Assembly: GCA_010909165.1 (NCBI GenBank)
Contig: MU008181.1
Location: forward strand, 124,001-188,000
Source of the DNA: Anthoceros angustus
Taxonomy: Eukaryota > Plantae > Anthocerotophyta
Direction: 5' to 3'
DNA: 64,000 bases
In this document: piece after piece, positions 1-64,000 of the stretch
Layout of the letters: every line of letters starts with the position of its first letter
How positions within the stretch are numbered: position 1 is the first letter of the stretch
Position numbers and translations under genes: made by a program
Notes under the pieces: model-generated
Told to the model about the DNA's origin: nothing
What the model saw: only the letters and a program-made list of their open reading frames with translations
The model's database searches: none

Positions 1-110
1 CTCTAGGAAGGTGGTCAATCGATTCGGATACAACGTTTTGCCTTCACACCTCTTGAGCTTATGTTTCCTTTCTGTCCAAGTGTGCTGATGGACTTCGTGC
101 TCGGGTGCAG

Positions 111-923
111 TTTCACCATAGCTGCTGTTATGCTCTCGGGACTGCTTCTGTACGATGTCTTCTGGGTGTTCGGCTCATCACACGTTTTCGGTGACAATGT
201 CATGCTGAAAGTAAGGGAAGGGACAACAGACAAAAACAGAGCACTTTCTACCCTATCCAAGCATTTGTGAAACTCGGACGATCTAACTCTCCGTCTTCGC
301 TGTTGTGAAGGTGGCGACATCGGATGCTTTTGATGGACCAATGAAGCTCATCTTTCCGAGAGTACGTTCAGTCATGACTTTTTTGGGCAGTGAACCATGA
401 GGCCATTGTACTGACTGCACAAATGCGTTGCAGGCTAATACCGTGACCGATTATGCCATTCTAGGCTTGGGTGACGTTGCTGCACCAGGGCTTTTGATTG
501 CGCTCATGCTGCGATTCGATCGAGCCAGGGCGAAGCTGTCAGGAGAAGACAACGAACTTCAATCCGAGCAGGAGAGCACTCCTGATAAAACCTACTTCAT
601 CACTTGTATATCTGCCTACGTCTTCGGACTCACTCTTACTGTTGGTAAGCCTAATGCAACGATTTTGTTGTTTGTCCTGGTGTCACAGCAAAGCAAGTGG
701 TCGAAACTCATGAGTCCTTGTTCTGTGGAAACTGACAGTGGCAAATTCAGTTTCCGGAGCAGCACAGCCAGCGCTGCTTTACCTAGTCCCTTCCCTCCTG
801 TTCGGGGTGTTCCTTGTCGCAGCTTCCCGATCAGAAGCCTCTCTGTTACTGGAGTTCAAGGACGACGTGTCCCTATCTCCGGTTGCTGTCCAGACCGAGG
901 AAGGGGTAGACCAAGGGAAGTAG
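111..923 (+). CDS. Signal peptide peptidase / SPP-like aspartic intramembrane protease (peptidase A22B), 3' exons; gene starts upstream of the window
   Basis: GT-AG exons 111-210, 311-361, 434-644 and 739-923 splice in frame. They encode the catalytic LYD and LGLGD motifs and the QPALLYLVP (PAL) motif; stop TAG at 921-923. Confidence 0.92.
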
Positions 924-1382
924 GTGGAGCTTGCATTTGCTGTCCAAGGTGCATATGGAAAGAAGCTCAGGCTTTTTCATTCTCAGGAGACTCCCGACCG
1001 GGCAGTGGGCGAACTGGTCTGAAAACTCCAACCCCCGTGGCTTCTTGGAGCTCCCGTCCGACTCATCCTACCAACATCCCGACAAGGCCAGACACGTATC
1101 ATGCAGCGCCATGGATACCCAGATGATGAGTCTCCTCCATCTGCAAGCATTGGCAGGCCATGGCGCTCATGAGGACAAGGATGCCTGATGTCTAGCGACG
1201 AGGACAAGTGGAGAAGGATGGCTGCATGATTAACCCCAGTCCCCATGATCAACATGAACAAATATACGTGTGTATGGAGGAACATAAGCCTCCTAAACCA
1301 GGCTCACCACTGCATCACACAATAGGCGGATAGCTTACTCCAGTAGCTTAGGGAAGAGCACAGTTTTAGTCCAGGCTACAGC

Positions 1383-1522
1383 AGTAATCCACAAAGAACA
1401 CTGCGTTAATATAATTTGCAAACAAAAGCTTAACAAAGAATACATTATCACTAGTAGTCCACAAAGAACACTGCCTTAATATAATTTGCAAACAAGAGCT
1501 TAACAAAGAATACATTATCACT
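1383..1522. repeat. 70-bp direct tandem duplication (2 copies)
   Basis: agtaatccacaaagaacactgcgttaat...atcact (1383-1452) is followed directly by a near-identical copy (1453-1522). Confidence 0.9.
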
Positions 1523-3199
1523 CTTAGTATCGGTGAGCTTTGGTCATATCATTTATGCACCTAGATACGGAAAAACCCGACCATCATCCCTCTCGGTCGG
1601 GAACCTTTTCATTCTTCTAGTGATGGTGAATACGAGGATAACTAAAGCTCACATAGATTGAAGTTCTGAGTGGATAGCTACTCAACGAGCAATACAAACA
1701 GAACTTGAAGATATGATTGCATAGCTACTCAAAAGGCAATACAAACCAAGGGTGCTCGTCAATTTCCCTCAAGCTCTAATATGGGTTAGATCATTTGTAG
1801 TATCAAGATATGAAAAGACTCAACACTAAAACTTATTTACCTCATGGTTACTATGACATCAAATAAGGCCAGCAAAGCCTTTCCTCATATTCATCTCTAA
1901 GAGATTCTAACATAGACATTTGTTAGGCCCGTTTGGTATAAGTGACGGTAAGTCAAATTAAGGTTCTAGCCCTTTATTTATGGTATAAATGATGTAAGTC
2001 AAACTAAGATTTTAGTGCTTTGATGGCACTTTGATGTTAGAGTGCAGCGGAGAGATAAAATGACTAAGTTTTCCAATTAGCAAATCATTCCAACTAGCAA
2101 ATCATGAATGCAAACCAAGATGCTAGAATCACTCATGTTCCAAAAAAGAGATCACACAGATAGATAGTTGGCATGATAATATTGAAGGATATAAAATCAA
2201 CTCACTCAAACAAACAAATGATCAGCAAGATGTGCAGAGTTGAATTGGTAAGATATGTAGAAACACAAAGAAACAACAGCAGAACACAGAGCACAAAACA
2301 CAAAGAAAGTAGCACAGAGCACAAAACACAAAGAAAGTAACAGAACACAAACAAAGTAGCTTTGTTATCAGAACACAGAGCATAAAACACAAAGAAAGAA
2401 GAGAGATTTTATTGAGGTGAAAAAACGATGGGAAAAGCCCATCTAGGAGGGGACAACCAAAGGGGACAAGGGGGTCGAGGTGAAGAGGAGCAACTAAGCT
2501 CCCTACCTAAAGTCACCTACTGCACCCACAATGTCATATGCAGGAAGAATAAACGGCCTGCAAACCACGGAGGTAGAGGAAGATCGTCACCCACCGCCTT
2601 GTGGAGGATCGCTGAGAGCGCCTGAAGTTGAAGGGCAATTGAAACCCGTTGTCGAAAGTATCTTTGTAAGTACGAGAGGATAGCCCGCTTCATGTCTACG
2701 CATGGTAAGCTTTGGCAACTTCCTCAGCCATTTACGTTTCTAGTGCAAGCGAATAAAGAGGTGGCCGCTTGCATCCCGCTATATTTGCGGACCTTGAGAG
2801 CCGGCCTCAAATGTAACTCGATGTTAGTGATGACTGGCGGAGATGGTGTCTCGTGTAGGATCGGTAACCACCACATCACCGAAACACGGTCGCCACGGAC
2901 AAGTGCGGTACCGATTGAGCGACACATGCGGAGTATACATCCGCTCCCTCCATGCCATGTAGCCGCTGGCGATGGCGAACATGACATCGCGGATGGCGTC
3001 GTGAGTGGCAATGCTGTTGCGTGGGGACAACGAGCAAGGTGTAATCAATCATCGAGGCGAGCCGCACTGCAAGTAAGGAGCGAAGAAGCCACAGCCGTGA
3101 GCAAGACTAATCGCATCGCAGAGTGAAGGTGGTTGGTGCGATGTGAAAACCCGTATGCATGGGTGGGCCAATAGCCAGCACTGCGCCTTGAACAAGAGC

Positions 3200-4800
3200 G
3201 GGCCGCGCTCTTGTGGACCTGGGATGGAGGGTCTGAGGAATGTTAGCCTGGAAAGCCGCTTCTCGGCGAGATGCCTCAACCCCAAACCATCGATAATAAA
3301 TGTCGAGAAAGGAGAGAAGTCCTTCCGAGCATCCACCGATAACATGTCCCTAGCTTGCCTCAAGGCGTTTGGAGAGAAGGTTCCCTCCTCCACACTGGTA
3401 CGAGATCCTCCGAAGGGCCTGTCATGGAGGATGAACCGAGAAGCCAAAGCGAGGCGAGAGAGGGCCCAACCGCCTGTGAAAGCCGCCGGGAAGAGACCTC
3501 CGGCAGAGTGCATCTGTGCCTCAAATTGCAGTAGGGGCCTGCAGTGAGCGAGATCGCCCATAGGGCACTCAAAAGCCCACAGCCGTGGATGTCCCGAGTA
3601 TCCATAATCTTCCTATCAAACCGCCGCTGGACAAAAGTGTCGGGGGCGGAGGCGTCGGATGAGGTAACCGGGCGCCTAGCAAAGGAGGAAGTCCTTCCGA
3701 GCATCCACCGATAACATGTCCTAGCTTGCCTCAAGGGCGTTTGGAGAAGGTTCCCTCCTCCACACGTCGAGATCCTCCGAAGGGCTGTCATGGAGGATGG
3801 GAGAAGCCAAAGCGAGGCGAGAGGGCCCAACCGCCTGTGAAAGCCGCGGGAAGAGACCTCCGGCAGAGACACATGCCTCAAATTGCAGTAGGGGCTGCCG
3901 GAGGCAGATCGCCCATAGGGCACTCAAAAGCCCACAGGCCCGGGATGTCCCGAGTATCCATAATCTTCCTATCAAACCGGTCGCCACGGACAAAAGTGTC
4001 GGGGGCGGGCGGCGTGGATGAGGTAACCGGGCGCCTAGCAAAGCAGGAGGAAAGAATTCCAAAGGCTACCTATGTATCCTCCGGCAAAGGAGGTCCTCGA
4101 CATGGAGAGGTCCTCTGAGCCTAGTCCAGAAGCTCAGGTGAAGTCGGAAGGCAGAGGGACCCCTAGAATCCATGATCCCAAAGCCGGGAAGAGACCTCCA
4201 AGAGAGTGCACTGTGCCTCCAAATGTAGGGACGCTTGCCGGGCCGACGCCATAGGGCACTCAAAAGCCCCCGAGCCTGTGGATGTCCCGAGTATCCATAA
4301 TCTTCCTATCAAACCGCCATGGACAAAAGTGTCGGGGGCGGGCGGCGTGGATGAGGTAACCGGGCGCCTAGCAAAAGCAGGAGGAAAGAATTCCAAAGGC
4401 TACCTATGTATCCTCCGGCAAAGGAGGTCCTCGACATGGAGAGGTCCTCTGAGCCTAGTCCAGAAGCTCAGGTGAAGTCGGAAGGCAGAGGGACCCCTAG
4501 AATCCATGATCCCAAAGCCGGGAAGAGACCTCCAAGAGAGTGCACTGTGCCTCCAAATGTAGGGACGCTTGCCGGGCCGACGCCATAGGGCACTCAAAAG
4601 CCCCCGAGCCTGTGGATGTCCCGAGTATCCATAATCTTCCTATCAAACCGCCATGGACAAAAGTGTCGGGACTGAGGAGGCAACAGATTTGATGAGGTAA
4701 CTGGCGCCTAGCAAAACAGAGGAAAGAATTCCAAAGGCCACCTATGCATCCTCCAAAGAAAGGAGGTCCTCGACATGGGAGAGGTCTCAGAGCCTAGTCC
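3200..4800. repeat. Internal tandem repeats (~335-355 bp, 4 full anchors plus partial copies) within the retrotransposon ORF
   Basis: The anchor ggatgtcccgagtatccataatcttcctatcaaaccg recurs near 3587, 3943, 4279 and 4613. Units 4066-4399 and 4400-4733 give identical small ORFs in the track. Confidence 0.9.
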
Positions 4801-6924
4801 AGAAGCTCCCGATGAAGTCGGGGAACCGGGGGACCCCTAGAACTGCATCCCAAAGCCGGAGCAATCTCCCGAAACTACAAAGTAGGTAGAATCCGGCGGA
4901 GACGGGCTGGCATGCCTTGACCTTCAAGTCCACCAAAGAAAGCTCATGAGAGAAGAGCTCAAAGGCCTCCTTAACTTTGTCCCTGTGCCCGAGGATGTGA
5001 GTCGTCTGGTGAGAAGGAAGACATGTGTGGCCGAGAAGGCGGCCCTGACAAGTGAGCAATGGCGAAGAGAGCACGCGCCAGTGGGCCTTACACAGTACAT
5101 GTGGCCGATTCCAAGACAGAGATAGCAAATCCTGAAGAGACGTTCTTGTGCTAGTAGTAGAGGTTGGAGGACCTCCCGTAGAAGCATCGGACAAAAGGTA
5201 TAAGGCTCCCAGGACGCCGCCAGCATCTCTAAGCTCCTCGAAGATGACGCTCCTAGAAATGGTAGTGAAGACGTTCTTGACATCAACCTGTAAGACCACC
5301 CACTCCGGGTGGGTATCAAGGCATGCCTTCACTCCAAGCACCACAGACTCACAGCCTCCCGAAGTGGCAATGCCAAATTGAAGGGGTTGAGGTCTTGGAG
5401 AAGAGAGCGCGAAGGGCAATAGTGCGGTGAGTAGCCGCATGAAGGCTTTCTGACGCAGTGGCGCGAGGCTGAGCAGGCTTGTCCATAGCGACAAGCCCGC
5501 TAGCCGCAAGAACATGGGAAATCCGGTGGTGTCTCACCAGCCACCGCAGCGGCCAGAGAAAAGAGTTCTGGGAAGCCACTAGATGGATCTTCAGGGAGAA
5601 AAAGGTCCCTAAGGTGTTCAAAGACCATTCCTGACAACCCGGCAGATGAAAGACGTGGGGTCGTAGAGAGTGCCAGAGCAAAATCTGCCCGGTCCGGGAG
5701 AAGGATCCTCCGGACGAGTCGATATGTCCGGGGATGGCATCCTTGGGTCTTTGGATGGAGGCGAAGGGCAACAATGGTCTCCTGAGCGGGGCCAAGGAGG
5801 TCGAAGAGCCACAGCGTATGACATACTCACTGCACTGGCCAAGCGGCTTGCAGCAGCCGAGTTTGTTGCATTACAGAACATTCCAAGCTGCATGTGGATT
5901 CCGCCCGAGCCTTGGCAAGACGCGAGCAAAATCGCCGAGAGAGAAGGGATCCTCGGGACGTAGTCGAGATATGTCCGGGGATGGCATCCTTGGGTCTGGA
6001 TGGAGGCAGGCAACAATATTGTTGGTCAGGTCTCCTCGAGCGGGGCTAGGGAGGGTCGAAGAGCCACAGCGTATGACATACTCACACACTGTGGCGGCTT
6101 ACAGCAGCGAGTTTGTTGCATTACCGGGACTGTTCAAGCTGCATGTGGATTCAGAGCCTTGGCGACGCGCAAAGCCTCCTCACGGAGGGATGCCCTCGCG
6201 GCCCGAAGCGCAGCTAGCAACTTCCGATGCCCATAAGCCCCCTAGAATCAAGGCACCATTGGGAGAAGCGGGAGAAGGCACCAAGCTCGTCTGGGATCGG
6301 CGCAAGGCGATCCAAGGGAAGGCAGAATGCCAAAGGCATCATCATGAAGGTGGCGGGGAACCCTGCGGAAGATGCGCGGGCATGGAAAGCGGGTTTCAAA
6401 CATCCGAAGTATGTGATCCAGCTGACCCCGTAACCATTCCCACGAAGAGAGATGCACGAAGGGCGATCTTGGCCTTGAGCACGCTCAGGCTGGAGGAGGT
6501 CGTGATGTACACTTGGGCAGCCCAAGTAATCTGTTCGAAATCTTTATGCATGTACCCAATGTGGGTTTTCACCCCTTGACAGTGGCGAGTTGAGCACAGA
6601 CAAGACACGGAGTGTCATGCTTGATCACGGTGTACCAAATTGGGGAGGTACTAAAAGAACCCATAAACACCGGTCGGAGGTGGCGGGGCTCACACTCGTG
6701 ATGTGAGCTCCGTATGGCGAACCCCAAAAGGCGAGCCAAAGAGCTCTACGTAGGGGCGCAACCCACGTAACCACCGACCCACCAAACTAGCGCCGCGCGC
6801 CGCAATTTCTGCAACCAAAAGCCGGGGTAGAAATCCACCCCTAGAAAGGCGAACAAAATTGAAAAATAAATTCCCACCTCCACCACGATACCACATGGCA
6901 GCATGACTCCCGGTGATACTAGCG

Positions 6925-8045
6925 GCGTGAACCCCGGCCGCGCCCGCCCGCGCCCGCACCGCCCGCCTCCGCGCCACCCGCCGCGCTGAGCCCACTCCCG
7001 CGCCCACCGCCACCCTACCTCCCGGGCTTTCCTACCTCCGCAGCGGGGCCTTGAGCCCGGCCCGGCCCCGCGGCCGGGACTGCCCGAGCCCGCCCGCCTC
7101 ACCGCCCGCCACGGAAGGCACCTGCGGCAGCCTCGCACCTCGCCCGCACCCGCCGCTCCGCGCGCGCCCGCACCGCCCGCCTCCGCGCCCGCACCGCAAC
7201 CTCGCCCGCACCACAATCGCTCCCGGTGCCGCACCGTGCCCCGTACGCATGGCGCCACTTTCGCACTCCACTCCCGCGCCCGCCGCTTTCAAACCCACTC
7301 CGGTCCCGGTCCCGGTCCGCGCTGCGTCCCTCACCCACTGCGCCATTATGCACTCCGCCGCTCCCGCCGTCCGCTCCGCTCCGCTCCGCGCCCGCGCACC
7401 GCACCGCACCCACCGCGCACCGCACCGCACCGTGCACTCCGCGCGGGCACCTCCGCGCCCGCGTCCGGTCCGCGCCCGCCGCTCCCGCCGTCCGCTCCGC
7501 GCCCCGCGTCCGGTCCGCCCGCGCCGCGCGCCGCGCCCCTCCCGCGCCACCCGCCTCCGCGCGCCCCGCTCCGCCACCCGCCTGCCTCCCCGCTCCGCCG
7601 CCACCTCGCCCGCCACTCCCACGCCACCGCCCGCGCCGCGCGCGCCCGCGCCCGCCTCCCCGCTCCGCCTCGCGCCCGCGCCTCCGCACCCGCCTGCCTC
7701 CCCGCACCCGCACCGCACCCGCACTCCCGCACCCGCCCGCGCCTGCACTCCCGCCGCGGCCGGGCACCTCCGCGCCCGCCGCCCGCCCGCCCGCCGCTCC
7801 GCCTCCCGCGCCGCCCGCGCCCGCGCCGCGCGCCGCGCCCGCGCCCCTCCCGCGCCACCCGCCGCCCGCCTCCCGCCACTCCGCCGGCCGCGCCTCCGCC
7901 ACCCGCCCGCGCCGCGCTCCGCGCCACCGCCCGCCACTCCCACGCCGCCTCGCCTCGCCTCCGCCGCCCGCCCGCCGCCCGCCTCCTCACCGCCCGCTCC
8001 CTCACCCCCGCTCGCTCCCTCACCGCCGCCCGCTCGCTCAGTGTG
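6925..8045 (-). repeat. Extremely GC-rich, strand-skewed low-complexity tract (probable 5' UTR of the retrotransposon)
   Basis: Almost only C/G; the plus strand is C-rich and the minus strand G-rich, with degenerate ccgc/ccgcac/ccgccactcccacgcc units. The overlapping A/G/R/P-rich ORFs are compositional artefacts. Confidence 0.75.
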
Positions 8046-9051
8046 ATCAGCCTGTGTATGTGTCAAAGAAAGTAGCAGAACACAAACAAAGTAGCTTTGT
8101 TATCAGTAGCAAAGAATACAAACAAAGAACACAGCTCCGCTATGAATTTTAACCTTGGTAAGATAGTTTATGCCATCAAGAAACGAAAAAATCTAATAGC
8201 TTGTGTGATTATAGAACCTATTCATCCTCGTGAGGAGAACAAAAGTCCATAGAGATGAAGATATGATTGGAGTGCAACTCTTTAGGGAAATGATTGAAGA
8301 ACAAATTTAAAGAGCAATATAGACAAAATATGCTCTCCTAAGCTCTACCCTATGTTCCATCAAGACATGAAAAAACCAGTAACCGTCTCTGTCGGAAGTT
8401 GGTTGATGGTGAATATGACTGACAGATCAAGCCCGAAGAGATCGAAGACCATGCTCTGAATACATAATTGTTCGATGAGCCAAACAAACTAAGCATGCTC
8501 TTTGATGTCTCTTATGAAGGAGTTATGAAGGAGACATTTATTAGGCCCTTTTTTTAATCCATACATGATGTAAACCAGGCTAAGGTGCCAGCGATTTCAT
8601 GCCGTAGGGCGTCGGACAGACAAATGGCTAAGTCTTCCGACCTGCAAATCATGAATCCGCTGCACTCCGGCTGCGGATTGCATTGCGCTACTCTCGAGGT
8701 GAAGAAAACATAAGGGTACAAAATCGTTCGAGCTTTGGTTGGCGTTGCTACAAACTGGGAGGCGAAGGAAACTGCGGGGCCGAGAAGGGGAGAAGGCGTT
8801 AGGGTTTTGCTAAGCTGCCCTAATAGGTGGATGGCCACCAACATTCACTCTCTATCACCATAACCGTGCTGGAAAGGTGTACAACTCAGCATCTGGGTTG
8901 AGCCCCCACGATCCATGATGAGTCGATGACCCTAGTCTAGAAAGAGGAAGAGTAGATAGACTATGTAGGTTCGCTCGTTGTGGTGAAGAGGGATATTCAT
9001 TTCATCAACACCGGCTCTTAGCAGAGTTCCTAACGCAGCGCCATCGCCAGC

Positions 9052-9330
9052 ATGGGCAGCCCCAAGTTGAGCGGCGAGGTAACCCGAGAGACCGAGCGGA
9101 TCAAGGCCACCTACGATGTGGAAGAGCCGCCCTCCTTACTGGATAAAGTGAAGACGGCGATCCACTCATTGAAGCCCGACACCCCGGAGCCTGCACGCCA
9201 GTCCGTCGAGACCCCAGCTTTGAAAGCGTCTTACACCACAGAGGATGACTCTCCGTCCCTGTTTCAGAAGTTCCTAGGCAAGGTGGGAATCACCGAGGAA
9301 ACACCTAAGAAGCATGCTGGGGAGGAATGA
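9052..9330 (+). CDS. Small hydrophilic protein (92 aa), unknown function, LEA/dehydrin-like composition
   Basis: ATG in good context (gccagcATGG), GC-rich codons, and an internal repeat (KATYDVEEPPSLLDKV / KASYTTEDDSPSLFQKF). A plausible 3' UTR follows. No family recognised. Confidence 0.6.
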   Translation: MGSPKLSGEVTRETERIKATYDVEEPPSLLDKVKTAIHSLKPDTPEPARQSVETPALKASYTTEDDSPSLFQKFLGKVGITEETPKKHAGEE

Positions 9331-9784
9331 ATGATGACTCCGGTTGTGGGGGCTGTACAGTGTGAAGAAGGATGGATTTAGAGGGCCTTTCTGCTGGTTC
9401 TCTGTACAGATTGAAGGGTCTGAAAGGCTGGACGATTGCTCAGTTTCAGATCTGCATCCTCCAGCCAGGTCTTACCGTTGTCTGTGGACTCCTTATCTGC
9501 GGTGGGTGTCAGATTCTTGGAGGACTGGGTAGCTGGGTTCGTAGTCGGGTGATGAGGCCTACAGGTTTTTTGTATGTCTTATGTGTATTGGAGAAATTGT
9601 GAAATCAAGCACACAGGCTTGCCTGAGCAATTACGAGTGCGTCTACTCCAGGAGCAGACACGTGTTTGGTATGGACTTGACGACGCTGTTGGGTATTCAT
9701 TTGAAGAATTTTTCTACATGAGGAGTCAGTGAGGAGTCAGTCCTTGTTGTACCCATACACAGGATCTAACTTCCAGTCATCTTA

Positions 9785-12700
9785 TTATACATGTCTGCTG
9801 GTGATGAGTCCAGGTCCGGATGTGGCACACATCGTGCTTTCTCCGTTTTGAGTCATAGTTGTTTCAAGTTTGGTTGACTCTGGGCAATCCTCATCACCAA
9901 CCAGAAAGCTATGCACCAGCCCGTCCATGTCTGTCCACCAGCTCTGCCCCGGCTGCTTCCATGCCCTGGTTTTCTTTCTCCTGGCCTGCATCTGCTGTGC
10001 CTGCTCCCACATCTGAGCCCCTGTGTATATGTTGGACATCAAGACAAATGCTGCGGCATCTTTCTGGTCTAACTTCATTGCTTCGTCAAAAGCATGACGT
10101 CCGACCTCCACGTTGCCCCACTTCCGGCAAGTACTCATGAGAGTGTGCCAAACTGCAGCATCACGTGTCACAGGCGTTGTCCTTACTAAGGAGAGTGCCT
10201 CATCCAGGTATCCTGCACGACCCAGGACATCCACCATGCACGTGAGGTGGTGAGCCGTGGGAGTGATGCCGTAGTCTTTGCTCATGGCCTCAAAATACTC
10301 GAGCCCCTTGTCCACTAGCCCCGCATGACTGCATACTGTAAGGACACTGAGGAATGTGATGCCGACTGGCCGTATGCCATCATTCTGCATTTTCTGGATC
10401 AAGGCAAAGACCATTTCACTGTCTCCTTGACTGGTGTAGCCTGCAATCAGCGCATTCCAGGCGACGATGTCTTTTTCGTGCAGCGCATCAAACACCTGCT
10501 GTGCATCAACCATGCTCCCAGACTTGCCATACATGTTTATCAAACTGCCAGCTACAACCACATCAGCAAGCAGCCCATTTTCTTCAATCTGGGCATGCAG
10601 CTGCCTTCCCAGGTTCAAAGCTGCCACATTTGCACAAGCCTGTAGGAGGCACACAAAGGTCACCGAATCAGGTGCAGCCATGCAGCCTTCTTGCATAGCA
10701 GAGTAGAGCCGAAGGGCTTCCTGCCCCATGCCCTGCTGGGAATATCCCGCTATCATGGCATTCCACGTCGCAACATCCTTCTGACCCAGGCGGTCAAAGA
10801 CGCTGTGAGCATCTTTCAAGCTGCCACACTTCACATACATATTTACCAAACTGCTGGCTACAAACACATCAGATTCATGTCCTTGTTCTCTGATCTGCAT
10901 ATGAAGCTCCTTTCCCTTCTCCAGAGCTCGGGTGCCCACACTTGCACATGCCTGCAGGAGGCACACAAATGTCACGGAATTGGGTATATCCATGCCTTCT
11001 TCTTGCATAATGCCGAAGAGACGAAGGGCTTCCTGCCCCATGCCCTGTTGCGAGTACCCTGCAATAAGAGCAGTCCACGTCACCAGATCCTGTCGATTGA
11101 TGCCGTCGAACACACTCTGAGCATCTTCCAGGCTGCCACACTTTGCATACATGTTCACCAAGCTGCTGGCTACAAACTCATCACCTTCATGTCCTGATTC
11201 TCTCAGTTCTGAATGAAGCTGCTTTCCCATCTCCAAAGCTGGGGGGCCCACACTTGCACAGGCCTGGAGCAGGCACACAAATGTCACAGAATTCGGTACA
11301 GCGATGCCTTCGTCTTGCATGATACTGTAGAGACGAAGGGCTTCTTGCCCCATGCCCTGGTGCAAATACCCTGAAATAAGAGCAGTCCACGTCACCACAT
11401 CCTTCTGATCAAGACTGTCAAACACTTGCTGAGCGTCTTGTAGACTGCCACACTTTGTGTACATGTTTACCAAACTGTTGGCTACATACACGTCAGCTTG
11501 ATGTCCTCCTTCTTTGATTTCTGCATGAAGCTGCCTCCCCTTCTCCAAAGCTGGGGTGCCCACACTTGCACATGCCTGCAGGAGACTTGCGATTGTCACA
11601 GCATCAGGGATGGTGACGCCTTCTCCTTGCATGATACTGTAGAGACGAAGGGCTTCCAACCCCATGCCCTGCTGGGAATATCCTCCTATCAGGGCATTCC
11701 ATGTCACCACATTCTTTTGACTAAGGCTGTCAAACACTCTCTGAGCATCTTCTAAACTACCACACTTTGCATACATGTTCACCAAACTATTGGCAACAAC
11801 CGCCTCAGCTTGAAGCCCCTGTTCTCTAATACGCCGATCAAGCTGCTCCCCCGTCTCCAGAGCTTGGGGACCCACACTTGCACATGCCTGCAGGAGGCAG
11901 GTAAACGTCACAGAATTGGGTACAACGATGCCCTCTTCTTGCATAAGGCTGTAGACACGAAGGGCTTCCTGCCCCTTGCCCAGCTGGGAATACCCTGCAA
12001 TAAGGGCAGTCCACGTCACCTCATCCTTCCGACCAAGTCCGTCAAAAACTCTCTGAGCATCATCCAAACTACCACACTTTGCATACATGTTTACCAAACT
12101 GCTAGCTACAAACTCATCTGCTTGAAGTCCTCGTTCTCTAATTTGTGCATGAAGCTCCTTTCCCATCTCCAAAGCCGCGGTCCCCACACTTGCACATCCC
12201 TGCAGGAGGCACACAAATGTCACAGAAGTGGGCACAGCGATGCCCTCATCTTGCATTACACTGTAGAGAGACAGAGCTTCCTGCCCCATGCCCTGCTGGG
12301 AATACCCTGCAATTAGAGCAGTCCAGGTCACCACCTCCTTCCCACTAAGTCCGTCAAACACTCTCTGAGCGTCTTCCAAGCTCCCACACTTTGCATACAT
12401 GTTCACCAAACTGCTGCCTACAAACACATCAGCTTCATGTCCTGCTTCTCTAAGCTCAGCATGAAGCAGCTTTCCCATCTGCAAAGCTGGGGTGCCCACA
12501 CCTGCACATGCCTGCAGCAGGCACACAAAGGTCACAGAATTCGGTACAGCGATCCCTTCCTCATGCATGACACTGTAGAGACGAAGAGCTTCCTGCCCCA
12601 TGCCCTGCTGAGCATACCCTGCAATCAGAGCAGTCCATGTTACCACATCCTTCTTACCAAGCCCGTCAAACACTCTCTGAGCATCTTCCAAACTGCCACA

Positions 12701-13360
12701 CTTGGCGTACATGTTCACCAAGGCGTTACACACAAACAAATCAGACCCAACCGCACTGGCCAGCACGTGAGCATGCACCTGTTGCCCACTTTTCAAGTCT
12801 GACCCCCTTGCACAAGCCTGGAGGGCTGCCACAAATACATGGCCATCTGGCTTCACACTTGACCCGCGCATCCGATGATACAATTCTACAGCCAGAGTTT
12901 CTTGTCCGTGTTTAACATGCGCAGAAATTATGGCAGACCATGTGAAGGCATCGGGTTGAGCAACCGCTGAGAACACATCCATTGCATCTTTCAAACTCCC
13001 ATGAGAAGCATACATCCGCAGAACGTGGTTGCCCAAGAACGTATCTGTCTGAAACCCCTGCTTCACCATGAAAGCATGGACGCGACGACCCAGAACAATA
13101 TCCTTCTTGCCTACACATTTCCTCAGAACCGTATAAAAAACAGGTCCGGTAACACAAGTGTCCGTCTGCACCAGAACTCCCAGTGCCTCTACAGCCTCAG
13201 TAAGCCGGCCCTCATGACACAGCTTGCTCACGGTTCCCCCACTCACGCCCCAATCAGCCCTGCCATGCTCCAGACAGCCATTGCTCACAGAAGCATGCTC
13301 TGAGCCTACAGATGCAAGAACCCGTCGCTGAACGCTAACTCTGAACAAGCATGCCTCCAT
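9785..13360 (-). CDS. PLS-class pentatricopeptide repeat protein, organellar RNA-editing factor type, with E1/E2 and a truncated WW-type DYW start
   Basis: Uninterrupted ORF; first in-frame ATG at 13360 (the track starts at GTG 13399). It has about 29 P/L/S motifs (nine MYAKCG-type S motifs), P2-L2-S2, E1 (AAVWHTLMSTCRKWG), E2 and PGQSWWTDMDGLVHSFLVGD, then a stop before any HxE/CxxC motif. Confidence 0.95.
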   Translation of the reverse strand: MEACLFRVSVQRRVLASVGSEHASVSNGCLEHGRADWGVSGGTVSKLCHEGRLTEAVEALGVLVQTDTCVTGPVFYTVLRKCVGKKDIVLGRRVHAFMVKQGFQTDTFLGNHVLRMYASHGSLKDAMDVFSAVAQPDAFTWSAIISAHVKHGQETLAVELYHRMRGSSVKPDGHVFVAALQACARGSDLKSGQQVHAHVLASAVGSDLFVCNALVNMYAKCGSLEDAQRVFDGLGKKDVVTWTALIAGYAQQGMGQEALRLYSVMHEEGIAVPNSVTFVCLLQACAGVGTPALQMGKLLHAELREAGHEADVFVGSSLVNMYAKCGSLEDAQRVFDGLSGKEVVTWTALIAGYSQQGMGQEALSLYSVMQDEGIAVPTSVTFVCLLQGCASVGTAALEMGKELHAQIRERGLQADEFVASSLVNMYAKCGSLDDAQRVFDGLGRKDEVTWTALIAGYSQLGKGQEALRVYSLMQEEGIVVPNSVTFTCLLQACASVGPQALETGEQLDRRIREQGLQAEAVVANSLVNMYAKCGSLEDAQRVFDSLSQKNVVTWNALIGGYSQQGMGLEALRLYSIMQGEGVTIPDAVTIASLLQACASVGTPALEKGRQLHAEIKEGGHQADVYVANSLVNMYTKCGSLQDAQQVFDSLDQKDVVTWTALISGYLHQGMGQEALRLYSIMQDEGIAVPNSVTFVCLLQACASVGPPALEMGKQLHSELRESGHEGDEFVASSLVNMYAKCGSLEDAQSVFDGINRQDLVTWTALIAGYSQQGMGQEALRLFGIMQEEGMDIPNSVTFVCLLQACASVGTRALEKGKELHMQIREQGHESDVFVASSLVNMYVKCGSLKDAHSVFDRLGQKDVATWNAMIAGYSQQGMGQEALRLYSAMQEGCMAAPDSVTFVCLLQACANVAALNLGRQLHAQIEENGLLADVVVAGSLINMYGKSGSMVDAQQVFDALHEKDIVAWNALIAGYTSQGDSEMVFALIQKMQNDGIRPVGITFLSVLTVCSHAGLVDKGLEYFEAMSKDYGITPTAHHLTCMVDVLGRAGYLDEALSLVRTTPVTRDAAVWHTLMSTCRKWGNVEVGRHAFDEAMKLDQKDAAAFVLMSNIYTGAQMWEQAQQMQARRKKTRAWKQPGQSWWTDMDGLVHSFLVGDEDCPESTKLETTMTQNGESTMCATSGPGLITSRHV

Positions 13361-13829
13361 GAACAACCTACCGTGCAGGGAGAGACCATCTGTCAACACG
13401 AACTACCTTGGGCTTGGAAGAACTGCAGAGGCAGTTTTCTACAGCCCCGTTGAGAAGATGGATTGCTCAAGGGTTCATGAAAACCAAATGCTTTCATCTA
13501 CACTACAAGTGGTGAATTGCTGGTTGAACAACCTACGACATCCCAAAATGCTCAGACGGCCTTACACAACCAGTTTCGCATGACCAAAGTCTCCAGCTCT
13601 GCACGAGAAGGGTTCAGTGCCGCCAGAGATGGGCATGGAGCATTATGACTTTTAGCCGATTGATTTGCTCCTCCTTTGAACAATAAGTATATGCTCGCCT
13701 TCAACCATCACTCCTTCCACGACGTGATTATACTACTTGAACAACGTCATTACATCAAAAGGCAGGACCAAATGGCCCTTCAAGGTTCCTCTAGTAGGAA
13801 GAAGAGCGCATAAAAGAGGAGAGGCTCCC

Positions 13830-13900
13830 GAGCCCACCATAACCGTATACTGTGCGTACACTGAGGAACGTGATGCCGACTGGCCGTATGCCATCGTCGT
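13830..13900 (-). pseudogene. Isolated PPR L2-motif relic
   Basis: Reads DDGIRPVGITFLSVRTVYGYGGL and closely matches NDGIRPVGITFLSVLTVCSHAGL at ~10320-10385 at the DNA level. Confidence 0.7.
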
Positions 13901-14088
13901 ATTTTTTTCTTATAAATGTGTGTCCATTTGGCCAAAGCCCATTTTGGCCTAAGCCATTCGGACACACATAGGATCTGAAGTAACTGACGGTCAGTCATAA
14001 TTAATAATTTATCATTAGGTATTTTCTCCCCTATTTAATGGCTTAGGATTGAGGTTTTTCCATATGTAAGCGGCGGCGGCAACGGACC

Positions 14089-16161
14089 ATGTTCGAAACG
14101 GAGGAGGAGGCAGACAACGTCCGAATGGAGGAGGCGACGGACCATGTGCGGATGGAGGAGGTCGGGACAGAGGAGGTCACGAACCGTGTCCAAATAGAGG
14201 AGCGGCCAGTGGTAGGGATTTCTTTCGGTGCGGAATGCTGCACGTTGTGTTGCTGCTGGCGCGAGGATGTGAACCGTCCACTTTGGCAGTACACACATTG
14301 GAAATTTCCTATCGGTCTCTACTACTTCAAGAGGAAGAATAAGCTGAAGGCTGCACACTGGGGCTTTAGAGCGGAGCAATTGGGAGCAGGATTTACAGCG
14401 GAGCAATTGGGAGCTTGCTTGACAGCGGAGCTACTGGCAGCAGAGGAATCGACATCGGGAGACGGATCGACGTGGAGAGGAGCATCAGGAGCAAGGGTAT
14501 CCACGTCGGGTCCAGCACCGTCGACGTCGTCAGGAGTAGTACAACAGACGTCGGGCGAAGAGAATGGCATTTATGTGGCCAAATTTTGGGGACATTTTGG
14601 TTCAAGTAAGGCCTCGGCCCTAGGCTGGTGGAGGGGAGAGCAGAAATTTTCACTTCCAGGGCACATTCCGGAAGATTTGTCCCGGGCCACTGCTATGACT
14701 GACTACTTAAGCAAGCTGTCTAACTTCGTTCTTGGTTTTCTAAGGGTGGGATACAGGAAGATTGACATGACGATGAGGAATATCCAGTGGTGTCTGGCTG
14801 TGCCAAGGATTTGGGATGATTCCTTCATCCAAACCTTGCGCGAGTGCTTGGGGAGGGCGGGCATGGTGGCAGGTCTCCTTTGCCCGCCACAAGCTGCGTT
14901 AACAGCAAGTTCCCATCCTCCGCTCTTTGTCCTGGAGTGGGAAGCTGCAGCGTTGGTTGGCTTTCAGGAGTTCAGCGCGGAGGAGGGATCTACGGTGGTA
15001 GTGGTAGATATTCGGAGTGAGTTTACGAATATTGTCCTTTTGCAGAAGTATGAAGCAGCCTTCGCTGTTGTGGAAGGACGCACGGTAGACGGTGCTGGTT
15101 GTTGTCTCAATGATCTGGACAAGAGGTTCTATGACATGCTGCGGGAAAAGATTGGATGCTTCGATGAGCTGGAGCGGCAGAACCCTGCCCTCAGGGCTAT
15201 CATGCACAAAAAATGGCAAGGATTTAGTGGTAATCACTGGAACGAGTTTGCAAACGAAACCGACTTCCAGTTGCCTGAACTCTTCCAAACTGCTTGGAAG
15301 AAGTACAACCGGGACCGTGGTGATGTGAAAGATCCCATTATCCCGGAAGTCCATTTAGACTGGGCGAAGATATGCGGTCCACTTGCAGACAAAATCATCC
15401 AGCTGGTCGAAGAGCACCTATTAGAATGGCCAGACGTAAAGGGACTGTCCCTGGTGGGTGAACCCCTAATTCCGGGATACTTGGGACAGAGGATGAGGGC
15501 AGCCTTTGGAACCAGGTTTGCTGACGGCATGAGGATTCCGTCCAATCCCAGCAGCGCAATATGCCATGGAGCTGTTATGTTTGGGTCATCTTCTGCCTTG
15601 CAATTGTCCCGAAGGTCTGCCGAGTCGGGTCGTGATAGACGATGCTCCATCTATATTAACAATCCCTGGGAGCTGTTTCTTCAAAAGCACTTATCTGACT
15701 GGGATGAAAGTTTCAGGTCGTGTCTCGAGGCTATCACCGTGACTTGTTCCAGCAGTATGAATCTTCCGGATACGTCACAGGCACAAGTAGTTTTGGATTT
15801 CATCAATGAAACGTATGACCACAGCTTGCGACACTCTAAACTTCTCATGAAGACGGGGGTGGAGTTTCAAGCTCGTCTTGTAGATGCAGCTAAAAGTGAG
15901 GCGAGTTTGGCTCGAGACGAGGCGCGATTGGCTCGAGATGAGGCGCGTTTGGCTCGAGATGAGGCGCGTTTGGCTCGTTTGGCTCGTTCTATAGATGCAG
16001 AGCAGGCGCTATGCCAAATCTGTCACGACAGACGTCGTGATGTCATGATTCGTCCATGCGGTCATGCTCAGTATTGTCAAGCTTGTATACAAAAGCTTGA
16101 GAGGAAAAGATGCCCATCTTGCAGACTTTGGATCGAGGAGCTTTGTCCCTTCTTTAGTTAA
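14089..16161 (+). CDS. Intronless HSP70/actin-fold (HSPA12-like) protein with degenerate nucleotide-binding motifs and a C-terminal C3HC4 RING finger
   Basis: 690-aa ORF. HSPA12-like blocks: VVGISFG, WCLAVPRIWDD, VLEWEAAAL, VVVDIRSEFTNI, LDKRFYDMLREKIG. These are followed by (EARLARD)n and the RING CQIC-x11-CGH-x3-CQAC-x8-CPSC. Confidence 0.85.
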   Translation: MFETEEEADNVRMEEATDHVRMEEVGTEEVTNRVQIEERPVVGISFGAECCTLCCCWREDVNRPLWQYTHWKFPIGLYYFKRKNKLKAAHWGFRAEQLGAGFTAEQLGACLTAELLAAEESTSGDGSTWRGASGARVSTSGPAPSTSSGVVQQTSGEENGIYVAKFWGHFGSSKASALGWWRGEQKFSLPGHIPEDLSRATAMTDYLSKLSNFVLGFLRVGYRKIDMTMRNIQWCLAVPRIWDDSFIQTLRECLGRAGMVAGLLCPPQAALTASSHPPLFVLEWEAAALVGFQEFSAEEGSTVVVVDIRSEFTNIVLLQKYEAAFAVVEGRTVDGAGCCLNDLDKRFYDMLREKIGCFDELERQNPALRAIMHKKWQGFSGNHWNEFANETDFQLPELFQTAWKKYNRDRGDVKDPIIPEVHLDWAKICGPLADKIIQLVEEHLLEWPDVKGLSLVGEPLIPGYLGQRMRAAFGTRFADGMRIPSNPSSAICHGAVMFGSSSALQLSRRSAESGRDRRCSIYINNPWELFLQKHLSDWDESFRSCLEAITVTCSSSMNLPDTSQAQVVLDFINETYDHSLRHSKLLMKTGVEFQARLVDAAKSEASLARDEARLARDEARLARDEARLARLARSIDAEQALCQICHDRRRDVMIRPCGHAQYCQACIQKLERKRCPSCRLWIEELCPFFS

Positions 16162-18685
16162 CTTCCTTCTGAACATCTTAGTGGATGAACATCGTTCTGC
16201 GTGCAGGTTGTCCGCCTGATGGCTGAGCTGCAAGATTCGGAGAGATACCAGCAGCACCAGAACTATTTATTAGCTTGTGTTGTATCAGAGCGGGCTTGTG
16301 GAAAATCTGTCGATGGAGAATCTATCTTCATGTTCTTGAGTCTGGTTCTTCCCAGGGTTATCAGTCGGTCCCCTCTTGCATCCATCGCTTTTCAAGAGAA
16401 CAGCTCCGTGCTTTGCGACGATCACAGTGTGATGTAAAATTATGTAACCTAAATTCACGGGATTGCTCTTGACGTCTGGTCTCTGGATTCGTGTCATTCA
16501 CCGTGCTAGATATCGGAGTTGGTGCACGGACCCTTATCATTGATTGCGCTGACAAGGAGTTGGATGTGGTTGAGATGGCAGTTCACGCTAATGTGGTCCG
16601 ACTCGGAAATGGCTATTTGCCCGGCCGTGGTGAGCTTGCTTTGCTTCAGTTTTTGCTTTTATTGTTTGTTGTTGTTGTGATTTCAGTTCGTAAACCAGTC
16701 ACCCAGCCGCTGCCTTCCTGTCCAGATATCCGAGCAGGGGCAAGGACGCGTTGGCGGCACCGCATCTCTATCCTCGACCCAATGACGTTCCTTACAAGGC
16801 ATATACGATGGCCCGAATATTCCTTTCCTTTTGGTGGTGAATGCCAACGGACTGCAGTGCTCATCAAACTGCCTCAGCTCACACTGCCCGCACTCACGCA
16901 AGATGCGGAGCGTGAAACGGAGAAAGTCATCTGATTCATGTCTGAACCAACTTCCGTACGCGGTTACCATTGTGATCCGTGACTCCTGACAGCAAATTGC
17001 TGGAAGGTGTCATCCATTCGGTTCCGGATCCGATCTGAGAGGTGGCTAATCACAAATGTGTGGTGACTCCTTGAAATCTTTTCTCCTGAACGATTTCTCC
17101 TGACTTAAGAAAGATCGGAATAGAGAAAGCGTCATCTGGTACATCATACCGCGCAGGGCAAGGCCTAGCTGTACATCGCGCAGTGTCAGGCCTGCTTTCG
17201 GAGGGTTTGTCCAGGAAGCCTTAGCGTCGGTGCTTCGCAGGGATGTGCGCAGCGGCACGCTGGATCCCCTGGATCACATTGGACGACAACAACGTTCGCA
17301 CCGTCCATCTATCTACGTTGTACGGGCTACAGAAAACAACCCGAATAATTTGCTTGACATACAAGGTAGCATGACGTCACCTTGTCCTTCATTTCTCGTA
17401 CGCTGGCCTGCTGAGATCGAAAAGGCTGGCCAGCTGCCATCGTCCTTGGGCGGGATAACACGAGCCTGTGGCCGCCAGGTTTGTTATGCACCGTGGAATG
17501 GAGAATTTTTCTCGAGAGCATTTTTGAACGGCATTTCACGGAGCTGAAAGAGCAGACAGGATGGCGTCCCAGTCTGCTGTTTTGTCTCAGGTCTGAAATT
17601 GCCCTGGCGCATGGATTCCTGACTTGCAAAATCGGCTGCTGGCAGGGAGTCTGGCAGTTGAACCATCCGACGTGCTTCCGCCACACACTTGCTCCTGGAA
17701 GCAGAAAAGAGTTCGGGAGGGCGAATTGTACGGCAGGTGGGTGAGCCGTCCGTCCTGCCCAAACAGTAGTGTGTCATGACACCTTGCCCATCCTGGTCCC
17801 CAGTCCCCGACGACGCCCGCCGTCGCTAGGTGCCTGTCGCCTGCTTGGTGCCACAATCTCTTTGAATGTGACAGATTGATCTGCTAAGCAGATCTTCGCT
17901 GTAGTGTGGAGAGACGACCATCCTTGGGCTGCTTGTCCCAGCGATTTGGAGTCCAGCTGCCTCACAACATTTCCTGCACGGCTTCAAAGAGAGTTGAAGT
18001 TCAGAGAGGAATTGCAACACTCAAGTCACATTGCAGTGAAGTTCAAAACGCAGCGTCTGTTTGCATACTCGAAAGAAGCCCGCATGCTCCTCCTCCGCGA
18101 CCTGGGTGGATCACCGGCTCTATTGCTCCGGGCCGCCTTCCATCCATCCCTTCACAGCTGTAACGGCCCGCGTCCCTTCCCGTCCCGTTCCGTCCCGTCC
18201 CGTTCCGGGCCGCAGGAGCAATGTCTCCCCGACGAGGGACGAGGGAAGAGGGCGCACTCTGTCGCCAGATCGCGCGCGCTGGCGAACTTGAAACGCATTT
18301 GTGAAGACGTCTGAGTTAGGGCAAGACTAGGGCCAACAGGTTCGTTTCCCGCCTTCCCTCCTTCGCGAATTGCATGCCTGAGTCAGGCACCCGCAACAGG
18401 ACATAGTAGACTAGACTAGCGCTCGGATCGTATGCGCACGACACCGTTTCCTCGACTCGTCCACGAAAAAATTCATGGACAGTAGCTCGACAACCAACCG
18501 TAGCTGAAGTTGAAGCTGGTGCTGTCGTGAAGCTGAGGAGATTCGTCGCTTGGCTCCTAGCAAGGTTTCTCTGCAATGTGTTGCACTTGCTGGGCACCGA
18601 ATTCTGGCCTGCTGCTAGAGTTCTGGATTGCATCGACCTGCTCGTCGGGGGTGTAGCACATTCTGTGTGCACTGGACGTCACACT

Positions 18686-21600
18686 ATGGCGAGCGTTGCA
18701 CGAGCAATTGAGCAGGCGGCTACGCGCAAAGTAGATGCTGACCTGTGGTGGGATTCCTTCGAATCGCTCTTCCACAGTTTGGACAAAATTGGAGCTGCAC
18801 AGAGCACTGGGGTACCTGAAAACGAGGGCTCTGGTGAAGCAAGCAGCGCACAGTCTGGGGTCCTGGATGCACTGGTACGCGCCGCGCCGTGTTATGTATC
18901 GGAGCTTATGATTTATGCTGCGAGAACCGGAAAGCCCTGGGTTTTAGAATGACTGTTGTTTGCCGAATTGGTAGCCTCTCTGTGGGATTCAGTCGTGCGT
19001 GCATCTGTCGGATTCTCCGACAGTAATGCGCGGGATTGAGAGCCGTCATGCTTGCTTGGTGGCTTGCAGGTTAGTAGACTAGCTTCGCACCAGGAATGGC
19101 TTCTCAACAGTGTCGCTTGTTTCAAGCCTCCGAGCTGCACATCGGAATCAGCATTGAGCTCTGCCCAGATTGCGATTGGGGACCATACACTGGAAATCAA
19201 GCCGGAACGGAAAGCCGTGGCGCTGCAACTCAGCAAGCACCTGGTGTGTAGCGAAGTTGGTGCACTCAGGGCACGGGCGGTCCCTGCATTCATGGCTAAA
19301 TATTCGTGTGGCTGGGTCTGATCAGGTGCTGGACGAAGTACAGACATATTTATTGCTCAGCAGGGTTTTGGAGTCCACAACAGATGGAACAGTGACTGTA
19401 GGCAGTGAACTTCTCCATAATGTAAGGCTTCTGCCGTCTTTTTTAAAGCTGGCAGGCATGGGTCTCCTCCACTCCAGTCCTACTGTGTAGAGGCAAATTG
19501 TTGCAGTCTCGTGCATGTCCACGCAAGAGATACTCAAGGTCTTCAGGGTCGTGTGTGCAGGTTGAGATGTTCTATTTTCTGGAGAGACAATGTCTTCTGA
19601 AAAGTCTTCGACTTCTTCTAGCTTTCCAAAGTGAGTTTCTGCAGATCGTGCTTGGGTTGGGGTAATTTCCCACTATGTTGAGAAGAGTGGGTTCGGTCGC
19701 TTAAGTGAGAAAAGGCTCTTTCGTGGGCTGCAGTGGCTGAACTAGGAGTGAGGTCTAGCTTTTGTGGCGTTATAGACGAGGAAGTCAAGAAACTTCTCTC
19801 GAATGACCTTGAAGGGAAACTGATTGAGGTTCTGAAAGTACAGCTTTGTGCCGCACAGCCTCAGCATCTGGTATATATTCTGGACTACTTTGCTTTAGTT
19901 TGCAACAAAATGCAGGTAGACCTACATTTCTCCTGGGCCGATTGGAACTGGATAGTTGTGGGGTATTAAGTTACAGCATGATGGTTATCTGTTCAGGAAC
20001 GGGAGCATGCCGATCTATGGGCAGAAGAGATGGCCTTAGAACAAACACTTCTTTTGGACATACTTTTTCTACTGTACTATGAGCCTTTATGTTCCTGCAC
20101 AGCAAGGCGGTTGGAAGGGCTGCTTACCATCTTTCAGGTACCTCAGTTGACAGATCTGCGGACATTTGAAGTAGAATTCACACATATTGATATTCATAGA
20201 GCTGTATTTAAATACGTAACATTCCCCATTGGCAGGAATTTGTGTTTGAATCAACTGCTGGGGAGAGGTTGTCAGTCACACCTGAAGCAGAAAGACTAGT
20301 CAAGCATGTGAGACACCAAGCTCTTCTCATTCTGCTGGAAGCTCTCGATCTGGAGAATCTGCTTACGATGGTTCATGGTGAAGTTCCATACAGGTCTGAA
20401 ATTCGTAATCATCTGACACATGCTTCTTAATCAGTGTCTCATCAAGAGTTTCTCTTAATGTTGACCAAAACTTAGTATACTGGTTTTATGTTGCCCAGCC
20501 AAGGAGGGCACTCGATCACTGTTGAAGATCTTGGGCAGTTGGATTGCATAATGGCAGGCCTGGACTTTGCTAGCATCCCGGACTATGCACCTCTGTTGTT
20601 GGGATGGGGAACTTTTATCTGTCTCGTGACCATTTTACCAGAGACTGCTGGACAGTCACCAATCCCTGTAAGTATCCAACTTTTCTGTCTCCAGGCGTCC
20701 ACAACTACCACTTCTGCAGTCTTATTATGCCTCATGAGTGGGTTGTACTCTTTTGCAACATAGTTGTTGATGTCATCTTGTGTGTCTTGCAGGAGATAGA
20801 TCACACTCAGTATGTGCGGCAAGCCTACCAAGCTGGGAGTTACAACTTCTTATTGGAACTTCTTCAGAGTGAGCCATTGCAAGAATCAGATGTAAGATAT
20901 TACTTTAATTCCTTCCTCCTGAGGCTACTGTTTGAATCGATTATTGTGCTCAGTGTATGCAAGCTGCTGCCGTGTTTCAGATCCAAGGAAGTGGATATAA
21001 GAATGTGGTGAAAACCCTGATAGCTGCCCTCCTAGCAGCGTACGATTTTGCTGGCCAGGTGAGTAGAGATTGTCATTCTGCTGTGCCACAGTGAGGGTGT
21101 TTGATTTCCAGAGCAGATTGTCTGGGACCCACCAAAGATTCTGCACCTGTATTGAATGCACTAATGCACCTACATTTTCCACCCAGGTAGATTCTGATGG
21201 TTTTGATTCCCTAGTTGACATCCTATGTGAGGTCTATCGGGGTCAGGTCAGGATACTTGATTTCAGAGTGCTTATCGTGCTTGGATGTTACTTTCAAAAA
21301 AAGTCATAAAAGTCACAAAGTAACATGCAATGTCACAGGAGGCCTTGTGTCTTGAATTCTGGGACCGTGAAAGTGTGATTGATGGGCCCATCCGCAGTCT
21401 CCTGTTCTCTCTAAGAGAATATTTTCCATTCCGATCAGTTCCTCTTATTCGTCTACTTGCAGCCCAGTGTGAAGGAACCTGGCCAGCCGAATGTGTGTAA
21501 GTATGTACAACTTTTGCTGATTGGTTACTTGGAAAACTGCACTTCTGCCTCTTTTGTCATGCAGTTCTTCAATGTTGGAATGTCATCTTCTTCTTTAGGT

Positions 21601-24600
21601 GCGACTTTCTATACAAGTTGGTTCATATTACATGCTTCTATCAGCCTCCACCTGGTTTGTTCATGGAAGACGGTGTCACAGTTGAAGATATTGTTCAAAC
21701 TCCCACAGCTTTACAAGTTCCAGATGCTCCAGGACTACTTATTCCTGCTGGTAGTTCGGGACGCGTGTTGAGGGACACGTCTTCTGGTTTATGTCTTGTT
21801 CGGTGGGAGGTAAGGGGCCTGTCTTCTGTGGAAATGTTGGACTGATGTTGAATGGTACTCTGGGGTTCTGATTGCATTTCCACACTGCAAGGCTATGGGG
21901 CTCAGTGTTACAGAATATCCATGGAACTTCTGAGCTTCTGTACTTGTTCCTTGCAGTGCTTTCACAGTGGCATGATTCTCCTTCTTCTAAGGATGCTACA
22001 CCGATCCACAAATACTGAAGACCTTCAAGAAGTGGAGGCAAGTTTGAAACTGTTGAACAGAATGCTTTCCTCTAATAAGGTAATTCCTGCTCACAGTGGA
22101 ATATTTCAATCACAGAACCTTTTGTGAAATTGGTACAAAGTTATTGAATAAGTAGCTTGTGGATGTAGGGGCTGGCACATTTGCTTATGGAGTTGGACAA
22201 TTCCATTGCTACTACATCGTGCCGCGAAAAAGGGGTCATGGAGAGCTATCTCCGGTAAATTTCAGATGGCACGATATGATTCATTGTCTATCCAGTTAAA
22301 TGATCCGACGTTTGCGACAACTGGAACAGGGGTTTATGACATGGCATTCGTGTGACTACAGGATTGATGTTTTGGGCATTATTTGCTCTGTAATTAGCAA
22401 CCTTGTGCAAAATGCTGGAGACGATCTGTTAATTGCATCTTGCCTTGGGATCCTCTCCACATTTTCCCTCTGGTAAAAACTCTGCATTCCGCTGGTTATT
22501 TGAATGTAATCTGTCTGTGCTGCCCATGTGTAGCCTGCTAGTTAGGTTATGTACCTTCTTTGACCTGTGCTGGTATCGCTGGCTTGCAGTTGTGCTTCTC
22601 AAGTTGCAATGGAGCTCAGCAGGACTAGTTTGTTGCAGCCTTCTGAGACCAAAATTAGTCTCAGGTGCGTGTGTTTTGGCCATGTTTCAGCTGTGGACCT
22701 TGCTGTTAAGATGCTTCTGGTTTGGAGCCTCTTGGAACCTGATAGTCTGTGCCTGGGTGCAGTGTTGGGGGGCCAGTGCTTGGGGGCACCCTTTTGCAGG
22801 TTTTACTGCTGAAAACAGAACAGACTGTTGGACGTTACCCTTTCACTGTGGCCGGTGCGTCCCTGTAGTGCGAGGGCATTTTGGTTTACATCTAATAATT
22901 TTCGGCTCTGACCCTTTCGCAAATTATTTCTGCAGTGCTAGACTTGAGTATCACATTACTTGAAAGGGGAGTACTTTCAGAATCACTTGCTTCACTGGTC
23001 ATGAATGTCGTACGCAACCTCCTCGTGAATCATGGCAATTGGAGGTATCAACAGAGACATGAACGGTGGCAGATAACTACCAAGGTTCCCATTCACCAGT
23101 TTAACTTTCTCACTTCTGTGATGGTTGGCACTTTCAGATTGTGAAATATGGAATGGTTCTTTGAGTTCCATCAGCTTATTGATTTGATGTGGTGCAGGCA
23201 TTTCAGATGGTTCATAATATTTTGTCAGGGATTATTTGGCGTCCAGAGTTTCAAAAGTTTGAATTCAGTGTTTTAGATTCAATACTGTATGACGTCATGA
23301 TTCACGATGTCCTTCTGCAAGTGCTTTCTATCAGCGCACCAGTCCTTGAGGTGGTACTCTCTATCTTGTCCTCAATTTGTTGTGCATCTAAGATAGTGCC
23401 AGTTTCATCATCTTTTAGTCGTGTCATATGTTCAGGACCTTCATTTTAACCGTTCTGTTCGCCCTAAAGAACTGGAGTGGCTTCAGCGTGCTATCCACAT
23501 AGTATTGATGCTGATTCACCAAGTGCTTCTGAGTATCACAGTCAGCAGAACTTCTAAGGTATGGTGATGGTGATCATTTGATCCTTTGATTGTCTGCAAA
23601 TAGCAATCTACTTTTAGGTCCAAGCTGAAAGCATTTCTTTCGTTGTAGTCTGGATGTTTGAACTGTCATGAAGTAGCTGTCTTCCGCTAGTAGTGTGTAG
23701 CATTATACATGTTTTGAACAATGTCCTGTTTTGGAATCTAGGATCATCCCGGCTTGTCCATGTTGTGGCATACGCTCTTTCGACGGGCTGCTGGTCCTAT
23801 GCCTGTTGTGGCAGTCATAGCGTCATACTTAGACTTCCCTCGCAATATGGTAAGCAATTTGGAAGCAGCAAATCTACCATTTGTAAGCAGTTTGTGACCT
23901 GATCTTTGGGGCTCTCTGGCTGCGTTATGTGTGGTTGGTGACAGGACCTTCAGTTGGCCAGTGCAAAAGCATTGACAAGTCTCTGTATGTCGTCTCACAT
24001 GGCACGCCCTCATCCCATAAGTATAGCAACCTACATACTGGCTGAACAGGTTTGCTATTACTTGGTCGAACTGGCATTTTGATCACTCCCAATTGTTCAC
24101 CTTTCACCAGAACAGAATATACTGTTTTTCTCGGATGTTTATTTTGTCTTTTGCAGCGGAAACCACTTAGGGTTATGGTGGCCAAATTGATGTCTGAGGA
24201 GAATGCCTACTCTAACTATCCACTGTTTGAAGCTGTTTCTGATTTGGTTGTGACCGCTATAAGATCTCAGGTATACTACCCAGTGTTTGCAGTAGTAGCT
24301 GAGAATATGACTGGAAGTCCTCACTTATCATAGTTGAGAATGTTTGAAGTGACTTTTCAGCACGCAAGCCAATTCATGATATGAATTCAGTCTTCTATTC
24401 TGTACTTATATTGCACTTTCACAGCCTGCACTGGTGGAGTTCTTGATCTTCCCTTCAGAGCCGTCGAAGGACAGATCAGGTTCTGCTGGGGTGCAAGGGC
24501 CCTTGCTGTCTTCCCAAAGTGATTTGAAATCCAATATTCAATTTTCTCCTGACAACTGTGAGGTTCTTCATGCACTGTGGGGCTACTTAGCGAAAGCTGC

Positions 24601-27600
24601 GACACTGTTACATAGGTGTGTACTTATATTCTGCATTTTCATGTTTGTTATCATGGTGCTAGTGTTGCATCTAATAGCCTGGGTACCCTGTGTGCATGCA
24701 GCCACCCCAAGATATTAGCACATGTACTGCACTTGATGGCCTCATTTTGGCAAGGTGGCATGGAGTACTTCTGTGTTATAGAGAATCTTAGGACTCGTGA
24801 TGGCTTCTGGAAGATACTGGCAGGCTGTGTTTCGTTCAGTGGCTCAAACAGACTCTTGTCCAACCTCATCGTCGCAGTAGATTCCAGGGAGCCCATTAGG
24901 GCCTGCATGAGTAAGCAGGAGACATTCACCTATGCTCACCTTTACCGGTGTGAGGCGACTGTATTCAATATCCTGGCGCACGATATATTCTTACAGCAGC
25001 ACCTGGTGTATCTTGCTGATTCCAAAAGTGAAAGGACAGCAGATGTGAATCAAGAGAAGAATAAGACCAACAACAAACCCTTTGTCAGCAAGGAGTCTGG
25101 TGCTGTGGATGTTGTCAAACAATGGCGTGGCCCTTTAGAGACCAGAAACATGTTGCATGCCTATACGGGTACTTTGTTTGATAAAGATGCTATCCAACAT
25201 GCTAAGGTACTAAAAACCGCTCCTAATATGCTGTCGGGCTGTGCTGGCCCTTGTTGGTTGTGTGGTCCTATTAGTGACGTCCTGGTCATCATGTGGTGAC
25301 TACTTGGCTGTGCTTATGTTCAGGGCTGTGTGCCACTTGTTTTCTGCTCTTTGCAGGATGATACAAGAGTCATGGTTGTGGGCTTAATGAGTAAAATTCT
25401 ATCTGGTACTGACAGGGGATTAAGTTCCTCCCTGGCTGGGAGGATAAGACAGGCAGCAATGCAGGTATACACTACGTAGCTGATCATGTGTCAGGGCTTG
25501 TTGACAGTTTTACAGGATCTGAGATAAGTTTGTGTTGTTTCTCACAGGTCTTCCAGCTTCCCCCTTTTGTTGAACTTTTAGGCCAGTATTCCTCTCGAGG
25601 ATACAGGTACTGTTCTTGACCAGCTGGTTAAGTTGGTTACATTGTTAACCATGTGAAAATCTGACAGACAAAATTGTTGGCAGCTTGTGTCCATTTTTTA
25701 AGTGCTTCTCTTGTTTGTTCTCAGCTATGGCGAGCAGCTGCAAACTATGCTCATGAGTGACCTGTATCATCACCTTCAGGGTGACCTTGTGAGACGACCA
25801 ATACCAGCAGGGCCATTCCGACAGATTGCAGATTATTTGAGGAACAATGACTTCGATGTTCTACTGAAGCCGAATTCAGAACAACGAATGCCATACTTAT
25901 ATCCTGCCTATGGGGACAGCTTTTTGTACAATACCTTTGCTTTAGAGAGTGAATTGGGTTATGAGTGGTGGTCCCAGTCAGACAGCCCCCAAGTTCTGCC
26001 ACCATCTGAGGCAGAGAAAACGTTGCGCTCCATGAGGCATGCTAATGAGATGGCTGCATTGGGTGATGCGCAGCTGGCTGCTTTGAGGGCTTTCTCAATG
26101 TTACTCACTGTCACCATCTTTGACAAGCAATTGGTACTTGCAACTCCATTCTGCAACGTTGTCTGGCCGCCTTGGATGTCTATTGTCGTGTGCTGTTTGT
26201 TAGAGTATTAAATTTTCTGGTGCTATCAGTTCTTGGATTCAAGTGAAATCTGTGGTTGTGCAGATCCATGGTGGATCTACGGCCAAAAATCAGACATGGA
26301 GTGAATCTGATCTGGAATCTGGCATCGAGGCTCTTTGTAAAGACATAGAAGTGGCAGTGGTAGCTGTAGTACCTTTGGGGGATCAAACAGGTTACATGCC
26401 AAGCTTCATCACTGCACAAGCAGAATTACTGCTTGTACTAGTTCGATGGCTTTGCAACCGCAATACAGGTGCTTCATCTATGTCAAGGAAGCAACTGGGT
26501 CTTTGTGCTAAGGTCATCCGGACAGTTGTGGCATGCCTGAAGCTCATGCTAGGGTTTCAGACCTTGTCCCAACTGACCAAAGGGCTCGTGATCAGCTTGT
26601 GCAGTAGTTTTGTGCTGGCATTGGATAGGATTTATATGTGTAGCACTGAAGAACCAGGGAATCAGGAATCGGAAGGAGCTGAATCAATGGGTGACACCTT
26701 TGCAGACGTCACGCTTGTAGGCCTAGGGTTCTTACCTCTCTTATGCGCCGCAGTTGAGAATGAAGAGTATGTGAGCATCGCACTAGCTGGGGTCAATCTG
26801 CTCATTAAAGGGTTCCTGGCACCACCACGATGGTTTCCTATTGTGCAAAACGATTTCCCACTGCAACTTGCCTTGTCTCGAATGCGGCTGGACAAGGGCA
26901 CTGAATACTTGAAGTTGATGCTGAACACCTGCTTATCGTTCTCTTACACAAGGCCTGGTGGGGAGCTGCTGGTATCGTCAGGCATTTTCTCACATCTTAT
27001 GCATCTGAGTGAGCAATTACGAAGCAGTGCTGCTTCCAGCATATACATAGAGGGTCCGTTTGCTGTGTGGCATAAACATAAGAGAGACCAGGAAGGGCTC
27101 TGGGGTTTGAGTGTGTCAGTAGTGACAGCATTGCTGCGGTCATGTGCTAGTGAGGACATTGCAGAGCGAGCTTTGACATATCTAGGATATGAGAAGGACA
27201 ATATGTTGTCTGCACTCTGCTCTCCAATCTCTTCTATGGATGCGCAGGGCAGGAAGAAGGCCAAAGTTCAACACCCACATACTAGTCTTATTGCACTGGA
27301 AGAGACCCAGAGAGTAGTTGCCCTACTTTGTGAACTTTCAAATCATCAGTCACTGTGGTTTCATTTCTCTCAGGACTCAATGTTGCAGTACGGGGAGATG
27401 ACCATCCATCTTTTAGCATTTATTGCAAAGGAGGGTTTCACCAGGCCTGGAATTCATCGAGGGGATGCAAGTGTCAGTTGCTGCCCTGTGCTTAAGCAAG
27501 AAAAAGCAGCTCACAGCAGACCTTCCATTATAGGTAGCAACTGTGCCTGGTTTGCAGTTGCTGCAAGAGGTTCTGCAGCAAGTGAGAGGCCCCCTTCTCG

Positions 27601-28402
27601 GGCCTCTGGCTCTCGCAGTCCATCACCTTCAAAAACGTCCTCAACCCTTCGATTGTCAAGCAGCCCATCATCTTCAGGGATCCTAGCAAAAAGTTATAGT
27701 TCTGGTGGCATCCAGGTGCCATGTTCGGAGTATTCTGATCTTGTTGCCATCGAAGTGTATAAATTAGCAGCTTTGTTACTGAGGTTCTTGTGCAAGCAAG
27801 TGCAGCAGGCTGTGTCAAGAGTGTCGTCTGGTGGACCTCTTGACTTAGTTCATTTTCCAGAACTACCAGCTCCAGACATTCTGCACAACCTGCAAGTGAG
27901 TGACCTTCCAGTTAGCATGGCTGTGGGCCTTTGCAAGGTGTTTTTAAAGTCTGATAGGACAAACTGCTCTTAGTTGACAGTGCTGGTGATGTTTCTTTTC
28001 AGGATCAGGCCATGTCGGTGGTTATTGACGTGTTTACTAACAAGACTGGGAGAGCAACGGAGGGACAGGTACAAGACTTCTGCTGTATACTCCTCGGCAT
28101 TTTGGAGAAGGCTTTGTGTCTGGAAATTTGCCTTTGGCGAACCTGTAATGTTACCCCTCTTCCACTTCGTTCCGATGACTTCTCTAGAGAATTCAAGGTT
28201 CTGCTTACTGGTAAGCGGCATCAAAAAAAAATTGACATTGGTTGCTTGGTTTGTTCGCTGTTGTTAACTCTGCAATCACGTCTCACTGCTTTGGGTTGGG
28301 GTTGGCAACTTGCTTCCAGCTGTCGAAGGACAGAAGACTTTGGAGAGTTCATTGCAATCGTTGAGGCGGATTATTTTAGTAGCACATCCTGGAATTTGTT
28401 GA
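18686..28402 (+). CDS. NUP188: Nucleoporin NUP188 (multi-exon)
   Basis: Collinear exon peptides match plant NUP188: VDADLWWDSF, WLLNSVACFKPP, LDEVQTYLL, ERQCLLK, LLDILFLLYYE, LEALDLENLLTMVH, IDHTQYVRQAY, FWDRESVIDGPIRSLL, LEICLWRTC. The last exon 28320-28402 ends LQSLRRIILVAHPGIC*. Not every internal splice site was resolved. Confidence 0.92.
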
Positions 28403-29026
28403 ATGGGAGTTGAGCCATAACTTTAAGCCCGAAATTTGAGCCCATAACTTTCTCACTTCTGATTGGTGGTATGAGAAAGGTACTGTCCACCACGTTACTC
28501 GTTTCGCCGTCAACTGGAACTTGTGAAGGTTGTTGTGTGCATCTCGGTGGGAACCCTGTCATGTCTGATACTGATAACATGTATCTACAGGGGCCAGGAT
28601 TGAGGTGACTCCCTCACGGCATGGACTGTACTTTTAAGAAAATCATAGATACAGATCGTATACTGTCCTTGCACCCTACTGGTTTAAATTCTTTGTGCGC
28701 TTTCTTTTGGAGCGCACCATAACATTTGATTCAAGGGAAAATGAGTGGATTTCTTTTCACTGCCTTACTATGTTTCACGTGGACATGACCAGATTGTAGA
28801 GAATGATAGAATAATTCCCACTATATGTTACAAATTGTCTTTGCAAAACAAGCTTCGATGTGCCAGCTTGCCTGTGATACATCATACGTTTACAAAAGTG
28901 ACTAAGGAGATACAATCATTGGAAGTAAACCACTTCCATTAGTGCTGCATTCTCACTTCTCCCAATAGTCCGTTTTACTCTACAGCACGCTCAACTCGTC
29001 AGCACATCCTCCCGTCAAAAAGCACG

Positions 29027-30322
29027 TCAGCTCTTGGTTTTTGAATGTTTAACTAGCCAATCGATGACAATGTCAATGTTCGTAGAATTTTTGCAGGAAA
29101 TGGTGTAACAGCACACCTCCCTATCAGCCAGCCCTGCAAGACCCCTGTAGTAAACAGCACACGAAGATCAGCCAAATTGCATTCTGTGAAACTCATGCAT
29201 GCGCCACTAGCTGAAACGGACGTCACATCACAACTCACATCTGATCAATCAACGACTGCCTGGACAGGGCTTCAGGCTTGTCGGTCTTGTTTCCCAGAAC
29301 CAATAAGGGGATCCCACTCAAAGAGGGCTTGTTCAGTAGGTCGTGAAGCTCATTTCTGGATATAGGTATATTATCCTTGTCCGCGGCATCCACCACATAT
29401 CTGCAGACAAGCTCAAATCAGTGAGAACGAGTTCTACTACGGCGAACACACAACTATGTCCTTGACTTTATGATATAACGTGCATCACACAAAGGTCCTT
29501 ACACAATCGCTGACACTCCACGGCAATATCGTTCCCACATGCTGCGAAAACGTGGTTGGCCTCCAAGGTCCCAGAGTTTGATCGTGACATTGCCTTTGGA
29601 GACCTTCTTCATGTTGAAGCCCACCTGAGGTCCCCCATCACAACACCTTCGAAAATGAGCTCATAACACAGCCCCCTCACACGCACGCTCCTAATCCAAT
29701 GAAGGGGCCAAAACAAATCCCGCTCCACGAAGCCAAAAACGTGAACGGACTGCACTCACCGTGGGTATCATGTCCTCATTGTAGCCCCCAGTCTGCATTC
29801 GAAACCACAAATCAGCAAACACAAACAGGAGCAGACGAGCTCCAGCAAGGAAGGCGAAACAGAAAGCGAACAACGAAATCCGCTTTGCATTTACCGCAAT
29901 GACGTTCACAAGAGAGGTTTTCCCAGCATTCTGAAGCCCTATCAACGACAACTCCATCTCCTGCTTGAAAAATAGGCTGCAAAAACCGGTGCAATATCGG
30001 ACGTGACAACCAACACAAGTAACACCAAAGCGAATTCCAACTTCCACCTCCTCCCGACAAGCCAGACTCCTGTGTTTTCACTACTCCTGTCGCATCCGAG
30101 CGCAGCCCCGCGGGCAACGATCTCCAAATGAGAATTGGCTGAGGTCAGTTCCAAGCTCGCACATCCGCAAGGCCAGCAGTGCCGGGTGCGAACGATCCAA
30201 ATCCTTACCTTGCCAGCCACGACCCGAGTACACAGCCATGCGTGCAAACCACTCAAACGAAGGCCATAGCAAAGCGGGGGGTACCTGCGCAGCCAATTGA
30301 GAAAGGTCTCCCATATTCCCAT
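29027..30322 (-). CDS. ARL8: ADP-ribosylation factor-like GTPase ARL8 (6 exons)
   Basis: The spliced peptide [34 protein letters not shown]...[19 protein letters not shown]...LGNKTDK...[24 protein letters not shown] has canonical GT-AG introns. Confidence 0.97.
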
Positions 30323-30910
30323 TGCTCAGCGCCTGGTGAGTTCCCGCTCAATCTCCACTCGGCTCCACTCGACGCCAAGCAGATCCGTCGCGGAAGAAGT
30401 GGAGAAATCCTTCGGCTTCGATCCCGCTCGCTCTGTCTGCCTAGGGCTGGTAAAATATTGATTCGGAGAGGTTGAATTTATTTCGCGGCCTCCGCTCCAG
30501 AAGTTCGCTCTTAGAGGCGATCAATAGCGAAAAGCGGGACACGTTTTAAAATTAGCGCCGCTAATTTCAAACAGCAGACCGTTCACAGCCTGTTCAACCC
30601 AAACCAGGAGACATTATTTGGCAGGGGCCCTACCACCACAGAGAGCTCAATAAAGGACACGCGTCCAGGTGCCAGGACCGCCATGCCTCGCGATAAGGAT
30701 TCGCGCACTTCCCAAGGTGGGGCCTTCTGTCACTAGTTCACCATAGAACCCGCTGGAACTTGGCTGGCCACGGTGTGTGTGTGACATCACTCTCCACCCA
30801 GTTTGGGCCTGCTCTACACTGCCTGCGTCCAACTACCCTGGGCTATGGCCGGTGGCAAGATTCCACCTCGGGTTAACATCACATAGCCCACCGGCCAAAC
30901 AGCTGGGAAT

Positions 30911-33388
30911 TCAAGCCAGTAACGTCTCCAGCGTCATATTTTCACCGACCACAGCATTCAGATCTGCTTGGACGCTGCTGGCGTCCAGAGATCTTTTCTC
31001 CAGCTCTTCCAGAACGGCTTGTAGCTCCGTCACCTCCCGCCCAGTTTTGTCCATTTCGTACACCTTGTCGACGATGTCGGCGAAGTTCATGTGGACGGTG
31101 CTCAGAAGCATATACGCTTGCCTGCATACTGGATCATGCTTTGCATCCCTGCCAGGAAGCGATTGTGGGGGAAACAGTTGGTGAAAAGGGCAGTGGAGGG
31201 AATGCTTGTAAGGGAAGGGCAAAAGGCTGATATGCAGCCTGAACCTTACCTGAAAACCAGCTCGTCCACAAGGGCGTGACTGCGGCGAAGGCGATCCTGG
31301 GCTGCATTGCTGTCTCGTTGTAGGTCACGGGTGTCGTTGATGATGCGGCTGATGTCTGCATCTTGCTTCTTGCTGTTTCTTATGAGTTCGGAGATCCGCC
31401 TCACATACGTGCTTCTGGCTGCACCCTTCAGGGCCTTGAGTTCTGATGTCATGGCACTCTGCTCCTGCTCCCTGCATGCTCCAAGATCATCAGAATTGGG
31501 TTCTCACTTACACGCATTAAGAAGCAGCAAAACTCCTAATCCTAGTGTGGTTGCCACTCAAGACGACGAAGGGATCCAGGCTTCACAGTCAAGAAACAAA
31601 GGAGACTTGTCACTGACAGGATTTCTCAAAATTTCAACTCACCGAGAGTGAATCTTTAGAGTGACTCGCTTTATCTCCTGACGGATTTCCTTCATGTTTT
31701 TAAGTTTGGAGTGGAACGCATCCTTGTTGGAGTCTGCTGATTTCTCCAGTTCAGCCTTCTCGTTTTCAAGTGCAGTTCGCACCAATTCCCTGCGGTACGA
31801 GTACCAGCCCGAGCGTCAGGGTAAGCACAATGAGCAATGCCACAGAACCTCGGCAAGATGTAGACACCTAACGACTTGGCACTAACCATTCTGCTTCCAT
31901 GCCTGCAATGCGCTCCTCCTCCTCTCTGATGTTGGACTCCAATGCCCCTAACGATGCCTCTGGCGGGCCTGAACTGTGCAAGGCTAGGTCAACAGCCCTT
32001 TCCAGCAGCTGGACATTCTCGTCTTGCAAACGTGCAGTATCAGTTGCAACTTTGTTGTCCACTCGCATTTTCTCCACTTGTTGTTGCAGATCCCTGATCT
32101 CTTCTTCGATCTAGAAACAGGACACGCAAAAGTTGTCAGAAACAGCAAGATGTCGACAGTGCAAAACCCTAACTCCGTAAGCTCCGTGTCAACCTTCTCT
32201 GCTTGTATGCTAAGCCCAGAGAACTTCTGTTCCAGCTCAATGGCAGCGGCTTCATCTGGAGCCGCTGCATGACCCCCTTCCCGATTAGGAACCTCAGCTG
32301 CTTTAGCAGAAATCTTACTCTCAAGATCACGGCTCCAAACAGCAGGGCTCCACTCCCTTCCATCTGTGAACTTCACAGCTCTCAAGAAGCTGCTCCCAAC
32401 GCCTGCTCGCTTATCTGGTGTGGCTTCGGGAGCATTCCGGCTCTCTAATGAGAAGCCCTGAGCCTCCTTCTCTGGCTCTCCATCACCTGCAGCCTGGACA
32501 AACCGGCTTTCACTGTACGACGTAGCTTTCAAAGCCCTCTGAGCGGTCAGCTCCAACACGAAAGGAACCAGCACCTCCCGAGACTCTGCTCTGGCAGTTA
32601 ACAAAGCTGAGAACCTAGCTGCTGGTCTCCTGACATTACCAACTTCCACCAGCTCCTCTCTCCTCCAATCCCTTACTGCCCTGCTTCGCACATCTTCCCC
32701 TTCACGCTGGTTGAACTCATCCCGCCATTGAGACAAGCTCTGTCGTACAGCTGCTCCGACATTGGATCCCCCGATTTCCTCATCGCTGTTTCTGCTCCTC
32801 CCAAGGCCGCCCCGGCCCTTGCGACTGCCACGGCTTCGCCCAGACGTGGAAGACTTGGAAAGCTTGTCCAGCAAAAACCGAAGCAGACGATGTGTGTCCG
32901 CCTTCGAAGGATACAGGAACTGCATGCACTAGCAGCACCTGAAGTGTCACATTCTACTCCATCACGGCTTCAACATCCAGTCCTGCATATTTGCCACACT
33001 ACATCTCTTTCACATTTCACATGGATGCAACAGCTCGCAGGGGGAAAGCCCGTAGAACATCAACACTGGGGCGTCCCCAGATAGCAGCAACCAAAAGAGC
33101 GAGGAGAAGAGGGCTGGCCTGATGGAAGCTGAGATCGGTAGAATACCCAAGCTGTTTAATGGCTCCAGCCAGGTCGGTGCAAACGCGAAACTTCTCCGCC
33201 ATAGCACTCGGCAACACCGTTGGCTGAAGCTGCGATGCCGCTCCTCCATTTCTTATGAGAGACACAGCCTGAGAGCAGATGGCCACCAGATCTGCTTGAC
33301 CTATATCATGAGCCCCCACCACATTGGAGGGCAGAGCTACTCCAGCCTGCTCCAATCCAACCAGGACAATCTGGTGCGCATCATCCAT
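30911..33388 (-). CDS. CCDC22: Coiled-coil domain-containing protein 22 (CCC/Commander complex subunit), multi-exon
   Basis: N-terminus MDDAHQIVLVGLEQAGVALP...LGYSTDLSFHQ|FLYPSKADTHRLLRFLLDKL matches the CCDC22 N-terminal domain. Coiled-coil exons follow, ending ...VQADLNAVVGENMTLETLLA* (stop 30911-30913). Confidence 0.9.
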
Positions 33389-35789
33389 CTCGGCAACAGG
33401 CGAACCAGCTCAAGAACTGTGCCAGGGCGGCCCTTCCCAACTGTGAACTTTCATCGTTTTGCGTCGAATTTTGCAGCCTCGTAATTGTTTCGACTGCACA
33501 CGATATTCAAAATATGTAGGTATAGACCTACCCATACATGTGTGTGCAGACTAGCTGCTATGAAATCTAACATATGGGTAGCTATGCAAAATATATACCT
33601 CTAGTATTTATATATATGAGTTAATCAGTAGCTATATTAGGATTAAAGATGCGAGAAATCTATCAGTGTTTTTCTGGAATAGCCAAGATGGCTGAAAAAC
33701 ATTTGGTAGTGCTTCCTTCAACACCAGCCATTTCGGGCAAAGATGATGTATAAGCAGCCCCTAAGGGCCTTCCAACACCAACGAGACAATCGGAGAGATA
33801 AATATCAGGCAGCCTCTGTGGCCTTATAATAGCAGCACTTGTGAGCGATATATAAGGCGGCCCCGAAGGACCTCAACACAAAGATTCTTATATCAAGCGG
33901 TCCAGTAGAACTTCACAAGGGGCAGGCCACCAAGAACTATGAAGTATGTACTCGCTAGTGATTTCACTCCTCAAGGGAGGACGGAGCATTAGTTTACAGA
34001 ATCTATAACTTTAAGAAAAGATACATTGTTTTTTTCATAAGTTTCAATAAAAAATGAATGAGAAAGAAAAAATATTCAATAATATGATATTTTGTAGAAG
34101 CCCAAAATAGGTTGTGCGCCCTCTTGAGGTTAATAACGTTTAAACCACTAGTACTTTTAAGAGCTCTTGGCAGCTAGGTGTTCCTTCTCTTCTTTGAGTG
34201 TGCTGGTGCTCTTTGTGAAGTTCTGAGGCCCTGTAGATGTTCCAAATGACTTTTAGAATTATTTTCATATATTGATTTAATAACCTACTTATTTTTATCT
34301 GATGTACTTTCGTTAATGTCAACTCAAAGAAGAAAAATCTTGCAACATATCTTAAAACCACGAACAAAGATTGTAAGAAAAATCTTGCAACATACCTTAA
34401 GAGCACGAACAAAATCACAATTTGAATTGGTTTTTTCCAAAGGAGAAGGCAAATTAGCTTTAGCAAGAACATTTGTCAACGCCGTGGTAAAAAGATCATC
34501 CTTGATGTAGTCCTTGCTCCCATAAGAGGAATCATCATATCCCACACATGGAAAGGGTGTCCACGTTGAGTTGTCTTTTACATCTTTGATTGCTTCCGAT
34601 GATGACTTAGCTGCTGCGAGCAAAATGAGGTAGTCTTCAAAATCATCTCTCATCTCTTTCGATGCACGTATATGTTGCTCGACATTAGAATCCACTTGTC
34701 ACAAAAAAAGCACAAGACACGATACCTCAATACCTAAATTATTATAAAATTGTCTATCAATGAGAAAAAAAAGACATCCAAATAATTACAATCATTCTAA
34801 TTAACTAATTCAACATATGCAAAATCAAGATACTTACTGAATATTAGAAAAAAATGATCTCTACCAAGGATCTCATTCAAGAAATGACCTTCATATATAG
34901 AGTTTTATGTTAAAACATCTCGATAACAAGTATTACAAAAACAAAATTGGTTGTATTATTTTCCTGAGTCTAAAGTCTTTACATTAGAAAGTGACCTTCA
35001 TTGATAGATACATTGATAAATAGACATATTTTTACACGCTTTGGGCAAGCATAAATGAAATTTAATAAGTAAAAATGAAACGAATTCTATATATCATAGA
35101 ATAGCTTGGAGGAAACCCGAGCTTGCGTGAATAAGTTGGACAACCTTAAGCGTAGGTCTCAACCTTAGGTCTCAAAAGGTTTTACAATAGCAACCCAAAG
35201 GGCTTCACAATGGGTGGTGTAAACAAGTCCCATCACGAGGGTCCCTTGCCCTTGCCCTTCATTTCTTATCCTTAAATACCCTTACACTTCATAGTTTTAG
35301 TAACTTCTATAAATTGCATTAGAACTAAACCACAGTTTCACTTCCACCTCTCCCACATCCCTACGGCATGCCTCCCTACTCACACCTTGTTCTAAACAAA
35401 CTACGACCCTTCGGCATGCCTGCCTTCTCATGTGCCTGATCCCAAGCCGTCTTCATCATCGGTTAAAGGTGGGGTACTACCGATATACTCTCATCTATAC
35501 TAGATTCCACACATTTAACTTGCACACTCCTTACATGCTATGACTTTCCAAATAAATCTGGTAACTTTTATGCAAATCGGGCTTATTCCACGAAGCCCTT
35601 TTGGGCAACAAGGATAATTTTATTTCTGTCCATAATATTGGCTAAACGAGCTTTAATCGATTTTATATGGGCACTACCCATTTGAAATCGTGTATTTCAC
35701 CCGCTTGGTCAAGCATATGTATATAAAACTACACATGTATTCCGAATTGACAAAAACGTTCCGAGTGCAGCCATATTTGGCACATTGAA

Positions 35790-38700
35790 TAGCAATGTGC
35801 CGACATGTTAGCAAATTGTTGATGCTATGCGGCGCAGACAACATCAATGTGTTATATTAGGAGGTGTCGATATAATCTTTAAAGTTGGCAAGTAAATGGC
35901 TATTTGTAATGCTGCCTTTCCATTTTATTTGTTGAAAACAGTTGAAAAGAAAATCCTTTGTCAATTCGAAATACATATGTATTTTTAGATACATATGTAA
36001 ATTTCGCATTGACAAAGCGTTCTGAATGCGCCCCTATTTGACGTATTGAAGAACATTGCGCCACTACACTGGTGTAGTAATGTGCCGGCATGTTGGCGAA
36101 TTGTTGATGCTATGTGGCGCAGACAACATCAATGTGTCGTATTAGGGTGTATCGTTATAATCTTTAAATTTGGCAAGTAAATGGTTATTTGTGATGTTGT
36201 ATTTCCATGCTATCTGTGTGTGTCCTAGGAGTGCCATTCAATGTGGCGAATTGCTATTGTCTTCCCTTTCGAGGGGAACTTTTTGTAAATGCACCTAGCG
36301 GAGGCGCAACGAAGAAGTCGGTGGCATTGGACACCAGGAGATCATCGTGCATGAATAAGTTAAAGTTCTAGGAACTTCTCTTTCTTCGGACTGGGCTTGA
36401 GTTTGAGATTTAGTCTTAAGTGCTTGCCCGCCCACGCTGTCTGGACCCATGAAGCCGTTTGCAACGAGGAGGAAGAGGGGGGAGGGAAGGAGAACACACG
36501 TTGCGCTCGTCATCGCCCCTAATGTGCAATTCTCACAACTGGTGTTTGTTGGAGCAGAAAGAGATCTGTAATATAGCTGTCACTCTAGCTAGATAGAGTA
36601 ACTCTGTTCAATGCGCCAGCAAACCTCGACGCACTGCTCTTGCTGATTGCTGCAGACAACATCAATGTGTTATATTAGGAGGTGTCGATATAATCTTTAA
36701 AGTTGGCAAGTAAATGGCTATTTGTAATGCTGCCTTTCCATTTTATTTGTTGAAAACAATTGAAAAGAAAATGCTTTGTCAATTCAAAATACATATGTAT
36801 TTTTAGATACATATGTATTTCGCATTGACAAAGCGTTCTAAGTGCCCCCGTATTTGACGCATTGAAGAACATTGCGCCACTACACTGGTGCAGTAATGTG
36901 CCGGCATGTTGGCGAATTGTTGATGCTATGTGGCGCAGATAACATCAATGTGTCGTATTAGGGTGTATCGTTATAATCTTTAAATTTGGTAAGTAAATGG
37001 TTATTTGTGATGTTGTATTTCCATGCTATCTGTGTGTGTCCTAGGAGTGCCATTCAATGTGGCGAATTGCTATTGTCTTCCCTTTCGAGGGGAACTTTTT
37101 GTAAATGCACCTAGCGGAGGCGCAACGAAGAAGTCAGTGGCATTGGACACCAGGAGATCATCGTGCATGAATAAGTTAAAGTTCCAGTTCTCTTTCTTCG
37201 GACTGGACTTGAGCTTGAGATTTAGTCTTAAGTGCTTGCCCGCCACTGGACCCATGAAGCCGTTTGCAACGAGGAGGAGGAAGGAGAACACACGTTCGCT
37301 CGTCATCGCCCCTAATGTGCAATTCTCTGGCTGTTTGTTGGAGCGAAAGAGATGCATATTAGCTGTCAGCTCTCTAGCTAGATAGAGTAACTTTCATTCA
37401 ATGCGCCAAACCTCGGCCTTCTTTGATTCTGCAGACAACATCAATGTGTTATATTAGGAGGTGTCGATATAATCTTTAAAGTTGGCAAGTAAATGGCTAT
37501 TTGTAATGCTTTCCATTTTATTTGTTGAAAACAATTGAAAATGCTTTGTCAATTCAAAATACATATGTATTTTTAGATACATATGTATTTAGCATTGACA
37601 AAGCGTTCTAAAATGCCCGTATTTGACGATTGAAGAACATTGCGCCACTACAGTGCGATAATGTCGGCATGTTGGCGAATTGATGCTATGTGCGCAGAGA
37701 TAACATCAATGTGTCGTATTAGGGTGTATCGTTATAATCTTTAAATTTGGTAAGTAAATGGTTATTTGTGATGTTGTATTTCCATGCTATCTGTGTGTCC
37801 TAGGAGTGCCATTCAATGTGGCGGTGCTATTGTCTTCCCTTTCGAGAACTTTTGTAAATGCACCTAGCGGGCGCAACGAAGAAGTCGGTGGCATTGGACA
37901 CGAGATCATCGTGCATGAATAAGTTAAAGTTCAGCTTCTCTTTCTTGGATGGACTTGAGCTTGAGATTTGGTCTTAAGTACTTGCCCGCCCACTGTTTAT
38001 GCGGACCCATGAACCCGTTTACGAGGAAGAGGGGAGGGAAGGAGAACACACGTTGCGCTCGTCATCGCCCCTAATGTGCAATTCTCACAACTGGTGTTTG
38101 TTGGAGCAGAAAGAGATCTGTAATGGCTAATACGAAGGCGAGCTCTAGCTAGATAGAGTAACTCTGTTCAATGCGCCAGCAAACCTCGACGCACTGCTCT
38201 TGCTGATTGCTGCAGACAACATCAATGTGTTATATTAGGAGGTGTCGATATAATCTTTAAAGTTGGCAAGTAAATGGCTATTTGTAATGCTGCCTTTCCA
38301 TTTTATTTGTTGAAAACAATTGAAAAGAAAATGCTTTGTCAATTCAAAATACATATGTATTTTTAGATACATATGTATTTCGCATTGACAAAGCGTTCTA
38401 AGTGCCCCCGTATTTGACGCATTGAAGAACATTGCGCCACTACCAGTGCGATAATGTCTTGCATGTTGGCGAATTGTTGATGCTATGTGGCAGAATAACA
38501 TCAATGTGTATTAGGGTGTATCGTTATAATCTTTAAATTTGGTAAGTAAATGGTTATTTGTGATGTTGTATTTCCATGCTATCCTGTGTGTCCTAGAGTG
38601 CCATTCAATGTGGCGAATTGCTATTGTCTTCCCTTTCGAGAACTTTTGTAAATGCACCTAGCGGAGGCGCAACGAAGAAGTCAGTGGCATTGGACACCAG

Positions 38701-39022
38701 GAGATCATCGTGCATGAATAAGTTAAAGTTCCAGTTCTCTTTCTTCGGACTGGACTTGAGCTTGAGATTTGGTCTTAAGTACTTGCCCGCCCACGCTGTC
38801 TGGACCCATGAACCCGTTTGCAACGAGGAGGAAGAGGGGGGAGGGAAGGAGAACACACGTTGCGCTCGTCATCGCCCCTAATGTGCAATTCTCACAACTT
38901 GTGTTTGTTGGAGCAGAAAGAGATTCGTAACGGCTAATACGAAGGTGAGCTCTAGCTAGATAGAGTAACTCTGTTCAATGCGCCAGCAAACCTCGACGCA
39001 CCGCTCTTGCTGATTGTTGCAC
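35790..39022. repeat. Tandem array of four ~0.8-kb units, each with an internal ~280-bp diverged sub-repeat
   Basis: The anchor gcagacaacatcaatgtgttatattaggaggtgtcg recurs at 35834, 36652, 37431 and 38212. The sub-repeat aacatcaatgtgtcgtattagggtgtatcg recurs near 36125, 36940, 37700 and 38495. Confidence 0.93.
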
Positions 39023-39500
39023 ACCCTTATGGTGTCATCTTCTCCACCTGTATATGAGTTAAATGATCGAATAATTATATTTACAATCTATAACAAGGTT
39101 CGTAAATGAGCCTCTGCTATCACAAACACTATATTGATAGTATATTTTACAACTTACAAATTGTATCTAGGTACATATTTTTTAGGACAACAAATATAAT
39201 AATAGATAGAGCAATATGAAATATACAATGTCTCACCTTGTTGTGCCCATAGATCAAACTACAGAAGTATATAGGTGTACTTGCATGGGCATAGGCTTCG
39301 GTGCGGGACTTATGACTCATCACCTATATTGCTGTTGAAATGACAACGAATATAATTTGTGATGTAACTTGTTACTCATGATGTAACTTGTGACTCATGG
39401 TCTGTTCACATAAGAAACCTGCATTCTGCGTAGGTTCATGGTAAAGATCGAGCGAACTCCATCTTTTTCAGTTTTTTTAACCAAACGACAAACTTCTAAC

Positions 39501-40136
39501 TGCACAACATGCCACAACACTGAGCCGGGGTCACTCAAGGCCGAGTTGTCGCACGAGGTAAGCACTTGAATTCATATAAGCACTTCCTCGACCAACAACC
39601 AAGCAAACAAATCTAATATGCAGATATATAGTTGCAAACCAATAATAAGAGGAGGGAGTAGCTCGTACACTCTCCCCACGAGAACTATACGCAAATTCCT
39701 TACACATCGCTCTCGGAGTCATAGCTTTGGCCTCCTCACAACACCCTTGCAATGTATATCTAGAGGACAAGCTAAGATATGAGCTTGTCCTCAATGGAAG
39801 GGTCTATATATACTAGCCCTTGGCATCGGCATATTCCTAAGATATCCTATTGGCATCAGCATATGCCAGAAATATCCTAAGAATACACTATAATATGCAA
39901 GGAATATTCCAAAGCATATTACTTGAACTTATCCACTTAGCTATTGTATCCTAAGAATACACTATAATATGCAAGGAATATGCCAAAGCATATTACTTGA
40001 GCTTATCTAATTAGCTATTGCTAACCATGTTTAATTAACACTAATCAATGATTAATCAATATAAGCACCTTAGATTAATTAACACTAATTACTTACTTAA
40101 AGATAAGTAATTAGATTAATTAATGCTAATCAAACA
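39501..40136 (-). mobile_element. Solo LTR (636 bp) with 5-bp target-site duplication
   Basis: TG...CA termini are flanked by CTAAC at 39496-39500 and 40137-40141. The minus strand has an AT-rich U3-like part with internal repeats and a TATATATAG box. Confidence 0.75.
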
Positions 40137-40553
40137 CTAACCCAAGTGCAGAGATTAGTATCACAAGGCATGACAGAGTCGAGGTCCCATGACATGTGAT
40201 GTTTTGGTATTCATATTTTATTTTAGAAATAACATCATGATAATACAAGAGGCTCACCTCCTCATTTTCGACTTCATTTTGGTTGTGTAGCTAGTTGCTC
40301 CTTCCATTCGCTTCCCTTGCCCCGCTTTGTGTAGCTTTGAGGCATAGTTCTATGTTTTTTAATATTTAATGTAGTTTTTTTATGAAGCCTTGCATAGAAT
40401 ATATTGACCAACTTATGTTTTTAAGCTCATGGTTGGATGATGGTGTGATGAGTCATTACATGGGATAATCCGGATTTTCCACACATGGCCTACATTGATA
40501 CTCTAAGGCAATATACATAGTGCTAGATCGTTGTAATTGTCGTAAGGCTGCAC

Positions 40554-41664
40554 GTGATCCCTCGAACGTCTTTTGTGTGTACCAGCCAAATCAATTTTGA
40601 CTTCAGGCCAGTAAATTATGACAAGATATCTGTGTCTGGCAACGAGCTCAGCAGCAACAATCTGTTTGTTCAACAAGTTTGTTGGCAAAGATGCAACAAG
40701 CTTGGCAATATCCCAAGCTTGTGGTGCAGGTGCTTCAGGCTGAAATTTTGACTTCGTCTGCCCATCGATCAAGCTTCCAAGCTAGCTAGGGATCATGGGA
40801 CCATCTCCCAAACCCAGCCACATTTCAGGAAGCTTCATTCCCCATGTGGACTGCTCCCCCCTTCCGTGTGATCAGATAGTTCCCCAATTCCCATCATTGC
40901 TGTCTAGAGCTGGGTGGATTGACTGCTGTTAACTATAGTACAACTCTCTAAGGAAACCATCTCGTCTTGAAGAGCAGAAGAAATGGGACACATTGCTCCT
41001 TGTCTCATTCTCCATCCAAAGACAACTTTCTATCTAGCCAATGGTCAATCAAGGAGACCCTTCCCTCAGGGATGAGATTTGGTGCAATATGTCGGCTTTT
41101 CTTGTTCTATGAATCATGCCCTCTCATAATATTTGACCTCTCACTTTGTTTGCTCTCCTTGAACCGCTTTGAGATGGGGCTACAACAACGCCCAACTTCG
41201 CCCAGGATATCTTACCTAGGTTAGTTAACAAGACCACCCGGGTTATCCCCTAAACGACCAAAAGTCCCGAATGGAGACCTTCATCCACGGTATTGTGGGA
41301 CGTGGCATTGCCAGACTTTGAGAAGCACCGGGAGTTGCATTGGCAGGTCGAGTGTTGTTTGGCAGAGCACTGTGGAAGGCTGTTATGTTGCTGTGGTGGT
41401 ATTTGGATCTTGGACGATGCTAGGAAGCAGTGGATCGAGATTGCAGTGAGGTGCCCGCCTAACTTACTACCGGCTGCGCATGCCGATCCAAACACCCAGA
41501 AGTTGGTGGTGAACCGAGTGCACGTTTCTAGGGACCTCATGGTTTTCTTCTATCAGATTTGGTTTCATCGTTCTGATCGCAGAGATCAGTGTTTTGAGTA
41601 TCATGGTTTGGGGAGAAAGCTAGATTGTCCTGTTGCTTACGACATTCTTCGACATTGCAGGTGA
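40554..41664 (+). pseudogene. Possible F-box / F-box-associated gene relic
   Basis: QVCWQRCNKLGNIPSLW resembles an F-box end, and CCLAEHCGRLLCCCGGIWILDDARKQWIEI resembles F-box-associated beta-propeller segments. The ORF is not continuous. Confidence 0.35.
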
Positions 41665-42595
41665 AAGGTTGTCGGTCAAGTTAAGCATGTTTTCCAACCC
41701 ATGCCGAATTTGAGGCTTTGAGTTCAAGTACACTGTGACATACCTCAAGCAATCTACGTCTCAGCTGTCAGCTCACATTTTTTTCTTGTGTTGTGGGGAA
41801 GATTAACTTCCAATAGGAATGGAGCTTATTGAAAGTGTCCTATGTGACAGGTTTTCAGCTAGGCAGCGCAAGTGGGAAATTTTGGTGGCGATAGACTTCT
41901 CCTGAGGACTTGTAGTACAGACGGGCAACTGGGACCACAGGAGGAGGAGACCGGGTTCTTAACGTCCTACAGGCAACTACCGTGAGGTGATGGTAAGTAT
42001 GTGATAGCCGACGGCACCTCGAAGTTGTTCGTTGCTACATTCCTTGAGTTGAAGGCTAGATTTTAGGGATGAACCAACAATGAAGTTTGAAGGAGGAGTT
42101 GGTGTGGACAGCTAAGATTCGGCTAGTATACATCTCTAAAAGCTTGGTGTGGCTGCTAGGTGGGATGCGAATACTCAATTTGTGGGACAATCTAGAGTCT
42201 TTGAGCATGCGGACCTGTCACACCATAATGCAATACCTCGAGACCATCGTCAATGGTGCTGATAATCCTACATGGCTCTTTAACTTTCAACCTTTTGATC
42301 AGTCAGTTTAGTGCAAATGTCTTTAGTGTCAAGAGTAGAGGCCAAAGGACAGCTCCATTTGGATTCTGCTGCTGCTAAGTCAAGAATACTGTGAGTCCTT
42401 GTGCTCGTCACGTAAGCTTTGATCTTCTTATGATGAACGCATTTCGTGTCATTAGAATGGCAGCAAATAAGTAGTGACAACAAATCTTCCTACAAAGGGA
42501 GATTCAAGCGAATGATCTCTCGCCTTTCCACCTATTTGCTAATTTTCCGTTGCTCTTGGTGTGCACCGGTAACCCACTGAAAAACCCCATACAAG

Positions 42596-43689
42596 TGTTA
42601 GAAATGATTTATTACAACAGATCAAAATATATTATGGAGAGTGCCCTAAAAACAGGTTATGAAGAGTGCCCTAAAAATAACAAACTTGTATACTTTCTAG
42701 AAAGTCCAATGTCTTTTACAAAGTATCTTCTAGAAAGCCCAAAAGTAAAGGCCAAGTCAAGTGACTAGTAGGATTTAAGGTCAAGTGGCCAATAGGATTC
42801 AAGGTCAAGTGATCAATAGGATTCAAGGTCAAGTGACCAATAGGATTCAAGGTCAAGTGACCAGTATGATTCTCAGGGCTGAGGACTATATAAGGCCAAG
42901 CCCATCTACATGTGGGGTGCGGTGTGTGCAAATGTCCATGTGTGCTTGTGTCTTAATACCTAGTGTGCCTAGTGCATATATCCCATATTGTATGGGAGTG
43001 TTGTGTTCCCTCTCAATTATAAAGGCCCCGTTCTTTTCCTAACATGGTATCAAAGTAGGGGGTCTTGGCAGTAGTCCTTGTAGTGCATTTGAGTGAGGTG
43101 CTCTGTTCTGATCTTAACAATCAATTGAAGGGAAACTAGGTAGTCCTTGTAGTGCATTTGAATGAGATTGAAGGGAAACTAGGTAGTCCTTGTAGTGCAT
43201 TTGAGTGAGGTGCTCTGTTCTGATCTTAACAATCAATTGAAGGGAAACTAGGCATGGCATCAACAAGCATGGAGTCACGTCTGGTGGAGAGGTTTGGAGG
43301 CACAAACTTTACATTATGGAAGTTGAAGCTGAAGATGCTTCTCATCAACCGAAGACTCGGAAATTCATCGACAATAGCCTCGAGAAACACCCACCGAAGC
43401 GGACATTGAGAAAGATGGACGAGCGTTGGTGACAATCCTCCTTAAGATGGATGAGCGTTGGCAACAATCCTCCTCAATGTGCACGATGACATACTCTCTC
43501 AATTAAGTGAGTGCGCAACCTCAAAAGCAGCATGAATGACAATCTGCAACACATATGAGAAGAAGAACTTGGTCAATAAGATATTATTGGAGCAACAATT
43601 TGCCAACTTCAAGATGGTCGAGGGTGCCACCATTCAATAACACGCCAACAAGTTGAAGAACTTGGTGGATCAAATGAAGGCAGCGGAAG
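42596..43689 (+). mobile_element. Ty1/Copia 5' part: LTR, PBS and truncated gag
   Basis: LTR 42596-43044 (tgttag...ctaaca) is followed by PBS tggtatcaaag at 43045. Gag starts at 43254 (MASTSMESRLVERFGGTNFTLWKLKLKMLL) and a UBN2-like segment with stops follows. Confidence 0.9.
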
Positions 43690-44720
43690 TGGCAGGAAAA
43701 GAGCGCCGCCTTTATTGAGAGGGAACACAACACTCCCATACAATATGGGGTATATGCAGTAGGCATACTAGGTACTAGGACACAAGCACACATGGACACT
43801 TGCATACACTATACCCCACATGCAGGTGGGCTTGGCCTTATATAGTCACTTGACCTTGAATCCTATTGATCACTTGACCTTGAATCCTATTGGTCACTTG
43901 ACCTTGAATCTTACTAGTCACTTGACTTGCCTTTTACTTTTGGGCTTTCTAGAAGATACTTTCTAGAAGACACCGGACTTTCTACAAAGCATACAAGTTT
44001 GTTATTTTTAGGGCACTCTTCATAACCTGTTTTTAGGGCACTCTTCATAACCTGTTTTTAGGGCACTCTTCATAACCTGTTTTTAGAGCACTCTTCATAA
44101 TATATTTTGATATGTTGTAATAAATCATTTCTAATACTCCCACTCAACATATCAAAATTATTCCCTTCGCCTAGCATCTTGCTAAACCTAGCATGTTTGT
44201 TTAAAGTCAAGCCTTTGGTCAAAACATCTGCCGGCATGTCTCATGTTGGACAATACTCTAGCTTTACCTTCTTTGACTTTACCTTCTCTCTTACAAAGTG
44301 ATGTTTCACTTCGGTGTGCTTGGTTCTAGCATGAAAAGTTGCATTCTTGGCTAGATACAAACCTTCATTGTCATTGCAGATTGTTGTTGCTTCCATTTGC
44401 TTGAATCCCATCTCCTCTAGCAAGTTACGCAACCATATCGCCTCCATGACTGCAGAGCAAGTTGCCATATATTCTGCTTCTATGGAGGATAGAGCCACAT
44501 TAGGTTGTCTTCTAATATTCCAAGAAATGGTTCCCCTATTCAACATGAACGCATATCCAATGTAGACTTGCGACTATCAACATCTCCTGCCCGGTCTGAA
44601 TCACAATATCCTACCACGCGGACTTCTAATAATCCTGTTGATACACCAAGTTCCAATGCTTTGTACCACTCAAGCACTTCATTATCCTCTTCACGGCTTG
44701 AAATTGATGTTGTCCAGGGT
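43690..44720 (-). mobile_element. Ty1/Copia 3' part of the same family in the opposite orientation: RT end, RNase H, PPT and 3' LTR
   Basis: PGQHQFQAVKRIMKCLSGT is followed by the RNase H block (RQPNVALSSIEAEY...HARTKHTEVKHHFVRE). Then come PPT tgagtgggag and an LTR at 44136-43690 that is the reverse-complement homolog of 42596-43044. Confidence 0.9.
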
Positions 44721-45700
44721 TAGCTCGGAAGTGGTGTGGGCGTCCAGATTTCTAAGCTTTGATGCTGATTTGTTGTCTTCCGGGCCTTGGCCCGTCTGCA
44801 GGTGCTTGATATGTCGAGGTCTTCCGGGCTTTGGCGCTTCTTCGGTTGTTCGGGTGTGTAGACTTTCATCAGGTTTCCAGGGCTTGACGAGAACTGAGCC
44901 AGAATGCTCCCAAACAATTAGCTCCTGAGGTTATGGCAGCTTGCAAAAATGCTTTGGGAAGTTGTGGTTGTCCAGTCTTCCGAACTTGATGGCTTGGTTT
45001 CGTCTAGGCTTTGGCCTGTCTTCAGTGGCATGTGGAGTCTTCCCCAAGTCTTGAGGTCGTTAACCCTCTTCACTAGTCGCTAGCTCCGAGGTGTTGGCGA
45101 GTAGTCATGACAGTTTGCAACAAAAATAGGGCAGGTAAGCTGGTGTCTTGTCGTCTCCTCTGCACATGCCGTGCTGATGATATTAAAAAAAGAGAGGGTT
45201 CGGGCAGGTTGTAGTTGGTGGCTTGGTGTCTTCTTGGCCAAAGCCCATCTTCTTGTCGTGTTCATGTCTTCCGGGCTTCAGCCCATCTTCAGTCGCGTGC
45301 TTGTGTAGAGCTCCCAAGATCTTGCGGGCTTTAACCCTCTTCATCAGTTGCGAGCTCGGTGTGAAAATGGCAGGCTGGTAGCTTGCCTTTTGTTCTGCAG
45401 ATGCCGTGGTGACGATGTTAAGAAAAGAGGGGCGATATCGATCGGGCAAGTTGTGTGGTCGTCCAGTCCTCCGAGCTTGATGATAGCTTGGTGTCTTGTG
45501 GGGTTTTGGCTCGTCTTCGCGTCTTGTGGGCTTTGGCCCGTCTTCATGCCTTTTGAGCTTTTGCCTGTCTTCAATTGCTTGCTTGTGTATTGCTTGTGTA
45601 GAGTTCTTCAGGTCTTGCAGTCCTTGCTTGTGTGTAGTTCTTCAGATCTTGCAGGCTTCAACCCTCTTCATCCGTTGCCAGGTCCGTGTGATGCCGAGAA
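44720..45700. repeat. Degenerate ~270-330-bp repeats of unknown origin
   Basis: The anchor aaccctcttca with similar flanks recurs at 45062, 45333 and 45660. A tccagtc(t/c)tccga(a/g)cttgatg motif occurs near 44971 and 45461. Confidence 0.55.
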
Positions 45701-45733
45701 CCTATAATAGCTTGCATAAAAAGTTTGGGCAGG

Positions 45734-46905
45734 GAGGCCAAAGTTTGATTGGCTGTCTTCCTCCTTTTCCTTCTTGCAAGGACAAGGAGGGAACCAAGCC
45801 CTTCATCAAACTGCTATGACATGCAGATTTATGGCCAAGTTAGTTTTTAAAAACTCAAAATTACTCACGCAAAGATCAGCAAATAGTTCTTGCTTCAACC
45901 AGATTCGACTGGTTTGCAGAAAATTGTCCACACAGCAAGGCAGTTTTACGACGACGCTGCTGCATGCTTGGCTGAGTGGGGCGCGATCGATCCAGCATCA
46001 CGCACCTGATGTACGTACGTGTCGGCGAGCGAGGTACAGATCTAGGTCTGGTTCTGAGCAGGTTCATGCGCGATCTGAGGTCGAGATCCGGATGTGGATC
46101 GCGGCTGCCGGTGCGGCTTCCGGGCAGATCTGCGGATCGCGCGGGTCCTAGGGCTGACCCGACGTGAATCGCGTCCTGCTCTGCACGCTGAGATGCTACA
46201 GGGTGTGGCATCTCTGCGGGTGACCAAAGATCCGGCGGAGAACACTCAGCAGGCGCGCGTGCTGATCGTGACGAGCTAGACGACTGTCCTCGGTGGCGAC
46301 CACCTCGCCGCGACCGGGCGTCCAATGTGCCGGACGGCGCCCTGTTCGGCGACGGCGCGGGCGCAGCCGTGGTGGGCCCTGATCCGGTCGCCAGCTTCGA
46401 GTTCGAGCTGCGGTTCGCGGAGCTTCGTGCCGGACTTCACGACCATCCAGGGCAGTCTGACGGCGACCGGTACCCACTTCCGTTTGGGGCGCGACGTCCG
46501 CAGATTGTGGAACACAACATCGAGGCCTTGTCGGAGCGGTTTCTTGCCAAGATCACTGCGACAAACGGAGGTCGTGTGTTCAAATTGTGTGATTGCTATC
46601 ATAGGACATATGGTGTACTGATATCAGATTTCTCACAAACTTTGAATTTGTCCGTTCCCTCGCCCGCAGGCAGCAAGGTGGAGAGCAACCATGTGAACAA
46701 CGGACACTGCTGTGAAGCGCGTGAAGCATCAGGATTTGTTCTGAGCTGTGCATCCCGGGGGGCCTGCCATCCTGAACGAGGGAGAGGAGCTGGAGCTGGG
46801 GCAGGGGCAGGGGAAACTCAAGGCCAGCAGGGACTTGTTGAGGGATTTTGAGAACCTGAATTCCAACACCATTCTTTACGTGCTGGATTACATGCGAAGA
46901 CACAG
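45734..46905 (+). pseudogene. ASCL-type polyketide synthase pseudogene fragment, copy A
   Basis: [71 protein letters not shown] and NLNSNTILYVLDYM are present. It carries premature stops and indels and lacks the 5' exon. Confidence 0.85.
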
Positions 46906-48211
46906 GAGGCCAAAGTTTGATTGGCTGTCTTCCTCCTTTCCTTCTTGCAAGGACAAGGAGGGAACCAAGCCTTCATCAAACTGCTATGACATGCAGATTT
47001 ATGGCCAAGTTAGTTTTTAAAAACTCAAAATTACTCACGCAAAGATCAGCAAATAGTTCTTGCTTCAACCAGATTCGACTGGTTTGCAGAAAATTGTCCA
47101 CACAGCAAGGCAGTTTTACGACGACGCTGCTGCATGCTTGGCTTGGCTGAGTGGGGGCGCGATCGATCCAGCATCACGCACCTGATGTACGTACGTGTCG
47201 GCGAGCGAGGTACAGATCTAGGTCTGGTTCTGAGCAGGTTCATGCGCGATCTGAGGTCGAGATCCGGATGTGGATCGCGGCTGCCGGTGCGGCTTCCGGG
47301 GCAGATCTGCGGATCGCGCGGGTCCTAGGGCTGACCCCGACGTGAATCGCGTCCTGCTCTGCACGCTGAGATGCTACAGGGGTGTGGCATCTCTGCGGGT
47401 GACCAAAGATCCGGCGGAGAACACTCAGCAGGCGCGCGTGCTGATCGTGACGAGCTAGACGACTGTCCTCGGGTGGCGACCACCTCGCCGCGACCGGGCG
47501 TCCAATGTGCCGGACGGCGCCCTGTTCGGCGACGGCGCGGGCGCAGCCGTGGTGGGCCCCGATCCGGTCGCCAGCTTCGAGTTCGAGCTGCGGTTCGCGG
47601 AGCTTCGTGCCCGGGACTTCCACGACCATCCAGGGCAGTCTGACGGCGACCGGTACCCACTTCCGTTTGGGGCGCGACGTCCCGCAGATTGTGGAACACA
47701 ACATCGAGGCCTTGTCGGAGCGGTTTCTTGCCAAGATCACTGCGACAAACGGAGGTCGTGTGTTCAAATTGTGTGATTGCTATCATAGGACATATGGTGT
47801 ACTGATATCAGATTTCTCACAAACTTTGAATTTGTCCGTTCCCTCGCCCGCAGGCAGCAAGGTGGAGAGCAACCATGTGAACAACGGACACTGCTGTGAA
47901 GCGCGTGAAGCATCAGGATTTGTTCTGAGCTGTGCATCCTGGGGCCTGCCATCCTGAACGAGGAGCTGGAGCTGGGGCAGGGGCAGGGGAAACTCAAGGC
48001 CAGCAGGGACTTGTTGAGGGATTTTGAGAACCTGAATTCCAACACCATTCTTTACGTGCTGGATTACATGCGAAGACACAGGAGGGCCAGTGTGAAGAGA
48101 ATGGAGCTCTCCTGGCCTGCTGATGAGGTCAGCTTGGATGACCCGGAGCGGGGTTTGATTTTGGCGTTTGGAGCGGGTATCACCATGGAAGGTATCTCGC
48201 AAGGAGCCTGA
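46906..48211 (+). pseudogene. ASCL-type polyketide synthase pseudogene fragment, copy B (tandem duplicate of A, with the C-terminus)
   Basis: Near-identical to 45734-46905 with the same lesions, continuing to GLILAFGAGITMEGISQGA* at 48211. Confidence 0.85.
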
Positions 48212-48335
48212 TTCAAATAGCAGGGGCAGCGGCTTCCATTCATGATTTATGCGAAGCATTGGACGTTTGTCTACTTCTTTGCTCTTCTCCTTCTTAAATT
48301 TGAGGCTCTGCTCCTATTGATGAGCATCACAAGCA

Positions 48336-51300
48336 CCATACCCAGCAATCAGGGCATTCCGTGTCACCACATCCTTTGTGGCCATGCTTTCAAAAACCTG
48401 GCGTGCATCTTTCAGTTCGCCACATTTCGCATACATGTCCACCAGGCAGTTGCCCACCACTACGTTATCCAACATTCCTCTTTCGACAATCTGAGAGTGC
48501 AGCTGCCGCCCTTCTGTAAGGCACCAGTGCTTGCACAGGCCTTCAGAAGGCAAGCAAAAAATAACATGGTCAGCCAAAATAAGGCCCTCCTCCTCCATTT
48601 GTCCATACACAACAAGCGCCTCTTGGCTGAGTCCTTGCTGTGCATACCCAGCAATCAGGGCATTCCATGTCACCACATCCTTTGTGGCCATGCTTTCAAA
48701 AACCTGGCGTGCATCTTTTATTTTGCCACATTTTGCATACATGTCCACCAGGCAGTTGCCCACCACTGCATTATCCAGCAGTCCTCTTTCCATAATCTGT
48801 GAGTGCAGCTGCCTGCCCTTCTGTAAGGCACCAGTGCTTGCACAGGCCTTCAGAAGGCAAGCAAAAGTAACATGGTCAGCCAAATGAGGCCTGCTTCCTC
48901 CATTTGTCCATACACAACAACCGCCTCTTGGCCGAGTCCTTGCTGTGCATATCCAGCAATCAGGGCATTCCATGTCACCACATCCTTGGTGGCCATATGC
49001 TGTCAAAAACCTGGCGTGCATCTTCCAGTTCACCACATTTAGCATACATGTCCAGCATGCACTTGCCCACCACTGCATTATCCAGCAGTCCTCTTTCGAC
49101 AACCTGTGAGTGCAGCTGCCTGCCCTTCTGTACGGCACCAGTGCTTGCACAGGCCTTCAGAAGGCAAGCAAAAGTAACATAGTCAGCTAAAATGAGGCCC
49201 TCCTCCTCCATTTGTCCATACACAAGCGCCTCTTGGCTGAGTCCTTGCTGTGCATACCCAGCAATCAGGGCATTCCATGTCACCACATCCTTTGTGGCCA
49301 AGCTATCAAAAACCTGGCGTGCATCTTTTATTTTGCCACATTTTGCATACATGTCCACCAGGCAGTTGCCCACCACTACATTATCCAGCAATCCTCTTTC
49401 CATAATCTGTGAGTGCACGTGTATGCCCTCACGTAAGGCACCAGTGCTTGCACAGGCCTTCAGAAGGCAAGCAAAAGTAACATGGCCAGCCAAATGAGGC
49501 CTGCTTCCTCCATTTGTCCATACACAACAACCGCCTCTTGGCCGAGTCCTTGCTGTGCATACCCAGCAATCAGGGCATTCCATGTCACCACATCCTTGTG
49601 GCCATATGCTGTCAAAAACCTGGCGTGCATCTTCCAGTTCACCACATTTTGCATACATGTCCACCAGGCAGTTGCCCAGCAGTACATTATCCAGCAGTCC
49701 TCTTTCCACAATCTGTGAGTGCAGCTGTATGCCCTTCTGTAAGGCACCAGTGCCAGCACAGGCCTTCAGAAGGCAAGCAAAAGTAACATGGTCTGCCAAA
49801 ATGAGGCCGTCTTGCTCCATTTGTCCATACACAACAAGCGCCTCTTGGCCGGCTCCTTGCCGTGCAAACCCAGCAATCAGGGCATTCCATGTCACCACAT
49901 CTTTTGAGGCCAAGCTGTCAAAAACCTGGCGCGCAGCCTCCAGTTCACCACATTTTGCATACATGTCTACCAGGCAGTTGCCCAACACTACATTATCCAG
50001 CAGTCCTCTTTTGACAATCTGTGAGTGCAGCTGCCTGCCCTTCTGTAAGGCACCAGTGCTTGCACAGGCCTTCAGAAGGCAAGCAAAAGTAACATGGTCA
50101 GCCAAAATAAGGCCCGCCTCCTCCATTTGTCCATACACAAAAAGCGCCTCTTGGCCCAGTCCTTGCTGTGCATACCCAGCGATCAGCGCTGTCCATGTCA
50201 CCACATCCTTTGTGGCCAAGCTGTCAAAAACCTGGCGTGCATCTTTCAGTTCGCCACATTTCGCATACATGTCCACCAGGCAGTTGCCCACCACTACGTT
50301 ATCCAACATTCCTCTTTCGACAATCTGAGAGTGCAGCTGCCCGCCCTTCTGTAAGTCACCGGTGCTTGCACAGGCCTTCAGAAGGCAAGCAAAAGTAACA
50401 TGGTCAGCCAAAATAAGGCCCTCCTCCTCCATTTGTCCATACACGACAAGCGCCTCTTGGCCGAGTCCTTGCCGTGCATACCCAGCAATCAGGGCATTCC
50501 ATGTCACCACATCCTTCGTTGCCAAGCTATCAAAAACCTGGCGTGCATCTTTTATTTTGCCACATTTTGCATACATGTCCACCAGGCAGTTGCCCACCAC
50601 TACATTATCCAGCAATCCTCTTTCCATAATCTGTGAGTGCACGTGTATGCCCTCACGTAAGGCACCAGTGCTTGCACAGGCCTTCAGAAGGCAAGCAAAA
50701 GTAACATGGCCAGCCAAATGAGGCCTGCTTCCTCCATTTGTCCATACACAACAACCGCCTCTTGGCTGAGTCCTGTGCATATCCAGCAATCAGGGCATTC
50801 CATGTCACCACATCCTTGGTGGCCATATGCTGTCAAAAACCTGGCGTGCATCTTCCAGTTCACCACATTTAGCATACATGTCCAGCATGCACTTGCCCAC
50901 CACTACATTATCCAGCAATCCTCTTTCCATAATCTGTGAGTGCACGTGTATGCCCTCACGTAAGGCACCAGTGCTTGCACAGGCCTTCAGAAGGCAAGCA
51001 AAAGTAACATGGCCAGCCAAATGAGGCCTGCTTCCTCCATTTGTCCATACACAACAACCGCCTCTTGGCCGAGTCCTTGCTGTGCATATCCAGCAATCAG
51101 GGCATTCCATGTCACCACATCCTTGGTGGCCATATGCTGTCAAAAACCTGGCGTGCATCTTCCAGTTCACCACATTTAGCATACATGTCCAGCATGCACT
51201 TGCCCACCACTGCATTATCCAGCAGTCCTCTTTCGACAACCTGTGAGTGCAGCTGCCTGCCCTTCTGTACGGCACCAGTGCTTGCACAGGCCTTCAGAAG

Positions 51301-52740
51301 GCAAGCAAAAGTAACATAGTCAGCTAAAATGAGGCCCTCCTGCTCCATTTGTCCATACACAACGAGCACCTCTTGGCCGAGTCCTTGCTGTGCATACCCA
51401 GCGATCAGCGCTGTCCATGTCACCACATCCCTTTTGGCCAAGCTGTCAAAACCCTGGCGTGCATCTTCCAGTTCACCACATTTCACATACATGTCCACAT
51501 GAGAGTTGCCCACCACTACATTATCCAGCAGTCCTCTTTTGACAATCTGTGAGTGCAGCTGCCTGCCCTTTGGTAAGGCACCAGTGCTTGCACAGGCCTT
51601 CAGAAGGCAAGCAAAAGTAACGTGGTCAGCCAAAACGAGGCCCTCCTGCTCCATTCGTCCATACACGACAAGCGCCTCTTGGCCCAGTCCTTGCTGTGCA
51701 TACCCAGCGATCAGCGCTGTCCATGTCACCACATCCTTTGTGGCCCAAGCTGTCAAAAACCTGGCGTGCATGTTTCATTTTGCCACATTTCGCATACATG
51801 TCCACCAGGCAGGTGCCAACAAACAAGTCAGGAGGAATGCCACTGAGCAACACATCACAGTGCGCTTTTCTGCCAGATTCCAAGTCGGCGGCACATGCAC
51901 AAGCTTGAAGGGCAGCTGCAAAGACGTGAGCATCCGCCTTCACTCCTGACCTTTGCATCTCATGGTACAGTTGTACTGCCTCATTATGTTTGCCATGTTT
52001 AGAATGGGCAGAGATGATGGAGGACCACCTGAAGACATTTGGTTTGACTACCCTCTGGTGAAGACATCCATGGCCTCTTCCAGCCTGTCTCCACATTCAT
52101 ACATGCGCAAGATATGGTCCTCCACGTATGCAATCGACTCATACCCGAGTTTGACACTGCGATCATGAACTCGTCGCCCCGCAACCAAATCCTTCTTAGC
52201 TATACACAGTTTTTTTAACACAGTGCAAATCAGAGACTGAGAGATAGCAACGTCTGTCTGCGCCAGAGATTCCAGGGCTCCAACAGCCTCAGAAAGCCTC
52301 CCCTGCTGACATAACATGCTCACGGTTCCAGCCGTTACGACACCCATTTCCAATCCTGCTCGCCTGCCAGATTCAGGCTTATCCGGGGAGCTGGACTCGG
52401 AAGGAGAGGCACCATGGCCCATCTGCACATCCAAGGAAATGAGATCGGCTTTGAAATGACAGAAATAAAAAAAGAAGAGGATCGACTGGCCTCATCATGG
52501 ACGCTGTGATAGGCGGCTCCAGCCTCCAGCCAGGCCGGTCCAAACTCAAAACTTCAACGCCATTGGCACACTCGGCCGTAAGCTTTTAGCTGAAGTCACG
52601 ATGCCGCTCCTCCATTTTCCATAAAGACAACGCCGTCTGGGAGTCTGGGAGCTGTCAGCCGGTTTCGTAATGAGCCCAGATTGGAGGCCAGAGCTACTCC
52701 AGCTGGTCTGCCCCAGTCCAACCCTCATGCGCATCACCAT
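48336..52740 (-). pseudogene. Second PLS-class PPR gene (transit peptide, N-terminus and 11 homogeneous PLS triplets), frameshifted, no E/DYW domain
   Basis: Starts MVMRMRVGLGQTSW at 52740, then AGTVSMLCQQGRLSEAVGALESLAQTD. Tandem 306-bp units encode DVVTW(N/T)ALIAGYAQQG...HVTFACLLKACASTG...LVDMYAKCG. Many 1-bp indels; it ends abruptly near 48336. Confidence 0.85.
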
Positions 52741-52764
52741 CTTGGCAACACTCGATCGAGCGCA

Positions 52765-54278
52765 ACAACTACATTATCCAGCAGTCCTCTTTTGACAATC
52801 TGTGAGTGCAGCTGCCCTTCTGTAAGGCACCAGTGCTTGCACAGGCCTTCAGAAGGCAAGCAAAAGTAACATGGTCAGCCAAAATGAGGCCCTCCTGCTC
52901 CATTTGTCCATACACAACAAGCGCCTCTTGGCCGAGTCCTTGCTGTGCATACCCAGCGATCAGCGCTGTCCATGTCACCACATCCTTTGTGGCCAAGCTG
53001 TCAAAACCTGGCGTGCATCTTCCAGTTCACCACATTTCACATACATGTCCACATGAGAGTTGCCCACCACTACATTATCCAGCAGTCCTCTTTCGACAAT
53101 CTGTGCAGCTGCCTGCCCTTTGGTAAGGCACCAGTGCTTGCACAGGCCTTCAGAAGGCAAGCAAAAGTAACGTGGTCAGCCAAAACGAGGCCCTCCTGCT
53201 CCATTCGTCCATACACGACAAGCGCCTCTTGGCCCAGTCCTTGCTGTGCATACCCAGCGATCAGCGCTGTCCATGTCACCACATCCTTTGTGGCCAAGCT
53301 GTCAAAAACCTGGCGTGCATGTTTCATTTTGCCACATTTCGCATACATGTCCACCAGGCAGGTGCCAACAAACAAGTCAGGAGGAATGCCACTGAGCAAC
53401 ACATCACAGTGCGCTTTTCAGATTCCAAGTCGGCGGCACATGCACAAGCTTGAAGGGCAGCTGCAAAGACGTGAGCATCCGCCTTCACTCCTGACCTTTG
53501 CATCTCATGGTACAGTTGTACTGCCTCATTATGTTTGCCATGTTTAGAATGGGCAGAGATGATGGAGGACCACCTGAAGACATTTGGTTTGACTACCCTC
53601 TGGTGAAGACATCCATGGCCTCTTCCAGCCTGTCTCCACATTCATACATGCGCAAGATATGGTCCTCCACGTATGCAATCGACTCATACCCAAGTTTGAC
53701 ACTGCGATCATGAACTCGTCGCAACCAAATCCTTCTTAGCTATACACAGTTTTTAACACAGTGCAAATCAGAGACTGAGAGATAGCAACGTCTGTCTGCG
53801 CCAGAGATTCCAGGGCTCCAACAGCCTCAGAAAGCCTCCCTGCTGACATAACATGCTCACGGTTCCAGCCGTTACGACACCCATTTTCCAATCCTGCTCG
53901 CCTGCCAGATTCAGGCTTATCCGGGGAGCTGGACTCGGAGGAGAGGCACCATGGCCCATCTGCACATCCAAGGAAATGAGATCGGCTTTGAAATGACAGA
54001 AATAAAAAAAGAAGAGGATCGACTGGCCTCATCATGGACGCTGTGATAGGCGGCTCCAGCCTCCAGCCAGGCCGGTCCAAACTCAAAACTTCAACGCCAT
54101 TGGCACACTCGGCCGTAAGCTTTTTAGCTGAAGTCACGATGCCGCTCCTCCATTTTCCATAAAGACAACGCCGTCTGGGAGTCTGGGAGCTGTCAGCCGG
54201 TTTCGTAATGAGCCCAGATTGGAGGCCAGAGCTACTCCAGCTGGTCTGCCCCAGTCCAACCCTCATGCGCATCACCAT
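52765..54278 (-). pseudogene. Duplicate of the PPR gene N-terminal half (transit peptide plus 2 triplets)
   Basis: 53490-54300 repeats 51950-52760 almost identically apart from small indels; MVMRMRVG start at 54278. Confidence 0.85.
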
Positions 54279-54304
54279 CTTGGCAACACTCGATCGAGCG
54301 CAAC

Positions 54305-55828
54305 AACTACATTATCCAGCAGTCCTCTTTGACAATCTGTGAGTGCAGCTGCCCTTCTGTAAGGCACCAGTGCTTGCACAGGCCTTCAGAAGGCAAGCAA
54401 AAGTAACATGGTCAGCCAAAATGAGGCCCTCCTGCTCCATTTGTCCATACACAACAAGCGCCTCTTGGCCGAGTCCTTGCTGTGCATACCCAGCAATCAG
54501 GGCATTCCATGTCACCACATCCTTTGGCCAAGCTGTCAAAAACCTGGCGTGCATCTTCCAGTTCACCACATTTTGCATACATGTCCACCAGGCAGTTGCC
54601 CACCACTACATTATCCAGCAGTCCTCTTTGACAATCTGTGAGTGCAGCTGCCTGCCCTTCTGTAAGGCACCAGTGCTTGCACAGGCCTTCAGAAGGCAAG
54701 CAAAAGTAACATGGTCAGCCAAAATGAGGCCCTCCTGCTCCATTTGTCCATACACAACAAGCGCCTCTTGGCCGAGTCCTTGCTGTGCATACCCAGCGAT
54801 CAGCGCTGTCCATGTCACCACATCCTTTGTGGCCATGCTGTCAAAAACCTGGCGTGCATCTTTTATTTCGCCACATTTTGCATACATGTCCACCAGGCAG
54901 TTGCCCACCACTACATCATCCAGCAGTCCTCTTTCGACAATCTGTGAGTGCACGTGTATGCCCTCACGTAAGGCACCAGTGCTTGCACAGGCCTTCAGAA
55001 GGCAAGCAAAAGTAACATGGCCAGCCAAATGAGGCCTGCTTCCTCCATTTGTCCATACACAACAACCGCCTCTTGGCCGAGTCCTTGCTGTGCATACCCA
55101 GCAATCAGGGCATTCCATGTCACCACATCCTTGGTGGCCATATGCTGTCAAAAACCTGGCGTGCATCTTCCAGTTCACCACATTTGCATACATGTCCACC
55201 AGGCAGTTGCCCACCACTACATTATCCAGCAGTCCTCTTTCGACAACCTGTGAGTGCAGCTGCCTGCCCTTCTGTACGGCACCAGTGCTTGCACAGGCCT
55301 TCAGAAGGCAAGCAAAACATAGTCAGCTAAAATGAGGCCCTCCTGCTCCATTTGTCCATACACAACGAGCACCTCTTGGCCGAGTCCTTGCTGTGCATAC
55401 CCAGCGATCAGCGCTGTCCATGTCACCACATCCTTTGGCCAAGCTGTCAAAACCTGGCGTGCATCTTCCAGTTCACCACATTTGCATACATGTCCACATG
55501 AGAGTTGCCCACCACTACATTATCCAGCAGTCCTCTTTTGACAATCAGAGTGCAGCTGCCTGCCCTTTGGTAAGGCACCAGTGCTTGCACAGGCCTTCAG
55601 AAGGCAAGCAAAGTAACGTGGTCAGCCAAAACGAGGCCCTCCTGCTCCATTTGTCCATACACGACAAGCGCCTCTTGGCCGAGTCCTTGCTGTGCATACC
55701 CAGCGATCAGCGCTGTCCATGTCACCACATCCTTTGTGGCCAAGCTGTCAAAAACCTGGCGTGCATCTTTCATTTTGCCACATTTCGCATACATGTCCAC
55801 CAGGCAGGTGCCAACAAACAAGTCAGGA
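54305..55828 (-). repeat. Five further PLS triplets of the same PPR gene, without N- or C-terminus
   Basis: The L-motif anchor gcacaggccttcagaaggcaagcaaa recurs near 54375, 54685, 54985, 55290 and 55588. Confidence 0.85.
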
Positions 55829-55951
55829 TGCAAGGACTCACCAGGAGATGAGGTATGACTTCAGGTCAGGATGCCCCGCCAGATATGTAAGTCAGGATGC
55901 CCCGCCAGATATGTAAGTCAGGATGCTCGTATGTACTTGTAAAACTGAAAA
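55819..55951. repeat. Segment duplicated at ~61826-61962, containing a 26-bp tandem repeat
   Basis: caggatgcaaggactcaccaggagatgagg... and (gtcaggatgccccgccagatatgtaa)x2 occur at both positions. Confidence 0.85.
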
Positions 55952-56327
55952 ACAGAATGCCATATTGCCGGTAGATTGTCCAGACAAAGAAGAGGTGAAA
56001 CGAAAGAAACGACTGTTGGACGCTGGGTGTGCATGTGTTAACCGCTGATCATGACGAGCACACACAAAGCATCCCTCACCTGTCCTCCACCCGCTTGGCT
56101 TTGACGAACGTCTCGATCTTCCTAACTGCGAGCTAGCGACACAGCACGCCCCTAACATGCGGCTTCAATTAAAGCTGTAACCACGAGCTGCCGAGCCCTC
56201 AGTACTTGTGGCTGATCAATCCACTTCCCTACACACAGGCTTGCAAGGCAAACGACAGCGCCTGCCCGCCACTGCGCTCCCCCGTCAGCTCCCAGTTGCA
56301 ACGAAGGTTGCAGCAGGAGCCAGGACC

Positions 56328-57959
56328 ATGGCGCCCTTCCAGAAGGACTCAGCATCGATATCCCCCGTTCCGAACCCCACGATCGATGCCTCCATCCACC
56401 ATGCGGGGGCTCCGGTGCCAGCGCTGGCTGACAGTGTGCGTAATGCCAAGAGGGAGCCTGCGGCTGGAGTGGCCACGGTGCTGGCCCTCGGCCGCGCCCT
56501 GCCCGGAACGGTCATCTATCAGGAGCATGTGGCCGCTGGATTCTTCAAGAGAACTGGCATTGATAATCCCCCCATGCAAGCCAAGCTGGAGCGCATCTGT
56601 AAGCCCTGGTTAACATTATCGGGACTCTGAATCTTGAAATTTGATGCCTAGAAGAAAGTCAGGGATGTTCAACAGTGGCATGCACATGGCGGAGCATTGA
56701 GAGTTTTGAACACTAACGTTGATAGCTGCGCATGCGAGCAGGCAAGAACACCACTGTGAAGACGAGGTACGTGGTGATGAACCAGGGGATCTTGGAAGCG
56801 CACCCGGAGTTCATGGACGAAAAGATCCCCAGCATACGGCAAAAGCTGCAAGTGTGCGGGGAAGCGCTGGAGAAGCTTAGTGTGGAAGCAGCCAACAATT
56901 GCCTCGCCGAGTGGGGACGCGATCGCTCCAGCATTACGCACTTCATCTACGTATCCTCCAGCGAGGTAAAAATGAAGATCTCGCTTCAATGATCAGATGG
57001 CCCGATCCATCCCTGGCTGAACCTATTGATTGATGCCATGCACACTGAATTCAGCTCTCCGCAATTGAAGACCGCAATGCCCGATCAATCTGTGGCTGAA
57101 CCGAGTGATTGATGCCGTCCATGCTGTCTTCCGCTGTGACCGCAATCTCGTCGGCTTCTAAAGGAAATTCGATTCTGATGACGTTCGTGCTCTCCATGAT
57201 TCTTCTGCTCTCAGGTGCGGCTGCCGGGGGGAGATCTGCTGGTCGCGCAGGCCCTAGGGCTGAGCCCGGACGTGAACCGCGTCATGCTCTACATGTTGGG
57301 ATGCTACGGAGGCGCCGCGGCGCTGCGGGTGGCCAAGGATCTGGCGGAGAACACCAAGCAGGCACGGTGCTGATCGTGACGAGCGAGACGACGCTCATCG
57401 GGTGGCGACCGCCGAACCCCGACCGGCCGTACGACCTGGTGGGCGCCGCCCTGTTTGGCGACAGCGCGGGCGCGGCCGTCATTGGCGCCGACCCGGTCGC
57501 GGGAGAGGTCCCCAGCTTCGAGATGCGGTTCGCGGGGCAGAGCTTCGTGCCGGGGACCTCCAAGACCATCGACGGCATTCTGACGGACACTGGAGTCCTG
57601 TTCCGTTTAGGCCGCGACCTTCCACAGATCATTGAGGACAACATCGAAGCCTTCAGCGAGCGCTTCTTTGCCAAGATCGCAGAGCTGCAGCAGGAACAGC
57701 CCGAAGGTAGTAGCCGTGGCGCCCTCCCAGCAGATGTCCAAACTACAGGGCGCGTTTTCTAACGAATGTCCTCCGCGCGCAGGCACAAAGATCGAGAGCA
57801 AGGGGTTGAGCCACCATGTGAACGGAACGGAACGGCACCGTTGGAGCGCACCAAGTACAACGACGTGTTCTGGGCTGTGCATCCTGGGGACCTGCCATTC
57901 TGAACGCGGTGGAGAGGAGGTTGCAGCTGGAGGCCGGAAGCTGAAGGTCAGCAGAGATG
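56328..57959 (+). CDS. Anther-specific chalcone-synthase-like type III PKS (ASCL / LAP6-PKSA type), most complete copy; frameshifted and interrupted before the last ~60 codons
   Basis: Exons 56328-56598, 56742-56965, 57215-57706 and 57783-57959. They encode [18 protein letters not shown]|[20 protein letters not shown]|[33 protein letters not shown] and FWAVHPG. Single-base deletions occur near 57365 and in the last exon. Confidence 0.85.
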
Positions 57960-58600
57960 ATGGAAGACCACATGAAGACATTTGGTTTGACTACCCTCTG
58001 GTGAACACATCCATGGCCTCTTCCAGCCTGTCTCCACATTCATACATGCGCAAGATATGGTTCCCCAAGTATGCATCGACTCATACCCAAGTTTGACACT
58101 GAGATCATGAACTCGTCGCCCACAACCAAATCCTTCTTAGCTATACACAGTTTTAACACAGTGCAAATCAGAGACTGAGAGATAGCAGAGTCTGTCTGCG
58201 CCAGAGATTCCAGGGCTCCAACAGCCTCAGAAAGCTTCCCTGCTGACATAACATGCTCACGGTTCCAGCCGTTACGACACCCATTTTCCAATCCTGCTCG
58301 CCTGCCAGATTCAGGCTTATCCGGGGAGCTGGACTCGGAAGGAGAGGCACCATGGCCCATCTGCACATCCAAGGAAATGAGATCGGCTTTGAAATGACAG
58401 AAATAAAAAGAAGAGGATCGACTGGCCTCATCATGGACGCTGTGATAGGCGGCTCCAGCCTCCAGCCAGGCCGGTCCAAACTCAAAACTTCAAGGGCAGC
58501 TACAAAGACGTGAGCATCCGCCTTCACTCCTGACCTACGCATCTCATGGTACAGTTGTATGGCCTCATTAGGTTTCCCATGTTTAGAATGGGCAGAGATG
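57951..58600 (-). pseudogene. Third copy of the PPR N-terminal region, internally rearranged
   Basis: GRLSEAVGALESLAQTDSAISQSLICTVLKLCIAKKDL is present again, fused on both sides to PKS sequence. Confidence 0.8.
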
Positions 58601-58810
58601 TGCTGAGGGATTTTGGGAATGTGAATTCCAACACCATCCTGTATGTGCTGGATTACATGAGGGAGGCGAATTTGAAAAGGAAGAAGCTGCTTGCGGCGGG
58701 CTTTCCCTGCCTGCGGACGAGTTTAGCGAACACGATCCAGAGTGGGGTCTGCTCATGGCGTTTGGACCGGGAATTACCATGGAAGGTATATTGATTAGGA
58801 ACCTGATTTA
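58592..58810 (+). pseudogene. ASCL C-terminal fragment
   Basis: RDVLRDFGNVNSNTILYVLDYMREANLKRKK is followed, after a frameshift, by WGLLMAFGPGITMEGILIRNLI*. Confidence 0.85.
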
Positions 58811-58994
58811 GAGGCAGCTTTACGCTTCTTGCTGAATCAAGTTAGTCAGGGAAACTGAGATAGGAGGAGGGAACATTATCCTAGATTGGCCCCGACAAAG
58901 GTTCAGGGTCGTTTATAATCAATCAATGGAGGCGGCATTGCCTCCCATTCAATGCAAAACAAAATACCCTCTAGCTAGTTGTGTTGGCATTGGG

Positions 58995-59472
58995 AAGACC
59001 ACATGAAGACATTTGGTTTGACTACCCTCTGGTGAACACATCCATGGCCTCTTCCAGCCTGTCTCCACATTCATACATGCGCAAGATATGGTTCCCCAAG
59101 TATGCATCGACTCATACCCAAGTTTGACACTGAGATCATGAACTCGTCGCCCCACAACCAAATCCTTCTTAGCTATACACAGTTTTTAACACAGTGCAAA
59201 ATCAGAGACTGAGAGATAGCAGAGTCTGTCTGCGCCAGAGATTCCAGGGCTCCAACGGCCTCAGAAAGCTTCCCTGCTGACATAACATGCTCACGGTTCC
59301 AGCCGTTACGACACCCATTTCCAATCCTGCTCGCCTGCCAGATTCAGGCTTATCCGGGGAGCTGGACTCGGAAGGAGAGGCACCATGGCCCATCTGCACA
59401 TCCAAGGAAATGAGATCGGCTTTGAAATGACAGAAATAAAAAGAAGAGGATCGACTGGCCTCATCATGGACG
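58995..59472 (-). pseudogene. Fourth copy of the PPR N-terminal region
   Basis: Near-identical to 57960-58435. Confidence 0.8.
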
Positions 59473-60394
59473 AAAAGATCCCCAGCATACGGCAAAAGCT
59501 GCAAGTGTGCGGGGAAGCGCTGGAGAAGCTTAGTGTGGAAGCAGCCAACAATTGCCTCGCCAGTGGGGACGCGATCGCTCCAGCATTACGCACTTCATCT
59601 ACGTATCCTCCAGCGAGGTAAAATGAAGATCTCGCTTCAATGATCAGATGGCCCGATCCATCCCTGGCTGAACCTATTGATTGATGCCATGCACACTGAA
59701 TTCAGCTCTCCGCAATTGAAGACCGCAATGCCCGATCAATCTGTGGCTGAACCGAGTGATTGATGCCGTCCATGCTGTCTTCCGCTGTGACCGCAATCTC
59801 GTCGGCTTCTAAAGGAAATTCGATTCTGATGACGTTCGTGCTCTCCATGATTCTTCTGCTCTCAGGTGCGGCTGCCGGGGAGATCTGCTGGTCGCGCAGG
59901 CCCTAGGGCTGAGCCCGGACGTGAACCGCGTCATCATGCTCTACATGTTGGGATGCTGAGGCGCCGCGGCTGCGGGTGGCCAAGGATCTGGCGGAGAACA
60001 CCAAGCAGGCACGGGTGCTGATCGTGACGAGCGAGACGACGCTCATCGGGTGGCGACCGCCGAACCCCGACCGGCCGTACGACCTGGTGGGCGCCGCCCT
60101 GTTTGGCGACAGCGCGGGCGCGGCCGTCATTGGCGCCGACCCGGTCGCGGGAGAGGTCCCCAGCTTCGAGATGCGGTTCGCGGGGCAGAGCTTCGTGCCG
60201 GGGACCTCCAAGACCATCGACGGCATTCTGACGGACACTGGAGTCCTGTTCCGTTTAGGCCGCGACCTTCCACAGATCATTGAGGACAACATCGAAGCCT
60301 TCAGCGAGCGCTTCTTTGCCAAGATCGCAGAGCTGCAGCAGGAACAGCCCGAAGGTAGTAGCCGTGGCGCCCTCTCCCAGCAGATGTCCAAACT
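59464..60394 (+). pseudogene. ASCL fragment (3' part of exon 2, intron 2, exon 3)
   Basis: Encodes [15 protein letters not shown]...YVSSSE and [20 protein letters not shown]...[11 protein letters not shown], with indels around the catalytic Cys. Confidence 0.85.
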
Positions 60395-60626
60395 CAAAAC
60401 TTCAACGCCATTGGCACACTCGGCCGTAAGCTTTTTAGCTGAAGTCACGATGCCGCTCCTCCATTTTCCATAAAGACAACGCCGTCTGGGAGTCTGGGAG
60501 CTGTCAGCCGGTTTCGTAATGAGCCCAGATTGGAGGCCAGAGCTACTCCAGCTGGTCTGCCCCAGTCCAACCCTCATGCGCATCACCATCTTGGCAACAC
60601 TCGATCGAGCGCAACAACTAAGCCAG

Positions 60627-61640
60627 ATGACGCCCAAGAACACCACTGTGAAGACGAGGTACGTGGTGATGAACCAGGGGATCTTGGAAGCGCACCCGGA
60701 GTTCATGGACGAAAAGATCCCCAGCATACGGCAAAAGCTGCAAGTGTGCGGGGAAGCGCTGGAGAAGCTTAGTGTGGAAGCAGCCAACAATTGCCTCGCC
60801 GAGTGGGGACGCGATCGCTCCAGCATTACGCACTTCATCTACGTATCCTCCAGCGAGGTAAAATGAAGATCTCGCTTCAATGATCAGATGGCCCGATCCA
60901 TCCCTGGCTGAACCTATTGATTGATGCCATGCACACTGAATTCAGCTCTCCGCAATTGAAGACCGCAATGCCCGATCAATCTGTGGCTGAACCGAGTGAT
61001 TGATGCCGTCCATGCTGTCTTCCGCTGTGACCGCAATCTCGTCGGCTTCTAAAGGAAATTCCGATTCTGATGACGTTCGTGCTCTCCATGATTCTTCTGC
61101 TCTCAGGTGCGGCTGCCGGGGGGAGATCTGCTGGTCGCGCAGGCCCTAGGGCTGAGCCCGGACGTGAACCGCGTCATGCTCTACATGTTGGGATGCTACG
61201 GAGGCGCCGCGGCGCTGCGGGTGGCCAAGGATCTGGCGGAGAACACCAAGCAGGCACGGGTGCTGATCGTGACGAGCGAGACGACGCTCATCGGGTGGCG
61301 ACCGCCGAACCCCGACCGGCCGTACGACCTGGTGGGCGCCGCCCTATTTGGCGACGGCGCGGGCGCGGCCGTCATTGGCGCCGACCCGGTCGCGGGAGAG
61401 GTCCCCAGCTTCGAGATGCGGTTCGCGGGGCAGAGCTTCGTGCCGGGGACCTCCAAGACCATCGACGGCATTCTGACGGACACTGGAGTCCTGTTCCGTT
61501 TAGGCCGCGACCTTCCACAGATCATTGAGGACAACATCGAAGCCTTCAGCGAGCGCTTCTTTGCCAAGATCGCAGAGCTGCAGCAGGAACAGCCCGAAGG
61601 TAGTAGCCGTGGCGCCCTCCCAGCAGATGTCCAAACTACG
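60627..61640 (+). pseudogene. ASCL fragment (exon 2, intron 2, intact-frame exon 3)
   Basis: KNTTVKTRY...VSSSE is followed by [33 protein letters not shown]...FGDGAG... in one frame. Exon 1 and exon 4 are missing. Confidence 0.85.
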
Positions 61641-61997
61641 AAGACGTCGTTAACACTCCCCGCTCGCAGGTGTAACATGATGTTCTTGCCGTCTGTCGCA
61701 TTCTTTCCTCCTCGTAGAAAGGCCATCAATCAATGTAACACGTTTAGCTGATAATAACGATTCTGAATTGAATTCGATTGAAAGAATCCTCCTTATACAG
61801 GAGATGGGTGTGGCATATGTTACTTCAAGTCAGGATGCAAGGACTCACCAGGAGATGAGGTATGACTTCAGGTCAGGATGCCCCGCCAGATATGTAAGTC
61901 AGGATGCCCCGCCAGATATGTAAGTCAGGATGCTCGTATGTACTTGTAAAACTGAAAACAGACAAATAATATAAGTATGTTGGCAAAACCGCATGAC

Positions 61998-62395
61998 CTA
62001 ATCAACGATTGTGAGAAGAAAAAAGCTTTTTGCAAGGCCATCGAATAAAACCTGAAGAAGGGGCTCCTTGATTCCAGCGGGATGTTGGTCATGATGGGAA
62101 CGATGATCGTGGTGGGCATGATTCCCTTCCTCGATTTCTACAGAAAGAGCTCGTAGTCGGACGGACTCCTCACGGGCCCATGAGACCAACAGCAGCCCGA
62201 TGATGATGCAAATTGTCCCCAAGATGCTGCAAAAACGCAATGAGGAGGAATCAGCACCTTCGGGTTGCATCGGACAAACAAAAAGAGTGAGAAGGAGCTG
62301 GGAGACAGACCTGCCAAGGTAGAGGGCACTTCCTAGAAAGATGAGACCCATAACCGCTGATCATGACGAGCACACAAAGCATCCCTCACCTGTCT
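61998..62395 (-). CDS. WAT1-related / UMAMIT (MtN21, EamA) transporter, last exons
   Basis: MGLIFLGSALYLGS|ILGTICIIIGLLLVSWAREE is the typical last transmembrane helix; a His-rich tail and a stop at 61998 follow. Confidence 0.8.
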
Positions 62396-62399
62396 TCCG

Positions 62400-63514
62400 C
62401 TGTGACCGCAATGCCCGATCCATCCCTGGCTGAACCGAGTGATTGATGCCATGCACACTGAATTCAGCTCTCCGCAATTGAAGACCGCAATGCCCGATCA
62501 ATCTGTGGCTGATCAATCCACTTCCTACACACAGGCTTGCAAGGCAAACGACAGCGCCTGCCCGCCACTGCGCTCCCCGTCAGCTCCCAGTTGCAACGAA
62601 GGTTGCAGCTGGAGGCCGGAAGCTGAAGGTCAGCAGAGATGTGCTGAGGATTTTGGGAATGTGAATTCCAACACCATCCTGTATGTGCTGGATTACATGA
62701 GGGAGGCGAATTTGAAAAGGAAGAAGCTGCTTGCGGCGGGCTTTCCTGCCTGCGGACGAGTTTAGAACACGATCCAGAGTGGGGTCTGCTCATGGCGTTT
62801 GGACCGGGAATTACCATGGAAGGTATATTGATTAGGAACCTGATTTAGAGGCAGCTTTACGCTTCTTGCTGAATCAAGTTAGTCAGGGATGTTCAACAGT
62901 GGCATGCACATGGCGGAGCATTGAGAGTTTTGAACACTAACGTTGATAGCTGCGCATGCGAGCAGGCAAGAACACCACTGTGAAGACGAGGTACGTGGTG
63001 ATGAACCAGGGGATCTTGGAAGCGCACCCGGAGTTCATGGACGAAAAGATCCCAGCATACGGCAAAAGCTGCAAGTGTGCGGGGAAGCGCTGGAGAAGCT
63101 TAGTGTGGAAGCAGCCAACAATTGCCTCGCCAGTGGGGACGCGATCGCTCCAGCATTACGCACTTCATCTACGTATCCTCCAGCGAGGTAAAATGAAGAT
63201 CTCGCTTCAATGATCAGATGGCCCCGATCCATCCCTGGCTGAACCTATTGATTGATGCCATGCACACTGAATTCAGCTCTCCGCAATTGAAGACCGCAAT
63301 GCCCGATCAATCTGTGGCTGAACCGAGTGATTGATGCCGTCCATGCTGTCTTCCGCTGTGACCGCAATCTCGTCGGCTTCTAAAGGAAATTCCGATTCTG
63401 ATGACGTTCGTGCTCTCCATGATTCTTCTGCTCTCAGGTGCGGCTGCCGGGGAGATCTGCTGGTCGCGCAGGCCCTAGGGCTGAGCCCGGACGTGAACCG
63501 CGTCATGCTCTACA
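62400..63514 (+). pseudogene. Scrambled ASCL fragments (intron 2, 5' leader, C-terminal exon, intron 1, exon 2, start of exon 3)
   Basis: Each piece matches a segment of 56200-58860, but the order is shuffled. Confidence 0.8.
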
Positions 63515-64000
63515 GCTGATGCAGCTGAAAGGCCCACTTCAGCACGGCCGAGAGGCCGGTGCCTGCCACAATGGGGCCTTGATAGAAAGTCATAATGATA
63601 GACCCGGCACAGCAGATGACGATTCCCGCCACCTTGGCCTGCCCATCGCGTCTGTACCAGTGCACAATCTCCACGCTGCAACAGACCGGTGCATCAGAAT
63701 GGCCGAATCATTTCAAGCAGCAATGCCACGGGCAACGGTGACAAGCTCCTGATGCAGCTCACCCAAACACGATGGCGATGATGGCCGTGAACACCGGCAC
63801 GGAAGGCTGCATCGCAGCTGAGAAACCGGCGGACGTGTACTGGATGCCGATGAAGAGCAGAATCTGACTTCCATAAATCCTGCAACACCAAACATTCTCC
63901 TCTCAGCCAGTTGCAAGGCAACAAAACCGGCACATTCCAAACGGCTACAGCGGAAGTGACCAACACACCCAGTCAGTCCGAGCAAGAAGAAATGCGCGAC
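63515..64000 (-). CDS. WAT1-related / UMAMIT transporter, upstream exons (gene continues beyond the window)
   Basis: VAHFFLLGLTG|IYGSQILLFIGIQYTSAGFSAAMQPSVPVFTAIIAIVFG|VEIVHWYRRDGQAKVAGIVICCAGSIIMTFYQGP, with GT-AG introns. Confidence 0.85.

Follow-up and report, generated by a model that had tools for sequence, protein, structure and literature searches.

An open reading frame (ORF) in the 64-kb stretch of Anthoceros angustus DNA analyzed here (the window) raises the question of what an Hsp70-type nucleotide-binding domain (NBD) might still do when the loops that would hold the nucleotide have degenerated and the same polypeptide ends in a RING finger. We asked what each part of the predicted protein is, where the gene came from, and whether it behaves like a working gene or like one that is being lost.

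RESULTS

An intact single-exon ORF beside a PPR gene

The ORF occupies positions 14089 to 16161 of the plus strand as a single uninterrupted exon with an ATG start, 690 codons, and a stop. The preliminary description of this DNA had reported an intact, intronless frame for 690 amino acids, and we found the same, with no internal stops. Given the base composition, 690 consecutive codons would be free of stops with a probability of about 5e-16, and each of the remaining five frames over the same interval contains 15 to 33 stops. Head-to-head with the ORF lies a minus-strand gene for a 1204-aa E-motif PPR protein. The 690-bp spacer between the two genes, presumed to be the promoter region, contains a high-copy short repeat with hairpin arms (13831 to 13939, no strand assigned). 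More PPR ORFs are located at 48314 to 50789, and the genome is that of a PPR-rich plant. No paralogue of the ORF protein was found within the 64-kb window by tblastn, and no close orthologue was found in the protein collections searched. The protein was absent from a 15-billion protein collection by exact look-up, and word-index protein searches with the whole protein or with residues 165 to 600 gave no matches.

The N-terminal part is an Hsp70-type NBD

Compared directly with PF00012, the ORF protein gave no match even at an E value of 10, and its N-terminal part alone had no matches in Pfam, in NCBIfam, or, by phmmer, among PDB sequences. An exhaustive HMMER/phmmer search with residues 36 to 600 found 188 relatives, the top one at an E value of 1.3e-34 with 37% identity over ORF residues ~185 to 515. 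PF00012 was matched by 8 of the 10 closest relatives scanned, with the gathering score reached by 6 of the 10, and these matches span profile positions ~112 to 398, which correspond to the nucleotide-binding domain. The family profile, in turn, matched the NBDs of DnaK, mortalin, and BiP with E values from 7e-15 to 1e-12 (7.4e-15 for DnaK), so that homology to Hsp70 is backed by sequence independently of the predicted structure.

AlphaFold2, supplied with a 129-row alignment, modeled most 10-residue blocks of residues ~40 to 510 at a pLDDT above 90, with a pTM of 0.70; the confidence of this model rests on the family alignment, as the single-sequence model (pLDDT 36) was useless. The top 50 Foldseek matches were all NBDs of the Hsp70 family (Hsp70, DnaK, BiP, and Hsp110) at E values of ~1e-12, with Ssz1 at rank 1. 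VIA-align aligned 341 to 360 residues of the model (residues 38 to 502) to Hsp70-type chains with Z scores of 22.6 to 24.2, the highest being to the Ssz1 ATPase (4gni_B; Z 24.2, 341 residues). Family motifs outside the nucleotide loops are in register, namely K72 (KTxT), PSSAICHGAV (PGSAIxxGAV in the family), and AVPRIW and LEWEAAA, which are variants of the HSPA12-like motifs TVPAIW and LEPEAAS. The relatives, the profile, and the predicted structure all point the same way: residues 38 to 503 (14200 to 15597, plus strand) have the four-subdomain NBD fold of the Hsp70 superfamily, which agrees with the HSPA12-like HSP70/actin fold proposed earlier. Nothing past residue 503 matches the canonical substrate-binding domain and lid of Hsp70.

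Three nucleotide-binding motifs are degenerate

Alignment with the family located three degenerate motifs in the nucleotide site, all on the plus strand. The phosphate-1 loop (14209 to 14235) is VVGxDFGTT in the family and VVGISFGAE in the ORF, in which D, T, and T are replaced by S45, A48, and E49 (S45-F-G-A48-E49); the family columns hold D in 94% of sequences, then F and G, then T in 89% and T in 70%. The phosphate-2 loop (14995 to 15036), LVxDxGGGTVDxV in the family, reads VVVVDIRSEFTNIV in the ORF. Here GGG has become RSE (R309, S310, and E311), T has become F312, and D has become N314, with D307 retained; the family columns hold D, a variable residue, G in 93%, 85%, and 88%, T in 89%, V, and D in 90%. 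In the adenosine motif (15451 to 15483), the family's VVGGFSxSPYL is LVGEPLIPGYL, G being replaced by E458 and F by P459 (V456-G457-E458-P459), in columns of V, G, G (92%), and F (86%).

Across D-F-G-T-T, D-x-G-G-G-T-x-D, and V-G-G-F, the family columns are conserved at 70 to 98% each. Nine of the 14 key positions are changed in the ORF (S45, A48, E49, R309, S310, E311, F312, N314, and E458); of the 74 relatives with coverage of the full set, 51 have no deviation and only 8 have four or more. The residues that correspond to the catalytic Lys, Glu, and Asp (K72, E283, and D307) are retained along with G47 and G457, so the loss concerns the phosphate Gly/Thr loops and the adenosine pocket and not every catalytic residue. 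The three altered signatures that had been noticed in the preliminary description (SFGA, DIRSEF, and VGEP) therefore stand up against the family columns. Its phrase "catalytically dead" needs the correction that K72, E283, and D307 have been kept. From these replacements, we infer that the ORF protein cannot bind or hydrolyze ATP in the manner of Hsp70.

A heptad helix and a RING finger follow the NBD

In the family alignment, similarity to relatives stops at about residue 510 of the ORF. A beta-rich C-terminal domain of ~150 residues (SRIxRKTYG ... FGRSxIEV) is common to the relatives and absent from the aligned ORF, and an HMM of this domain found no remnant in the six frames of 15400 to 19000 at E values up to 100. 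Its place is taken by a tail of ~90 residues without detectable relatives (15598 to 15873, plus strand), for which an Atlas feature search gave no usable match and the AlphaFold2 model is of low confidence (pLDDT below 50 at residues 514 to 610). Downstream, TRF detected a 21-bp tandem repeat of 3.9 copies (15897 to 15977, plus strand) encoding EARLARD heptads, essentially the 21-bp x4 repeat reported earlier. The heptads make up most of a long predicted helix at residues 609 to 639 and follow an exact heptad period; the coiled coil of the preliminary description is putative. A 19-nt near-repeat flanks the array on both sides, an arrangement that fits local tandem growth of the linker.

TRF also detected two repeats closer to the N terminus, both on the plus strand. 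The first, a 27-bp unit in 2.3 copies (14100 to 14161), encodes VRMEE units in a region predicted to be disordered (pLDDT below 50 at residues 9 to 32). The second, a 27-bp unit in 2.9 copies (14365 to 14443), encodes FRAEQLGAG units within a variable insertion of the family and is modeled as a helix followed by a disordered stretch. Both had been described as acidic, which is true of VRMEE and not of AEQLG.

The C-terminal residues 639 to 683 (16003 to 16137, plus strand) form a C3HC4 RING that matches PF13920 (zf-C3HC4_3) with 43.6 bits against a gathering cutoff of 27 (E = 2.6e-11). All eight zinc ligands are there (C642, C645, C657, H659, C663, C666, C675, and C678) with the C3HC4 spacing C642-x2-C-x11-C-x-H-x3-C-x2-C-x8-C-x2-C678, so the finger is as complete as was first claimed. 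Its best solved relatives are the RING fingers of cIAP, XIAP, and CBL. In the sequence and in its alignment with the cIAP1 and XIAP RINGs, I644, P676, and R679 occupy what we take to be the usual E2-contact positions in RING-E2 complexes (the hydrophobic residue of CxIC, the Pro of CPxC, and the Arg after the last Cys). The RING is apparently competent, and ligase activity is predicted. With the IAP/XIAP/CBL-type C-terminal RING E3s, the ORF has in common the Pfam family, an identical ligand spacing, and CxIC ... CPxCR, but the likeness is confined to ~45 residues, and the ORF carries none of the partner domains, such as BIR or SH2, found in those ligases.

The ORF descends from a plant HSPA12-like family

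Ceratodon (a moss), Calypogeia (a liverwort), Diphasiastrum (a lycophyte), and Adiantum (a fern) are the sources of the named nearest relatives of the ORF protein. Maximum-likelihood analysis placed the ORF, with 99/99 support, in a clade with five proteins from the read sets of one plant. The four clade-mates that the alignment includes have the normal C-terminal domain, and the RING pattern is in none of the five. No RING gene was found just downstream in the clade-mates, which leaves an origin of the RING by read-through fusion unsupported. In Ceratodon, a GIL1/IRKI-like gene lies between two HSPA12-like Hsp70 genes. All seven relatives whose loci were examined are single-exon genes. An intronless gene is therefore the normal state of the family, and neither a retrocopy nor a horizontal origin is called for. 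Judged by its relatives and its place in the tree, the ORF is a descendant of the plant HSPA12-like (atypical Hsp70) family.

The RING pattern was found in none of the relatives among the matches listed (150 of 188), distant HSPA12-like proteins lying outside this screen. A word search with residues 516 to 690, the tail and the RING, returned one unrelated protein with the RING alone in common. The literature searched held nothing relevant on an Hsp70-NBD/RING fusion or on HSPA12 in plants or bryophytes, and Hsp70 goes unmentioned in a catalogue of the RING E3 groups of plants (PMC6118397). The combination of an Hsp70 NBD and a RING appears to be undescribed and has been seen so far in one lineage; the earlier remark that the fusion was not recognized as a described family holds within these limited searches of relatives and literature.

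The frame is kept in a related species under weak residue constraint

The end branch of the ORF is the longest in the tree, at 2.45 changes per site (median, 0.75). That 690 codons are still open after such a branch points to selection for an open frame, because decay would have brought many stops. DNA contigs from a related organism cover the locus at ~91 to 93% identity, and in this sister species the frame has been maintained. Relative to the ORF, the related species has a compensated -1/+1 pair at 15339/15342, a net change of -9 over 14100 to 15935, and a heptad array that is 48 nt shorter, in frame. In the 344 nt 3' of the stop, it has seven indels, six of which are not multiples of three.

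The residues themselves are under little constraint. Substitution density in the related species is 7.3 to 9.1% in the ORF and 7.8 to 9.0% in the flanks. At residues 236 to 382, the one region sampled and one that holds a subset of the differences, 15 codons differ nonsynonymously and 4 synonymously (over 340 and 101 sites, respectively), which corresponds to a pN/pS of ~1.1 and rejects an omega below 0.4 at the 5% level. Constraint this weak would suit a gene that is in evolutionary conflict or one that is only marginally useful.

A short-read contig from the same organism, at the same locus and with a depth of 12, has TT where the window has CC (16014 to 16015, plus strand). The change converts codon 643 from CAA to TAA, cutting off the RING behind its first cysteine. 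Across the ORF region, contigs of this read set also fall short of the window, by 8 and 4 letters. In a run guessed to be RNA, the only match is a 252-nt contig at 14135 to 14386. Near-neutral, fast evolution together with a stop in one read set fits a dispensable or decaying gene equally well as a gene engaged in conflict.

DISCUSSION

The reading that we favor, and to which we give an even chance, is that the ORF is a lineage-specific chimeric gene of plant HSPA12-like origin whose product combines a nucleotide-independent NBD shell, a heptad helix, and a RING as a one-chain E3. The domain layout of the chimera is firm. In this lineage, one HSPA12-like copy has exchanged its C-terminal beta domain for a helical heptad linker and a C-terminal RING-HC finger and has also lost most of the residues that bind the ATP phosphates and adenosine. 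If Hsp70-type binding and hydrolysis of ATP are indeed gone, the NBD shell would be a nucleotide-independent binding module. Its ligands would most plausibly be proteins that dock on HSPA12-type NBDs, for example paralogous NBDs or exchange-factor-like partners. The heptad helix may dimerize the RING or space it, and the RING would recruit an E2 and ubiquitinate whatever the NBD shell holds. A chaperone-linked E3 comparable to CHIP would result, except that both parts reside in one polypeptide. A narrower version, a "chaperone-shell E3" in which the nucleotide-blind NBD serves as a substrate receptor or decoy, selection keeps the frame while the surface evolves fast, and the ligase acts on proteins that partner with or attack the plant HSPA12-like system, is rather unlikely in that full form.

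Three known systems help to place this proposed E3. The ORF resembles HSPA12-type Hsp70s in its NBD fold, in the variable insertion that follows the first lobe, in its single exon, and in lacking a canonical substrate-binding domain; the likeness to animal HSPA12A/B is putative and comes from language-model feature matches to HSP70/DUF8340 clusters. The ORF departs from the HSPA12-like family in its degenerate phosphate-1, phosphate-2, and adenosine motifs, in having a heptad helix and a RING where the family has its beta domain, and in a branch about three times the median. Ssz1/HSPA14 is the best structural match to the ORF (Z 24.2 over 341 aligned residues), but at ~17% sequence identity the two are not close relatives. 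Ssz1, in the ribosome-associated complex, is an Hsp70-fold protein that serves as a scaffold and not as a cycling ATPase; it still binds ATP, has a partial substrate-binding domain, and carries no RING. CHIP/STUB1 also couples an Hsp70-type module to ubiquitin ligation, and the analogy with the ORF is functional only. CHIP is a TPR and U-box protein that binds the C terminus of Hsp70 in trans, whereas the ORF has its Hsp70-like module in the same chain, and one that would be nucleotide-blind; a Pfam scan found neither a TPR nor a U-box in the ORF protein.

The main rival to a working E3 is a chimeric gene, once working or never important, that is drifting toward a pseudogene, with the open frame as a remnant. 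We hold this to be a less probable outcome, though one to be taken seriously. A pN/pS of about 1, divergence in the ORF equal to that of its flanks, the stop at codon 643 in the same-organism short-read contig, and the 8 and 4 letters by which such contigs fall short are all expected of drift, as is the loss of both the nucleotide motifs and the tail domain. Nor is there a firm RNA signal, the 252-nt contig from the presumed-RNA run being all that was found. Drift fits poorly, however, with a 690-codon frame that is intact despite the longest branch, and with indels between the species that stay in frame inside the ORF and break frame past the stop. It also fits poorly with the retention of all eight RING ligands and the E2-contact residues and with a hydrophobic core that, in the model, fits the NBD fold at high confidence.

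Within the working E3 model, one special case is an immune-type decoy or sensor, which we see as a long shot. Here, the dead NBD would mimic HSPA12-like chaperones that are hit by pathogen effectors or selfish elements, binding would trigger ubiquitination by the RING, and diversifying selection would drive the divergence. Such a role would suit the very long branch, the pN/pS near 1 in a frame that is kept, the difference in linker repeat number between the species, and the presence/absence-like variation of the RING. Relaxed constraint also fits these data, though, and no immune-type neighbors or domains were found around the ORF in a Pfam scan and among the ORFs of the window. The retrocopy or horizontal acquisition that the preliminary description had raised as possible from the missing introns is very improbable, since the single exon and the fungal and mollusc clusters among the Atlas feature matches are outweighed by nearest relatives that are plant genes, by the 99/99 clade with proteins from one plant's read sets, by the single-exon structure of all seven relatives examined, and by a GC3 of 0.54 that equals that of the neighboring PPR gene (0.53).

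No function has been agreed on for the HSPA12-type Hsp70s, an orphan class of chaperones, and plant members were not found in the literature searched. The weak constraint and the stop allele indicate that the Anthoceros gene may be a short-lived evolutionary experiment, in which case its value would lie in illustrating domain shuffling and not in revealing a new pathway. If the one-chain E3 reading is true, a RING fusion without an ATP site would demonstrate that the shell of an Hsp70 NBD is able to act as a plain binding module, and the substrates and partners of the ligase would offer a direct handle on what the HSPA12-type class binds.

Genomic context of the ORF

A long, single-exon gene of the PLS/E-type PPR class (minus strand, 9785-13399) encodes 1,204 aa with at least 19 PPR repeats and an E motif, and lies head-to-head with the ORF for the HSPA12-like pseudo-ATPase and RING protein. 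Additional PPR sequence is found on the minus strand at 48314-50789 as two overlapping ORFs (48314-49150 and 48975-50789), which may be a single PPR gene broken by a frameshift. No Pfam match was found for three ORFs of the window, of 576 aa (26243-27973, plus strand), 313 aa (31984-32925, minus strand), and 311 aa (59903-60838, minus strand).

Between the ORF and its PPR neighbour, the spacer contains a short repeat of very high copy number (13831-13939), whose summed contig depth, taken from four runs of two organisms, was 5,000 to 42,000 against a baseline of 12 to 70. The repeat carries hairpin arms at 13916-13939 and 13946-13969 and resembles a MITE. Compared with the window, contigs assembled from short reads of this organism fall short by 3 letters over 13400-13829, 8 over 13910-15285, and 4 over 15312-17000, and these shortfalls reflect either strain differences or leftover indel errors in the assembly.

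HSPA12-like relatives and loss of the ATP site

In Ceratodon purpureus (CM026424.1, L002 1-7860), two HSP70-like genes flank a GIL1_IRKI_C gene (2695-4458). The gene for P0009, an HSPA12-like protein of the same tree clade as the window's protein, is immediately preceded on its own strand by a PUB62-63_C (U-box E3 tail) gene (locus L007, 397-4068), and a BTB gene is located downstream of the P0009 gene in locus L006. The presence of these two genes near P0009 may be coincidental.

The nucleotide-binding positions are also badly degenerate in the family members P0047, P0064, P0060, P0099, and P0026, at 5 to 9 of the 14 key positions, and none of these proteins groups with the window's protein in the tree. 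Because these degenerate members sit apart from it, the ATP site seems to have been lost on several occasions in the HSPA12-like family.
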